Assembly (NCBI GenBank): GCA_016748015.1
Contig: JAAOMT010000031.1
Coordinates: 310,001 to 374,000 of the forward strand
Length of the DNA stretch: 64,000 bases
DNA from: Geosiphon pyriformis uo1
Lineage: Eukaryota; Fungi; Glomeromycota
Direction: 5' to 3'
Part shown: positions 1 through 64,000 of the stretch, piece by piece
Layout of the letters: each line of letters opens with the position of its first letter
Position numbering within the stretch: position 1 is the stretch's first letter
The notes under the pieces: model-generated
The model's database searches: none
Told to the model about the DNA's origin: nothing
What the model saw: the letters and a program-made list of their open reading frames with translations, nothing else
Position numbers and translations under genes: made by a program

Positions 1-786
1 TAGGTTTATTAATTAGCCTCACCATCATGACCCAACTTTTCCAAGAACCATTTTCTAAAACAGAACATAATATCAGAAATTTAAATAGTTTCTGGAGCTT
101 ACTTTAAATATCACCTACATATAGGGCCCGGGAAGTCCATTTAAGGCATTGAAACAAAGAGCGGTATCTTCGATAATGACTGGACCATTAACCTATTATC
201 ATTAAAAATCCCCTCTAAGTATGAAGCTTCAAGACTAAATATTAAAAATATGAACTTTTTATTGAAAAGGAATTATCAGACCTCAATGGCTGCCCTCCGG
301 CATTTATCCAAAGAGACTTCACGGGTATCTCCTTGGATTTCGGTTACTTTAGAAAATGATAAATTTATCCATTAGTTTTATATGATGGAAAGGTTTTATG
401 TGGTCAATGAAATAAAGATGCAGCTAACTTGCTTTCAAGCTTGCGATTTATCAATTCAAAAGTGGAACCTAAAATGGCATGAACCTCAGCAAGTTTGTTT
501 TTATTGCCTGTAACAAACACTGATGAACGACACCCAGTTAGAAATCTTTTCTTAGGTGAAAATAAAAGCAGCAGGGTTAACACCTAATTTTCTCAGTTCT
601 TTTGTGGTCATCGAGAAATGGTTGACTCGTAAAATTTGGGAAAACTTTTAAGCTAGCTATTTTTAGCTGTCAAAAATTAAAATCAATCTGTTCAATTACT
701 AACTTTAGCGATGATCATTTCATTGGGCTAAGCATAGATTCCGAATTTTAAACATTCTTTGGAGCCACTTGAAAATAAATTCTATC

Positions 787-2709
787 ATGTCGGCACGTCG
801 TCGCGTTTTACTTCAAGCAGTGTTTCAATGACTAGGTTTTTTAACTTCACTTTCTTACTTTAGAACTTTGAAGGGGACGAATTCAACTTGCATACCGCTC
901 CCGTTGGGGATGAAATGGGGTAGGATTGAGGACAGAATTTTGTTTGGTAGAACCTATGGGCATACTTTTCGAAAATGACTTTGCTTAATTCACTTAGAGC
1001 CGTCTCTTTATAAATTCACAGTAACGGGGGGGATTTAACTGAAGATCCTGTCCACGATCATCGCCCGCGGTTGTTGCTTATGGGCTTAAGAAGGCAAGTT
1101 TTTAGGTGAAACGACTTAATGTAAACTCGTTTATCAGTATACTTTACTTATGAACCCTTCTAATAATTTTCAGAAGTGGGAAATCGAGCATACAGAAAGT
1201 TGTTTTCCACAAAATGCCCGCAAATGAAACATTATTTCTTGAGAGCACAAGCAAAGTTGTCAGAGAGAATATCACGTATCCTTGAATGCTATCGTCAAAT
1301 GGATTGAAAATTTCATGTTCAAAGTCAACGTTAATAATAGTTTAGGTTTATATTATTTAAAATGTAATTTTCGAATTCTCTAATATTTCCTTGATAAGAT
1401 TTTTGCCCAACTAGATCATTTGTGGATTTTCAAGTTTGGGACTTTCCTGGTCAAATTGATTACTTTGACCCCGCTTTCGATTCTAATGTAATATTCGGTG
1501 AATACGGCGCGTTGATCTTTGTGATTGATGCTCAAGTGAGCCTGTGTTTTTCATTCAAATCTACTGAAGAATCTTTTTTCAAACGTTTTTTTAATCCCGA
1601 CGTAAACACACTTTTTATTCTTTGTAACCAAATAGGACGACTATATTGATGCTCTTCAAAGACTCCATCAAACAGTAACACGTGCTTGTCGCGTGAATCC
1701 AGAACTTACGTTTGAAGTATTTATTCATAAAGTCGATGCCTTATCCGATGAATACAAAATCGACACTCAACGTGATATACAACAACGGACAACAGATGAA
1801 TTAGCAGATGAAGGGTTGGAAAGCGTTCCGATCAGCTTTTATCTGACCAGTATATACGACCATTCTATTTTTGAGGCATTTAGTAAAGTTATTCAAAAGT
1901 TAATTCCCCAATTACCGACCTTGGAAACTTTGCTGAATATTTTGTGCTCGGTATTTTTGTTTTTAATTTATCTTATCTAAGTTTCCTTTGATACCTTTTA
2001 CCTTATTCTCTCCAAATATCTTGGCTTTATCTAACACTTGCAGAATTCAGGCATAGAGAAGGCATTTTTGTTTGATGTAAATTCTAAAATCTACATAGCA
2101 ACAGACAGTTCGCCTGTAGATATGCAGTCTTATGAGATATGTAGTGACATGATAGATGTGATCATCGACCTCTCGGAGATATATGGGTAATTGAAAACAT
2201 TGAATTGACTTTTTAATGAGTTGTTTCACGTTTAAATATTTTATGTAATTTTTAGGCGAACGAATACATATCGCTTAATAAATGATTTGTGTCCGAATGA
2301 TAAATCCCAAATTCCTCCAGCCATTGCAAATGGGGAAAATTCCACAAATTATGGCGTTATAACAGAAACAGCTGATGAGGCATCTTCTGTCATCAAATTG
2401 AATAATGGGATGGTTTTATGCTTAAGAGGAGTCAATAGGTGACCTTTAATATATTTGGTTTAAATATAATATTTGATAAAATTCCACATTCAATAGTAAC
2501 ATATTGAAACTTGTTCGAGCAGATTTCTCGCCCTTGTATGTCTACTGCGGGCAGATAACTACGAAAAACATGGATTGATTGAATATAATTTTCATTGTTT
2601 CAAACAAGCAATAGCTGAGGTTTTTGATTTGAAACGGCGAAACGCCGATCGTTTCAGGCAAGAACGACTCAGGATGTCAGGAAATCCTGAAGACTGCACT
2701 GGTGGATGA
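787..2709 (+). CDS. GTR2: Rag C/D family small GTPase (TORC1 amino-acid sensing), multi-exon
   Basis: Spliced exons 864-919, 1022-1093, 1174-1275, 1415-1535, 1636-1950, 2044-2186, 2256-2439, 2523-2709 give [58 protein letters not shown] and [13 protein letters not shown]. The start codon is uncertain (787 or 915). Confidence 0.95.
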
Positions 2710-2965
2710 ATGCAATGTCAATAATACAAAGAACCGAACATGAAGAATATGTAACGGCGATGTATTTAAAATCAACCTTTCTGTAAATGATTGATAAAGT
2801 CTATTTGCTTCATGGGAAGAAATCCTAACATATGAAAGGAATTGGGAATGATTAATTTAACGTAAAAATTTTTTAGTATGTTGAACTATTATTGCAGATT
2901 TTATAATGTATCCATACCTAAGTTTTAGTTTATTATTACTATATTATTATTATTATTGTTGTTTA

Positions 2966-4093
2966 TTAAGGCTGATTTATCCAACTGAATGCCTGTTTTA
3001 TTGATGTTTTTTGGAAATTGTAATATATAAATGCTTGAAGCAATGCATCCGCAAGGTCATCTTTTTTTTTCGCCTTGGTGAAACATTGTAATAAGCATTC
3101 GGGGCAGCGATCTTTGTGATCGCGCAACCAATTTTTTACTAAAAGTTTTGAGATTTTTTTCCTTTGATTATTTCCCGTGCTTTTTTTTGTTTTTTTCATC
3201 GTGACTAACGTTGGAACCTGACCATATTCAGACAACCATGCAGAAAAGTCATCAGGATCTTTCTCTTTATTTAACTCAATCCGGTTTTGAGATTCATCTG
3301 GGGGAATGAGAAACTCATTATCACTGCATTCCTCATCATTACTTTCAGCCAATTTGCAGGTATCCTCTTCATCACTCTGATCATTTTCAGTCGATTCTTT
3401 GTAATCACCCCAAAGTTGTGAATCCAAGTATCTAGCCATTTTCAGAGGTGATAGGCTTTCAATTTTGACATCCTTTTCTACTCGATCGAGTAATAGCATA
3501 TATATCGCAGTCTCAACAGTCATAACTTTTAATAGCGGCAATGAACAAAACATTCTAAACGCCTGACGTTCCATCACAAAAGCAGCCACTTTAACTTGGT
3601 GCATTTGCTTTGGCAACAGAACTGTATGTACAAATTCCCGAATAACGGGACCAAAAAGTTTATGATCAAATTTATCCATTTGAAAATCATGAGTTTTCCA
3701 GTCAATTATTCGTAAATCTTTTGTCACATGAGCATATGCCAAGTTCTTATAGCCAATGTCCAGTGATATAATACTTTCCGGGATTATTAACGAGGCTTTC
3801 GGATCTTTGACAAGGGTAGAAAGAGGGGAAGTGCACTTGGTAAGTGCTCTCGCCTTTTTCTCTTCCTCATATATGGCATAAAAGTGTTCGGCAAGACGCC
3901 TAGCGAGTTGAGACTTTGAGGCCGTTAAAAGAAGGCCACAATTAGTGACAAGATTTCTAAGTTGAGAGGCCTGAAGCTGGGTTGTCAAGCTAAAAGACAA
4001 GTAGTCGAAAAAATAGGGTTTAAAATCTAAACGTCTGGATTAAAAGAGAAAATCTGTGTTGGTGAAAAAATACCGAGTCACAAGCGACTCCAT
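2966..4093 (-). CDS. CCE1: Mitochondrial Holliday-junction resolvase, Ydc2/Cce1 type (SAP-like N-terminus plus RuvC-like domain)
   Basis: Motifs IISLDIGYKNLAY, MERQ and KKDDLADALLQA; N-terminal LRNLVTNCGLLLTASKSQLARRL is SAP-like. A short first exon (4093-4074) splices onto the long ORF. Confidence 0.85.
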
Positions 4094-5249
4094 TTGCGAA
4101 AATTGAAATTCTAGATAAGGTTAAAAAAAGTTTTCGAACAATACAACAAAATTACCAATTGAAATTTGAATCAAAAATAATATTAATTAAAAATGTATAA
4201 AAAAATTTAGACATTTTAATATTTGAAATAATAAAATTTACTAAAACTGATTATTATTATTATAATTATTTTGCTTAACAAAGAAATTGCTTTTTTTATT
4301 ATCTTGAAAATTATAAATTTATTGTGGTTTTTGATTTTATTTTTTATCTTGTCATTATTGTATTTTGTAATTTTATTTGACACATTTTTAACAATATTAA
4401 AAATATTTTTAAAAGTATTTAGTGTAAAACATTATTATTAAGTTAAAACATATTAATTTGTAATTTTATATTAGTGTTTATTTTAAAAACTTGATTTTTA
4501 ATTACTGGTTTATTTTAATAAAAAAATAATATTAAAACTTAAAAAAAAGATTATTGTCTTAAAAAACACTTTTAAAACCAAATTAATTGATATAATTGTT
4601 TAAAATTTATGATTAAATCTGTTTTATTTTTTGTTTATTAAACTTTAAATATTTTTAAGTTATATAAAACTTTATACATTATTAAAAAATATTTTTTAAT
4701 TACATTTTAAAATTATAACAATATTATTTAAAAGTTGTAATATAAAAAAAAGTTTTTTCTCATAAAAAATATTATTAAATAATTTAAAAGTTTTAATACT
4801 TAAAATAAAATATATTTAATTAAAATAAATATTTTTATTTTAAATTTATAATATTTTTAAACTACTATATTCTTAATTTTCAAACTATAAAGAAAATAAA
4901 AAATAACCAAAAAATATTTTAATACTTTTTTTTATTCAGTATTATTTTTTTAATAAATTTTGGTTTATAAAATTAAATTTAAGCATATTTACCAAAAATA
5001 TGGCCAAAAAAAATACTAATTTGGTGTAAAAAAATACAATTTTAAATAAAAGTTTAATAAATTATACAAAAAGTTAAAAAATTTGCTAATAAAATAAAAT
5101 TGATTAAAACTAATTTTATAGTATTTTTAAATAAGTTTGTGTTTTAAAATAGTAAAATAAGCAGTTTTTATGACAATATTAATAAAAAATTTAACATTAA
5201 AAAAACTTTTAATTAAGTTATATTTTAAGTAAAAATAAGGAAAAACATC

Positions 5250-8200
5250 TTTTTTTTTATATTCAAATATTTACCAAAAAGTACTAATTTTGTAAAGAAG
5301 TTTTTAATCATTCAATATGATAAATCCAAATCTTTCTTATTTGATTATAAAACCATTGTTGATTTTAGTGTGGTTATTATGAAGAAATCTGTTAAAAATT
5401 CTGGTTTTGGTAATAATAGCAAACAAATTTTTTTTAGAAAAAAAAAAGAAATGGTGTTTTAAAAAACAGTATTAATAATAAGTTAGTTTTTATTAAAGCT
5501 TTGACTGGCCACTTTTAGAGCTTTGAGACTGGTAATACTATTGAATCTAATAGTATTAATATGGAAGAAAAATATTTGATAGAGAAAACCAGTATTAATT
5601 ATAGTAAAAAACACATTTTTAATGAAAAAAATTTGAATTAAATGCCAAAAAGTTTATAAGTTAAAACCAAGAAAGCTTTGGATACATTTCTAAAAAAAAT
5701 AAACTTCTTAAGTAATAACAATAATAATAATATTTTGTTAAATGTCCTACCAAATTTTCTCTCTTTTCTGAAAAATCTGGTTCTTGTTTCTGTTAAAAAG
5801 TCTTTTGTTTTAGATATTAATTTGAATAATATTGTTAAAAAGCTTTTTCAAAAAAAAATTATGGTAATAAAAAAATTATTCTCAAAAATCAATGGTTTTA
5901 GAAGATTTTTATTCTCTTAAAATTTGTTGAGATTATTAAAGCTATATTTACTTCTGAATTAAGCTTGGCACAAATAATTATTTTGGCAAAAACTAAGAAT
6001 ATTACTGTAAATACCAATCTCAAAAAATCAACTGTGCATTTAAATTGGGCTGTAATACTAAAAAAAATTCCAATTGAAACATTGGCTAATGCTGTATATA
6101 CTGCACTATTTAAATTTGGTAAGATTAAGTCAATTAAAATATAACTGGTAGAACTGTAACAAAAAATTGTGATTGAATTTAGTTATTCAGATCAAGCCAA
6201 TTTAATTGTCACAATATAGTTTGTCTTAATTGAGAAAAATATAGTGCATATAGTCAAGGCTAATATAAACAAAAAATCATAAAATACAAAAAACAAAAAT
6301 AAGGCACTGCTTTATACATTATTAATTAGAATAAATGCTCACAATATTTGGGATTTTATTGTTTCTATGAGTAAGAAAACATGTGTTATAAATTATTATC
6401 TAGTTATATATATCCAAACTAGATATGCAATAGTCTGTTTTGATTCTACTAAATTATTAAAGACTGTTATAAAAACCATACTAGTATTAAAAGACACCAA
6501 TTTGCATTGATTATACTTGAGTTTGGTTAAATGTATCAAGTATAGGAATTCAAATTATATATTATTAGACTGTATTATAAGTAGAAAAGTGTTTTCTAGT
6601 AACTTAAATTATAGAAGCTTATTAAAAGCAAATAAAAACAAACTGATAAACATCTATGCCAAATGTTTGATACCTATTACTCAATTTGTCTTTTTTGATA
6701 GCATCTTTTGAACTAAGATAGTTAGTGAAACATTTTTCTTTTTTTTTTTTTATGCAAAATGATTTTATAGAATTTGGCTTTTTTCTGAAGGTAAAGTCTA
6801 TCTTATTTGTGTTTAATGAATTGAATATTAGATTTGCTGCTTTCAAGCACAGTCTTACTAATTTTGCAAAACAAGTTAACAAATTAGTTGAAAGATTAGA
6901 CAAACTCAGATCAATAATTTTCTAGTCTAGCCCTAGAAATTAGTCATTGATAACATCTTTATTAGAATCAAGAGACAGATACAGTAATAAGTGAGAGTTT
7001 AAGTTTGACCACTAGTAACAAGACTGTAGCAAAAGCAGCATATTTGGATTTTTCAGTAATTTATAAGTTATAAATAGTTTAAAGTGTCTTTTGGACACAA
7101 TTTTAAGTTTTTCAGCCAAAATAAACAAATTTGGTTTGGTTTTGGAACCTTTTTTATCTCAATAACCAGTCTTGTCTAGAAAATTGCTATATGTAATATT
7201 AGAGACATGAACAATTTGACAAAACAAAAAGACATTGTTAAGTAGTATAAAGAATTAAACAATTTGATTTCTATTATAATTAAGACAAAATTAAAAGAGC
7301 AAATTAAATCTTGGATTAAGAACAAATTTGTAGACTTGAAAGTGTTTGTATCTGGTTTGAACACTAATTATTTGGATTTAAAAGTGACAATAGTAATAGA
7401 CAAATTTCTTATTTGACACATATATAAAGTCTTTAAAATCTCTGGTTGTTTTCTCTTACTTAAATTGTTGCTTAACAAGAAAGTTCCAATGACTATTCTG
7501 GGTCTTTATGTGAATGCTTTTACTAAAATACAATTTGATCAAGCTGATAAGATAAATTTGTGTATTGTCAAGACAATTAACACAAATTCTTATGTAATTT
7601 TAAGAAGTGACTTCAATAAAGATGGAGTGAAGCAATATTCAAGCTTAAAAAAATGTTTTGATTTGGGTTTGTGCAATTTTATATTAAGTATTAAAATAGC
7701 TAAGCTCTTAACATAAAATAATTCAAAAAATATTAAAAAAACTATTGATTATATTTTAGTTAGTGAACATTTTTTAACAACAATAATCAAGTAAAAAATT
7801 GGTAGTATTTTTAATTTTTTTAATACTAATCATTTAATTATTGTGGTCTTATTTGATTTAAGTGGTCTTCTAGATGTAAATTTGAATACTATTCGAAAAC
7901 ATGCCAATAAAAATCAATAAAAGTTTGGTTTTAAGAATGTTGATCCATCAAAATAAATTTGATTTAAGGAATATTCATTAGTTAGAATGTCTCAATTATA
8001 TTATAAGTTTTAGAGTGCAAAGGAAAAGAGCAATTTGAATACAATATAAAATCTTGTAAAGTTGGTTGTTATTAGATTAGCAGACAAAGTATTTTTTAAG
8101 AATTGGTTTAAGGATTTTAATGATTTTTGAAACAAACAGTCTTCTAAGTACTATAAACTAGAAATTCTGGTTTTGAAAGTGGCTAAAGCCTTTACTTTTG

Positions 8201-11200
8201 GGAATGTTACTGGGTTTGATTACCTTAGACAGATTTGGTCAAGATTAGATAATAATAGTCTAAGTGGTTTGTCCTCTCTAATTAAGTGTAAAATTAAGAA
8301 TAAAAAAGTTTTTTTGTATTTGTTAAGATTAAAAAAAGATATTGGAAATCCAAGTATCAAGAATCTGAGACTAAAAAAACAATTAATATTAGAAACACAA
8401 TTAATAAAAAAATAGAAAATTTTAGTTCTAATAAGAATAACATACTTAGAAATGTTTTAGAGCAGTCATTTAAAAGATGGTTTTAGATCACTTAATAATT
8501 AGAAAGGAATTGGTTCTGGAGCCAAATAAAATGAAACAAAAAGTTAATATAATTATGAAAAATTAGATAAAAAAGCATAAGATTTCTTTAATTTTGTCTG
8601 ATTTGTAGACTTGTTAATATGTGTTTTTGGTATACATAAATAAAGACGTTTTTTCTAACATAATGAGTGCTATTAACAAAGTAAATTTGATTTTGATGAT
8701 TAATAGCTTGCCTAATAACAAAGCTGCTGGTTTATTTGGCATAACTAATAAACTTTAAAAACATTGTAACAATGTGATAATAGACTGTTTTTTGGTCTTG
8801 TTAAATACTTGTTTAACTTTTAGAAACATTTTTATTTTTTGGAAAAATGTATGAGTTTTGATGATTCTTAAGCCATATAATTGGGATGGAGTTTTAACTA
8901 ACACACAGTCTATTGTATTAATTGAAACTGCCAAAAAAATCTTGTCCAAAATTTTATTAGATTATATTTCATTTGTCTGTAGCATGTTCAATGTTTTTTA
9001 TAATAACAATTTTTCAGTCTTAAAAGACACTTCAACTCAATTCTCAATATTTGTTATTGGTTTTATTATAGAAGATGCTTTAAAAAAGAAGCAAGAGCTC
9101 TGGCTGGTTTTACAGAACATGTATAAAGCTTATAATTCAATTAGGTGGTATTATTTAAAAGTTAATTTAAAGTAAGTTAAAATATGTAACAGATTTATTG
9201 ACTTCTTTAGAAACATATATAAAAATAGAGTCAACAAAGTAATAACAGATTTTGGTCTTTTAAATAATTACAAAATGCACAATAAACTGGATCAAGATAA
9301 AATTTTCTTGCTATTTCTTTAAAGAATTTTCAATGATTTTCTACTATACAAAGTAAAGTGTTAAGAACATTTATATAGATATTAGATTAATACCAATTTT
9401 GTGGCTAAAATAGGCAGAGTAGAAGTTAATAGAAGAAAAACTTTCTTTTTTGTAGCTGATGTTTTTGTGAATAACACAATTTGAATAAGAAATGATCAGA
9501 TTTCAATGCAGTATATTTTAGACTTAGTTAATTAGTTTTTTAAGATTAATAATATTTGTATTAATAATAAAAAGATAGTTGTAATCCCCATTAATCAGAA
9601 AGTTGCATTTGTATTATTACATATTGGCAGCCAACTTATTTTTATTGCCAAGCATAAAAAATTTTACAAATATTTAAGAATTTTTTTGTTAACAGAGAAT
9701 ATATTTAAGTTAAGTTTTACCAAAACATATTTAAATATCAGATTTTTTTCAAACATAATTTTTAAGAAGACTCTATTAAATAAACAATTTTTCTACTTAG
9801 TTTTAGCAGTTTTGCAGCCTATTATTGATTACTAAATACAATTTAGTTTTGTGTTTAAAAGTGTGTGTTAAAAGTAAAATATTATAATTAAAAAAAAACT
9901 TAGATTAAAAACTAATTTGCTGAAAAATTTTTTCAGTAAAGCTTTATATTATTCATCATTGTATAGACTTAAATTATTTAAGCAGTTTTAAATTAAAAAC
10001 AAGGTGGCTTTATTAATTTGGTTTTTTAATATGACAAAAATTCTTGGTAATTTATTTGTATACTGGTTTTTGAATTTGCAGATTGCAAGCTGAGTGTCAA
10101 AAAACCTATTACAATTTCTTGTCAAGTTAAAAATTTATTCCATAAACAATTTTCTGATAAGTGTAATAAAAATTTTTTTGAATAACAATATTTTTTTGGC
10201 AAATAAGTTATCTTGTGTATTTCAATTCTCTGATTGCTTTCTTATATTAGAAATTTTGGGTAATTTATATTACTTTAATGTAATTTACTTTTTAAAACAT
10301 TTTAACATTGTCTTTAGTAATAGATTATTGAACAAACATGGCTCTGTTATGAATTAAAAGATTTTTTGTCATTAGAAAAGACTGAATTTAAAGAGTTTTG
10401 TACCAGTATGGTTTGTGAAAACTGCTAATTATATAAATAACTCTTTTGTCAATTTGTTGAATTTAGCTTTAATTTTGACAGTTTAAACTTTTATAGTTCA
10501 AGTAAATTCTTGGATGTTTAAGAGCATTTACATAAACTTTGGGCAAAGAAGATTAGCATTTACATTAATTATTCTCTATATGATTTAAGTACTGTTAATA
10601 TGGCAAGTAAAATGACAGTGTATTTTTCTGAAATTAAAATGGGTTTTAGTGTAAGAGTTTTCAGTTTGCTATTATTAATATTGTTGAAATTGCAAACTAT
10701 TGCTCTAGCTTTAAAATGTGTTTTTTTATTATGTTTAGTGATTTGACATACAGACAGCCAAGTTGTTATAGATATATATATATATTGAAGTTTATACTAC
10801 TTGTGTCTGATTTCTGAAAAAAATGCTGAATTAAAAAACATTATATGGCTAATCTAATTAGATCCAAAGACATTTTTGTTAAGTAGATAAAGATCAAAAG
10901 CTATTCAAAAAATGTTGACAATAATAAAGCTGATATTTTTGCAAGTATTACAATACAGTTTTGTATTTTTTATCTATTGGTGTACATAAAAAATTTATTT
11001 TGGCAGATGGATTGGTTATTTTAGACAATACTTAGCATTTTGTCTGTAACATATATTAGACAATTAATTGTGCTCAATAAGAAACAGATCTGAGTATAAA
11101 AATTTTATAGAACTTTTTTATTTAGACTATTAATTGATATTATATTGCTTTAATATGACACTCTGATTCTTATATGCTTTTTGGTTATATTGACAAACTT

Positions 11201-11982
11201 TCAGCAACTTTTTATACATATTTAATAAAAGTAGTCTATAGAAGATTGCTAATTGCAATTAGAAAAAAGCTTTATAATATAGAGTATTTAAATGTATTGT
11301 GTCTGTTTTGTAATAATATTAAACTATTTGATTATGTTTTTATCTGTCCAAAAACATTTTAATATACTCTAAGATCTTGTTAAATTATGTTAAATTGTGA
11401 ATTTCTTTAGTAGGATCTTATTTCTTATTGATTTTTTCAGTGTTATGTACTTTTTTATTAGAAATATTAGATATTAGCATTTATAAAATTTTGTTTAAAA
11501 GATTTGTTCTCAAGAATTGGATTAGCAAAGCTGTTTTTAAGATTGAGAATAAAAAAAATGCTATGATAATAATAGCTGATTTTATCTGATATCTAATTAA
11601 TATATATCATAATAGATTGTGAAATTTTAGATTTAAATATAAGATTGATATAAAAAAAAGTAGTTTAGTAAAAAACATAGGAATTTTGCCTAAGATATAT
11701 AGTGGCCTATTTGTATTTTTTTGTTTGAAGTGATTTATATGTTTGGAATTATTAAATTATTTGCTGTCAATTTTAGATTACATAAGGTCTCTTTGTTTTT
11801 TTTAGGTTTAAATAATAAATTGAGATTTAATATAAATGTATAGTATAGCTTTAATTGACTTAAGTGGCTGGTTATATGTAGTAAGTATATAAGTCATATT
11901 TAGTTTAATATACTTAATTTGTTTCTATATATTAAATAATAGTTGGACTGCATTCATAAAATAATAATAATAATAATAATAA
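5250..11982 (+). mobile_element. Heavily decayed full-length non-LTR retrotransposon (LINE; ORF1 plus APE-RT-RNase H ORF2)
   Basis: Fragments such as KPYNWDGVLTNTQSIVLIET, LQNMYKAYNSI and CLFCNNIKLFDYVFIC are colinear with the 52-59 kb LINE. It has a homologous 3' UTR and a (TAA)n tail at about 11960. The 5' boundary is approximate. Confidence 0.9.
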
Positions 11983-14680
11983 ATAAGAAGTTATTTAATA
12001 ATATCATTAAAAATTTTGGTTATTTTTTTAATATTGTTAATATTAAATTTATTATAAATACTGTTATTAATAAAAATTATTAAATTTATAATAAGTTATT
12101 TATTTTTAAAATAATTTTTTATACTTTAAATTATGTTTATTATTAAATTTATAATAAAATAACCAATTTTATATTAATAATTTATATAATTATTTTGTAA
12201 TAAAAATCAATTTTTTTATTGAAATTTTTAATCTTAAGCTTTTAAATAATATGCAGTTATTTTATAGTAAAAGTCAAATTTTTTTATAGAAAATTTTATT
12301 TATAAATTTTTTAATAATATAAAAAAATTACCAAAAAAAAATTAATGTTTTTTATATGATTTTTATTTAGATTTGAAACAATTAAACTATAAATTTCAAA
12401 ATATTAATTAAGATAATAAATTTTAATATCATAAAACAAGTTGGTTTTTTAAGTAAAGTTTTATTTTATTAATTTATAATATTTAAATAATTTTTTTTTA
12501 AAAAAAAAGCTTTTTTATATAATTAATTTAAATATTATTTTAAGTTTTAATATTTTTTGCTAATATTTTTACCAATTTTTTAAAAATTAAATGTATATTT
12601 TAGCAAATTACAAATTTTTGAATATTATATAAATTAAATTATATATTAAATAATAATAATAAAAATAAAATAATATATTAATTAATAATAAAAATTATAA
12701 AAATAATTTTATGTTAACTAATAACTTAATTTTTGTTTAATAATAATAGATTAAAAAAAATATTTTTAAAACAATAATATTAATTTTATATTATTAAAAA
12801 AACCAATTTAACAAATTAATTTTATCATTATTAATATAAATAAAAAAGTTATTTAGCTTTTTTACTTTTGCTTAAAACAAAAAAAAAGTTTTTTTAAAAA
12901 AAAATTATATGTTAATAAATAATTTTTTTTATTACTAATTGGTTTAAAAAAAAACTTTTACTTTTTTAAAATTTTAAAAAATTATTAAATTTATATTTAT
13001 ATTAAAATTAAGTTTAAAAAAAATTTAAAATATTAGTTAAAAGATAAATATATATTATATTATTATAAAAAAGAATATTCAAAATCTTATATTTTATATA
13101 ATTTTATATAATATGTGATTTTAGATTTTTATTAATTAATTAAAATATAAAAATATCAAAATTTTATAACTTTAAATAATACATAATTTATTAATTAATT
13201 AGAATATAAAAATTCAATCTAATTTATAATATATAAATTGAATTTTTAGTATTTTAAATTTTTTGTGTTTATCATATAACTATATTCAAATATATTACAA
13301 AATCTTTGATGTTAATTTGTAAAAGTTTTATAAATATAAAACTTATTGTATTATAATATAGTTAAGAAAACTTGTATATTAAAAAAGTTTAATAATAAAT
13401 AAAATCAAAAATACAATATTAAAAATAAAATAAATTAGGAAATAAAAAACATAAATAAAAGATATACTAAATCAGAAAATAAAAGATGTATTAAATCAGA
13501 AAATAAAAGATATATTAAATTAGACACAAATTTGTAGTTATTTTTATATAAATAAAATAATAAGTTGAGATATTTAGATTAATATATTTTTATAACAATT
13601 TCGATTACAAATTTTGTTAATATTTTTAAAATAGTTATAAAAAAGCTTTTTTAAATTTAGTTAAATAATATTAATTAAAATAAAATTTATTAAATTATAA
13701 TAAAAAGTTATAATAGAATTTATTATTTAAATATTATAAAATTAATAATATTTAAGTAATTTATTTTTGTAAATAAAAATTTAATATGTATTATTAAAAA
13801 TTAATATAAACAAAAAATTATAAAAAAAAGAAAATAAGTAATAAATATTTTTATATATTTTATTAATAAATATAATTACATATAATTTTTTTTTAATAAA
13901 AAATATTATAATTAATTATAATTTAATTATATACAATTAAATTAAATATGTTATTATTTGTTTTAACTTTAAAAAAACTTTAGAAAATGATTTTAAAATA
14001 ATTACAGTTTTTAATAATATGAATTTAAAATAAAATAAATTAGTTTTATTATTTTGTTTTTATAATTTTAATATAAAGTTTAAAAATCTATTAAAAAAAG
14101 TTTGTTTAAATTAAACAATTAGTATTTAGCTTATATATATATATATATTAAAAAACAGATTTTTATAAATTATCTTAATTTTTTGATAAAAAAACTTAAA
14201 TACAAATTATTAAAAAATTTTTGGTAAATTTATTTATATTTTTTATTAAAATTAAAATTAAAATATTAAATATATCTTGTTAATTATTTATTAAAAATTA
14301 ATATAAATTTGAATTAAACCATATGAAAAATTTTATAATTTGGTATTATTATTATTATTATATATATAATAAATTTAAAATTTTGTGAATTAAATTTTTT
14401 TATAAAAAACGAAAATTTAATTGTGTTTATTGTTTTTAATAATTTAATATTTAACTTTTTCTGTTTTTTTTTTTTAATAAACAAAAGTTATGTTAAAATT
14501 TTTGTTATTATTAATCAAAAAGTTATTTAAAAATTACCAAAATAATAAATTAAATTATTAAGCCAGAATTACCAATAATTAAAAATTAAACTAGTTTTAA
14601 TATTATTAATTATTTTGCTAATTCTATTTTTTTGGTTATTTAAATAAAAACAATAAAAATAATCAAAACTTTTTGCAATA
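11983..14680. other. Extremely AT-rich, unidentifiable sequence (probably terminally decayed repeats)
   Basis: Almost no CpG, no credible ORFs, adjacent to a decayed LINE. Confidence 0.5.
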
Positions 14681-14683
14681 GTA

Positions 14684-14684
<1 letters not shown>

Positions 14685-14730
<46 letters not shown>
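14685..14730. repeat. (AAT)n microsatellite
   Basis: Direct reading. Confidence 0.95.
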
Positions 14731-14786
14731 TAACTTTGATTTCTAGTCTAGTGAAATAAATGATTTAATTTTTGAGAAAAAATAAG

Positions 14787-16547
14787 TTAGACCTGGTAAA
14801 CAATGAAATAACATGGAACACAGGCATCCTCTTTATATACAATTAATTCATCATATTCTAGTCCATTCTCGGATTTAGTTGGCTCTCCCACGACACTATG
14901 ATATCCTTCGGGAAGAGTATCAGGATTAAACTTTTGAAATACACATTGTTCAAATCGATTCCCGACTATCACCCGATTCAAGAACATTGTTCGATATGTG
15001 GTTTCTTTTAGTTTTGAATATATTTGAAATTTACTCGAGAACCTGTGATCTTGGAGTATTTTTAATGTTTTTTGGGAATCTTCATTGTAAACATGAGATT
15101 TTGAGGGACTAGAAGAGAAGTAAATTCCTTCACCAAAAAAGCCTCTTGCATCTGATAAAGAAAGTTTGTAAGAGGTTCGAATTATTCCACAAGTTGCACA
15201 TTTAGGATTAGTGCATAAAGTTTTGGTGGATAAGCCGAGAAGACAAATTTGTGAGGTGCCGTGAAATCTTCTAAATTGGATGAGGAAAAAAGTAAATGAA
15301 CAAGTTAAGTTTAGAAATGTTGGAATCAAATAAAGACCAAATGTTTGATGATATACCTTTGTTCATTTCCACTTGTCATTGCTTAAGGAAAGGAAAGGAA
15401 AGGAAAGGAAAGGAAAGGAAAGGAAAGGAGAGGAGAGGAAAGGAAAGGAAAGGAAAGGAAAGGAAATGAAAGGAAAGGAAATGAAAGGAAAGGAAAGGAA
15501 AGGAAATGAAAGGAAAGGAAATGAAAGGAAAGAAAAAAGGAAAGGAAAGGAAAGGAAAGAAAAAAGGAAAAAGGAAAGGAGAGGAAAAAAATATTTTATC
15601 AATTAATATTTAAAAAATTTAAAAAAATTTTTATTTGAAATTTCAAATCAATCTTATTGAATAAAACCTACTTCGTTTTCCATTTCCTTTTGGAAACTTT
15701 CTTCCTTGAAAATTTCCTTCTTCCTCAACTTTATCTCTATATCTTTTATATCTAGAGACGTAAAAAAAAAAAAAATTGGAAAAAAAGATTGGAAAAAAAG
15801 ATTATTTACAATTAATTGAAAAAATTTCTTTTATTCAAATACCTATTCAAAATATTTATATCCAAAAAAATTTTCCAAACTGAAATAATTTTCGGTGGTC
15901 GTAATCCACTTGCTTTCCAACCTTTGTTCCATTGTTCTGAAACTGATTTATAAGCATCTTCAGATTGGGCTATTTGGATTATGCATGGGGCTGTTTAAAA
16001 TTTGGGAATATGTTTTAGAGGAAATTTTTTTTTTAAAAAAAAAATCATTTTAAAAACTATATTATTATTAAATTCACCTTTCATAAGATTGTCCCAATTT
16101 GGAATTTTGTCTCTGCATGCTTTAGAGCACCATAAAGTTTGTGAATTGTAAATCGTTTTATTCTAACAAGGGAGAAATTTTCGAGGGGCATAAAATGGGA
16201 AGCAAAAAATAAAAATATAAATATAAATAAAAAAAAACCGTTTTAATTTTCAATTCAGGAAAATTCATTTAAATCACAAGCTTATATTTCATTTCGACTC
16301 AATATGATGGGATTTTACAAACCTTACAATTCAAACAATTTCTACATCTTACTTTCCCACAATAAAGTGAACCTTGAACATGTGGAAACCTTTTACATTG
16401 GGTACATGGGCTGATAATTTTTCCTTCATCATCGAATGATTGGTTAAAGGTATTAATTCGACAGAAATCACTACAATGATTACTATTGTATCCTTCTGGA
16501 TCAAGGTCTATTTCGTTTTTCTTACAATTTTGGCAGAAATTTGACAT
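14787..16547 (-). CDS. PARP-like ADP-ribosyltransferase domain protein with three N-terminal Cys-rich Zn-finger-like repeats
   Basis: Exons about 16547-16323, 16162-16078, 15991-15843, 15752-15671, 15381-15357 and 15270-14787 splice in frame to GNEQRRFHGT...LCTNPKCATCGII...FGEGIYFSSSPSKSHVY...MFLNRVIVG...YHSVVGEP...YDELIVY (H-Y-E triad). The N-terminus has three CxxC...CxxxC-like units. Confidence 0.85.
15386..15590. repeat. (GGAAA)n / (TTTCC)n pentanucleotide microsatellite inside an intron of the PARP-like gene
   Basis: Direct reading; it generates the spurious KGKER and FPFLS ORFs. Confidence 0.95.
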
Positions 16548-17358
16548 GGATTTTTTTAAGTTAAGGATTTTTAAGTTTTGATAAAAAATCAAAAAATCAA
16601 AAGAAATATGATAAAGAAAGAATGATTAATGGGATTTAGAAGGTTAAAAAAAAAAATTTTTATTCGAGAAAGAAAAAACTTGAAGATATTAAAAAAATTT
16701 TTAAAAGGATAAAGAGATAAGAAATAATGAAATCCAAAAGTACCTATTTTATAATTTAATACATATTATTGATGTACAATGAACAATGAACAATGAACAA
16801 TGCCCACCATTGCATGTTGCAATACATTTGATATTTCTCAATGATACGCCTAAAAATAATCAATTATTTTTTACACTTTAAGTTGATTTAATTGTGATAT
16901 AGATTTCTAAATTTACGTTTCCTTCGCCAAGGCGAGTTTTCCTTTTGCCAAGGGGAGATTTTTTATTACTAAAAATATTTATTCTCAATTTGATATATAC
17001 CCTTTTTTTTTCTATGTTTGGTTGGGGATGATCTGAAGGCTGATTTTTCATTTTTTAAATGAGATGAATTTAATTCGTTAAAAAAAATTATAAATATATA
17101 TATATATATATATTTATATTATTTATATATTTATTTATTTATTTATTTATTTATTCACCATTTTAGAGAATATATAAAAATACAAATGTTTAATATTAAA
17201 ATTCAAAACTCAGGGATCGGTAGTTAAAAAAATAAATCGAAACTCTTAAAATAAAATGAGATAACAAACAAAAAAGATGGGGAAAATTTTTTTCATATCG
17301 ATTCGATCAACAAGTGGTGTTTAAGATGTATGAAATTAGAAAATTAGGGTTAAAATTT

Positions 17359-17396
<38 letters not shown>

Positions 17397-17499
17397 ATTT
17401 TCAAGATAAAAAAGAAAAAGAAAAAGAAAACTAATATGAAGATAAATTATAATTTTTCGGAAAAATGAAAATAAATTTCATTTTGAATCGTTTTGTCAC

Positions 17500-18076
17500 T
17501 TACAATTTAACGATCGTTCGAAAGCATTGCTCACATTTTCGAATAGGTGCATAATAAGGTGACCAATTCCAAATCAAATTATTCGCAGTCCTTTATAAAA
17601 AAAAATTTAAGCATAAAAATTTTTTTTTTTTAATATGATTCAAGCTTAAAAAAAACTTTTAATTCAAATCATAATTTTTTTACGCACTGTTTATCGAATC
17701 CATTCTGAATCATTTTCCAAACTGAATCCCAACAATTTCCCGCTCCAAAAAAGAAACCAAATTTTTTATTGCCTCCACAAGCATTATAAAAATCTCTTAT
17801 TCTTAATCCAGATTTAGTTTTATAATATTTAGAATTTCTCCATTCATTGCTTCGATTCACAATTTGAAGGGATTCAATCACTGGACCATTTTTCGGTGGT
17901 TCCTTAGTATTATGAATAAACCATCTTTCTCCTGTTTCCGTGACTAAAACCATCCCATAGTGACCAAAAAGTGGTGATATTATATGAGATCCTGTATTAT
18001 TTGGATGTACATAAACTGCTGCTACCACAACGATTGAGTTTAAAACTTGAGAGTTTTGATGAGGTAGAATTTGCAT
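17500..18076 (-). CDS. Small permuted papain-like (NlpC/P60 H-box/NC, LRAT/PPPDE-like) protein, paralogue 1
   Basis: Exons 18076-17688 and 17590-17500; HYGMVLVTETGERWFIHN...GNCWDSV; exon 2 reads ANNLIWNWSPYYAP. Confidence 0.7.
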
Positions 18077-18416
18077 TTCAATTATTTTTTATATTTTATT
18101 TTACTTTTAAATTATTTTTATCCAAGTTTTTTTCTTTCAATTTAATTATTCTAAAGGATTAAAATATTTTCCTCATTATCAACTTCAAATTTATAGAATT
18201 TTTCGTTTTAATTCTAGAATGGAAAAAAGAAAATCTAAATCTAAAAATCATTTCATCAATTGATACAGATTAATTCTAAATTCATGTTGACAAAAAACTT
18301 ATATCATATTACATTGTCCCTTCTAATCTTAATACTCTGAATATTTATGTAGGAGAAACGTTTTCACTATAATATGGGTGGTTAGTGTCTAAAGTAAAAA
18401 GATACATAAAATGATC

Positions 18417-18522
18417 TTACCTACCTACCTACCTATCTACCTATCTACCTATCTACCTATCTACTTATCTACTTATCTACCTATCTACTTATCTACTTAT
18501 CTACCTATCTATCTACCTACCT
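18417..18522. repeat. (TACC/TATC/TACT)n tetranucleotide microsatellite
   Basis: Direct reading. Confidence 0.9.
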
Positions 18523-18839
18523 AAAATATCAAACCTCATTAAAATCATTCTCCGAAAAAAACTATCCTTGTTCTGCTCACTTAATGAATCAATAGTTTTA
18601 GATCACAATAATATTTCAAATTTTATATTTTGAATAAAGAAAAATTATATATTACTCAGTTTTTAAAATTTGTTTATGTTTAATAAATATTAAATCATAT
18701 TAAATAAATAATAATAAATAAATAATAAATAAATAAATAATAATAAATAAATAAATAAATTTATAAGCTTATAAACAAAGCTTATAATAATGAACTTAAT
18801 AAAAATATCATTTATAATTAGATTTAATTTTTCTTTTAA

Positions 18840-18871
<32 letters not shown>

Positions 18872-19069
18872 CTTGATTAGAAATTAATATTGTAATTAAT
18901 CTTAAAAATAATCAATTATCCTGAATTTCAAAAATCTTTTTTTTTTTTTATAATAAATTTTATTAAATTTAATCTATTTTACTTTAATAATAATAATAAT
19001 AATAATAATAAATTAAAAATATATTATTTAAAATAATAATAATAATAATAATTGTATATTTTTAAGAAA

Positions 19070-19641
19070 CTAACATTTAAAAGGTTTTGGAAAAAAACAT
19101 TTGCTAACCCGATTTATAAAAGAGGTTAACGCGTAGACAAGACAATGAAAATAAGAGGTTAAGACGCGGGCAAGTGGATTAATCATCCGAAATGGAGCAT
19201 AATAAGGTGACCAATTCGAATTCAAATTATTCGCAATCCTGAATTGAAATAACATAAAATTTTAATATTTGATTTTTAAATAAAACACATAATTAAATAT
19301 ACTTACTCCTTATCAAAACCAATCAAAATCATTTTAGCCACCGAATCCCAACAATTTTTTGTATATTTAGAACCTTCATAAAAATCTTTTACTCTCAATC
19401 CAGATTTCGTTGAGTAATAAGGTGAATAAGTCCATTTATTACCTCTTTTCAAAATTTCTCCGGGATGAATTACGAGACCAAAATTTTGGGTATTATGAAC
19501 GAACCAAATTTCACCTGATTCGGTAGAAATAGCCATACCATAATGTGGACATATTTTACAGTTTTTTGAGTGTTTATAAATAGCTGCAGAAACCACAATT
19601 GAATTAAGAATTTTAGGGTCAGTGTTAGGGAGGACAGTCAT
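19070..19641 (-). CDS. Small permuted papain-like (H-box/NC) protein, paralogue 2, with hydrophobic C-terminal helix
   Basis: Exons 19641-19307 and 19238-19070; HYGMAISTESGEIWFVHN...KNCWDSV; same intron position and phase and same ANNLxxNWSPYYAP motif as paralogue 1. Confidence 0.7.
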
Positions 19642-20456
19642 TGCGAAAAAAAATTTCTTGATAAAAGAGATAGCTTTATTGAGTTTATTTTTCAATTCAA
19701 TTATTCTCCTTCAAGTCTTAATTTATGAAAATATTTCACAAGATTCTAGCTAGAAATAACTTTTATTCAATCATTCATCACTTTATGAAAATTTTCCTGA
19801 TAATATGATTAAATGATCGCTTAAAATTTCAAGCTGTTGCATATTTTTTCGCCTTATTGGGGGGGGGGGGGTTTGTTACTTATTCCAAGTAAACGAGTTA
19901 CGAAACGGATTACAACTCGGGATTGAAAAAATTATCAATGGAATCTTCTATATGACTAAATAAATATTCAAGTCTTTTCTAAATGAAAAATTTATTAAAC
20001 CACTCAAAAATTGAATTTGGTACCTATAAATATTATATTTTTGCTTATTTCCGAATTTTCAAATAAGTATTCTAGCAAAAATTCACAAATTTTTGCTAGT
20101 TTAATAAATTTGGATTAAATTTCTTCTGGATTATATCATGATTTTTTGATATCATAATTTTTAAATTTTTAGCCATGGACATGTATCAAATAATGAAAAA
20201 TATAATCTTTCATTGTTTATGTTTTTACCTTTAACTTATTGACAAAAAAAACTTTGTAAATTGAATCAAAGTATTGCTCAAATCCGAGGCATCTTTATTA
20301 ATTTTTTTTTACAATATCAAATGTCAAGAGTTTTATTAAATGCTAATGTTAAATGATTGTTTTGTTTTGTTTTTTAATTTCATTTTGGCAGCTAAATTTT
20401 TGAAGATTGCTTCATTGAATTACCAAAAACATTTTGTACATTAAAAATATTCATTT

Positions 20457-20590
20457 TTAAAAACGTTCATTCTTTATGAGCCTATTGAAAAAACCATGAA
20501 TGATTGCTGCCAACATAAAATTAAATCCAAATGTCCATACTATTTTTTCAATTTCATTCTTATTTGCATTACTAGTACTACTAATAGTGC

Positions 20591-20626
<36 letters not shown>

Positions 20627-21657
20627 CATCTTTATTGTCCCTTATTTGTCCTGAGCCATAATCATGATTCTTATTAATCAAGTCTCGACCATCGACTTCA
20701 CTACTTGCTTCATCACTATTCATTTTTGTATTATTATCCTTTTTTGGCGGAGGTGGAATAGGTAAAATTGTGAAAGGACCAACAACATCCCAAATTGTAC
20801 CTGGTGGATCATGCTGAAATCGAAGCTCAATATCGAGAAAAAAGAGACTAGAGTTTCGAATATTTGGTGAGAGAATAATTTGTATGGGATATTTAATAAA
20901 AGTCAAATTTGTTTGCTGGTTATGATAAATGTTCTGGTGAAAATTTTAAAGATCAATTAGTATCTGTTTAAAAGATATGAAAGATTTTGCCCATGAATAA
21001 AAAATTGAGATGATATCTCCCAAGAGGGAATTAATAATATTTGACTTCATCCACCAACCAAGTTTTCTCTTTTTTAAATTAACTTACCGAACGGTAGTCC
21101 CATTGCCATTCTTTATTGAGATTTTTATCCTCATTTTCATCTTCTCCTTGGCCCTCCTCTGTCAAATTTTGCTTTGGTTCCATAGTTAAGTTAGCAAACA
21201 ATAAAACATCAACCTGATGTATCAACAAAACAGTTTCATTTTCAACACGACAGCCAGGCCCAGAAACATCCCATTTGATCAGCATTTCATCTCCAGGTGC
21301 ATAACGATCACCTCTTTTTGGACTTGTGATATGAATTTTACATTGTTGTTCTTCTGAAGAAAAAGAGGTGAAAGGTGAATTTGGTGATTCGGTTGGAATC
21401 AATGTTGTTGTTGTTGTTGATGATGATGCTGTATATGTACGAGAGAAAGGGACGGAAACAGTTGTAATCCCGGGAATTGTAATTGGGAGAGTTGAAGAGG
21501 CATAAGGATTTTGAAATTGTATTGGTGAGGAAGGATTTTGTGAGTTTAAAGTTTTTGATGAATTTGACGAAGAAACGAATAGTTTTTGAAATAAGATTAT
21601 AATAACCAGAATCAAGAGCCATAATATTTTAGATGAAAAATTTTTTGATATCCTCAT
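20457..21657 (-). CDS. Secreted or membrane-anchored Ser/Thr-rich protein with a Kre9/Knh1-like Ig-fold domain
   Basis: N-terminal hydrophobic signal (ILWLLILVIIILF), S/T-rich stalk, CKIHITSPKRGDRYAPGDEMLIKW...GPFTI and a hydrophobic C-terminus; exons 21657-21088 and 20933-20457. Confidence 0.65.
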
Positions 21658-22479
21658 TTCTAAATATTGAACTTTTAATGTTTTAAGGGGAAGGGGAAGG
21701 AGGGGGAGAGGGAAGGGGAAGGGGGAAACTCCGGATGAATAAAACTTTTTTTTTTTAAAAACTATTCCCCAAATATAATTTGTAAACATATATATTTAAA
21801 ACTTTTTATAAAATTCCACTATTCTAAATTTCCATAATTTTCTTCTCCTTTTCCCTACCCTTTTTTTTTAAATTAAATGTGAATATTGAAAAATAAAATT
21901 TGAGAAATTATTAGTTTTAAAATTTAGATTCGAACATCATTTTATCATTTTATCAAGAAACTTTAGACTTTTTATTAAAAAGAAATGCATGGCTGATTCA
22001 AAAACAATAATAATAAAATTTCTGTTGATTTGATTTGGTTTTCTTTTGAAATCACCAAAAACGCGTGATGCAGTGTGAAAGAATGGCAAATAATCGAATA
22101 TATTTGATGATGAAAATTCTTTAAATTCTAATTTGACTGCCATAGACTGATTCGCAAAAAAAGTTCACTCTTCTTTAAAAGTCAAATTATTTTTTTTGAT
22201 ATCAGATTTTTTTACTTTTTTTTTTTATTTTTTTTTATTTTTATTTTTTTGATTGATTGATGATTTTATAAATATTTTTCAATAAGGATGAATGATGCAT
22301 AACTGAAAATTTTTCAAAGATCCCCTAAAAAAAACTTTTATTTATTTTAATAGACCTCCAAAAAAAAAATTATTAATAAATTAAAACTTACTTTGATTCC
22401 TTAATTTTCTATTAAAACTTGACATATTTTTTTTTAAAAAAAAAAAAAAAAAATAGATTCCAGAAAAAATATTTAATTC

Positions 22480-22938
22480 ATGATTTCCGCTAATTTTATA
22501 CATTCAATTGGCTTCCAATACCCTTGTTATAATCCAAGTACTTCTACAATCATACTGCTGACTCTACTCTTCCTCATTCATACAATCATCTGCCCAACCT
22601 CTTTTCGAACTACAGCCCAAATTCTACCAACCACAACGATCCCTTTATTAACCACAGTACCTACACTTCATCCAGTAACCCAAACCACGCAGATACCTTT
22701 TCAAACTAAGATCCCTACTAAAATTCCCATTTCGAATATTGATAATTATAACAATCTACCTGGAAGCCCAGATCCGACGGAAATCCGTGTCATCTCCGCA
22801 AAAACTTTAAAGCATCCAGGCATTAAACCAACGATCATTAATGAGGAGAATAGTGGCACCACAACACATTCTGTTATTGATGCACAATTGTTTTTGATGA
22901 TCCTTGGTGTGGCTGTTATCATTGGATTTAATATATAA
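22480..22938 (+). CDS. Small Thr/Pro-rich surface protein (signal-like N-terminus, hydrophobic C-terminus; possibly GPI-anchored)
   Basis: IILLTLLFLIHTIIC, T/P-rich middle, C-terminal LFLMILGVAVIIGF. Confidence 0.55.
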   Translation: MISANFIHSIGFQYPCYNPSTSTIILLTLLFLIHTIICPTSFRTTAQILPTTTIPLLTTVPTLHPVTQTTQIPFQTKIPTKIPISNIDNYNNLPGSPDPTEIRVISAKTLKHPGIKPTIINEENSGTTTHSVIDAQLFLMILGVAVIIGFNI

Positions 22939-23718
22939 ATTTTGGATTTTGAACACAAGTAATTGGGAATACGTTAAAAAACGAGAGGTTTGAAAAGATA
23001 TGAGATTAGTTGAATTGAAAAGATAAAGAGGAAACATGTAATTAAAATTATATGAAAATTTAAAATTTTCTATTTCTTCTATCATTATTTTGTATTAATT
23101 TAGTAATGTCTGGCTTAATGGTAGAAACTTGAACTAATATTATTCGAAATACCATTTATCCAAATAATAATCTTGGGGGGTAAAGTTTCATAAAAATTCT
23201 TTCTAAAGAAACCGAAATCATTGAGCTTATTTTAACCCTTTTCTTTAATCCCAAGCGTTGAATGAGTCTTAAACAATTTTATAAACCTGGTATTCAAAAT
23301 CTTGAATCTTCTTCATTAATTATAATCTAAATAAATTCAGCTTATCTCAACTTATGTACAATACTCTGGTACATTTGTTGTTACTTTTAAAACCTTAGTT
23401 GAAAACCCATAGAAATATAAACGAAATTACTTCGTCGGAAAAGAGGTAATCAGTATCAGAAGAGGTAATAAATTCATTGATCCATAAGATGCTATTTTTG
23501 TTGATTCGAGCGAAAGGATTTGCAATTGTAACCTTTTGATGATTACGCAATATAGTCATTCAGGTTCATGATAATAGGTTATTATTGTGTAATTTTCGAG
23601 AAAACCAATACCAATATGTCGACTATCACCAAACTATTCCACCCCATGAATGATATTAAATCAAATTTTTGCCGAAATATCGCTTAGCCTTCGATAAAGC
23701 TTTATTAAAAACTTCAAT

Positions 23719-25128
23719 TTACTCATGTTTAGAAATTTGAACCATCTTGTTTTTATAACGATCCAAGAACCGGAGATGGGGATCGATCAAAAATCTACTT
23801 GAATGAGCTATGAAATAATTTCAAGTATCAATCTGTCCCTTTTTCTGATTAAATTTTGGATGATATCGATAACTAGTCGAGTTACGATTCTCGAATACGA
23901 ATTAGAAGAATAATCAAAGCAGGTATTCGGACCAGAAGCAATAATCGAATAAAATTCCTCACTTCTCTGAATCCAGTTCCGCTGATACTCTTGAACCTTT
24001 GACCTCCTGTCTATACCAAATCTCGATAAGACTTTGATTTAATGGTTGATATATCGACAAAGGAGACCTTTTCAATCTCAGGACCGCCTTCGCTTTTCTC
24101 AATTTTCTTTTTGTGTTGCTTTAACACCATCACTTCATAGGACTTGAGGTCAAAACCTTTCGATTCACTGTAAGCACGGGTAAACATCTCTTCAAGCCCT
24201 GGATATCTTTCCCATACGGAGGCAATCATTGCAGGTGTTCGATATTTTCCTTTCGATTGATGATCTTTATCGAGATTGGTTCCACGTAAAAGTTCGTTGA
24301 AATCTCGAAGTTTTTCTTCACAACCTCTAAGATTCTCAATAGGTTCCCAACTAAAAAGTATAGATTTGTTCTAACCATTCTCAATAACCAGACAATTATA
24401 TCTTCAAATAGTAAATGCGTCATAAAAATATACTCTCACGTTTCCTTTGTCCATCCAGTCCACTTCACAGCGTACAATTCTCGACCCTATTATCCATAGA
24501 AATAATTGAGGCTGTAAGATTAAAGTAATATAAGAATAGAAATTTATTTCATCTCCAGTCGTTTTTTCAAGTAGAGGGCAATTCCATATAAAAAAGCACC
24601 CTGATTCATACTTTAATATTCTTCGATAATTTTACTGAAGTTTGATTCACCCACCTATAATCAACCGTTTCCCATATTCCATTGATCACTTACATTCTCA
24701 ATTTTGCGTGCCAGAATACTATCAACCTCGTAAACGTCGTCAGGCAAAGGAACGTCATTAATCTCCTCCATAATTACGTCGCCATTAGGATCGCGTATAA
24801 TAGACGTTGATGAACCTGCCCCTGATAAGTTGTTGTCGTCGTCATCTTGTTGTTTTTCGTTGCTGTAGTTTGAGTAGCGACGTTCGCCTGATAAAGAGTT
24901 CCTTAGGTTTTTTTGTCAGGTTAGACAAAGAAGTTAAAAATTGCGAGTTCTACCCACCATGAAAAGGTCGATCGTCTCGATCCATACCATCCATCAAGCT
25001 TATATTTGGCCTTTTCAGTTTACCGGAACTGCTAACACTATAGCGAACTGACGAGATTTAAGGTAAGATAGTTTCGCGAAGGAAAGCATTGGCATCAATA
25101 TTGAGTATATTTACAGATGACTCATCAT
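23719..25128 (-). CDS. Chromodomain protein (multi-exon; both termini uncertain)
   Basis: Exons about 24888-24694, 24488-24442 and 24350 onward splice to DDVYEVDSILARKIENGRELYAVKWTGWTKETWEPIENLRGCEEKLRDF, a canonical chromodomain preceded by an acidic stretch. Confidence 0.8.
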
Positions 25129-25377
25129 GATCTTCCCAATAAAATGCTCTGAAATTATTTAACAATTCGGTTCCCCGACACTGATACACTTCTTTTCACC
25201 GTTCCAATTTTTTTGTCTATTTTAAGACACCCACACGGTTTCATGTTCAACCTAGGTTTTTCTCTCTCTGGGCGCTCAATAATTCATAGTTGACTATCTT
25301 ACTCTCACCTCTCCTCAAAAAACTACTTTATTCTTGCTTATCAACACCGTCAAAATCTCAACAGAAATTTTAACAAG

Positions 25378-25984
25378 ATGTCATTTCCTACCACTTTGCC
25401 AGATTATATTGAGGCAGAAGATTTGGCAAGAATAATTAAAGATAAATCGAAAATTTCTGGACGTGATTATTTGGTTGTTGACGTTAGAGGGGATGATTTT
25501 GAGGTATACTTGTGATAATTGTATCAATGAAGAAAGATGGAGCACTATTTTGCCAGAGTTTTCTTAATTAGATAATATACAAATTAACTTGAGGAAGTTT
25601 ATTGGGAAATTGAATTCGATTTGTATTCTAGAACGGTAACATACCTGGATGCCTGAATATTACATCCCAAGAATTAGCTAGAAATATTCAACCCTTCATT
25701 AACAAACATAAAAACGGTAATTATTGTTTTTTGCACAATTTCAATTATGTTAAATTAAAATTAAAATTTTAAATAACACTATTTTAATGTTTGTGTTAGT
25801 ACCGCAAATCATTTTCCATTGCACCTTTTCCCAAGTACGTGGTCCGAGATCCGCGAGCTTATATTTGGAAGCTTCAGTGAAGACTGCCGGTGAGACCCAA
25901 AAAATCCAAGTCTTGCGTGGTGGATTTGAGGAGTGGGAGGAAAAGTATAGGGATGATCCAGAGCTTGTGGAGAATCATGATTAG
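25378..25984 (+). CDS. Cdc25-like rhodanese-fold phosphatase / arsenate reductase (Ibp1/Ych1/Acr2 family)
   Basis: Three exons: YLVVDVRGDDFE / NGNIPGCLNI / IIFHCTFSQVRGPRSA...VLRGGFEEW. Confidence 0.9.
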
Positions 25985-26538
25985 GACGTCTGTGTGTATA
26001 AATGAGTCCTAATGAATATATATTTGTTTCGATCAAAATCAGTTATAGAGGTAAGGATTGAAAGAGAATGGATGATTAGAAAAAAAAGTTAATGTACTTT
26101 GGGAATTTATGAGAATTGCGTGAAAAATATTCAAGACTGGAATCTTTCGGCTCTGTTGGGTTGCCAACGGATGATTTATAAATGAATTTCAATATGATAA
26201 TTACCATTATTCACAATTTTTTATTTAGATCTGAAAATTCTATAATGGAACATTATTACGGAGGGTATATTATTCCAGAGTGGAAATCAATATTCATACC
26301 AATTAATTAAATCACGGTCTCTTCCCAAATTTGAAAAATCACTATTCAAATAAATATTACACATTTTCTTTGAGTTAATCATACTTTTTTCATTATAATA
26401 TTAATCCTATCACTTTTAAATATTAGATATTAAATATTTAATCCAAAAGGATATCTAGGTAAATTCTTGATTAGGCCGAGAATAACAGTAAAGCAGATTA
26501 AGCCTTCTCATGACTAATTTCTCTTTGAGAAATCTATT

Positions 26539-27852
26539 TCAATCAGCTTGAGTGGGATCCCAACCTATATTAAAGAAGAAATTAGCCTCACATCAAGAGC
26601 AAGAAACTTTCATTAATAAAAACTACATTTCATGCGTACCAGTCGTTAAATACTCATCCCATTGATTCATAATTTCGATATCTTCTTCCACAATTCGAAA
26701 ATCGTACACATTGGCATTCTCGATAATTCGTTCTTTTTTGGTACTTTTCGGTAGAACCACGTAACCACGTTGAAGACTCTAGAGCCTCGGTATTATGTTT
26801 AAGAAATTGAAAATCATAATCCAAACTTCATAGAAAACTCTATTACTTACCCAACGAATAAGAATTTGGGCTGGTGATTTGTTGTATTTTTTAGCTAATT
26901 CTCCCAATTTAAGATCATTCAGCTTTTTCCCCTTTGTCAGAGGCGAATAAGCCTCAATAACGATCCCTTCATCTTTGCAAAACGCCACAAGATCCTCACG
27001 ATTTAACCATGGATGAATCTGAAAGAAATAAAAAATTCCTATCATTTCAAAATACACACACTAAAACATCATTAACAAACCTCTATCTGATTCACAGCTG
27101 GTTTGATCTTCGGCTTGCTCGACAGCAATTCTTTCAAATGATGTACCCCGTAATTCGAAACCCCAATACTCCGCACCTTTCCCTGCTCTACTAATTCCTG
27201 TAAAGCTTGGTAACTTTCTTGTCGTTTCTTTTTGCCTGGAAGTGGTGAGTGGAGAAGTAGAAGATCAATGTATTCGGTGTGCAACTTTTGGAGAGATTCA
27301 TCCGCTGCTCGGAGGGTTTGTTCGTAGCCTTGATCCGAGTCCCAGATCTTGGTAGTAATAAAGATTTGATCGCGTGGAATTTCGCTGTGAACCAAAAAGT
27401 TAACTGGAGGTAAATTTAATTTATATTACTTTAAGATTATAGATTGATCTAACCTTTTAACAATTGCTCTACCAACGTCAGTTTCATTCCCATACAATGC
27501 CGCAGTATCAATATGCCTGTATCCCGCCTTCAAGATAAAAGTTAATCTTAATTCTGATAATATTTCTTCATTTTATGTGTTTCCTCATTATTATCAATTG
27601 ATTTGACATACTTCTAAAGCCCACAAAGTAGCATTTTCCGTTTCGTTTCCTTGCTTTGCTTTGTAAACACCTAAACCTTAAAGATCAAACAGAAAATTTT
27701 TGATTTCATTTAAATATTTTCGGTGAAATTGTGAACTCCTTTAACTTAATCGAAGGTCTTTTAAATGAATTGGCCAAGTCACCCAACAATGGTATCTGTC
27801 TTCCGTCGTTCAGAACGGCATAAGAATTAATGGATAAATCTTTTACACTCAT
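26539..27852 (-). CDS. Aldo-keto reductase (AKR5 / 2,5-DKG reductase-like), multi-exon
   Basis: [70 protein letters not shown]. Confidence 0.93.
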
Positions 27853-28075
27853 TATTATGGGTCTTGCTTATGTAAAATGATTTAATCTTTTATGTCGGAA
27901 ACATAAATTACGTAATTAGATCTTTAGGTACAGATCAAATTTTACATAATTACGAAATAAAACAATCAACACTCAATCCAAAGATTTCTAGTCTAACATA
28001 TGTACAGAATATTACAATAGCCTTTGTTGGATAGATTCAATTTCACTTTTTCAGGAAAAGGGAATCAGTCCAATA

Positions 28076-31000
28076 TTAATAAGCCTCTTTATCATCCTCC
28101 TCGCTCTGGGGGAAAGTATATTCACCTAATGTTATCACCTTCCTCATGATAATCACGCCATTTGGTCCGTTATCAAGCTCCCCTAATCGTTTTGATTCAT
28201 CTAATCCGCCCTCCTCAGAGTTCGAATATGATTGATCTGAGAATTGCCTAGCGGAATTAGAACAAAAAATTAATGCTTGTTGTCCAAACTTCAGCCTCAT
28301 TGCCTTTTTTAACAATTGCTTCGGATCACTGTTCTCGAAATCAATATGATCTGTTAAAAATTTGGCCCACGTTGGAGAAGAGAACTGGTGCAGAATATGT
28401 AGATTTGATTGATATAAAACAGTAGGAGGCAATAGGATAGGATTATGAGTCGTGACTACGAGCCTGATGTTGCGACGATACAAATTAGACTGTAAGTGTT
28501 GTAACGTGTTGGTAAGGGATGATTGAGATCTAAGAAACTAAATTAAAGAAAAAGAATAAATTAGAAATTTTAGTTTGATTATGTGGTAAAGGAGGCTTTA
28601 TTAAATCATGATTTACTTTGTCGGCTTCATCCAGCATCACTAATTTGGCTAACGACGTAGATTGTTGAGGTGATGTCCTGGTATAGATGCCAAGGACAAT
28701 ATCGAAAAGAACTGATGCCATTTCGGGGTGTAAAACAGGATCACTCAAATCAACAATTACCGCGACGCCTGGTTGAAATAAATCACCTAGGGACATAGAT
28801 ATGTGAGAATCTTCCTCGCTGATTCCCTTCTGCTTGAGAGATTGTTTGAGCCGCTCGGTAATAAAAGAATCAAGGCGACTTAAGTGGGATTTTAGGAATC
28901 CTTTCACTCTGAAGGAGACTGTACTTTGTAGAAGGCGACTGCAAAATTTGCTGTAATTAAAGTCATCTTGCATGGCATAGAAAAGATCGTCGGCGAGCTC
29001 CATGATTTGATCGCGGTCTTCAAAGTCACCTTTAATATCTAGCCATGCCTTGTTTTCGATAACAAAAGTTTATTCAAATGACCTAAAAAGGTTTTGCACG
29101 AATGAGAACCTAGAGATTGGCCCCTTTACCTTTACATAATCGACAGATAAATCAGTTTCCGAGAACAATAAAGGCCTCACTTCGCAAGCTTCAATACTAT
29201 CATATACTTTCTTCATATTTCGGTAGTTTGAGGGTGATACTAACACAATGACCTTTTCTGCAGATACCGGTTGTTTAAACTTCCCAACATATTGAGTTGA
29301 AGCTCCAAGGTATGCACTCATGCAAGGTAGAGTAAGAGAGCTTCTCTCGTATCGTAATATTAGGGCAGATAACCGGGAGATCAATTTACTAATGCGTGAA
29401 TTCTGTATGAGGCATCCTTCAAGGATAACTTGTTTCATTTTAACAATCCCAGAGCTCGGGAGCCCAATTATGATAATTGAAAATGGAAGGTCATAGTTCA
29501 AATAAACAGCATAATCGCCTGATGATTCCAGCGTACCGAGGCTGGTGTAGTTTTGAAATAATTCTGGATTGGCATCTAGCGTTACTTGACCGAACAAGGG
29601 ACCATCATCAATATCGTTTTCAGCCATCTTTACCAAAATCTTTTGCAAAACTTTACGTACGTCTTTATTGATGTTTTCAGAATTTTCGGAACTCCCGGAT
29701 TTGCTAAAATTCTGATATTGGGCTTTTGATGTCTGGCGTACCAGAGAACAAAATTCAAGGAATGTTCTTTCAGCCGCAGTCACAGGATGATTGAAAAATA
29801 AAGTAGATTGGGACTCTTCAGACATAGGATTAAAGGAGATCAAATCCAAATCTAATATTGGTTGCGCTTGTGGGGGTGGTGTGGTGGGGGAAGGCAACTG
29901 GATAAGCTGAGATTTTGCTGCAGCGCTGTTAGGTCCCGGGGATGTTGTTAAAGTTGGTTTTTGCTCTTGGGCTGATGTCGAATCACTTTGTACTTGAGAA
30001 GTAATTCTAATAGGTTGTGGCTTCGGGGGTGATTGAGAAGGTTGCAACTTTGAGATTACGTGAACGGCTTGTGGCTTCAAAACTGGCGCTTGAGTAGATA
30101 GCTCATGAAACTGTTTAGAAGCCGCTTTGGGTTGAATTTCTTTCATTAAAGAATCTGGCTGAGGTTCATTATTCGCCTCCAACCAAGGTATACGCACTTC
30201 CTTAGAATGTTGGATACCTATTGTGGCCCTTTGTTGCTCGATGAATACCTCTCGAGTTTTTATATCTTGATCTTGATTCATAACATCTTTGATTTGTGAT
30301 GTTACTAATGAGTTTAGGGGTGGTGTTGTGGCGCGTCTAATTGGTAGTGTTGGGATTGTCCAATTCAATTCAGCTTCAATTTTCGGATGTGATTCTTTTG
30401 AATTTATCAGTTGGCTATTTGGTTTGTCAGCAGTAGGTTTTGTTTGAGGGATTAATTTCCCACTAGCATCAATGAAATCAATGGATTCTCCCTCGTTTAA
30501 AAAAGGCTCATAAATAGCTTTTGAGGTGATCTCAGATTTAGATCTGATTTCATCTACAAATGGATGAATTTTTTGAGGCCCCTTGATGCCAACTTGATTC
30601 TTGAAAGTGACCAATGTATCCCCTGGCTTGCCTTCCGTATTCTTTAAATCAAATTCTTTACTTTGTTGGAGAAGTTCGAGTATTTTGAATTCAGGATATT
30701 TCCCACTCCAATTTAAATGGACGGCTAAGGCAGCGAGAGTAGCAGAACCTTCAAGCGCGATATATTTCTTAATATATTCCATGGGTGGTTGGTCTCCCGG
30801 AAAGGGCTTATATTCAACGAAAACATCGGTGACACATTGATACAAGAGAAAATCTGTATATGTCTCTAAAAGATCGGCTAATTTGATTCGTGGAGCAATA
30901 CCGGTACGTTTCAAGTAATCGCCAAGAACCGACATCCTAATCTGACTTTTATTTCTCAAATATGCCCGACAAGATCGTACAATTTCAATATCCGGAGAAC

Positions 31001-32597
31001 GAATCCAATAAACACCAGATTCAGACGTTATCTTGAACTCAGTCCACGGATTCAAGAATTCTTTAAGCGAGGCTGATGAAGGTAGCATATCCAATTTTTT
31101 CAGGTAATCCTGTAATTGTAACAATCGAGCTTTTCCAAATTCCATCATGTATTTACGAATACAGTGAATCAAATTATTATCACACTTCTTAAGTCGTATA
31201 TAAACTGTTTCCTCGATATGTGTTGTTTCGAAATCGGTTTTATCCCCGTTCAAATACTCATCGATTTTTTCTTTAGTTATATTATACTGTTGCTGATTCA
31301 ACAGCGTTTCAAGTTCATTTAATGTAGCAATTCCAAGTTTACAGACGCAATCACGAATCAGTTGAACAGTGTAAGGTTTAGTCATACGGTATTTTCCAAA
31401 GGGGTTGGTAATCGTTTTAGGTGAAATTAATTTTTGGGATGGCAAAAGGGATACATAATGAACATCTTCGTATTCTTTACATTCAAAGAGATCCGGACAA
31501 TTCATTAAAAAATCAACAAGTTGATGAGTGATTGTTCCCGGTTGTTCTCTCAGAAGAACAATCAATTCATTTATCGCGACACCTCTAGAACCACTATCAT
31601 TATTTTTTGATAAGTAATTTTTGACCAAGATTTCCGTCTGGTTCATACGGTTTTTAAGCATTGTACCATTTGTGGTAGTAGTTGAAGTTTTCTGTACGAG
31701 TCGGACACATGTTACGCCTCTCTCCAGGGAAACTTGAAATATATGCGAGTTTACATGCAAAAAATCCATTATTGGTGAGGTAATAACACTAAAACCTTTC
31801 TCTTTCAAGTGTTGCTCGAGCTCATGTACAGAATCAACACCATTTTTCTCGAGATATTGTCGAGCACATGTTACGGCTTTCGAGTCGGAATTGCCAACAG
31901 ATATATATTTATATAGTGTTTCTTTAGGTACATCAATCGACTCATTTTTGATTGAGGAAAAAGTTGTATTTTCTTCTTTTAATATTTTTGAAGTAGTGGA
32001 AACACCAGAAGTTCCTGTTTGTGAAAGACTTATTTGCTGAGTTTCTGGCCTTGATATTTGGGAGGAAGGAAGAGGTTGTTTTTCTTCTGTAGATTTTAAG
32101 GAGCCGCCGCCTTTAATGGAGTGTTCCATATTAGAATTTGTATATTCATCCAAATAAGAATCTCCAGTTTGAGATTCTTTGCCATTCGTGCTCTTTATTT
32201 CCCGTTCAAGAAATGTTATCCTTTGAGCAGGCATAAGAGGCAGGACGATGATTTTTGGAGGGTCGACCTTTTTGAGACTAATTAAAGCAGCCCCGTTAGG
32301 ACCTTCGGTGATCTCAAACGTCTCGGGACACTCGCTTAGCACGGCTTCCAGATATGCGGAGTCCACCTGAATAGATCGTGTTGCCAGCCATGTAGCTAAA
32401 GACTCTAGTGTAATTTTGAAATAGATATCATCGTCAAAATAACCTTTAACAGCTGCAATTATGGATTCTTTGGTCGTTTCCATTATCTTTGAAATTGGTA
32501 ACCCGAAATTTTTTTTTTGCTCACTCGTTTTGGGATGATCTGAAAAAATTATGTCTCGTGATATTCCATCATCAACACGCGTCAAACTTGTGGCCAT
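28076..32597 (-). CDS. Large protein: about seven tandem winged-helix (LOTUS/OST-HTH-like) repeats, Pro/Gln/Ser linker and C-terminal degenerate HerA/FtsK-like P-loop domain
   Basis: Exons 32597-29130, 29048-28617 and 28537-28076 splice in frame. The C-terminal domain has PFSIIIIGLPSSG, VLVSPSN, VRPLLF..DL, VIVDLSDP, VMLDEADKFL, RLVVTTHNP and HQFSSPTW. N-terminal repeats follow 'hxhxxLxxxL...hxxhLxxxxxxFxh'. Confidence 0.8.
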
Positions 32598-32601
32598 TTC
32601 T

Positions 32602-32612
32602 CGTGACTCACG
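32602..32612. promoter_or_regulatory. Palindromic AP-1/Gcn4-type site (CGTGACTCACG) in the tiny divergent intergenic gap
   Basis: TGACTCA at 32604-32610 with symmetric CG flanks, between head-to-head ATGs at 32597 and 32641. Confidence 0.35.
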
Positions 32613-32640
32613 TTAATTATAAAAGCCTTGTATAAAGCTC

Positions 32641-33797
32641 ATGGCTCATCAATCTTTTGATATGGATTCTCGTAAAGTCTTGGTATGTATGATTAATCCC
32701 TAGGTTACATCCTTAGAGTAAGAATGTTGATTTGAGGTTTAATGATATTTTTTTCAGTTAATTGGTTTAGGGAATTATACCCATCCAAACACGCGACATA
32801 GTATAGGAATGATGATGCTAGATTACCTCGTCGACCAATATAACCTGAAATGGATTTATAATGAAAAATGGCCAGGAAGTATGGCAAAAACTCAAATCAC
32901 AATCCAACCACAACCGATCAAATCTAAACCACGGCGTAAAAAGAAGGAAAAAAATGATGATAAAATGACGGAAGAGAATGATCAAATAAAAGAGGAGTGT
33001 GCTGTTGGTGATGCGACCCAACTTCTAGGCAAAAGTGAATCTGGATCTTTTGTCACTGCGTCCCCCAATCTAAATTTAGCAACATCAATACCAGTATCAT
33101 TACGGGTAACAAAGGTGAAAGAACAATGGAAACCACCAGACCCTATCACAATTGATTTAACTTTAATGAAACCACGATTGTTAATGAACGTAAGCGGGAA
33201 ATCTGTTAGCAAAGCTGGTAAATTATTGTTATGGGACTGATTAATTTAGTCTTCATATTTGTTAATGAAATCACTTTTTTTATTAATGATTCCTAAAAAA
33301 ATTTAGTCAAAGATCTTGGCTTCACAACTTCTAACATAATCGTAATCCATGATGACATGGGACGTGTTCCTGGAAAAATCAGTTTGAAAAATGGTGGAAG
33401 TGCAAAGTAAGTTTCAGTCAAAGTAACAACTATCTCACTCCTTTGATTTCCTAATTTATTGACTCCTTTTACCATGTGATCGTGAAGTGGGCATAACGGG
33501 ATCAAATCAGTAATAGAAAGGTTGGAAACTAATGTAAGTAATTATTCCATTTTATTTTTCTTGTACATAATTGACTTTGGATTAAAATAAGCTTCGATGA
33601 AAACATAGGAATTCAAACGACTTAGAATCGGAATTGGAAGGCCAGATCGAGAAATTGACGATAGATCACATGAAATCATCTCGGATTATGTGCTAGATCG
33701 TATCAGTGCCGCAGAAATGGAGGTATATACTAACGAAGTATTTCCTCGATGCAAAGAAGAATTGATAAAATTTGGTTTAAACGGTATGAAAGAGTAA
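32641..33797 (+). CDS. PTH1: Peptidyl-tRNA hydrolase (bacterial-type Pth, probably mitochondrial), five exons
   Basis: LIGLGNYTHPNTRHSIG, MKPRLLMNVSG, IIVIHDDM, GGSANGHNGIKS, RLRIGIGRP, DYVL. Confidence 0.93.
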
Positions 33798-33965
33798 GAA
33801 AATAGGGAATTAAAGTATTGATTATTTCTAGTAAATTTTTTTGATTTGTAAAATAATATAAAATAAAAATGATGCACACAAATACTTCCCTAATATTTTT
33901 TAAGTTTATTGCAGATTTAATGGTTACAAAAAAATATTTACAAATTTACAAGTATCAAAATAACA

Positions 33966-35798
33966 TCATTGAGAATATTTTTTGTCTATTGACTCGTTGA
34001 TGGCCTCCCTCAATGCCTTTTCTTTTTTCGTCCATTCCACCATTGCTTCTCCGGTAGAAATAACTGCAGAATCAACAGCCTGAACAATTCTGTCTGTAAT
34101 TTCAATCATCATAGGTTGATAACGACTGTAAGCGTCAATGCTAATTTCCAATAATACGCGGACTTGCGTACTGAGAAACACGGAAACTGTGTCCAGGACT
34201 ACCGGGAAATGTGCATTTACAATATCTCGAACCGTGTGAAAAAGACTTAATGATTTTTCACACAATAATAAAACCCATGCCATGAGGTAGGGCATAATTA
34301 ATTGATAAAAAGTGTCCATAGCTGCGAGTATAGTGAAAAATAGGTCTTGAGATATTTTTAAAAAACGGACAAAATGTAGAGAACCAAATGTAATCAATGA
34401 CTTTACTATCCGGAACAATTTTAATAAGGCCACTAGAATAACTTTGCTGTAGAAAATCCTGAGGGCTGCGATAACAGGATGAAAGAGTGGTGCAAAAGTA
34501 GACCAGAAGGTGTGGAGCAATTTTAAAAAATTGATTCGAATTGAGTTATATGCTGCAGATGAAATTCGTTGAAGATTGGCATGGATTAAAGGTAGGGCCC
34601 TTATGCATGGAATGATAACTGTTTGTTGAAACCAAATGGAAATAGAGAGAAATTCAAGGTATGAATAATAAGCTTCCTCAGCCAAACAAAGAGCTGATCG
34701 TCGCGAATTCTCAGTAATGATTGGGATAATTTCCGAGATATATTTTTTCATTAGAATCAGTAGTGTTCCTGTGACAATGATGCTATGAAGTTTTCTCATG
34801 ACAAAACGTAAATTCTGATTTCTTAGGATTCCATATAGAACCCAGGAAGTTTCAGATAAAACTGCCACCACCAGTCGCAGGTATAAGAATTTACCCAAAC
34901 TTAGTCCTAAGACCTTAGCTTTGTGATATCCACGAATTGCTAATTTCTCCAAACAATTAAACAAAGGTTGAAGAGCAGAGTCCCAAATATGTATACTTGT
35001 TTGCAAAGTTATAATAAACAGATCTCTAAAGTCTTGTGCCAGATCTCTTGCAAGAAAACAAAGACAATGCCAAGCTATCTTTTGAAGATATATTGCTCTC
35101 GGAATAGCCCATTTCACAGGCTTAATAATCAATTTAATGAAGGTACGTGCTAAAAAAACGCCAAGTGGATATAAAATGTGAATCCATCCAGCTTCAAATA
35201 ATTCAATTCCACGATTCCAAGAAATTTTGATTAAATGTCGTACTTTTTCAAACGCCACAATAAAGTAAAGCCAAATATTTTTAATGACCGGCCATGCATG
35301 AATTCGAGCCCAGTTTGCGAAACCTACAGTAGCCTGTATAAGTGGTTTTTGAATGTATAAACGCCAAATGAATGGTGCATTAGCAATAACTTTGGAAATT
35401 GTTGCTGCGCTCCATTTTATTCCATGCCCCAGCAAGTAGAGACCAGACTCTGCACTATCAAGTGAATAGAAAACAAATAACTCAAAAGTATCCCAAGCAA
35501 GTCGTAAAGATAAATAAACAACTGCTAAAGGGAGAAAAGGAATATATAAAGCGAGGTTTTGTTCCTGCGAGAGATTTAGAATGGGTTGCTGTTCTGGAGC
35601 TTTCCGGATCGTCTTTCGTTTAAAGAACTCTTCATGTAGCTGTCGCCAGTTCTTGTAATAGCTGATGGCCACATAAAGATAAAGAAACACAAATAATAGT
35701 AGGAAGATAATCCAGAAAGATATTCCTTCAACCAAAAGAGTTTCGGAGGGTTTAGAAAATGAGGGATCTGATGAAATAGTGTTAAAGGGAATTTCCAT
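33966..35798 (-). CDS. Hypothetical 610-aa hydrophobic/amphipathic all-helical membrane protein
   Basis: Long intronless ORF with gene-like base composition, an N-terminal TM helix and many aromatic amphipathic helices. Confidence 0.7.
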   Translation of the reverse strand: MEIPFNTISSDPSFSKPSETLLVEGISFWIIFLLLFVFLYLYVAISYYKNWRQLHEEFFKRKTIRKAPEQQPILNLSQEQNLALYIPFLPLAVVYLSLRLAWDTFELFVFYSLDSAESGLYLLGHGIKWSAATISKVIANAPFIWRLYIQKPLIQATVGFANWARIHAWPVIKNIWLYFIVAFEKVRHLIKISWNRGIELFEAGWIHILYPLGVFLARTFIKLIIKPVKWAIPRAIYLQKIAWHCLCFLARDLAQDFRDLFIITLQTSIHIWDSALQPLFNCLEKLAIRGYHKAKVLGLSLGKFLYLRLVVAVLSETSWVLYGILRNQNLRFVMRKLHSIIVTGTLLILMKKYISEIIPIITENSRRSALCLAEEAYYSYLEFLSISIWFQQTVIIPCIRALPLIHANLQRISSAAYNSIRINFLKLLHTFWSTFAPLFHPVIAALRIFYSKVILVALLKLFRIVKSLITFGSLHFVRFLKISQDLFFTILAAMDTFYQLIMPYLMAWVLLLCEKSLSLFHTVRDIVNAHFPVVLDTVSVFLSTQVRVLLEISIDAYSRYQPMMIEITDRIVQAVDSAVISTGEAMVEWTKKEKALREAINESIDKKYSQ

Positions 35799-36239
35799 AT
35801 TCTTTAATTATTGAAGATATGAAGTTTACAAATTTCTAAAGCGGCTAATTAAAACTTTGTACTGAAAATTCATCTTTAAAGTCTTGGAAGGTCTTGCTTT
35901 ATACACTTGGCCAAGTTGCTGATGATCCAATCTTTGCTATATTCGTGGTGAAATTTGCCGACAAGAATTTCCATAATGGACTAACAAAAAAAGAAATAGA
36001 ATTTATAATTATGATGAGATATAAGAATTAATTTAGAATTGTTTTACTGTGAAATAATATAATTAGAAATAGACAAGATACGTAAAGAAACGTTTATATA
36101 TCTTATTGGATCAAAAGAAATAAGTTAATTCGGGTTATCAAAAATTAAAAAAGGCTTTATAATGCCAAATTCAAATAGGATATCTATAATGTTTGTCTAC
36201 TATTAAGGTCAAATAACGTGTTATTGTAATAAGATTATG

Positions 36240-38650
36240 CAAAACTTGTATAGTTAATTATCAATAATTTTAAAATTAATAATAATCTTAATAAGTCTTC
36301 TTTGCATTTTTATAACTTTGAAAATATGTTTGGCCATTTAATTATTAATATACAAGCAATACCAAAACCCAAGTACTTTTCCTTTTTGTTTAAAATAAAA
36401 ATCTTAATACTTTAAACCTTTTTCTTAATTCATAATCTGTATTTGTTCTTTAATTTAGTTTTTGTAACAATAAAAACATATTATTTGCTCTTAATATATT
36501 ACTTGACAATATTGTTTTGTTTAACTTAAAAAAATATAATATTATTAACAGTTTTGCCATTACAATTATACTTGAATCTACTTTTATTATTAGATTTTTT
36601 ATTAGATTTTAATTAAAAATTATTAAAGACTTAAATATATTTAAATTTTTTTAACTTTATTATTTGTTCTGTAAAGTTAATAAAACAGTATTTTAACTTA
36701 ACAATTATAATTTTAATATTTTTAGCATTGTTAAAAAAAGTTTTTAATTAAAATACTAAACATAATAGCTTGAAAAATCTGTATTTATTTTTTTTTACCA
36801 AAATACTGATTAATTAATAGAAATTTGTATTTTAATATATATATAAATAAGTTATATTTTAATAATTTAACCAAATTTTGGAAAAATTTTGGAAAAATTA
36901 TATTTTAAAACTATTTAATTAAAATATTTATATATAATATATTTAAACAAAATAAGTATAATTCAAAATAAATTAATTTTATTAAGTTTTTTCAAAAAAT
37001 TTTTAAATTAAAAACAAATAATTCTATAGTATTACTTGAGTAAAAAAAACCAATCCAAAACTATTGAAAAAATGAAATTAATACATAATAACATAAAATA
37101 ATATGAAATAATGTAAAATAATATAAAATAACTTAGAATAACATAAAATAATATAAAATAGCATAAAATAATCAGTCATAACATAAAATAATTAATTATA
37201 ACAAAAAGAAACAAAGCAATAATAGAAATAACAAAAAATAGCTAATAATAATAAGCAATTAAAAGCAATCTTATAAAATTAAAGAATATGTATAAAAACA
37301 AGTAGTTTTAACAGATAAAAAAAAGACAAACAAAAAACAAAAATTAATTTCTTCTTATTATTTTATTTTTTTATCTATTATTTATTTTTTAATAAAGTAT
37401 TGTTAAAATTAAACCAAAAATACCTAATATTAACAACTTATTATCTATAGACTTTAACTAATTATTGTTTTTTATCTTTATTTTAGACCAAATACAATTA
37501 GCATAAACATTTTTGGAACTTTAATGACTAAAACAATTACTTTTAATTATGATAATTAATAAAATACTAATTTTTTTTTATTTTTTTAATTTTTTTATTT
37601 TCTTTTTATCTTATAAAGTAACAACATTGGAAATTAACTGTTTAAGAATAGACTTTATAATAACTTAGTAAAAAAAAAGCTTTTTCTAGTATTAGATATT
37701 AACTTCATCTTATTAATTTATTAAAGAACAAAAAAACAATATTAAACTCTAGTAATTATACTTGACTAGTTTAGAGAAAAAAGCTTATATCTATAAACAT
37801 AAATTGCTAGAAAATATATCTTTGTCTTTTATAACCAAAGAACTTTATAAATAAATTTATATATATTAACAATTTTTAGAAATTAGTAAAACATAGCATA
37901 TATTTGTAAATTCAAAAAACTCTATAGTTTTTATATTTAAAATTTTGAACATAAAATATTACTATTATTCTTTACCAAATTTATTTATAACAACAGTTAA
38001 TCTAAGCATATATAATAGAATTTTAATTATAAAACAAGTTTTTTTATTAAAAAATACCAAAAAATTTAAAAAATTATAGATTATATATTTATTAATAAAG
38101 TATAAAAAAAGTTTTAATGTTTTTTTTATAATATTAGGTTTTATAATATAAACAATATTTTTTTAATTAAAACAAACTATTTGAAAACTATTAAATTAGC
38201 CAAATTTAAATTAATAAACTTAATTATAATTTTTTATAAGTTAATAAGCTATAATTTAATTAAAACAATTTTGTCAAATTTAAAAAATTAATTGTATAGT
38301 TATTTTAAAAGTATTTATTTAATTTTTTTTTAAAAAATTGGCAAAAATAATAAATAATAAAAAAATTTTATATTATTCAATTGGATTTTTTGACAAAAAA
38401 AACTGGTTTTAGTATTTTTGATATTATATTTTATAAATTATTTAGAATTTTATTATTGTTATTTAAGTTAAAGTTAAATTTTTTAACATAATATTTTTTT
38501 ATATTTTTAATATTAATTTTGATTATTTTATTATTAATAATACTGCATTTGTTTTTTAATCAAAAATTTTTTTTTAAAAAAACACAATTATTACTATTAA
38601 AGTTTTGAACAATAAATGTTAAACAATAAATTATAAAAAATTAAATGTTT
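36240..38650 (-). mobile_element. AT-rich decayed repeats, including a minus-strand LINE endonuclease fragment near 36240-36530
   Basis: The reverse strand reads KQNNIVK*...VFIVTKTKL, matching KQTDIIR*H...SIVTETKL in the 54 kb LINE ORF2. A degenerate 10-bp tandem repeat lies at about 37085-37190. Confidence 0.55.
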
Positions 38651-39121
38651 TTGAAATCTAATTCTTAACTGGTAACAATGTCATTAGCTTAACAACTCCC
38701 GCTTATAGCCAAAAACAAAAATAGGCCCTGTCATTTTTGATCTTTATTCGCACATAAGTGATCATTTAAGAAAGAACAAATTGGTTCCTTGTTCACATCA
38801 CGCTGATTTTAGTAAATGATTCTCATTGAATATCAACCCAGATAATAAATAACAATAATAATGGTCATTATTACAGTATGCACCAAATTTTACGGCTCGC
38901 TTTGATTGCTGTTATTAAAGGTACATGATACACTCGAAGGAGATGAATGGATGTTTGAAAAAATTTGAGGAAAAGGGCGATAGATATATTGATATGGTTC
39001 GTTGGATGATCATGTAACTAATAAAACTGACTTTTATCGGTTAAACACGTAAGGGACGGCATAGGGTAAAATTTTATTTCATATTAAACCTAATTACCCT
39101 TGAAAAATGAGCTATCGTGAT

Positions 39122-41581
39122 TCAATATTTGATTTTAAGTCGCTGATTTTCTTCTCGTAATCGTTCAACTTCCTCCCGAAGAGACGCTAAATCCCCGCAG
39201 TATTTCAAGAACATCATTTCCATTTCTGTCTGTGGAAAAAGTAATTAATGGAAAATCTCGGTCATTTTGAGATAAAGTGATTCAATCTTACTTTTTGAAT
39301 GTAAAACTGACGAATCAATTCGAGATGCATATTTTGTATATCATTTCGTAACGATATTTTAAATTCTTGGAAGCAATCGTCCACAATATTTTCAAGAACT
39401 TGATATTGAAAGGTTGGCGGAGTGATGTTATCATTCGGCTTAGCTGGGGTGGAGTTTGACACGTTACTAGATGAGGTTGATATATCTGTTAAAGGAGTTT
39501 TAAAAGGATCCAGCGGTGGTGGTTGGATTTCTTCTGGTGATAGAATAATAGATTGTTTCTCGGCAGGCGCATCCTTCATCAAAGATTGTTCTATAAACTG
39601 TTGTCGAGGGCGCTAATTTGATTAACCAATATAATTATCAAATTCTTGAATACAAGTCAGACTAATACATCTTTTTTTTTAAGTATTTACCTTGTTATTT
39701 GTAAGTCTTCCTTGACTTTCTGAAATCACCTCATCCTCAGAAAAAGCGACACGTTTTTGAGGAGTAATATTTGGCAAGACTGAATCCGCACACCCTATTG
39801 ATAAACTCCTAACGCCACCTATGATTTCTCTCGCTTCAGAAACGATTCTTGTCTTCAGTCCATCGATAGCTCCAGTGCTCAACATATCAGTGTCTCTTCG
39901 AATACTATCAATCTCGGGGCGTTTACCATCATCTGTTAATTCACCTTTCACTGGAGAAAACATTTCCATGTAATTCTTTTCTTGTGATTCATTGGTGACC
40001 GAAGGTACATTGACGCGTGGCTTTGGGGGAGGTGTTCCTCGGAAAGAGGTGCGCGTATTACTCTTTTGCCTGCTCAGAATACGTGGCTCGTGGATTTTTT
40101 CTTTATCCTGTTTAGATAATTAAATGGGATTTAGATTAGAAAATAAAGAGGCTAAAATTTGTCAAATACCTGGAAATGAAGAGATTGAATAGGATGATGT
40201 TCGGTTCCTAATAATAAGCCCATTGGTTTGCTAAGTGATCGCAAGTCATATACAATGATATCACCTAAAATTATACAAGAAAATTGGATTAATTTAGAGA
40301 TCTGAGGATGGTAAAAATCATTTATATACCTTGCATAGTCCCTGCAGCCAGTGTAAAACCATCTGGTTTAAATGCTAAAGTGGTCAAAGGCGAATCGGTA
40401 TATAAAGTTTTCAGACTCCTTTAATAATAAGCACAGGGCAATGATAAGGCCGGTCTGCTTGCACCATTCCTAGGTACACTTTGAATTTAACTTAAAGTAA
40501 GCTTACACTTTCTTGCCGACATCATATAGTACAATTCTTTTGTCAAGACCAGAACTGCACATTAAAGATGAATTTTGAGGCGAGAAAGCTATTCCTTTTA
40601 TTGATTGATGATGTACATTTTCAAATGTTTGGAGTGCTGTTGTGGACGCAGAGGTATCCCATAGTCGTAAATGGCAATCATCTCCTCCAGCAGCTAATAG
40701 CCCTGGTTTGTAATATGAATACTCCAAAATATTGATAGGCTTGTAGAAGATTAACAATAAATTTAGTTAACCAAGATCGTGCGGCTTCATAAATGAGCAA
40801 AAATTGTGGTTACAATACCTGAGAGGTTAACACTATTAAGTTATTTGATGAAGCCTGTCGTCGATTATGTACAATAATATTACCTCCAGAGTTAGAGCTA
40901 GCAACTAAATTTTCGTCCAAGTTCAAATCAAGGGATGTTATCGTGCTACGATGTCCCTATTCAGTTTCGGAAAATTTAAAATTTAGAAAATTTTCCAAAA
41001 AAACATAGAAATATAAGAGTTTACCTGAAGAGGATCAGCGTAAGCTTGTTGTTCCCGATCCCAAATGTGAACATCCTTATCTGTACCTCCGAACAGAATA
41101 TATCGCGATTTACTGGCAAAACGAAGAGCATTGATAGTGGGATATACCTACATTATTAACAGAGAAATTTCAGAAATCAAAAGAAGTAATATAACTAAGG
41201 AATTAGACTAACCGATTCCTCTGTGACATTCAGCGGTATCGAATGAAGCCTTGTCCCATTTTGGTCATGTATTGATATTCCACCCTCGTTACCGACAACA
41301 GCGAGATGCTTATCTATGTTTTAAAGTGAAGAATCTTTAAAAACTGCTAGTGGGTACATCAAGAGACCTTTTACAATAAAAAGGATACGATCTTGACTCC
41401 AGCGCACGCAGTTAACTGCTGTCGAACCTAAAGGGGAAAAAGAGACTTTCTCAAGACCAACCAATTGCTCAGGCGCTTTATTGGTTGTGGTTGAGTCATT
41501 TTTTTCTATAGTTGCCAAACTTGGAGAAAGATTCCATACTTTTACTTTGGCCGAGCCAGAGGCGAGTAAATTCGTGGACAT
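39122..41581 (-). CDS. NEDD1: NEDD1/GCP-WD: WD40 propeller plus C-terminal gamma-tubulin-binding coiled coil
   Basis: WD40 exons (LAAGGDDCHLRLWD, SSGLDKRIVLYD) and C-terminus LRNDIQNMHLELIRQFYIQKTEME...LREEVERLREENQRLK. Confidence 0.85.
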
Positions 41582-41818
41582 ATTCTCAAACGTAACAGCA
41601 GAGATCTGAATATGACCTCAATGAACAGATCACTCAGCGTAGAAGAAAATTTGTGCTGTGTGAAGATTCAATCAATAAGCAAATGTCAATGAGGTTTTAC
41701 CCAAGATGTCGCGTCGTAGGAAATGGGGAAATGGAGAATTCAGGAGTTACGTGACACTACCAACCAAAAATTTAAGAACATATTGTGTGGCGCTAATCAT
41801 CAATCTCTATTAAATACG

Positions 41819-42690
41819 ATGGTGGCTGGCGAGGATACTTGCACAAACACGAACAGAGTATCGACGCGTCCTGTCTTTTTTTATGAGTCAATGGTATGTC
41901 AGAGGAAATGTTCTTCTGTTAAACATGAAAGCGCCTGTGGCAGAACAGGACTGTCGGAAGTCAGTAATGTGCAGGGGTGGTCGGCCTTTGGTGAAGAACA
42001 GCTACTTGAGTGATTGTTTGATTAGCTTTGTTCAATAGGATTCTTGATTTTTTTACTGTCAAGTTGAGAATGCATGTCGGAATCAGGCAATTGCAAAGTA
42101 TAAATATGTTCTCCAAATCGCCTTGGAAGTAGAAGAAACAAGCAGTAAAAGAAAAGCTTCGAAATCTACAAAAAAAATACCAGTGTATGTAACTGAATAG
42201 TCTTTTCTTTGAGGTTTTATATTATTCCAAATTAGTACTTCTAACATCTGTGGTCTCTTCTGGCTAGGAAGCAATGCTTTTGCATGGTTGGGAGCAATGT
42301 ATGCAAGAAAAGACAGCAGTAGAAATTTGAAGAGTTAATTTCTTCTTGATGATCTTCAGCTTCATTTCGTGAATTCTAGTCGAATTCTTTTAAATATAGG
42401 TGATCAAAGCATCCCCTGAAGATATCATCACGGAAATGGAAAAGAATTGTTTAATCAAGGTAATCAGTCCGTGATTAGTATATTACTCTCGAAAATCAAA
42501 TCCTTATATTATTTGAATGTTAAAGGATGTATTTCCATAGTATTCAAAGATGTATTGCAAGAGGTATAGTTAAGATGGGCAATGATGCGTTTTTTAGTAT
42601 TAGTAAACGAAATTACCTCAATTGAATTGAAATCCCATATTTCGGCTATTTTTAGAACATTTTAAAGCAACTCTCGTAACCCCACCTCGC
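41819..42690 (+). CDS. Possible small multi-exon hypothetical gene divergent from NEDD1
   Basis: Gene-like composition with several GT..AG pairs and short open exons (e.g. AIAKYKYVLQIALEVEETSSKRKASK). No recognisable domain; structure unresolved. Confidence 0.3.
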
Positions 42691-44489
42691 TCATACTCTT
42701 GATTTCTCTTCACAAAATAGAATTTGTTTCTCTCCCATTTGCCTTCTTCAACAACATCAAATCATCCGTTCCTACCTTTCTAAAAATGTGATCTAACCGG
42801 GAGAAATCCATTCCAGACATCCCCTGCAGCTTTCCGAAATTTTGTATGTAGAGTATATATAATTATCAATATTTAAATTTCCGCTATAAACTGTTCCCGA
42901 AATCATGATAATTCACAAAATTTATACCAAAAGTGGATCTTTTAATGTGCGATAACATTCTGAACATTTCGGCAAGCCGGCCTCAAATATATTATCATCC
43001 CTTTATCTGTGTCATAAAATAGACATATAAGAGATCCATTAATGATTATACCCAAGATACCACATTTAAGACACTTGAATTCATCTGAAAGCTGTTCTCA
43101 TTTTTCATTGTTTCCAATCCATTATTTAATAATAATCAATATTTGAGATTTACTTTAGCCATTATAAAAATTACAAAAAATTCATAAGTATAATTAAATA
43201 CAATAATTAAATTATGCACTTTCATTAATTAAAATTTTTTGGTTTTTTAACATGAAGCTTAATATTTTTATTTTGCAATTATAAATAATAATAAAAACGA
43301 AACAAATAAATAAATTTTGATGGTGGTTTTTTAAAAAAAATACCAATAATAACACAAAAAACTTATATAAGCTAAAATTGTATTTAAAAATTCAAAATAA
43401 ATAAAAAAGTAAAAAAATTTATTAATTATAAATATTAATAAAAAAAAATAAAACTTTTTTGAATCTAAAATAATATCAAAATTAATTACCAAAAAAAATA
43501 AACAATAAAAATAAATTATAATTAATAAAATGCTTAATTTTTACATAGTGTATAATATTTATTTGCAATTTTATTTTTAAAATAATTGTATTTGTTAATT
43601 TGTTAAAAATATATACTATGTATTTTAATAATAATAATTGTAATAATTTTAAATTAATAAAATAAAAAAACAATAAAAAAACATAATCAAAATTAAAAAA
43701 AAAAAACACAAAAAAAACTTCTTTTTTTTTTATGTTCAAAATTTTTTAAAGAAAAAAGTTTTTTTATTTAATTTCTAATATTTTGTAAAATAAAACATAA
43801 TAAAAATAGTTTATTAATTTAATATTATTATAAAAACAATATTTTTAAATAATATAACAATTTTTATTTATTTAATATTATAATAAAAACAAAATTAATT
43901 ATTTTAATTAAAAAAATCATAATAAATATTTAAAAAATATAAATAATAATAAAAATTAAAAAAATTAATAATAAATATATAAAAAATTATAAAAAAAATA
44001 TGATTTAAATTGTTGATAATAAATATTTAAAACATATTTAAAACATAAAAAAAATTATTTATTTATTTAAAATTATAATAAAAAATTAAATTAATATAAA
44101 ATTAATTATTATTATTATTAAAAATTTTAATTCTTTTTTTTAATATTGTAAATTTTTTTTATTATATTTAATAAATAAAATTTAAATACTGCCTAGTTTA
44201 ATATATTAAAATAAATAATTTAAATTATATATATATAGAAACTATGTTTCTAATACTTAAAAAAACTGAACATAATTTATATATACTAAAATTAACACTA
44301 AAGACTTTAACAATCTTAAACAATTTAACTATATTATTAAACAAAATAAATAACAGACCAATAATACCTACAAAAAAAATTTATTATATAGAATTAAACT
44401 ATCTTTTTCTATAAAAGTCTGATATTTAGAATAAACAAACTAGATATTATTTTTATAAATTAGCCTGAAATTATGTACAAAGTTTATAA

Positions 44490-45319
44490 TTTACAGTGTT
44501 ACTTAAAAAAATTAAGAATATTATATAGTTAAAGAAATAGCCAATTGAAAGTAAATATAATAATAAAAAAATTCCAGAATTCCTTTGAAGAAATTCTGTA
44601 TAATACCAAATATATATATATAGTAGTAGCATTAAAAGCAAAAAAAGTATTCAGAATTCAGTTTAATTTTAGTTTAAGATCTCTTTTTTATTTATTAATT
44701 AATCCATCACTTTATAAATAATAATATTAACCAAAGTAAACTTACCAAAAATATCCAATAAACATACATATTATCATCTAATCTATATTATTGTCATTTA
44801 ATTGAAAATTTTTACTATTTATCTATTATTAACATAAAGTATTGATAATATTTAATACTTAATTATACTAAAATAATAGCTCTTGATCATGGCTATTGAT
44901 AAGATACTAATTCTTATTTTTTTTTGTGTTGTTTGTTGTTTATTTACTAATCTAAGAAATTAAGTACTGATTAATTAATGTCAAAAATAGCCTGATAAAA
45001 AACTCAAAAATAAGAGTATAGAATTTATAAATTAACAAATAGCTTATCAGAAGGGCATAACTGCCAGAATAAACTGGTTATTATGTTGAAGAAAAAAATT
45101 TGATAGAATAATCATTCCAAAAGACTACTAAAAACAATTATTGAATTTTTGTCTATTAAACAAAAAACTCTAACCCAAAACTTTCAGATATAAAAACTTT
45201 CAAAATATAAAAACCTTCAAATTACCAAAACTTTTAGATATTACTAATGTTATCAAGCTATTAAGCACCAAGTTATGAGTTTGTTATTTGTTTCAAATTT
45301 TAAATAATTATTTATAATA
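44490..45319 (+). mobile_element. Solo-LTR-like element family B, copy 1 (more decayed)
   Basis: Colinear with 59908-60770: CCAAT box, GAATTC-rich repeats, TATA, identical AATAGCTCTTGATCATGGCTATTGATAA core. The 5' limit is approximate. Confidence 0.7.
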
Positions 45320-45320
45320 G

Positions 45321-45898
45321 TGTATTAAATGTTTTTACTATTGTTTTTATCAATAAAAAGATAATGTTAAAAAAAATAGTAGTTTTTTGAATTGTTTATG
45401 GAAGACTAAATTATAAAAAAGAAGGTCTTCAATTTTACTGATCTTAATATTAGTAAATATTATAATATAAAGCTTAAAGAGCATACTTTTTAGCTTTTTT
45501 TGAAATTATAATCTAATTTCTTCATTTTTTTCATTTATTTTGTCTAATTAACTTTTTTTTATTTTTTATTATTTTCTTTTTGTCTGTTTTTTTTTCTAAT
45601 TAGAAAGTTATTATATATATACATATTTTAAATTATATATAATTGTACTTATTTTAACTAATTAATAAATAATTACTAAGTTATTAAATCTTCTGTTTAA
45701 TTGTGAATGTCTTTTGGCTTACTTGTTTATAATTATGTTAAATTAGACATGTTTGTACACATTTTGTATACTATTATATACATATTATATTTTATAATTT
45801 TATTTGTTGATCTTTATTATTTATACTATTATTTAATAATTAGTTAATATATTATATTATTATTATTTTTGATTTTTGTTAATTTCTATTAGATGACA
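45321..45898 (-). repeat. 3' LTR of the Gypsy element (TG...CA, 578 bp)
   Basis: Starts TGTATT and ends TGACA; aligns with 62764-63341. Confidence 0.85.
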
Positions 45899-48800
45899 TT
45901 ATTTTCTTCTTAAAATTAAGTTTTGTTAAAATTAATGTGCATTTTTTCAATTTAATGTTTAACATAAAAATCTGTATACTTGTTTAAACTATTTATTCTT
46001 ATAAGTCTTAAAATTTGTTATTAGTAAGCCTTCTAATTTTATTAAAAATAAATATATTTTTTTATTTGTTAATAATACTTTTGGGCAGTGTTAAAACAAC
46101 ACATAAAGTCGGTATACTGTCTTAAAATAGTATTTAAAGTTGTTTTTTTCAATTAGTTTTTCAAACTTCTGAAGTTTTGTTTTGTTAAATTCTTTGTTGT
46201 TTTTCTTGTTATAAATTGTTTGAAGATCTAATTGTGTGGCTATTATAAAATACATATAATAAAAAAAAACAATTAGATTTGTTTTTTTTTGAACATTGTA
46301 CTTTTTAGAAACTGAAATTTTTTCATGATTTTATTAATTAATATGTTAGCACTTTTTTATTTCTCATAATAAGAGTTAAAATAGTTTGTGTTTAATTTGT
46401 TTTCTCATATGACTAGATTTTTTATATATAATATTTTAGAATTATTAAGAGTAATTTCTAATGAAAAATTTTTTTTTGTAGTAATTGAAATAAAAATTAA
46501 GAAGTATTTATGATATCTTTAGATATATTTATAATAAAATAGATAAATAAATAACTAAACTAAACTATTTTATATATAAAAATTAAAGAAATTTTTTAAT
46601 AATTTGATGTTTTTGATTTTTTTTTAACTATTTTTGGAATTATTTTAATTTTTTTTAAATATTAATAATGATAATCCAAATGTGATTAATTGAATTAATT
46701 GTCTTATAAATAATATTTAATAATTACTATTAGCTTTAAGTCTTATAAAATTTGGTTAAAAGACACAATTAGTATATGTGTTCCTAATTTAGATATTAAT
46801 AAATCAGATAATTGTTATTAATATTAAATTTTTAATTAGTTATTATATACAACTTTTTTCAAAAATTTTTCACTTAAATATAACTTATATGTTTTATTAT
46901 TTAAGACATTATAAACATAGAAAAGATTGTTTTATTTGTTGTTAAATTTTCTGCTTTATTGTTTTTTTGTTTTTGTTTAATATAATAAAACTTTGTTTCC
47001 TATTTTGTAAATAATAGGTTGTTTTAAGAGTTTAATATTATATTAAATTTTTTATTGTTCTTAAAAATATTTAATACTATTAATTGTATATTAGCAATTG
47101 TCTTTTAGTTTTTTTAGTAATTTATACATTTATTTTTTAATAGTTTTTTATAAATTTTTTTTGTTATTGGTTCTGTTAAGTAGATATTTATTATTAGTTC
47201 TATAAATAATATAGTATTTTTTTTACATATTAATTCAAATAATGTAAATTTTATAGTGTCATGTTTTAATGTTCAATATATTAATAAAACTGAAAAAATA
47301 AATAAATCTCATTTTTGTTTTATTTTATTGCTTATTTTTGCCAGTAATTTACATAATGTTCTATTAAAATATTCTATTAATTTTATTTGTTTGTAAATAA
47401 AAAAATAATAAAAAAAGTTATTTTATTCCAAAACATTGGCTGATTTTAATAAGCAAATTATTTACAAAATAAATTTTTTAATCTGAAAATAGCTTTTTTA
47501 AACAGTCATGTTTACACATTAAATTTTTATATATAAAATCAGCAACTGATATAGCATTTGTGGTTTTAATAACTCTTGTTTCTGGTTATTTTGTTAAGTA
47601 GTTCACAATAATTACAATATATTAATTTTTTCTGATAATAATAGTTAGTAATTTTACCAAATTAATTTCTATTTTATTAAATAATTTTCTTATTTTAATA
47701 GATCACAAAAGTTTGGTTACTCTTAATTTTCTCTTTTTTTAATATATATTACAATTGTAAATATATTGAATAATATTAACATATATCTTTGTTCAATAAT
47801 ACAAACTAGTTGTCTACTAAATTCTGGCTTTTTTTGCAAAGTGTTTTACATTTAAATTTAAATGTATATTATAAAAAATAATTTTTTTTTTAGTTTTAAT
47901 AATTATTTAAAATAGATTATATTAGTGAAATTAATATAGTATATTGTTTTTAATTAGGTAGTATTTAGCTTGTTTTTGGATTTTTGTTTGTTTTTTTAAC
48001 AATAATTTTATTGGTAATTAAAGAATTATAAAATACTATATTAGGTATTAATATGTTTTAGTGTTTATTTTAATCAAGTAATAAGTGGTTTTTGGTAATT
48101 ATATGTGTTTTATTTGCAATAAACAGTTTGTATTGGTGTTTTTGGTATCTTTTTTACAAATAATATTATAGATATAAAGTTGTAATAAAGTAATTTATTT
48201 GATATAATATTTTTTTAATAAGCTTTTGTTTATTAGCCAAATAAGTTTTTTGTGGTTTGTAATAATATTAAAAGAGTTACATAATAAATATTGTCTAAAA
48301 TTTTATGATCTATATAATTACAAGACATTTTACTTTGTAAGTAGCATAATTTTTTTTAGCTATGCTTAAGCCTTTATTAATATATATGATTATATGCTCT
48401 TTTTTTATTTTATTGTAACAAAATAACATTCAAGTCTATTTAGAAACATTAGTTATAAGTATAAATTTCTTAGTAAAATTGGAATATACTAAGATTGAAG
48501 CTTTAATGAACTTTTGTTTCAAGTAGTTAAATGTTTATTTTTATTTTTTATTCTATTTTTATTTTGTATCTTTAGTTAATAATTAATTTAGAGATTAAAT
48601 TACTGTTAAAAAGTTATTTACAAATCTTTAGTAGTATAAAATAAATCTTAAAAATCTCCAAAGTTCAGTTAGATTTTAAGAACAAAAAAAAATTTTAATC
48701 TTCTTAATTTTTGCAGAATTGGATTTTATTCTGTTTTTTTCAATAATATGTTTTAGAAAAGTAAGTTGTAATTTTCTGAAGAAACATTTTTTGAAATTAA

Positions 48801-51800
48801 GTTTTAGTTTAATAGTCTAAAGTTTTATGAAAACTTGTTGTAAATATTTAAAATACTTTTCAATATTAGTGATATATTTGTATTGTTTAAATAGACTATT
48901 ATGAATTTTCACAAAACTCTGAAATAAACAATATTTATTAGTTATTGAAATATTATAGAAATATTGATTAATTTAAATAGTATTATATTAAATTTGTAAT
49001 TGTTATTTTAAGTTGTAAAGATAGTTTTTCTCAGTTATTGCAATTTATAACTACTTATTAATATTTACTAGTAAAATTTAGGGTCAAGAATTATTTAGAT
49101 TTTTCTAAAGTATCTAAGATTTTATTAATTTATAGTAAAAAATAAACATCTTTCTTGATAATATTATTGAGTTTTCTATAGTTAATACAGAATCGGACTT
49201 TTTTATTTTTTTTTATACTAAAATAATAAATAAAGATTATAAGCTCAAAAAAAATTGTATAAGTCTATTTTTTAATATTTAATTAATTTTTTTTTTATAA
49301 AATTATGTTCAAATAATAATACTTAATAAATATATTGCTTAATAGGTAATATATTTCCTATATGAATCTGGTAATAAGCCAAATTAATTTGACCAATTTT
49401 ATTTTTTGTGACAAAAATGTCTAAAAATTTTAAAATAAGTGTCTTTAATTGTTTTTGTTGTAAAAAGTCTAGTAATCTAAGATTAAGCTTAATTAACTCT
49501 TTATTGGTTATTTAGTAGTATTTAAGAGTTGACTTTAACAAAATTGGTTTAGTTTCACAATATAATACCAATTGAGAAAAGTTAAAGATTTTTTAAAATT
49601 TTTGTTAAATAATAATATTTGTACTTAAGTATTCTAAAACTATATTCTTAAGTAAATATATAATTTCTTTGGATAAGTTGTAAATAAATATTTTTATTTA
49701 TAAGTAGTTATAATATAATATATACAAATTGGTAAAACCAATTGGAAATTGTTTATAGATAATAATATAAGACTTAAATAAAAGATTTTTTTCTATTGTT
49801 TTCTTATAGATATTAAATAAGTATATTTCAAATAGTAAAATTGTAATTATTTTATCAATTTAGATTATTTTTATATTTTTTGTGTTATTTCTATATAGTT
49901 AATAGGTAAAGTAACTGTTTCTATAGAACTAAATTCTTGGATTTCTTATTTAATTTTTTTTAACTTTTTTTAGGTTTCAATAGTAATTAATCTAGCAATT
50001 CAGAATAAAGATAAAAAAATTGCTTGTATAATTTTTTTTAATTCAATCACATATAATTAGTTTAATTTATTATATAATAAGATTATAAAATTTTTTATGT
50101 ATTCAAAATCTATAATTTCTCTTTTAATATTAATTTTCTTCTTAGTTAAATTAGATTAAAAGACTATTTATATTATGACTCTAATTGGTATTTTAAATAC
50201 TATTTTTAAGTTTATTTTAATAATAACAAATAGTTCTAATATTAATGTTTTAGTTCTCAAAATATTAGAAATTAAATTCAGCATTGGTTAAATATACTTA
50301 CTTTGGAAGAATTTTTTGGTTGCTATTAATGAAGTGTTTAATATTTAATTTTTGTCAAAAATTAATAAAAATATGCAAGTCGTTTGATAACATTTTTAAT
50401 ATTTATAAAGTTTTGTTTTATGCTTTATAATTTAAATAATTTCTAAATTAAGCTGTTTTTTTAGATAATTTAAATTGAAATTAACAAAAATTAAACAGTT
50501 TTCATACAAATAAGTATTTATATATACAAAGTATTGTTTTTGTTCTGCTTATGTTAAACAAAATTCTTGATAATAATTTTGAAATTCTTGTAAAGAGTCT
50601 AAAAAATTGTGTTAGCAATTTTTTTAATAACTTTTGACAGTGTTTTTCAATTTTAAATTTCTTTAGCCATTTTACTTTATATGTTTGCTTTAACTATATT
50701 ATATAATTATTTAGCATTATTTAAGTAATAATAAATGTAATTTAGAGTTCTATTATAAGCAGTATCAAAAAAAGTTCTTTTTTTATCTAGTTAATAATAA
50801 AAACAGTATATTAACAAGTGAGATTACATCTGATTTCTCTAAATTACATATTAATTTAATTATATTTATTGGGTAAAATTTTTCATATACAATATAAAAA
50901 GTTTTGTCTTATTTTTTTGATTATTTTAAATATTTATACGTTTTTTTATAATATTAATTACAATAATAGTGGGTGGTTTGTTAATTATTTTCATATAAAA
51001 TAATATAAACTATTATAAAAGATAGTTTTTTTGACAAATTAAATATTGTAATTTTGGTTGATAACTTTAGTAATATTGGAGGCAAAAAAAATAAAATAAA
51101 ATAAAGTTAAAAGTTATATTAGTTTACACAGAAATAGATGGTAGTTTTTTATAGTTGTTTTCATTTTATACAACCTAATATGCTTTAATGGCTTTTGTTT
51201 TCAATGTTTTTTCAAATTCAAACTGGAGAAGATTATTTATATAGAAATTTTTTTTAAAATATCTGTATATAGTATATACTTATATGTATTGTTCTTGATA
51301 TATTAGTTGTAATTTTTAAGTCAATTAATTCAAAGTAATATTTGTTTTTTTTAACCAATTATTTCTAACTAGTGCTTGGTATTAAGTTGTATCTATTATT
51401 AATACTTTAATGAAAATAATTATTTTGTTTATGTTAAAGAAAAAGAAGTTAATTTTTCTAATTAGTATTTTTTTGGTTCTGTTAGCAGTAATAATAAAAG
51501 AGTTAATATTTCTGTTAATTTAATAACTTAATTGGTTCATTAATTAAATAATAATAATGTTTTTTGCTAATTTGCTATCTAAAACCAGTTTAATAGATTT
51601 ACTATCTGCTTTTGTTTTAGTATATATAACAATAATTGATTTATCTTTATTTAAAATAACCTTATTAAACAAAATAAAGGTGGATTTTTTTTCTTAAATT
51701 CAAAAAAAAATATAACAGCTAATGTTTTGTTAAGTAATAGTTATAGAAAAAATCATGCTGGTATTTTTATTGGTATTAATAACAGAATTTTTAATAATAT

Positions 51801-52267
51801 ATATGTTCTGATCTTTATAAAACATTATATTATAAGAATTTTATAATTTAGATAAGTTAAAAAATATTTGTTAATAATATATAAGAATATTGTATTATTT
51901 ATTTTAATTAGAGTTTTGTGATATTATTATGTTTGTTGTTGGCTAATCCAAAAGGTTTAAATTTGAAAATAAGTAATTTTTTCTTCAATTTGAGTATTAA
52001 AAATATAATTTGAAAGCTAATAATTGTTATAATTGTTGTAATAGAACTGAGTATTATGATTGAGCTGAGCTTTATTGTCATAATAGCTATTATTAAAAAC
52101 ACTATAAAATTGGTACTAAGTATTAATTCTAAAAAAAAAATATATTTTAATTTGCACTTTTTCTTTCGTCAATCTCCTGACCATAGCAAGAACAAGAAGT
52201 AAACTGATAGAATAGCTTTCTCCTTGTTCCTTTTTTCCCCTTTCATCTTAAAGTTATTTCTCTCAAT

Positions 52268-54221
52268 ATGCCTTTTTATGTTAACATAGAACTAACAGGC
52301 TCTTTTGCTGGTGGTTCGGGTTCTATTTTGGTGGGTTTGGGAACCCATTCTGGTGTTAAATCTAAGTGTTTGGTGAGTGCTCACTTGCGTGGTGCATCCT
52401 ACAAGAAACCTAAAAAGCCTGCTGCTGTTGGCAGTGTGGTCAATACATCTGCTGGCCCTATTAGCTTGGAAGATTTGGGTAAAGCTGGTGCCAAACCTGC
52501 AGTGTCCTGGGGTAGTGATGTCAGCAACATAGCGAGCAGTGTGAGTGGTCTTTTGGATGCAGAAAATATGATAAACTTGGTTGTCAAAGAGATGAGCTAT
52601 GCAGAATTTGGTAAGAACAATGGCATAGATGAAAATATGCCGAGGAAGACTCGTATTCAAACATACATGCTGGACAACCCACCAAAACAACTGTTGTTTA
52701 ACCGTATAAGTGATGATGACGATGTGCTAAAGCTTCCTCTCCTTATAGTTGATGGTGCCAATCAGGTGCCGCATATTAGGTTACATGCCCTGGAAAAAAG
52801 GAATTTTAAGCCAGTAAAATCTTTCACATTGGATATTGAGGTTTCGGCAGACAAATGTTGATAGGTTGATGGCAGTTAAAAAAATTTTTTATCAAGTTAA
52901 TGGATTTGGGAGAGCTTCAATTTCTTCAAAATTTCTAAGAATAATAAGATCTTTATTTACATCTGAAAAAAATTTATTTAAGGCAAGGGGATTGGCAATT
53001 AGTGAGAAGATTTTGGTAAATAATAATCTAAGGAAAGTAAACAGACATTCAGATTGGGAAGTGATTGTTAAGAAGATCCCAGTAAATCTTCTCAAATCGG
53101 CAGTGGATTCAGCATTTTCTAAATTTGGCAAAATTGTTTCAATCAAAATACAGCTGATTGGTCTTTGGCAAAAGACCCTGGTTAAGTTTAAGTCGTCTGA
53201 AGTAGCTAGTCTGGTTGTATCCAAATGGTTAGTCCTTATGAGAAAAAATTTGGTGCATGTGGCTTTGGCAGTCAGTGATAAACAAATGTGGGTATCAAGA
53301 GATCAGCATCAGGCTTTGCTTTATACTCTTCCAGTTGGCACTACTGCTCATAATCTTTCCAGTTTGTTGGAATCATATGGTGGGAAAACTTGTTTTATTG
53401 GCCGTAATCCTAATTTATATGTTCATAATAGATGTGCTATAATTTGTTTTGGTGATGAGGTGTTCAAGTTGGCTGCTATTGGTACCGTTCCAGTTTTCAA
53501 AAGTGTAAGTTTGCATTAGGCTGGTCTTTCTTTGGCCAGTTGCACTCATTGTAAAAAATTTGGTTATGTTACGGTCAACTGTTCCTTGGGTGAGAATTCT
53601 GGTGTTCGTGGGAAGAGGGTGGTTTCTGATCAAGATCGGATTCATCTGGCTGGGATATATAAGAAAAAGTTGGCTCTTATTGCTCGTCCAGTCTTATTTG
53701 GTAATAAAACATGGGCCTAAGTTGCTGGTGGCTCTCCTTCTCATGTGGTTCTCTCTGGTTTGGCTGGTGCTGGTTTGCATTCTGGTTTGGTTACTCCTTC
53801 AATGACGACTAATTCTCTCACCATTTCTCATTTGAATAACCAGCTGGCAATTTTGGAGTGCTCTTTGGAGCTTTTGACTGACTGTGTTTCTGGCATTTTG
53901 GTTCGACTGAAATCCATTGGTTTGGTTCCTGCGGCGAATCCTTCTTTGAGCTCTCTTCCTGCTGTTTCTGAGACTTTGACTTCTGATGTGGATTCTGATA
54001 TGATTGTGGATACTGCTTTGGTCTTGTCTGGCACTCCTTCATCTATTGTTCACAATGCTGTTGTTGAGCTCAACTCTAGTAGTTCCAAAGTTCTCACTGC
54101 CAAAGTGGGTGGTTTGGAAACAAAGTTGATTGCTTTGGAGGTCTCAGTTGGTTCAGTTTTGGATAAGTTAAATATTTTGTGCTTTGGTTTGGGTTTGTCA
54201 GTTCCCCTGTCTTCTCAATGA
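52268..54221 (+). pseudogene. LINE ORF1 (RRM-like region plus degenerate CCHC knuckle), interrupted
   Basis: VIVKKIPV...AFSKFGKIVSIKI and CTHCKKFGYVTVNC (His replaced by Tyr); one frameshift near 52850 and in-frame stops. Confidence 0.85.
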
Positions 54222-57200
54222 CTCACTTAATTTGGAAAATTGCTGCGTGTAATGTCAAAGGTATGAACAATTGTGCGAAGCAGACAGACATTATACGTTG
54301 ACATAAGGACATGAACAATCTGGTCTCCATTGTTACTGAGACAAAGTTGAGAGACATGGTTTGTCCATGGATCACTGATAAGTTCGATGGTGTTCATGTT
54401 TTTACTTTTGGTCTGGATTCTGGTCACATGGGATCTGATGTTGCAATAATTATAGACTCTTCTTTAGCAAAGCATGTGTGCAAGATTTCAGAGGTACCTG
54501 GTTGGCTGTTATCAATAAGGCTGCTCTTTGGAAATAAGCTTTCTGTGTTTATTCTGGGGCTGTATGCTGGTATGTTTTCAGTGGTTCAGTTTTCTCAGAC
54601 TAGTGATATCAATTTTCTCGTTTCCAAAGCTGTGAATAAGACTTTTTTTGTCATTCTTGGTAGTGATTTCAATGAAGATGGGTCTCATAAATGTGCCAGT
54701 TTCAGGAAATGTTTTGATTTGGGTCTGGTTAACTCTCTAAGTGGAAGCACTTTTGTGAGGTCACCAACATGGTGCAATTCTTGTGGTGTTGCCAAGACAA
54801 TTGATTACGTGTTGGTCTCCTCTAGTTTAGTTAATGCAATCATGGATCGTGGTGTGGTGGGTGTTGAGTATTTTTTTAATACTGATCATAGGGCTGTTTC
54901 TGTTTCTGTGGGTCTGGGTGGTTTGTTGGATGTGCAGCTACTGTCACTATGCAAACAGGCCAATAAAGATTGTTAGAAGTTCGATGTTAAAAATGCCAGT
55001 AATGGAAAGTGGTTGGAGTTTAAGAATGCTACAGCTGCTAATGCTTCTATGCTTTCAGACGTATTTGTTGCAGCTACAAAGTTTTCAGATAAGGATGCAA
55101 TGTGGGACGTTGTTTGCAAAATATTGATTCTCTCAGCTGGTGAGACGTTCAAGAAAAAATGATTCAAGAGTTATAGTAGTGTTTTCAATAAGGTTTTTTC
55201 TAAGTTTTATAGACTGGAACTGCTTGTGTCTAAGCTGGTTAAGGCCTTTCATCTGGTTTTTGGTGGGAATTTTGCTTCTTTGTTGGATACATGGGATAGG
55301 CTTGACTCAGTTGGCGCCTCGCCAGTGAAGTCTCTGTTTCTTTTGAATTCTGGTTTTAATGCTATTCACTCTGAACTGGCTAAAGCAAGGAAGGTTTACT
55401 GCTCTTCAAAGATGATGGAGTCTAAACACACTGAGGAATCTCGTATTAGACAGGCTATTGAGAGAAGAATGGAGAGTTTTGAAATGGACAAGTGATGCAC
55501 CATCAGAAGTGTTCTGGAGTGTCCTTTCCATAAGGTGGTATTGAATCACTTGGTCATGGGTGAAGAGTTGGTTCTAGAGCTGAATTTGGTTAAATCTAAG
55601 GTTGATAAGATCATGGAAGATTGAACTAAGAAGTGTGTAGTGATGCCAGATATTTCTGATGACTGGGTGCACCAATTTCAGTCTTTGAATTATGTCTTTG
55701 ATGATGTCTTCTCTGAAGTAATGTGTTCGATTGGTTTTGATGAGTTGCTTACAGTTGTCTTTAATTTGTTCAATGGTAAGGCGGCTGGTCTTTCTGGTAT
55801 CTCCAATAAATTGTGGAAACACTGTGATAGAATGGTTTTGGATATGCTTTTGTTATTGCTGAATTTTTGTTTGGAACATGAATCTGTACCTGGACCTTGG
55901 AAGGAAGCTTGGGTGTCAATGATTTCTAAACTGTATGAATGGGAGGGCGTTCTTACAAATACCCGTCCTATTGCATTGATTGAAATGGCCTGCAAGATTC
56001 TTTCTAAGATTCTCTCGAACAGAATTTCTTCAGTCTGCAACAGATTTAATGTTCTGTGTGGGAACAATTTCTCTGTATTAAAGAGTACGTTGACACAATC
56101 ACCCATTTTTGCCATTGGTTTTGTGGTGGAAGATGCATTGGAAAAGGGCTGGGAACTGTGGCTGGTTTTGTAAGATATGCGAAAAGCGTATGATTCTGTT
56201 GGCTGAATGCATCTCAAAAGAAGTTTGATTAGGATTAAGATGTGTGACAAGTTTATTAGATTTTTTGATGACATTCACAATAGTTGCACCAACAGGGTGA
56301 TGACGGATTTTGGCTTGACTGATGGTTACTATGTTCACGATGGTCTGGACCAAGAGGAGGTTTTTTTGCCACTTCTTTGGTGCATATTTTATGATTCACT
56401 CTTGTGTAAAGTCAAATGACAGGAAAGTGTGTGTGGTTACAGGTTGAACTCTCATTTTATTTCCAGAACTGGCCAGGTAGAGCCTCAGGCCAGATTGACG
56501 TCATTCTTGGCTGTGGGTGCTTTTGTAGATAATACTATTTGGATTGGTGGTAGCCGGGCTGCTATGCAGCACATCCTCAATGTTGCTAGTGAATTTTTTA
56601 GGATTAATGACATTTCAATTAACAATGACAAGACTGTAGCCATTTCTATCAACAGCCAGATTGTGAATTCTTCTTTAATTATTAGTGGCTTGCCTATCTT
56701 TATCACCAAGAAGGGTGAATCTCATTAGTATTTGGGTATTTTTTTGTCTTCTGAAGGTCTTTCGATGCCTAGTCTGGCTAAAGCTCGCTTGAACATTCAG
56801 TTCTTTGTTAATCTTGTTCTGAGAAAGGCAATTTCAGACAAACAATTCACGTATTTGGTTTCTGCAGTTCTTCTGCCTATCATTAGCTACAGAACTCAGT
56901 TCAGCTTCGTTCCTGTTAATGTGTATAATAAGTGGGACTCTATGGTTCGCAGATGCTTGAAGTCTAAGTCTGGGCTGCCATTCGACTTTTCCAATGATGC
57001 AGTTTATCATCCTTTTTTGTACAATTTTAAAACTTTTGAACAGATCCAAGCTGAGAGTAAATTGGCTGCTGTTTTGGCTTTTGCGAATTCAGTTGGTATT
57101 TTGGGTCGTTTGTTTTCTCACAGGTCTCATGATCTTCAGGCTCTTAGTTGGCATCCCTGTCACTCTTTGCTGTTTTCAGCTTATGTTGATGTTAGCCTTT

Positions 57201-58908
57201 CAAACAACTTTCTGTCAGGTGTAGTTCGTATTTTTTCTGGATGTGACTTGTCTTTGGGCATTTCTCTGGCCAGCGCTTTTCATTTTCAGGATGGCACTCC
57301 TATGTCTATTGTTTTAGGTGAGCCAAGATTTCTCAAATGTGTCCCTTCGCTCAAGCACTATGGTATCACTTTTGTGGAACAGCTTTGTGACAGACATGGT
57401 GTTGCTTTCAGTTGGAAGATCTTCAAATGTTGGAAAAGACTGGATTCCCATGGCCCGGTTTCTGTTTGGTTTGATATTTCTGTTCAGTTTCTTGGTAGCG
57501 TTGTTCTTTCTTCTGTGAGCTCTCCTCCTGTGAGTGATCATGCTTCTCCTGATATTTGACTTTCTCACAATTTTGGCATTGTTTGCGACAATTTGTTGGA
57601 CATTGATGCTGCTGTTCACCTCTCTGTATATATGGATGGGTCTTTAAGTGGTCTGGATACTGTTGGTATGAAGGCTGGTGCTGTTGTTTTCTTTGAGGAC
57701 ATTGATTCGGGGTTGGATGTGAAGATGTCTGGTTTGGTTTCCTCTATGCTTATGGAGTTGCAGGCCATTGCTCTGGCTCTCGAGTGTGTTCCCGCTTTTC
57801 ATTCAGTGGATTTGTTCTCGGACAGCCAGGCTGCTTTGGATGCATGCAAATCCGAATCTCTACTAGCTCGGCCAGACTTCAGGAATTGTTGTTGGATTGA
57901 GCATTGCCACATTGCTAATGTTATTCGTGATAAGAATTTGGATGTGAATTGGGTCAAAGTAAAAGATCATTCAGGTGTCCCTAGCAATGAACATGCTGAC
58001 TCACTTGCAGGGGTCACTGCCTCATCTTCTTGGTAGCTGCTGCACAGGGTTGATGAATGGTTTTTGAGGGCTGGTGACTCTGCCATTTTTGGTAATTCAA
58101 GACATTTTGTTTATGATATCTTCTGGTCAGTTCATCGGGTGTGTTGGGAGGTTGGATCCGGTTCCCGAGTTTTGGTGGATAGTTTGCGAAGTGATGTTAA
58201 TTGGGCCAGGTCTGTTTTGGTGTGACACCCAAATTCCCATATGGCTGCTGGCTTTACTAATTTGTATACTGCTGGCTTTCAGACTTATTTCATAAAGGCT
58301 CTACATCATTGACTTCTTGTTGCTGTGCATAAGTGTCTATATGATAAGCTTTACCCCAGTGTAGTGTGTTTATTCTGTAATGAGGTTGAGATCTCTGATC
58401 ATGTTTTTTCCTGCTCTTTTGATGCCATTGGCCATGAGCATTTGATGAACACTTATGCAGCTGTTTAGAAAGCATGCTCTGGTTTATCTCGTTCTTCTTC
58501 ATGTATTTTCCAGTTACTGTCTACTTGTGCTTCAAATTGTGTGGTTGGGGTGGCCCTATGTAAAGGATTTGTTTTCAATAATTGGTATTGTGAATTTGTC
58601 TCTGTTTTTGAGGATTCCAGGGTGGCAGCTTGTAATATGGTGTCTTTTGTGCATGAGTTTTGTGCTGTATTCCAGATGAAATCTGGTTGGTTTGTGTGAG
58701 ACACTGGGCAGTAATAGAAAAGGGTAGGCTGATTCCTCGTAATGGCTCTGTTCCTGCCTCTGTTTCTGGTTTTTCTATGGGCCTTTTAGCAGGTGTTGTT
58801 AGATTGTTGGAGGTTGCTAATACAATTAGCATTCATTTCGGGTTTTGTAGGTCTTGTTTATTTTTTTCTGGTGCTTGTAAAGAGGTTTCTGTTCATATAA
58901 GTGCATAG
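54218..58908 (+). pseudogene. LINE ORF2: AP endonuclease, reverse transcriptase, RNase H and C-terminal Zn finger, with many premature stops
   Basis: CNVKG, TETKL, GSDFN, IDYV, TDH (APE); RPIALIE, DMRKAYDSV, GLDQ, AFVDN (RT); YMDGS, ELQAI, SDSQ, KDHSG..NE.AD (RNase H); CLFCNEVEISDHVFSC. Confidence 0.93.
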
Positions 58909-59907
58909 TGTTGTTCTGACTGGTCTGAGTGGCTGGTCATGTACAGAAAAGGCATGATTCACACCTAGTTTAGATCATTTAATGATGTATTATACTAGGT
59001 AGTGTTTGGACTTCATTCATTAAATAAAATAAAATAAAAAAAATTAATTCTGAAATATTATATATTAATTGCTAAAAAATGAGTTTTATAAATTGTTTTT
59101 TTATAAATTTTAATAGAATTGCAGTAATTAGCATTCAGCTTTAATATATCTATACTTTTGACAATAATAACATATTATATTTTATTGATTTCTATTTTGG
59201 TTTTGATAACTATAATCTTAAAGAAGTATTTGGTTTCACTGTTATAATAGTTGATATTAATTTGGTATCTGGGGTCTGGTATTAGCAAAATAACTTCTAT
59301 TTTCTAATATAATTTCTCTTTAAGTTGAATAATCTTGTTTTTTAGTTTTTAGTATTATTGTTATTTATTACCAAGTTTATTATTTTATTATGATTAACTT
59401 TTTTTTTGGCTGACTTAATATTTCAAGCTAATATAATAGCTTGGAATAGTTTTTTTGAGTGTTGTAATCTTATTTGGTTTAAAATATTATTTTTTAATTT
59501 TCTTATAAACTGATTAAAAATCTAAAAAGCTATGTAATAATTGTTTTTTATAACTCTAATTTATTATATGACATAATTAAATCTATCTAAATATTTAATT
59601 ATTATTTTATTAGATTGTTATTTAATAGTATTGAATTTATTTTAAAGTTTGATAATAGTATTGAGATTACAAAAATATTTTAGAAATGTGTTTTAAAACT
59701 GTGTAAAAATGTCAAATTTAAATTTTAAATTTTAATATCAGAAGTTGGTTGTATTTTTTAAGAAAAATAGTAAAATCTAAAAACTATAAATCTTATTTTA
59801 ATTATTTGCTAGAATTGTTTTTTGTGTTTCTTTAATTCAAATATGAACTTTTTTTTTCTAATAAAGTTAGTCAATTTTGTAATATAAAAAATAGTTATTT
59901 CTTAAAA

Positions 59908-60770
59908 GTTTACAGTATTATTTATAGAATATAAGAAGTATATATTAGCATAAAATTAGCCAATCAGAAGTAACCATAATAAAATGTGGAATTCCAAGAT
60001 TTCTCTCAAAGGAATTGCAGAATTCCAAGAATTTTAGGATTCTCATACAAGGAATTGCAGAATTTCTCTTAAAAGAATTGCAGGATTTCAGGAATTTCAG
60101 GATTCCTGGTGTGAAGAATTGAGGAATTGAAGAATCTCAATTATGTATATATAGCAGTAGTATTAGAAGTAGAAAAGACAGACCTCTCAGTTTAGATTTG
60201 ATCTAAGCAATCTTTTATTCACAAATATTAATAAATAATTATTTACTATATCAATTCACTCTCCACTATCAACACTTTATGTTGATAGTAATTGATACTT
60301 AACCACACTGGAACAATAGCTCTTGATCATGGCTATTGATAAAATACTAATACTCATTGTCTTGGCTTATTTCTTTATTTTTTTTCTTTTATTTTTCTTT
60401 TTATTTTCTTTTATTATTTCTTTGTTTTTACTAATTGATTAAAAAGAAAAGTGCTCAATTATTGACGTTAAGGATAGCCTAGTAAAAGACTCCAAAGGAA
60501 GGGTATAAAGTTGACAATTTAAGGATAGCTTACCAGAAGGGCATTTTTGCCAGATTACCAGTCATCACACTGAGAAAAAAATTTGATAGAATTGTGATTT
60601 CGAGAGGCTACTGAAAAGACAACAACTAAATTTTTGTCCATTATACAAAGAACTTAATCCAAAACTTTTAAACAAATAGCACCTTCAGATATCCTAAACA
60701 ATACAATCAATTGAGCACCAAGTTACAGGTTTGTTATTTGATTTGAAACCCCAAATAATCACCTGTAACA
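59908..60770 (+). mobile_element. Solo-LTR-like element family B, copy 2, nested in the Gypsy internal region
   Basis: CCAAT (about 59960), tandem GGAATTGCAGAATT-like repeats (59988-60135), TATATATAG (about 60146), ends ...CCTGTAACA; homologous to 44490-45319. Confidence 0.7.
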
Positions 60771-61374
60771 ACAAATATTTAAATAAAAAAAGCTATGAAT
60801 TCTGATTTTAATTTGCTTGAAGATTTTTTTTTTAATACTCTGCTTTTTAGATTACATTTAAACTTGAATTTTTAGTTTAAATTTAAATTTTGGTTTAGGT
60901 TTTCAAATAGTCTAAAAGTTTGGTTGTAGAGATAATAAGTTTAAAAATTATAAGAATATCTTTTTAAAATAAATCTTTCAAAGAATTTTTTCTAAATAAA
61001 ATATAAACATAGTTAGAAATTTGGAAGACATAACTTCTAATAATATATTAATTTGGTTATCTAGTAACAAATAGTAAGATAAAATTTTTAATAATGTGAT
61101 TTAAAATTTTTTATATAATAAAATTAAAGTTTATTATTAATTCACAATTTTTTAATAAGATGTTTATACTGAAGTTTTTAGTTTTTATTGGTTATCTTAA
61201 TTATTGCTGTTTTTTTTGTTTTTGTTAAAAGTAAATAAAAAACTTTATTAGATGTATTTTTTGATTTTTTAGTGTATTTTTATTAAAGTTATTAAGAATA
61301 ATTGTGTATTAGATAATATAGTGTATTAGATTAATTTTTAATATAGGCTTTATTTTTGTTTTTAAAGTTTTAAA

Positions 61375-62234
61375 CCTTGTCTGAATAAGTATTAAATTTG
61401 ATAATGCATATAGTAATTAAAAATTAATTTAGTTAAAGAACAATTATTAGGTAATTCCAATCTTTTTTGAAATTAATAATATAAATTTTGGCTAAAAAAA
61501 TTAATAAATATTACTAGTTTTGTTATTTTAATCTACTAATTTACACAATTAATTATTACTAAAATTTAAATAGCTTAAATAGATTAAAATTAAATCTTAA
61601 AGTGTACATCAAATGTTAAAAAGTATTTTTTTAGTAGTTGTATTAAATTAATTTATATAGTATTTTAGATTAAGTAATAATATAAAAAATTATTTAATTT
61701 TAATATAAAAATAAGTATATTAGTTTTAATTAATTCAGATTTTAATTTTATGCTGGATTTCTATTTAATAAATTACTACTATTTTTTTATTTAANNNNNN
61801 NNNNNNNNNNNNNNCCTTGTCTGAATAAGTATTAAATTTGATAATGCATATAGTAATTAAAAATTAATTTAGTTAAAGAACAATTATTAGGTAATTCCAA
61901 TCTTTTTTGAAATTAATAATATAAATTTTGGCTAAAAAAATTAATAAATATTACTAGTTTTGTTATTTTAATCTACTAATTTACACAATTAATTATTACT
62001 AAAATTTAAATAGCTTAAATAGATTAAAATTAAATCTTAAAGTGTACATCAAATGTTAAAAAGTATTTTTTTAGTAGTTGTATTAAATTAATTTATATAG
62101 TATTTTAGATTAAGTAATAATATAAAAAATTATTTAATTTTAATATAAAAATAAGTATATTAGTTTTAATTAATTCAGATTTTAATTTTATGCTGGATTT
62201 CTATTTAATAAATTACTACTATTTTTTTATTTAA
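61375..62234. other. Assembly gap (20 N, 61795-61814) flanked by an apparently identical 420-bp duplication
   Basis: 61375-61794 is repeated at 61815-62234 exactly across the Ns. Confidence 0.9.
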
Positions 62235-62763
62235 GAATTTAAAGATTAGCTTAATGAGTTTTTCTTAATTTTTAATAGTTATTGAATAATTTTTCTGATA
62301 AATGTTCTTTTATTTGATTTATTGTTTTTGTATAATGTTTTTGTTAAAATTGCTATTAATAGTTACTACTATACTAGTTCTCCAAGGAAAATTCTTATTA
62401 TATCTTTATATTTTTAATTATGTCTTTTCTTAAAATTTTTGTAAATATATATTTTTTATATTGTACTAATATTAAACATCTGTATTTTTTTGTTTATAGT
62501 AAAATAGTACTCTATTTTTAATAAATTTAAAGAAAATTAAAATTAAAAAATAGAATTCAATAAAATTAGTATTTGTAAAATAATTTTAATTAGAAATTAT
62601 TATTTTTTTCAAGATATAAAAAACTTATTTTAAATTTTTAAGTTAACTGTTAATTTTGGCCAAGATATTATTACAAGTAGTTTTTAGATAATTTTATGTA
62701 GTTTTTATCCTTTTAATATGTTTTCAATCTTGTTAAGTTTGAGTTTTGTTTATGTTTTGTTGA

Positions 62764-63341
62764 TGTATTAGATGTTTTTATTATTGTTTTTATCAATAAA
62801 AAGACAATAATAGAAAGAAGAAGTAATGGTCTTTTGAGTTATTTATGAAAGACCAGATTATCAAGAGAAAAGTCTTCAAGTTTACTAATTTTAGTATTAG
62901 TGAATATTATAATACAAAGCTTGAAAAACACACTTTCTAGCTTTTTTTGAAATTATAATTTAATTCTTCTATTTTTTTTGTTTATTTTGTCTAATTAACT
63001 TTTTTTTTCTTTATTATTTTTTTTTGTCTGTTTTTTTCTTAGTTAAAAAGCTATTATATATATACATATTTCGAGTTATACATAATTATGTCTATTTTAA
63101 CTAATTAATAAATAATTGTTAAGATATTAGATTTTTTATTTAATTGTAAATATCACTTAGTTTACTTGTTTATAATTATATTAAATTAGATATATTTGTA
63201 TATGTTTTATATACTATCATATACATATTATATTTTTTAATTTTATTCATTAATCTGTACTATTTATACTATTATTTAATAATTGATTAATATATTATGA
63301 TATTATTATTTTTGATTTTTATTAATTTTTATCAGTTAATA
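62764..63341 (-). repeat. 5' LTR of the Gypsy element (578 bp, one terminus mutated)
   Basis: Aligns end to end with 45321-45898. Confidence 0.85.
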
Positions 63342-64000
63342 CTAAGTTCAAAAAATTATCAAAACCAATAGTAATATAAATAACATTATAATTAGTATTA
63401 AAAAATTTATTTACCAAGTTGGACAAAAAAAAATAAAATCAATAGTTTTTTTCATGTTTTTAAAGTTTTTTTAAATAGAAAACTTAACAAATAACTACCA
63501 ATTAAAGAATTAACTAAACTTAAATTTATACATTTTTTGAAGCTGGTACTATACTTAATATTATCCTTATTAAAGTTATTTTTTAAAATGACAAAAATAT
63601 TCTTATTATATGTACAAGCTATAAAAAAATTAACAATAACTTCTTGGTTCAAATATTTTTTCAAAAATATATTTATATATAACTTTAATATTGAAACTAA
63701 TTGTTTATTTTTAAACAATAAACAGATTACTAAAAGCTTATTAGAAATTTTTGAAATCTTTGAAACATGTTTAACTAAATGTTTATTTACAATTAAAACA
63801 ATACCAATATATTAATACTTAGAATTTAAACCAAAAGTAAATATTTTTACACCTAAAAACTTATTTGTAATCCAAAATTTAATATTAGGATAAAGCTTAA
63901 TTTTAATAATATTTAAAATATTTTTTAATTTATTATATTACTTAATATTATTATTTTGTTTAATAAAAATATTTATTTCTTTAATATTATATATAGCTAT
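63342..64000 (-). mobile_element. Minus-strand decayed LINE (endonuclease region) cut by the Gypsy LTR
   Basis: VILKNNFNKDNIKYSTSFKKCINLSLVNSL matches VILGSDFNEDGSHKCASFRKCFDLGLVNSL in the young LINE. Confidence 0.8.

Follow-up and report, generated by a model that had tools for sequence, protein, structure and literature searches.

A Glomeromycota protein joining seven LOTUS-related winged helices to a HerA-clade domain without Walker A

In a window of 64,000 nucleotides of Geosiphon pyriformis DNA, the gene G9A89_004248 (28076-32597, minus strand, three exons) encodes a single polypeptide of 1453 aa that carries seven LOTUS-related winged helices, two disordered spacers and a HerA-clade P-loop domain lacking its Walker A motif. 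We hold this architecture with high confidence, and it represents a real, undescribed protein design; the public annotation is "hypothetical", and the gene has the same label in every database. As to its function, the protein is probably an oligomeric scaffold presenting many RNA- or protein-binding modules, a mechanism that we infer and put forward tentatively.

Results

Gene structure

All features described here lie on the minus strand and are given in window positions. The whole coding region (28076..32597) starts with exon 1 (32597..29130), a single open frame of 1156 codons that encodes the entire repeat array, the linker and ~147 aa at the start of the P-loop domain. The possibility raised in the preliminary description that the two parts might be separate transcripts thus does not apply at the DNA level, the fusion being one open frame. 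Intron 1 (29129..29049, 81 nt, GT..AG) contains an in-frame stop, and its junction is conserved in orthologues. Exon 2 (29048..28617, aa 1157-1300) ends in the Walker B motif LDEADK (28617-28634) and is followed by intron 2 (28616..28538, 79 nt) and by exon 3 (28537..28076, aa 1301-1453 plus stop), which encodes the sensor region matching PADLOC mad8. For the joined protein we relied on the public record of 1453 aa, which is identical to the exon-by-exon reading. Every orthologue begins at the position of Met39 (32483), which may therefore be the true start.

One public contig joins 28537 to 28617 and so has intron 2 spliced out, the intron ends reading CT..AC on the plus strand. This contig suggests that the gene is transcribed, the expression data amounting to this single 267-nt contig (depth 2); the run behind it is of uncertain kind and covers only 28379-28724 and 32651-32682. 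The gene is single-copy, since a search of its own genome returned no paralogue of either part; an active ATPase paralogue, considered as partner of the dead domain, is likewise absent from the Geosiphon genome.

Seven true repeats

All 14 of the motifs quoted in the preliminary description are present, between residues 62 and 639, and the seven units of ~70 aa share an aligned hydrophobic pattern. R1 (32262..32480, aa 40-112) is an acidic winged-helix unit, which a 120-aa disordered spacer of low complexity (31899..32261, aa 113-233) separates from the rest of the array. This consists of R2 (31680..31898, aa 234-306), R3 (31425..31652, aa 316-391), R4 (31179..31394, aa 402-473), R5 (30984..31184, aa 472-538), which abuts R4 and R6 with no linker, R6 (30789..30992, aa 536-603) and R7 (30573..30800, aa 600-675). 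A linker with 37% P/S/T/Q (29571..30572, aa 676-1009) follows.

Each unit in turn was left out of an HMM that comprised the remaining six positions of two species, and was then scored alongside 1000 shuffles of itself. The left-out units score 19.1-30.8 bits (E 5e-8 to 1e-11), and the best shuffle reaches at most 11.3. With the motifs present and the left-out scores above all shuffles, the units described earlier as seven repeats are true repeats. Furthermore, the best match of each Geosiphon unit is the same-position unit in Paraglomus and Glomus (7/7); judged by these sequence matches, each repeat is orthologous by position and has remained distinct since the ancestor of Glomeromycota. The net charge of the Geosiphon array is +3, i.e. 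near neutral and not markedly basic, with a net -7 in R1.

Fold of the repeats and affinity to LOTUS

Folded alone with AlphaFold2, R4 is predicted to form helices at positions 8-20, 25-34 and 41-50 and strands at 22-24, 55-60 and 63-68 (H-E-H-H-E-E, pLDDT 82). In an AlphaFold2 model of a six-unit array (pLDDT 81), all six units adopt the winged-helix order alpha1-beta1-alpha2-alpha3-beta2-beta3, so that the predicted models have the LOTUS topology within ~70-80 aa.

Despite this fold, the Pfam model for OST-HTH/LOTUS (PF12872, gathering score 23.8 bits) gives no match at E<=10 in the protein or in any of 52 repeats, and none in the window in a six-frame genome scan; Pfam and NCBIfam searches with the exons and the whole protein yielded nothing above noise. 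In profile-profile comparison by hhalign, however, the profile of the 52 repeats matches pooled OST-HTH/LOTUS at 92.9% (P=3.6e-7) over 63 columns, which is the whole domain, and two independent LOTUS sets are matched by the repeat profile at 89.6% (P=1.9e-6) and 66% (P=5.5e-5). Among the controls, HARE-HTH reaches 0.5%, ArsR 0.9%, MarR 8.4% and a SelB wing-3 profile 56%, the latter over 31 columns or half a domain, and the LOTUS profile itself scores at most 2% against HARE-HTH, ArsR, MarR and SelB. The observed LOTUS match of 34.7 compares with a column-permuted null of 8.2+-1.7 (maximum 13.5). In the hhalign alignments, the repeats have neither the LOTUS "DGW" ahead of beta1 nor the "P-F-D-P-x-x-Y-G" loop that connects alpha2 with alpha3, the template positions facing gaps or unrelated residues, and the alpha2-alpha3 loop of the repeats is ~6 residues shorter than that of the template. 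The earlier assignment to LOTUS/OST-HTH therefore stands in part: the winged-helix fold and a specific profile match of 93% bear it out, but since PF12872 fails everywhere and the hallmark motifs are absent, the repeats are, on sequence grounds, a divergent sister family of LOTUS/OST-HTH and not plain members.

The C-terminal helix of extended LOTUS domains is also absent, beta3 entering the next alpha1 (R4-R7) or coil in the array model. Because they have no such extension helix, the modelled repeats are similar to minimal LOTUS, a form that binds G-rich/G4 RNA but not Vasa-type helicases, tandem arrays having been proposed to raise avidity (PMC7498356). This makes the DEAD-box helicase partners suggested in the preliminary description unlikely.

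Structure searches with single repeats (Foldseek, VIA-align, atlas) returned generic winged helices and no LOTUS in the top 50. The top single-domain matches are the DNA binders MarR, ArsR, MecI, Fur and Z-alpha (Z 9-10, TM 0.6-0.78), yet Z ~10 is common to more than 100 unrelated winged helices, and structure searches cannot separate LOTUS from other subtypes. With the array as query, Foldseek listed mostly scaffolds for protein or DNA, namely TFIIIC tauB (2.2e-6), UFL1 (1.6e-5) and Dcc1 (8.6e-4), and also the RNA binders SelB and Egalitarian, at TM-scores of 0.11-0.22, which reflect domain type alone. ESM-Atlas feature scores for the repeats are at most 0.83; a lead to the Egalitarian winged helix comprises a score of 0.79 and one Pfam match at 0.0036, and an NYN-protein cluster is found among the fold neighbours. 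The ESM-Atlas lead to HARE-HTH was dismissed given its hhalign value. Against solved structures, phmmer with exon 1 found nothing, and the repeat profile hit a designed repeat protein and an EF-hand, which we took as noise.

A HerA-clade domain without Walker A

The first part of the P-loop domain (29130..29570, aa 1010-1156) lies within exon 1. The domain matches PADLOC mad8 at 6.6e-10 and the HerA model at 0.004, and its standalone kin do so at 1e-12 to 1e-17 and 1e-8, respectively; the family profile matches solved HerA structures 8xau (1.3e-8), 8yho and 8j4u as well as TdpA (8wet). Pfam matches to the C-terminal domain were sub-threshold. The mad8 and solved-HerA profile matches place the C-terminus in the HerA clade, in agreement with the preliminary description.

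The Walker A site is degenerate (GLPSSGIVK, 29439..29465, aa 1045-1053), where standalone relatives have GSQGSGKSH. Its Lys-Ser is absent in 9/9 fused Glomeromycota proteins, which read GLPSSGIV in Geosiphon, GTPNSGVD in Ambispora, GLPNSGVS/N in Glomus/Rhizophagus and GDRGSGME in Paraglomus, and kept in 8/8 standalone fungal relatives, all of the form G(S/V/F)QG(S/A/G/V)GKS. Walker A is hence dead in every fused orthologue, and the domain is rightly called a pseudo-ATPase. Walker B conforms to hhhhDE (VMLDEADK, residues 1293-1300, with LDEADK at 1295-1300), and its Asp-Glu is retained in most fused members; Paraglomus has LEEAEN. In the sensor that follows, Geosiphon reads LYR...THNP, Ambispora LYQ...THDPT and Rhizophagus PQY...TYEPT, whereas all standalone relatives read QRH...TQ(E/D)PT; the conserved "QRH" Arg and the "TQEPT" Gln are thus gone from the fused domain. 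The homologous core starts ~25 aa before the P-loop, after the P/S/T/Q-rich linker, and the mad8 profile also begins at the P-loop; the N-terminal HAS barrel of HerA seems to be missing from the fungal family. Compared with Ambispora, the best-conserved part of the Geosiphon protein is the ATPase domain (51% identity, versus 38-45% for the array).

Distribution

Among 1.84 billion proteins, the array family forms eight clusters at 50% identity, all from Glomeromycota, so that the wider survey of Mucoromycota proposed earlier ends with a family restricted to this one phylum, the arbuscular-mycorrhizal fungi with their kin. The same fusion occurs in Paraglomus, Glomus, Rhizophagus clarus, Rhizophagus irregularis, Funneliformis and Ambispora leptoticha, and Ambispora keeps all seven units. 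Gene names such as "2020_t:CDS:2" might be taken for two CDS per transcript, a reading that we rejected because those assemblies name all their genes in this way. A word search with residues 1-1150 returned only the protein itself, low-complexity words having swamped the candidates, and the relatives were found once the domains were searched apart. A literature search on fungal HerA pseudo-ATPases gave noise only.

Discussion

Five groups of known proteins invite comparison. Animal multi-LOTUS proteins (MARF1 with 6-8 tandem minimal LOTUS, TDRD5/TDRD7, C. elegans MIP-1/2) likewise combine arrays of ~70-80-aa LOTUS-type units with disordered regions and act as multivalent RNA/RNP organisers (PMC7498356, PMC6168497, PMC8331183). 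In contrast to these, the Geosiphon repeats escape Pfam and have no "P-F-D-P-x-x-Y-G" loop, and the protein, fungal and confined to one phylum, has a dead HerA-clade domain instead of NYN, RRM or Tudor. Bacterial NYN-LOTUS proteins (OST-HTH, PF12872) provide the best profile-profile match of the repeats, yet they possess single or paired LOTUS domains beside a nuclease, with hallmark motifs and no P-loop domain. Defence HerA proteins (Sir2-HerA, DUF4297-HerA, TdpA; PDB 8xau, 8yho, 8j4u, 8wet, 8wiv) and mad8 of MADS have the same RecA-type core and share with the fungal family Walker B hhhDEAHK and the sensor segment after it. Defence HerA proteins work as active hexameric motors alongside an effector partner, whereas in the Geosiphon domain the Walker A Lys-Ser/Thr is gone, as is the Arg; the domain has no evident HAS barrel (its core starting as in mad8) and no operon context. 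The nearest sequence relatives of the C-terminal domain are standalone fungal HerA-like ATPases of Ascomycota, Basidiomycota and chytrids (25-29% identity, E down to 2e-30, ESM feature score 0.98), which keep GSQGSGKSHT and QRH/TQEPT, comprise 400-700 aa and carry no winged-helix array. Finally, tandem winged-helix arrays (SelB C-terminus, Egalitarian, TFIIIC tauB, UFL1, RPC82) also use several winged helices as a platform, and those of SelB and Egalitarian grip structured RNA; these proteins belong to different sequence families, show no overall superposition with our array (TM <=0.22), and none has a P-loop domain.

We propose that the dead ATPase domain no longer turns over nucleotide and would be retained for assembly or docking, probably in the form of a HerA-like ring. 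Long flexible tethers extending from this ring would display the LOTUS-like modules, 42 in the case of a hexamer. These modules may bind RNA or RNA-associated proteins multivalently, and by analogy to animal MARF1, TDRD5/7 and MIP-1/2, the protein might serve as an organising hub for ribonucleoprotein assemblies in coenocytic hyphae. A bolder version is speculative and, taken as a whole, rather unlikely: as an innovation of the arbuscular-mycorrhizal lineage, the nucleotide-dead HerA ring would be a permanent hexameric hub with 42 LOTUS-like RNA-binding modules on disordered tethers that nucleates RNA granules or transposon/virus-RNA surveillance bodies in multinucleate hyphae. Fungi would thereby have evolved, independently and from a domesticated prokaryotic-type defence ATPase, their own equivalent of the LOTUS scaffolds in animal germ granules.

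The scaffold reading has to be weighed against others. The ligand of the array may not be nucleic acid at all: the winged helices would form a docking platform for other proteins as in UFL1, TFIIIC tauB, cullins, ESCRT-II and Dcc1, with the dead ATPase contributing another module for interaction or oligomerisation. Such a protein-protein adaptor is possible if somewhat doubtful: Foldseek with the array ranks TFIIIC tauB, UFL1 and Dcc1 highest, the charge of the array is near neutral with an acidic R1, and per-position repeat identity is expected if each repeat has a different partner, but the low TM-scores reflect only the common domain type, and the only family-specific profile signal is to LOTUS and then SelB, both RNA binders. 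A DNA- or chromatin-binding factor, with classical winged-helix DNA readers and a DNA translocase relic, appears improbable. The single-domain matches to MarR, ArsR, MecI, Fur and Z-alpha and the action of HerA/FtsK relatives on DNA would fit it; however, such Z-scores are shared by unrelated winged helices, the profile similarity to ArsR, MarR and HARE-HTH is about 8% or less, the Geosiphon array is not basic and the motor is dead.

That the motor is dead could itself be questioned, as the strongly conserved domain keeps the Walker B Asp-Glu in most fused members and might still be an NTPase or nucleotide sensor via a non-canonical P-loop, e.g. with a Lys two positions downstream (GIVK). Yet only Geosiphon has this displaced Lys, whereas no Lys occurs in or beside the loop of Ambispora, Glomus, Rhizophagus, Funneliformis and Paraglomus, and with Walker B changed in Paraglomus and the QRH Arg and TQEPT Gln gone, we regard residual nucleotide use as very improbable. 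Least credible of all is an annotation artefact or decay, i.e. two unrelated genes read together or a pseudogene. It is true that Ambispora gerdemannii is annotated with two genes and that several public orthologue models are truncated or run into introns, but a 79-nt GT..AG intron joins both A. gerdemannii frames, 1156 stop-free codons span both halves in Geosiphon, fused models exist in Ambispora leptoticha, Paraglomus, Rhizophagus and Funneliformis, and Geosiphon and Ambispora share 38-51% identity over array and ATPase domain with seven units kept.

Glomeromycota, ancient symbionts of plants, grow as coenocytic hyphae with many nuclei, and to our knowledge few of their lineage-specific genes are understood. 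Seven modules are kept in order from Paraglomus to Rhizophagus, which therefore indicates constraint since the ancestor of these lineages. With the repeats, the LOTUS superfamily gains a divergent branch in fungi that escapes current models. DNA repair and anti-phage defence in prokaryotes are the main settings in which HerA-clade ATPases are known, and the Geosiphon protein shows one retained by a eukaryote as a pseudo-enzyme. Should the dead ring prove to be an assembly hub, we would have here a clear case of a motor turned scaffold. The Rhizophagus irregularis orthologue opens a model species to testing.

Results

G9A89_004248 (window 28076–32597, minus strand) spans three open frames, at 32597–29070, 29003–28530 and 28483–28076. 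Reading the junctions straight from the DNA sequence, exon 1 ends at 29130 (..VDYVK) and is followed by intron 1 (29129–29049, 81 nt, GT..AG, containing an in-frame stop), exon 2 (29048–28617, terminating in ..LDEADK), intron 2 (28616–28538, 79 nt) and exon 3 (28537–28076). The exons were searched separately at first; the joined protein used in later analyses is the public record P0001 (hypothetical protein G9A89_004248, 1453 aa, Geosiphon pyriformis), which by word search is identical to our exon-by-exon reading. In one 267-nt contig from a single run, exons 2 and 3 are joined and precisely the 79 nt of intron 2 are gone, with the joint at 28537/28617 and ends CT..AC on the plus strand. With a depth of 2, and from a run whose kind is uncertain, this contig is weak evidence that the gene is transcribed. 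No orthologue has a counterpart of the 38 residues annotated at the N-terminus (32483–32597); as every orthologue begins at the position of Met39, translation may in fact start at 32483.

Downstream, two open frames on the minus strand (26779–27395) resemble, by eye, aldo-keto reductase exons. A 610-aa open frame upstream (33966–35798, minus strand) has many long hydrophobic stretches, its product probably being a multi-pass membrane protein, and beyond it lies an extremely AT-rich stretch (GC 12–20% at 36000–37000).

All fourteen motifs quoted in the preliminary description were located in the protein, and the seven repeats proposed there align as units of 67–76 aa. Each Geosiphon unit was left out in turn and scored with HMMs built from the other six positions in Geosiphon and Ambispora; every unit reached 19–31 bits (E 5e-8 to 1e-11), against at most 11.3 bits among 1000 shuffles. 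The top match of each Geosiphon unit is the equivalent position in Paraglomus (7/7) and in Glomus (7/7), which indicates that the seven-unit array predates the divergence of Paraglomerales, Archaeosporales (the order of Geosiphon within Glomeromycota) and Glomerales, and has not been homogenised since.

With A5, an alignment of 52 repeat units from seven proteins, as input, AlphaFold2 predicts R4 as H-E-H-H-E-E (pLDDT 82). Using eight orthologues, the R2–R7 array is predicted at pLDDT 81 with this topology repeated six times, R4–R7 adjoining without linkers (pLDDT 85–93). Structure searches with the repeat returned only generic winged helices: ArsR, MarR, MecI and Z-alpha by Foldseek against the PDB (E 0.025 or worse, TM 0.6–0.77), 120 chains with Z >= 8 by VIA-align (Z 8.7–10.2), and ArsR, MarR and BlaI clusters plus one NYN-protein cluster in the ESM Atlas. 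No LOTUS entry is among the best 50 structural matches, such searches being unable to tell winged-helix subtypes apart at this size. The whole array gave local matches to further proteins with multiple winged helices, namely TFIIIC tauB, UFL1, the SelB C-terminus, Dcc1 and RNA-bound Egalitarian (TM <= 0.22).

The preliminary description had assigned the repeats to LOTUS/OST-HTH. At E<=10, Pfam PF12872 matches neither the protein, nor any of the 52 units, nor, in a six-frame Geosiphon genome scan, the locus itself. For greater sensitivity, we compared A5 by hhalign with profiles of genuine OST-HTH domains, taken from bacteria of two phyla (22 + 14 sequences) and all scoring above the Pfam cut-off, and with four control profiles built likewise. 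A5 matches LOTUS set A at 89.6% (P 1.9e-6, 50 columns), set B at 66% (P 5.5e-5, 63 columns) and the pooled sets at 92.9% (P 3.6e-7, 63 columns, alpha1 to beta3). The controls gave 0.5% for HARE-HTH (P 0.11, 27 columns), 0.9% for ArsR (P 0.065, 24 columns), 8.4% for MarR (P 0.004, 28 columns) and 56% for SelB wing-3 (P 1.1e-4, 31 columns); the LOTUS profiles reach <= 2% against all four. Compared with the observed score of 34.7, two hundred column permutations of A5 gave 8.2+-1.7 (maximum 13.5) and the reversed profile 9.6. The alignment covers the hydrophobic core of beta1-alpha2, alpha3 and the hairpin, but the LOTUS 'DGW' motif and 'P-F-D-P-x-x-Y-G' loop are both missing from the repeat alignment. 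Hence the specific affinity stands while ordinary membership does not, and we conclude from these profiles that the repeats form a divergent sister family of minimal LOTUS. The best Pfam OST-HTH match in the whole Geosiphon genome (G000:C610:264358-264465, inside a 298-aa open frame) is sub-threshold (20.3 bits, cut-off 23.8), which suggests that this fungus has few canonical LOTUS domains, if any.

The C-terminal domain, described earlier as a HerA-like pseudo-ATPase, has only sub-threshold Pfam matches, but its HerA-clade descent is borne out by the PADLOC model mad8 (6.6e-10) and by the family profile against solved defence HerA proteins (8xau at 1.3e-8, then 8yho, 8j4u, TdpA 8wet and 8wiv). 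ESM features point the same way, with 0.98 for fungal 'AAA+ ATPase' clusters and 0.96 for DUF87/HerA. Standalone fungal relatives match mad8 at 1e-12 to 1e-17 and many PADLOC HerA models, down to 1e-8. In the motif comparison, eight standalone fungal proteins retain G-x-Q-G-x-G-K-S, LDEAHK, QRH and TQEPT, whereas the Lys-Ser, Arg and Gln are lost in all nine fused Glomeromycota proteins, most of which retain the Walker B Asp-Glu. This uniform loss supports a pseudo-ATPase and places the change in the ancestor of the phylum. Even so, no part of the protein is better conserved than the dead domain (51% identity between Geosiphon and Ambispora, against 38–45% for the array). Proteins on five contigs (L005, L006, L009–L011), of which L005 and L006 are short contigs binned in Ferrimicrobium and Sphingomonadales MAGs, share 22–26% identity with the fungal domain over nearly full length. 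They may come from genuine relatives in bacteria, a possible transfer source, or from fungal contigs mis-binned into bacterial genomes.

Run with HMMER against the complete set of 1.84 billion representatives, the array profile recovered eight clusters, exclusively from Glomeromycota: four belong to Entrophospora sp. SA101 and the others to Geosiphon, Ambispora leptoticha, Glomus cerebriforme and Paraglomus occultum. Three more species, Rhizophagus irregularis, R. clarus and Funneliformis geosporum, came from a word search. In A. leptoticha, repeat 7, linker and ATPase lie within one gene model. The A. gerdemannii orthologue (CAJVPL010003322.1, L001:247-4465) is annotated as two genes (array, 681 aa; ATPase, 634 aa); a 79-nt GT..AG stretch (2243–2321) would join both frames in phase, and an intron is therefore probably missing from the public annotation. 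P0018 (G. cerebriforme RIA88320.1) and P0026 (JGI) run on as hydrophobic nonsense past Walker B (..LDEAHK) from the exact site of Geosiphon intron 2, and their 3' ends thus look mis-annotated, with the intron read through. Entrophospora sp. SA101 has several array paralogues (P0020–P0025); in P0024 (1097 aa), the N-terminal region (~330 aa) is unrelated and a coiled-coil-like tail replaces the ATPase domain. A search of the Geosiphon genome with both parts found each at the G9A89_004248 locus only and no active ATPase paralogue; hence none is available as a partner.

Discussion

Tandem LOTUS arrays are known from MARF1, TDRD5/7 and MIP-1/2, and HerA ATPases are also known. The literature searched and the family libraries yielded no description of the LOTUS-array/HerA fusion, the divergent repeat family seen here or any eukaryotic pseudo-ATPase of the HerA clade.

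What the array binds is a matter of competing readings. Vasa-type helicase binding is restricted to animals and depends on the LOTUS extension helix (PMC7498356); since the repeats have no such helix, this activity is unlikely. A simple RNA-binding reading is weakened by several features: in Geosiphon the array carries almost no net charge (+3, compared with +16 in Paraglomus), and R1 is acidic. Because of these same features, a role as protein adaptor, though on balance improbable, is a serious rival; DNA binding by the array is a lesser one, and we regard it as a long shot.

That a LOTUS-like array is joined to a HerA-clade pseudo-ATPase appears highly probable. As to mechanism, we tentatively favor an oligomeric RNA/RNP scaffold, a reading which we hold with less than even confidence. 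Here the dead P-loop domain would be kept as an assembly or docking module, ring-like provided HerA-type behaviour holds, from which flexible tethers of about 330 aa would display many LOTUS-like modules that may bind RNA or RNP components multivalently.

Follow-up and report, generated by a model that had tools for sequence, protein, structure and literature searches.

Each round of RIP leaves strand-coordinated bursts of mutation, which are regarded as one of its hallmarks. In Zymoseptoria tritici, Dim2 raises the mitotic mutation rate tenfold, and over 95% of this mutation is C>T located in methylated regions (PMC8016269). Arbuscular mycorrhizal fungi (AMF) are described as defending themselves against transposons by methylation and RNAi, and the same source gives RIP signatures as "not detected" in G. 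margarita or Mucoromycotina (10.1101/2021.03.30.436303). In Rhizophagus irregularis 32.5-49.5% of all cytosines are reported to be methylated; DNMT1, DNMT5, DIM-2 and RID are all said to occur in the AMF clade (PMC8298701). Our literature searches found no report of a mutational transposon defence in Geosiphon or Glomeromycotina, and an earlier mention is possible; in 12 of the 19 supplements of PMC12543289, Geosiphon has no match. Here we describe a locus of Geosiphon pyriformis in which most cytosines of dead transposons are gone through C>T change. Both strands and all contexts are affected, with a clear ranking among contexts, the load is higher in the older nested layers and, by composition, the change stays within repeats, the neighbouring genes being spared.

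The window and its transposons

The window is a stretch of 64,000 nt from Geosiphon pyriformis, a member of an early-diverging lineage of AMF (Glomeromycotina), in agreement with the probable non-Dikarya fungus proposed earlier from the sequence alone. It has no tRNA genes. The features used below are as follows.

7162..11347, + strand: old LINE relative, heavily mutated (656-codon match without a gap)
23500..36000, unstranded: control, gene-dense host DNA (GC mostly 0.30-0.40, CpG kept, RIP composite index -0.57)
44497..45319, unstranded: older copy of a second LTR-like family, adjoining the Ty3/Gypsy element
45321..45898, - strand: 3' LTR of the Ty3/Gypsy element, which is oriented on the - strand (GC 0.149, 0 CpG)
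45899..45920, - strand: purine-rich tract adjoining the 3' LTR, read by eye
46827..48060, - strand: decayed integrase, inside the 477-codon frame 46830-48260
48200..49600 (approximate bounds), - strand: decayed reverse transcriptase and RNase H, with frameshifts (Pfam RT_RNaseH_2, E 4.6e-13)
52135..59042, + strand: younger LINE inserted into gag (A-rich tail; target duplication of 13 bp, 12/13 alike)
59131..59172, - strand: decayed motif with CCHC spacing, which we take to be the gag zinc knuckle
59916..60770, unstranded: nested LTR-like insert of the second family (855 bp; 4-bp flanks 3/4 alike; GC ~0.29; 2 CpG)
61375..62234, unstranded: two 420-bp copies, 100% identical, either side of a 20-N gap (61795-61814)
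62764..63341, - strand: 5' LTR of the Ty3/Gypsy element (GC 0.156, 1 CpG)

The order of LTRs, gag knuckle, and then reverse transcriptase, RNase H and integrase is that of a Ty3/Gypsy LTR retrotransposon, and the purine-rich tract is likely its polypurine tract. The 477-codon frame contains 34 stops, and its GC1, GC2 and GC3 are all about 0.16. The 18-kb interval 45321..63341, earlier read as a single element, also holds the 6.9-kb LINE (GC 0.40, CpG o/e 0.29; its ORF2, a single frame at 54218-58657, is interrupted by 14 stops), the 855-bp LTR-like insert and the 420-bp duplication. The latter is rejected as a young repeat, as it flanks an N gap, and is probably an assembly artefact. The nesting order tracks the load, with GC of 0.40 in the LINE and 0.29 in the inner LTR, against 0.15-0.17 in the Gypsy element that encloses them. 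In the second LTR-like family the A/T allele is found at 90 sites in the copy at 44497..45319 versus 34 in the nested copy; the 86 transversions between these two LTRs were left unused, as the two are unrelated insertions and their global alignment is gappy.

Direction and context of the changes

The two LTRs are indeed 578 bp each, and are 84% alike. The earlier manual comparison of 45377-45494 with 62824-62941 was reproduced exactly (22 transitions, 2 transversions, 0 gaps), and among the contexts claimed for it CA, CC and CT are present (8 CpA, 2 CpC, 12 CpT), but CG is not (0/22). The whole alignment contains 486 identical sites, 79 transitions and 9 transversions, plus 8 gap columns with no net effect on length, giving a Ts/Tv of 8.8 (p 5e-7 against 2:1; p 0.011 against 4:1). 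Only 8/79 transitions lie at CpG and 71/79 are non-CpG; with G/C taken as the older state, the differing sites amount to 32/50 at CpA, 6/10 at CpC, 33/55 at CpT and 8/8 at CpG, without heterogeneity among CpA, CpC and CpT (p 0.91). The C>T/G>A load is equal in the two LTRs (40 and 39), each copy having lost 40-45% of its non-CpG G/C while transversions number only 9 in 574 sites, a C>T-to-transversion ratio of ~150 per opportunity. That the LTRs were identical at insertion, as had been assumed, is unproven: their 4-bp flanks are one transversion and one transition apart, their 5-bp flanks match at 2/5, and unrelated family copies (8 pieces of sequencing run X1) differ by 11-17% from the window, about the same as the LTR pair.

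The direction of change was also read from pol, which was compared with 150 relatives out of 1817 HMMER hits; when the decayed integrase was searched by word index, none of 7997 candidates proved to be a relative. C>T/G>A change alone explains 71/88 altered conserved codons (shuffle null 0.13, maximum 0.20 of 500). Residues with two obligatory G/C were kept in 3/37 cases and those with none in 68/80, and 53/72 scored non-CpG sites of the integrase were lost. Only codon-internal contexts were trusted, and trinucleotide contexts from the window's third codon positions were set aside, because a decayed CpG is misread there as CpA; a rough table that uses such third-position contexts gives no sign of a plant-like CHG pattern (CHG 0.071 vs CHH 0.096). 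The polarised steps are non-CpG in 83/90 cases and CpG in 7/90, so that the earlier reading escapes its own refuting condition, namely that nearly all changes fall at CpG.

The LINE family gives the ranking of contexts. Against the family majority, the young LINE has changed at 20/42 CpG, 36/259 CpC, 22/235 CpT and 17/333 CpA sites, with 26/1099 reverse changes and 17/4807 transversions; thus CpG mutates 3-10 times faster than the other contexts (20/42 vs 5-14%) and CpA mutates least. In the old LINE at 7162..11347 CpG is exhausted (12/12), and the non-CpG classes have reached 41-47% (CpA 69/161, CpC 31/75, CpT 66/140; reverse 7/556). Hence the earlier claim of a process acting in all contexts holds in that CpA, CpC and CpT are mutated too, but not in the sense of equal treatment, given the lead of CpG in the young copy. 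In the genome-wide sample, which consists of the best 120 of 576 hits within annotated ORFs and is biased to lightly mutated copies, non-CpG C>T amounts to 4-12%, reverse change to 1.1% and transversions to 0.3%; all 120 of these best matches are mutated copies annotated as "hypothetical proteins" in Geosiphon.

Candidate explanations

We consider it probable that the cause lies in 5mC of all contexts that has been deaminated over time within transposon chromatin, in the manner of DIM-2. Transposon chromatin would be densely cytosine-methylated in all contexts, and deamination would then escape repair. CpG would be the most fully methylated, by a DNMT1/DNMT5-type enzyme, whereas a DIM-2-type enzyme would methylate the remaining cytosines less completely; 5mC would turn into T site by site during vegetative growth, either spontaneously or aided by a methyltransferase, so that copies drift to ~3-8% GC and reading frames are lost through stops at Trp, Gln and Arg codons. 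Decay of this kind would leave what the transposons display, namely directional C>T change that affects both strands equally, falls on sites independently of one another and reaches non-CpG cytosines; the equal loads of the two LTRs and the nesting order also speak for it. Since only 16% of the cytosines in the window lie in CpG, the methylation levels given for R. irregularis, if carried across species, would imply non-CpG methylation. The ratio of ~150 is high for passive chemistry, and an enzyme may be needed. Furthermore, C>T load is overdispersed across the best 120 of 576 LINE copies (chi2/df 3.06) and uncoupled from transversion load (Spearman 0.12, p 0.19; there are few transversions, and some of them separate subfamilies), which counts against a simple clock because a clock predicts that the two track each other. 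A dedicated, enzyme-driven repeat mutator in Glomeromycotina, that is, a context-free RIP-like defence based on DIM-2/RID-type methyltransferases and mostly invisible to CpA-based indices, is possible but rather doubtful.

True RIP or a close variant, with homology-recognised repeats, a RID-type enzyme of relaxed context, a likely cryptic sexual stage and ordinary CpG decay besides, seems unlikely, although the near-pure C>T/G>A spectrum with almost no indels, the sharp borders between AT islands and genes, the overdispersed and uncoupled LINE load and the reported presence of RID in the AMF clade (PMC8298701) would all suit it. So would the LINE relatives, the closest of which, among the best 120 of 576, is no nearer than 78% amino-acid identity, and the composite RIP index, positive in 12/12 and 4/7 windows of the two Gypsy halves. 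By strict RIP thresholds, on the other hand, only 1/19 Gypsy windows and 0/12 old-LINE windows pass. The CpA preference of RIP is absent, CpA being lowest in the young LINE and level with the other two non-CpG contexts in the old LINE and the LTRs, and the load increases with nesting age. The best 120 of 576 LINE copies show no strand heterogeneity (C>T 2276/19650 vs G>A 3489/35712; chi2/df 0.71) and no same-strand runs (same-strand neighbours 2902 vs 2932 +/- 33), although both tests are insensitive to many light rounds, which would blur such signals. In a kingdom-wide screen, moreover, four ascomycete classes are described as the only ones with strong RIP signatures (PMC12543289). Of the earlier proposal of a homology- or heterochromatin-directed process, the heterochromatin or methylation branch therefore fits better, and the homology branch suffers from the absence of RIP's CpA bias and strand-coordinated clusters.

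An AID/APOBEC-like cytidine deaminase that edits transposons, whether as reverse-transcribed cDNA or as exposed chromosomal single strands, is very unlikely. The very high C>T-to-transversion ratio is in its favour, as is a mild 5' neighbour preference on both strands (T > A > C > G; 0.150-0.159 after T vs 0.069-0.082 after G), but this preference is about twofold, CpG is mutated first, changes are unclustered in the best 120 of 576 LINE copies, and non-coding LTRs and old islands keep decaying after insertion. Editing of cDNA predicts G>A on the sense strand only, whereas both strands are about equally mutated; with no clustering and no strict motif either, APOBEC-type cDNA editing is rejected.

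It is similarly improbable that the elements are merely old, and that a genome-wide AT- and transition-biased spectrum, offset by selection near genes, has acted with nothing repeat-targeted beyond CpG. This reading draws on the introns (17, picked by eye; GC 0.23, CpG o/e 0.56) and several intergenic stretches (GC 0.19-0.25), which come close to old transposons (0.15-0.23). However, the non-CpG loss in the LTRs, with so few transversions, predicts an equilibrium of ~3% GC, and the integrase has lost most of its scored non-CpG sites, while genes, introns and intergenic DNA stand at 19-42% GC with much CpG retained; from this composition and the CpG borders, C>T change is judged to be repeat-confined. 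The comparison of unique DNA with transposons is one of composition, in which unique DNA stays well above the ~3% GC that the transposon spectrum predicts. Fourfold sites (GC4 0.20-0.41 in 12 ORFs) and intergenic DNA of up to 0.42 GC with CpG o/e 0.91 predate the insertion and would be unsustainable under equal loss. A tandem host gene pair also has a Ts/Tv of only 0.64 (47:74), a weak control, being old and partly coding. The sequence-only reading was right that the neighbouring genes keep their GC and CpG, that AT isochores exist, in the form of AT islands with sharp borders against genes, and that a directional C>T change far beyond CpG is confined to repeats, as judged by composition and borders. 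Plain decay of 5mCpG is rejected, CpG accounting for only 8/79 changes in the LTRs and 7/90 in pol.

The window thus displays an irreversible mutational inactivation of transposons whose spectrum CpA-based indices mostly miss. Where C>T is ~150 times as frequent as transversion, transposon ages taken from LTR dating or Kimura landscapes would come out too high, and many "hypothetical proteins" of Geosiphon are mutated LINE copies. The roles of DIM-2/RID homologues, mitotic versus sexual timing and sharing by other lineages are now testable. If a dedicated mutator were at work, and were homology-triggered and premeiotic, it would be a genomic record of sex in supposed ancient asexuals and would place the origin of RIP before Dikarya.

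Relation to described systems

RIP in Neurospora and other Pezizomycotina, as described in PMC12543289, likewise leaves repeats saturated with C>T/G>A, AT islands with sharp borders and few indels, and the lack of near-identical copies among the best 120 of 576 Geosiphon LINE matches is a further likeness. C:G to T:A dominance (79/88 LTR substitutions) and, by composition, repeat confinement are canonical RIP features found here. Unlike RIP, the Geosiphon pattern lies outside Dikarya, is without CpA bias or strand-coordinated clusters, and has a load graded with nesting age. Canonical RIP is moreover premeiotic, depends on RID and is set off by homology.

The Dim2 system of Z. tritici is also repeat-confined and nearly pure in C>T, destroys transposon ORFs, and needs no sexual stage, and it serves as the model for the mechanism proposed for Geosiphon (PMC8016269). 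In Z. tritici CpA takes over 98% of the changes and CpG is left intact (PMC8016269), whereas in Geosiphon CpG is lost first and the three other contexts come after it with little difference among them; this counts against a Dim2-type reading here. Dim2 dependence is demonstrated in Z. tritici (PMC8016269), while for Geosiphon a DIM-2-type enzyme is a proposal.

R. irregularis, of the same subphylum, has CpG methylation on its transposons (10.1101/2021.03.30.436303; PMC8298701), and the Geosiphon pattern is like plain 5mCpG decay in that CpG is the fastest class and has vanished from old copies; unlike plain 5mCpG decay, most Geosiphon changes are non-CpG (71/79 LTR; 83/90 pol). CpG-only decay is what the same test returned at locus L020 (6/11 CpG, 0/66 non-CpG), and 4/33 metagenome loci have at least 10% non-CpG loss. 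Finally, a RIP-like signal outside Dikarya has been claimed for Entomophthorales as well, with 24.2% in Zoophthora radicans (PMC11105155); that claim is based on a composite dinucleotide index and carries its authors' caveats, whereas the Geosiphon case is based on polarised changes with resolved contexts, and lies in Glomeromycotina.

Anatomy of the decayed element and its relatives

Geosiphon is placed in the Glomeromycotina, Archaeosporales, and LTR elements are given as 41.2% of its genome in passages of PMC11952901. The features of the window that bear on the analysis are as follows.

2969-3955, Ydc2 ORF, 100% identical to a Geosiphon pyriformis NCBI protein (1 match among 2033 candidates)
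45321-45898, minus strand, 3' LTR of the Ty3/Gypsy element
about 46827-48070, minus strand, decayed integrase of the element
near 49600-48200, minus strand, decayed RT/RNase H of the element
52135-59042, plus strand, nested young LINE with a 13-bp target duplication
59916-60770, LTR-like insert of a second family, nested in the element
61375-62234, 420-bp duplication, copies 100% identical, around a 20-N gap
62764-63341, minus strand, 5' LTR of the element

The element also carries a gag knuckle at 59172 (minus strand), and the 420-bp duplication is a probable scaffolding artefact. The internal order makes a single insertion plausible as the source of both LTRs, but this remains unproven because the 4-bp flanks mismatch at two places; the conclusions on decay hold in either case. 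The centre dinucleotides of these flanks (45317-45320 and 63342-63345) and of those of the nested insert (59912-59915 and 60771-60774) are CA or TA, and could be decayed CpG, in a tiny sample whose main pair is mismatched. The element probably stems from a Gypsy lineage whose integrase is encoded in a stand-alone ORF, as the closest intact integrase relatives among the matches listed (P0122-P0126) are short (268-427 aa), and the alignments of P0123-P0126 start near query residue 67-70. The young LINE has an RRM-like ORF1 and an ORF2 bearing RNase H. At least 576 proteins are related to it at E <= 1e-50, and the best 120 of these are all G. pyriformis 'hypothetical proteins' (identity up to 78%); the family is large and possibly Geosiphon-specific, and inflates the gene count.

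Spectrum and direction of the changes

A reading of the sequence alone had counted about 22 transitions, 2 transversions and no indel between 45377-45494 and 62824-62941, which the alignment reproduced exactly (22, 2 and 0 gaps). The whole LTR pair holds 79 transitions, 9 transversions and 8 gap columns and, with G/C scored as the ancestral state, differs at 8/8 CpG, 32/50 CpA, 6/10 CpC and 33/55 CpT sites. Plain CpG deamination, from which only the pairs CG/TG, CG/CA and TG/CA are possible, accounts for 8 of the 79 transitions and was rejected as the cause. The 1410 contigs of sequencing run X1 that were aligned to 45200-46100 come mostly from other copies and show 286 differences; with 233 transitions to 53 transversions, these indicate that the transition bias is family-wide.

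The polarity of changes was set by the conserved residues of relatives. In the element's pol, 184 columns conserved among the best 150 of 1817 relatives were scored, of which 96 are unchanged in the element; C>T/G>A alone suffices for 71 of the 88 changes, the shuffle null for this share being 0.13 +/- 0.02 (500 shuffles). Of the 90 steps (57 G>A, 33 C>T), 83 are non-CpG. Residues with two obligatory G/C at codon positions 1-2 survive in 3/37 columns and those with none in 68/80, and GC1 is 0.15 versus about 0.4-0.5 in intact-looking metagenome relatives.

The young LINE was compared with its family wherever a majority existed, in 1108 of 1480 codons, and 5 ambiguous plus 16 multi-step codons were excluded; events per opportunity were 20/42 at CpG, 36/259 at CpC, 22/235 at CpT and 17/333 at CpA, with 26/1099 reverse changes and 17/4807 transversions. 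For its decayed relative at 7162-11347, the old LINE (744 codons; 11 ambiguous and 82 multi-step codons excluded), they were 12/12, 31/75, 66/140 and 69/161 respectively, with 7/556 reverse changes and 61/2227 transversions, subfamily differences included. In the best 120 of at least 576 LINE copies, which are annotated ORFs biased to lightly mutated copies, codon-internal rates were 4.4-11.9% for non-CpG, 1.07% for reverse changes and 0.31-0.32% for transversions. On both strands the C>T rate varies twofold with the 5' neighbour, falling in the order T > A > C > G.

The strand test on these 120 copies used the 799 strongly conserved columns that were left of 936 once 137 had been removed as lineage polymorphism, and gave sense C>T at 2276/19650 and sense G>A at 3489/35712, with no heterogeneity of strand share among copies (chi2/df 0.71) and no excess of same-strand runs of neighbouring events (2902 vs 2932 +/- 33 in shuffles). 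The two LTRs of the element hold 40 and 39 A/T alleles, evenly shared between strands within each. Load is higher in older nested layers: among second-family LTRs the outer copy has A/T at 90 sites and the nested copy at 34, and the young LINE has a GC of 0.40 inside a Gypsy element of 0.15-0.17. Among the 120 copies, load runs from 3.7% up to 14% with overdispersion (chi2/df 3.06) and shows no correlation with the load of transversions (rho 0.12, p 0.19), which speaks against a simple clock.

Composition of repeats and unique DNA

Neighbouring genes do keep their GC and CpG, as the sequence-only reading had held: GC4 is 0.20-0.41 in 12 host ORFs, and CpG ends sharply at transposon borders. 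GC and CpG o/e are 0.23 and 0.56 in 17 introns (chosen by eye, with approximate bounds), 0.19-0.42 and 0.42-1.30 in nine unique-looking non-coding stretches, and 0.14-0.23 and 0-0.10 in large old transposon stretches, with AT islands down to 0.08 GC. The LTR pair implies a non-CpG G/C loss of 40-45% per copy versus transversions at 0.0039 per opportunity (a ratio of about 150), and its rates lead to an equilibrium near 3% GC, the reverse rate being scaled from LINE data; older unique DNA under the same loss could therefore not keep 23-42% GC. On this argument from composition, made although unique DNA is itself AT-rich, the C>T decay is confined to repeats, and the earlier claim of changes in repeats not limited to CpG is borne out, the pol steps supplying the non-CpG part.

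The CpG-poor AT islands of 8-14% GC (12000-14700, 36250-38500, 43250-44250 and 4250-5000) are probably transposon remnants close to saturation; 13389-13954 is 67% similar to inverted 37987-38537. Two tandem small uncharacterised genes (17669-18088 and 19303-19710, minus strand) have about 70% DNA similarity, retain CpG and differ with a Ts/Tv of 0.64. The long minus-strand ORFs 29070-32612 (1180 aa) and 33966-35807 (613 aa) have no Pfam match; by eye, the end of the former and two ORFs below it resemble a P-loop ATPase-type gene.

Breadth and cause of the decay

In passages of 10.1101/2021.03.30.436303, RIP signatures are said to be undetected in G. margarita and Mucoromycotina. A screen of 1,239 genomes is described in part of PMC12543289 as finding strong RIP signatures in 130 species, which belong to four ascomycete classes, and Geosiphon is absent from the 12 of its 19 supplements searched. 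Excerpts mention index-based RIP signals in Entomophthorales, with caveats (PMC11105155), and in rusts and kin, under 0.5% (PMC12210899); sections of PMC13297926, PMC7862722 and PMC13443276 yielded nothing on such transposon decay. Our literature search, in which the Geosiphon genome papers figured as reference entries, returned no report of it for this fungus.

Among 33 metagenome Gypsy loci scored of 80 (inclusion at >=37% identity), four show a non-CpG loss of at least 10% and hardly any reverse change (L076 21/83, L025 12/80, L012 11/90, L022 9/86), versus CpG-only decay in L020 (CpG 6/11, non-CpG 0/66), so that related elements meet different host regimes. Deamination-type changes in integrase fragments of Dentiscutata (11/15, 0 reverse), Gigaspora (8/14, 1 reverse) and Cetraspora (6/15, 2 reverse) point the same way, CpG being inseparable from non-CpG there. 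The transposon decay in Geosiphon is real, repeat-confined, directional and mostly non-CpG, and is new as a variant of putatively methylation-linked transposon mutagenesis in a lineage for which we found no earlier report.

We favour, with some confidence, a cause in which transposon chromatin would be methylated at cytosines in all contexts and the resulting deamination left unrepaired. According to parts of PMC8298701, 32.5-49.5% of all cytosines are methylated in Rhizophagus irregularis (LC-MS), and the AMF clade is credited with DNMT1, DNMT2, DNMT5, DIM-2 and RID. As CpG holds only 16% of cytosines in the window's genes, methylation at R. irregularis levels, carried across species, would imply non-CpG methylation.

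The decay had also been called RIP-like, which stands for its outcome, the composite index being positive in 16/19 Gypsy windows. However, the CpA bias and strand bursts of RIP are not seen, strict thresholds are passed by only 1/19 Gypsy windows, and the index is negative in 12/12 old LINE windows; identity as RIP is unproven and, in our judgement, unlikely. A cytidine deaminase and a genome-wide mutational bias both fit worse than the methylation reading, and we hold each to be quite improbable.

Apart from these rivals, all-context methylation with unrepaired deamination may be set beside Dim2 of Zymoseptoria tritici, to which passages of PMC8016269 ascribe a tenfold mitotic mutation excess, over 95% of it C>T; over 98% of those changes fall at CpA, whereas the young LINE of Geosiphon has 17/333 at CpA versus 20/42 at CpG.
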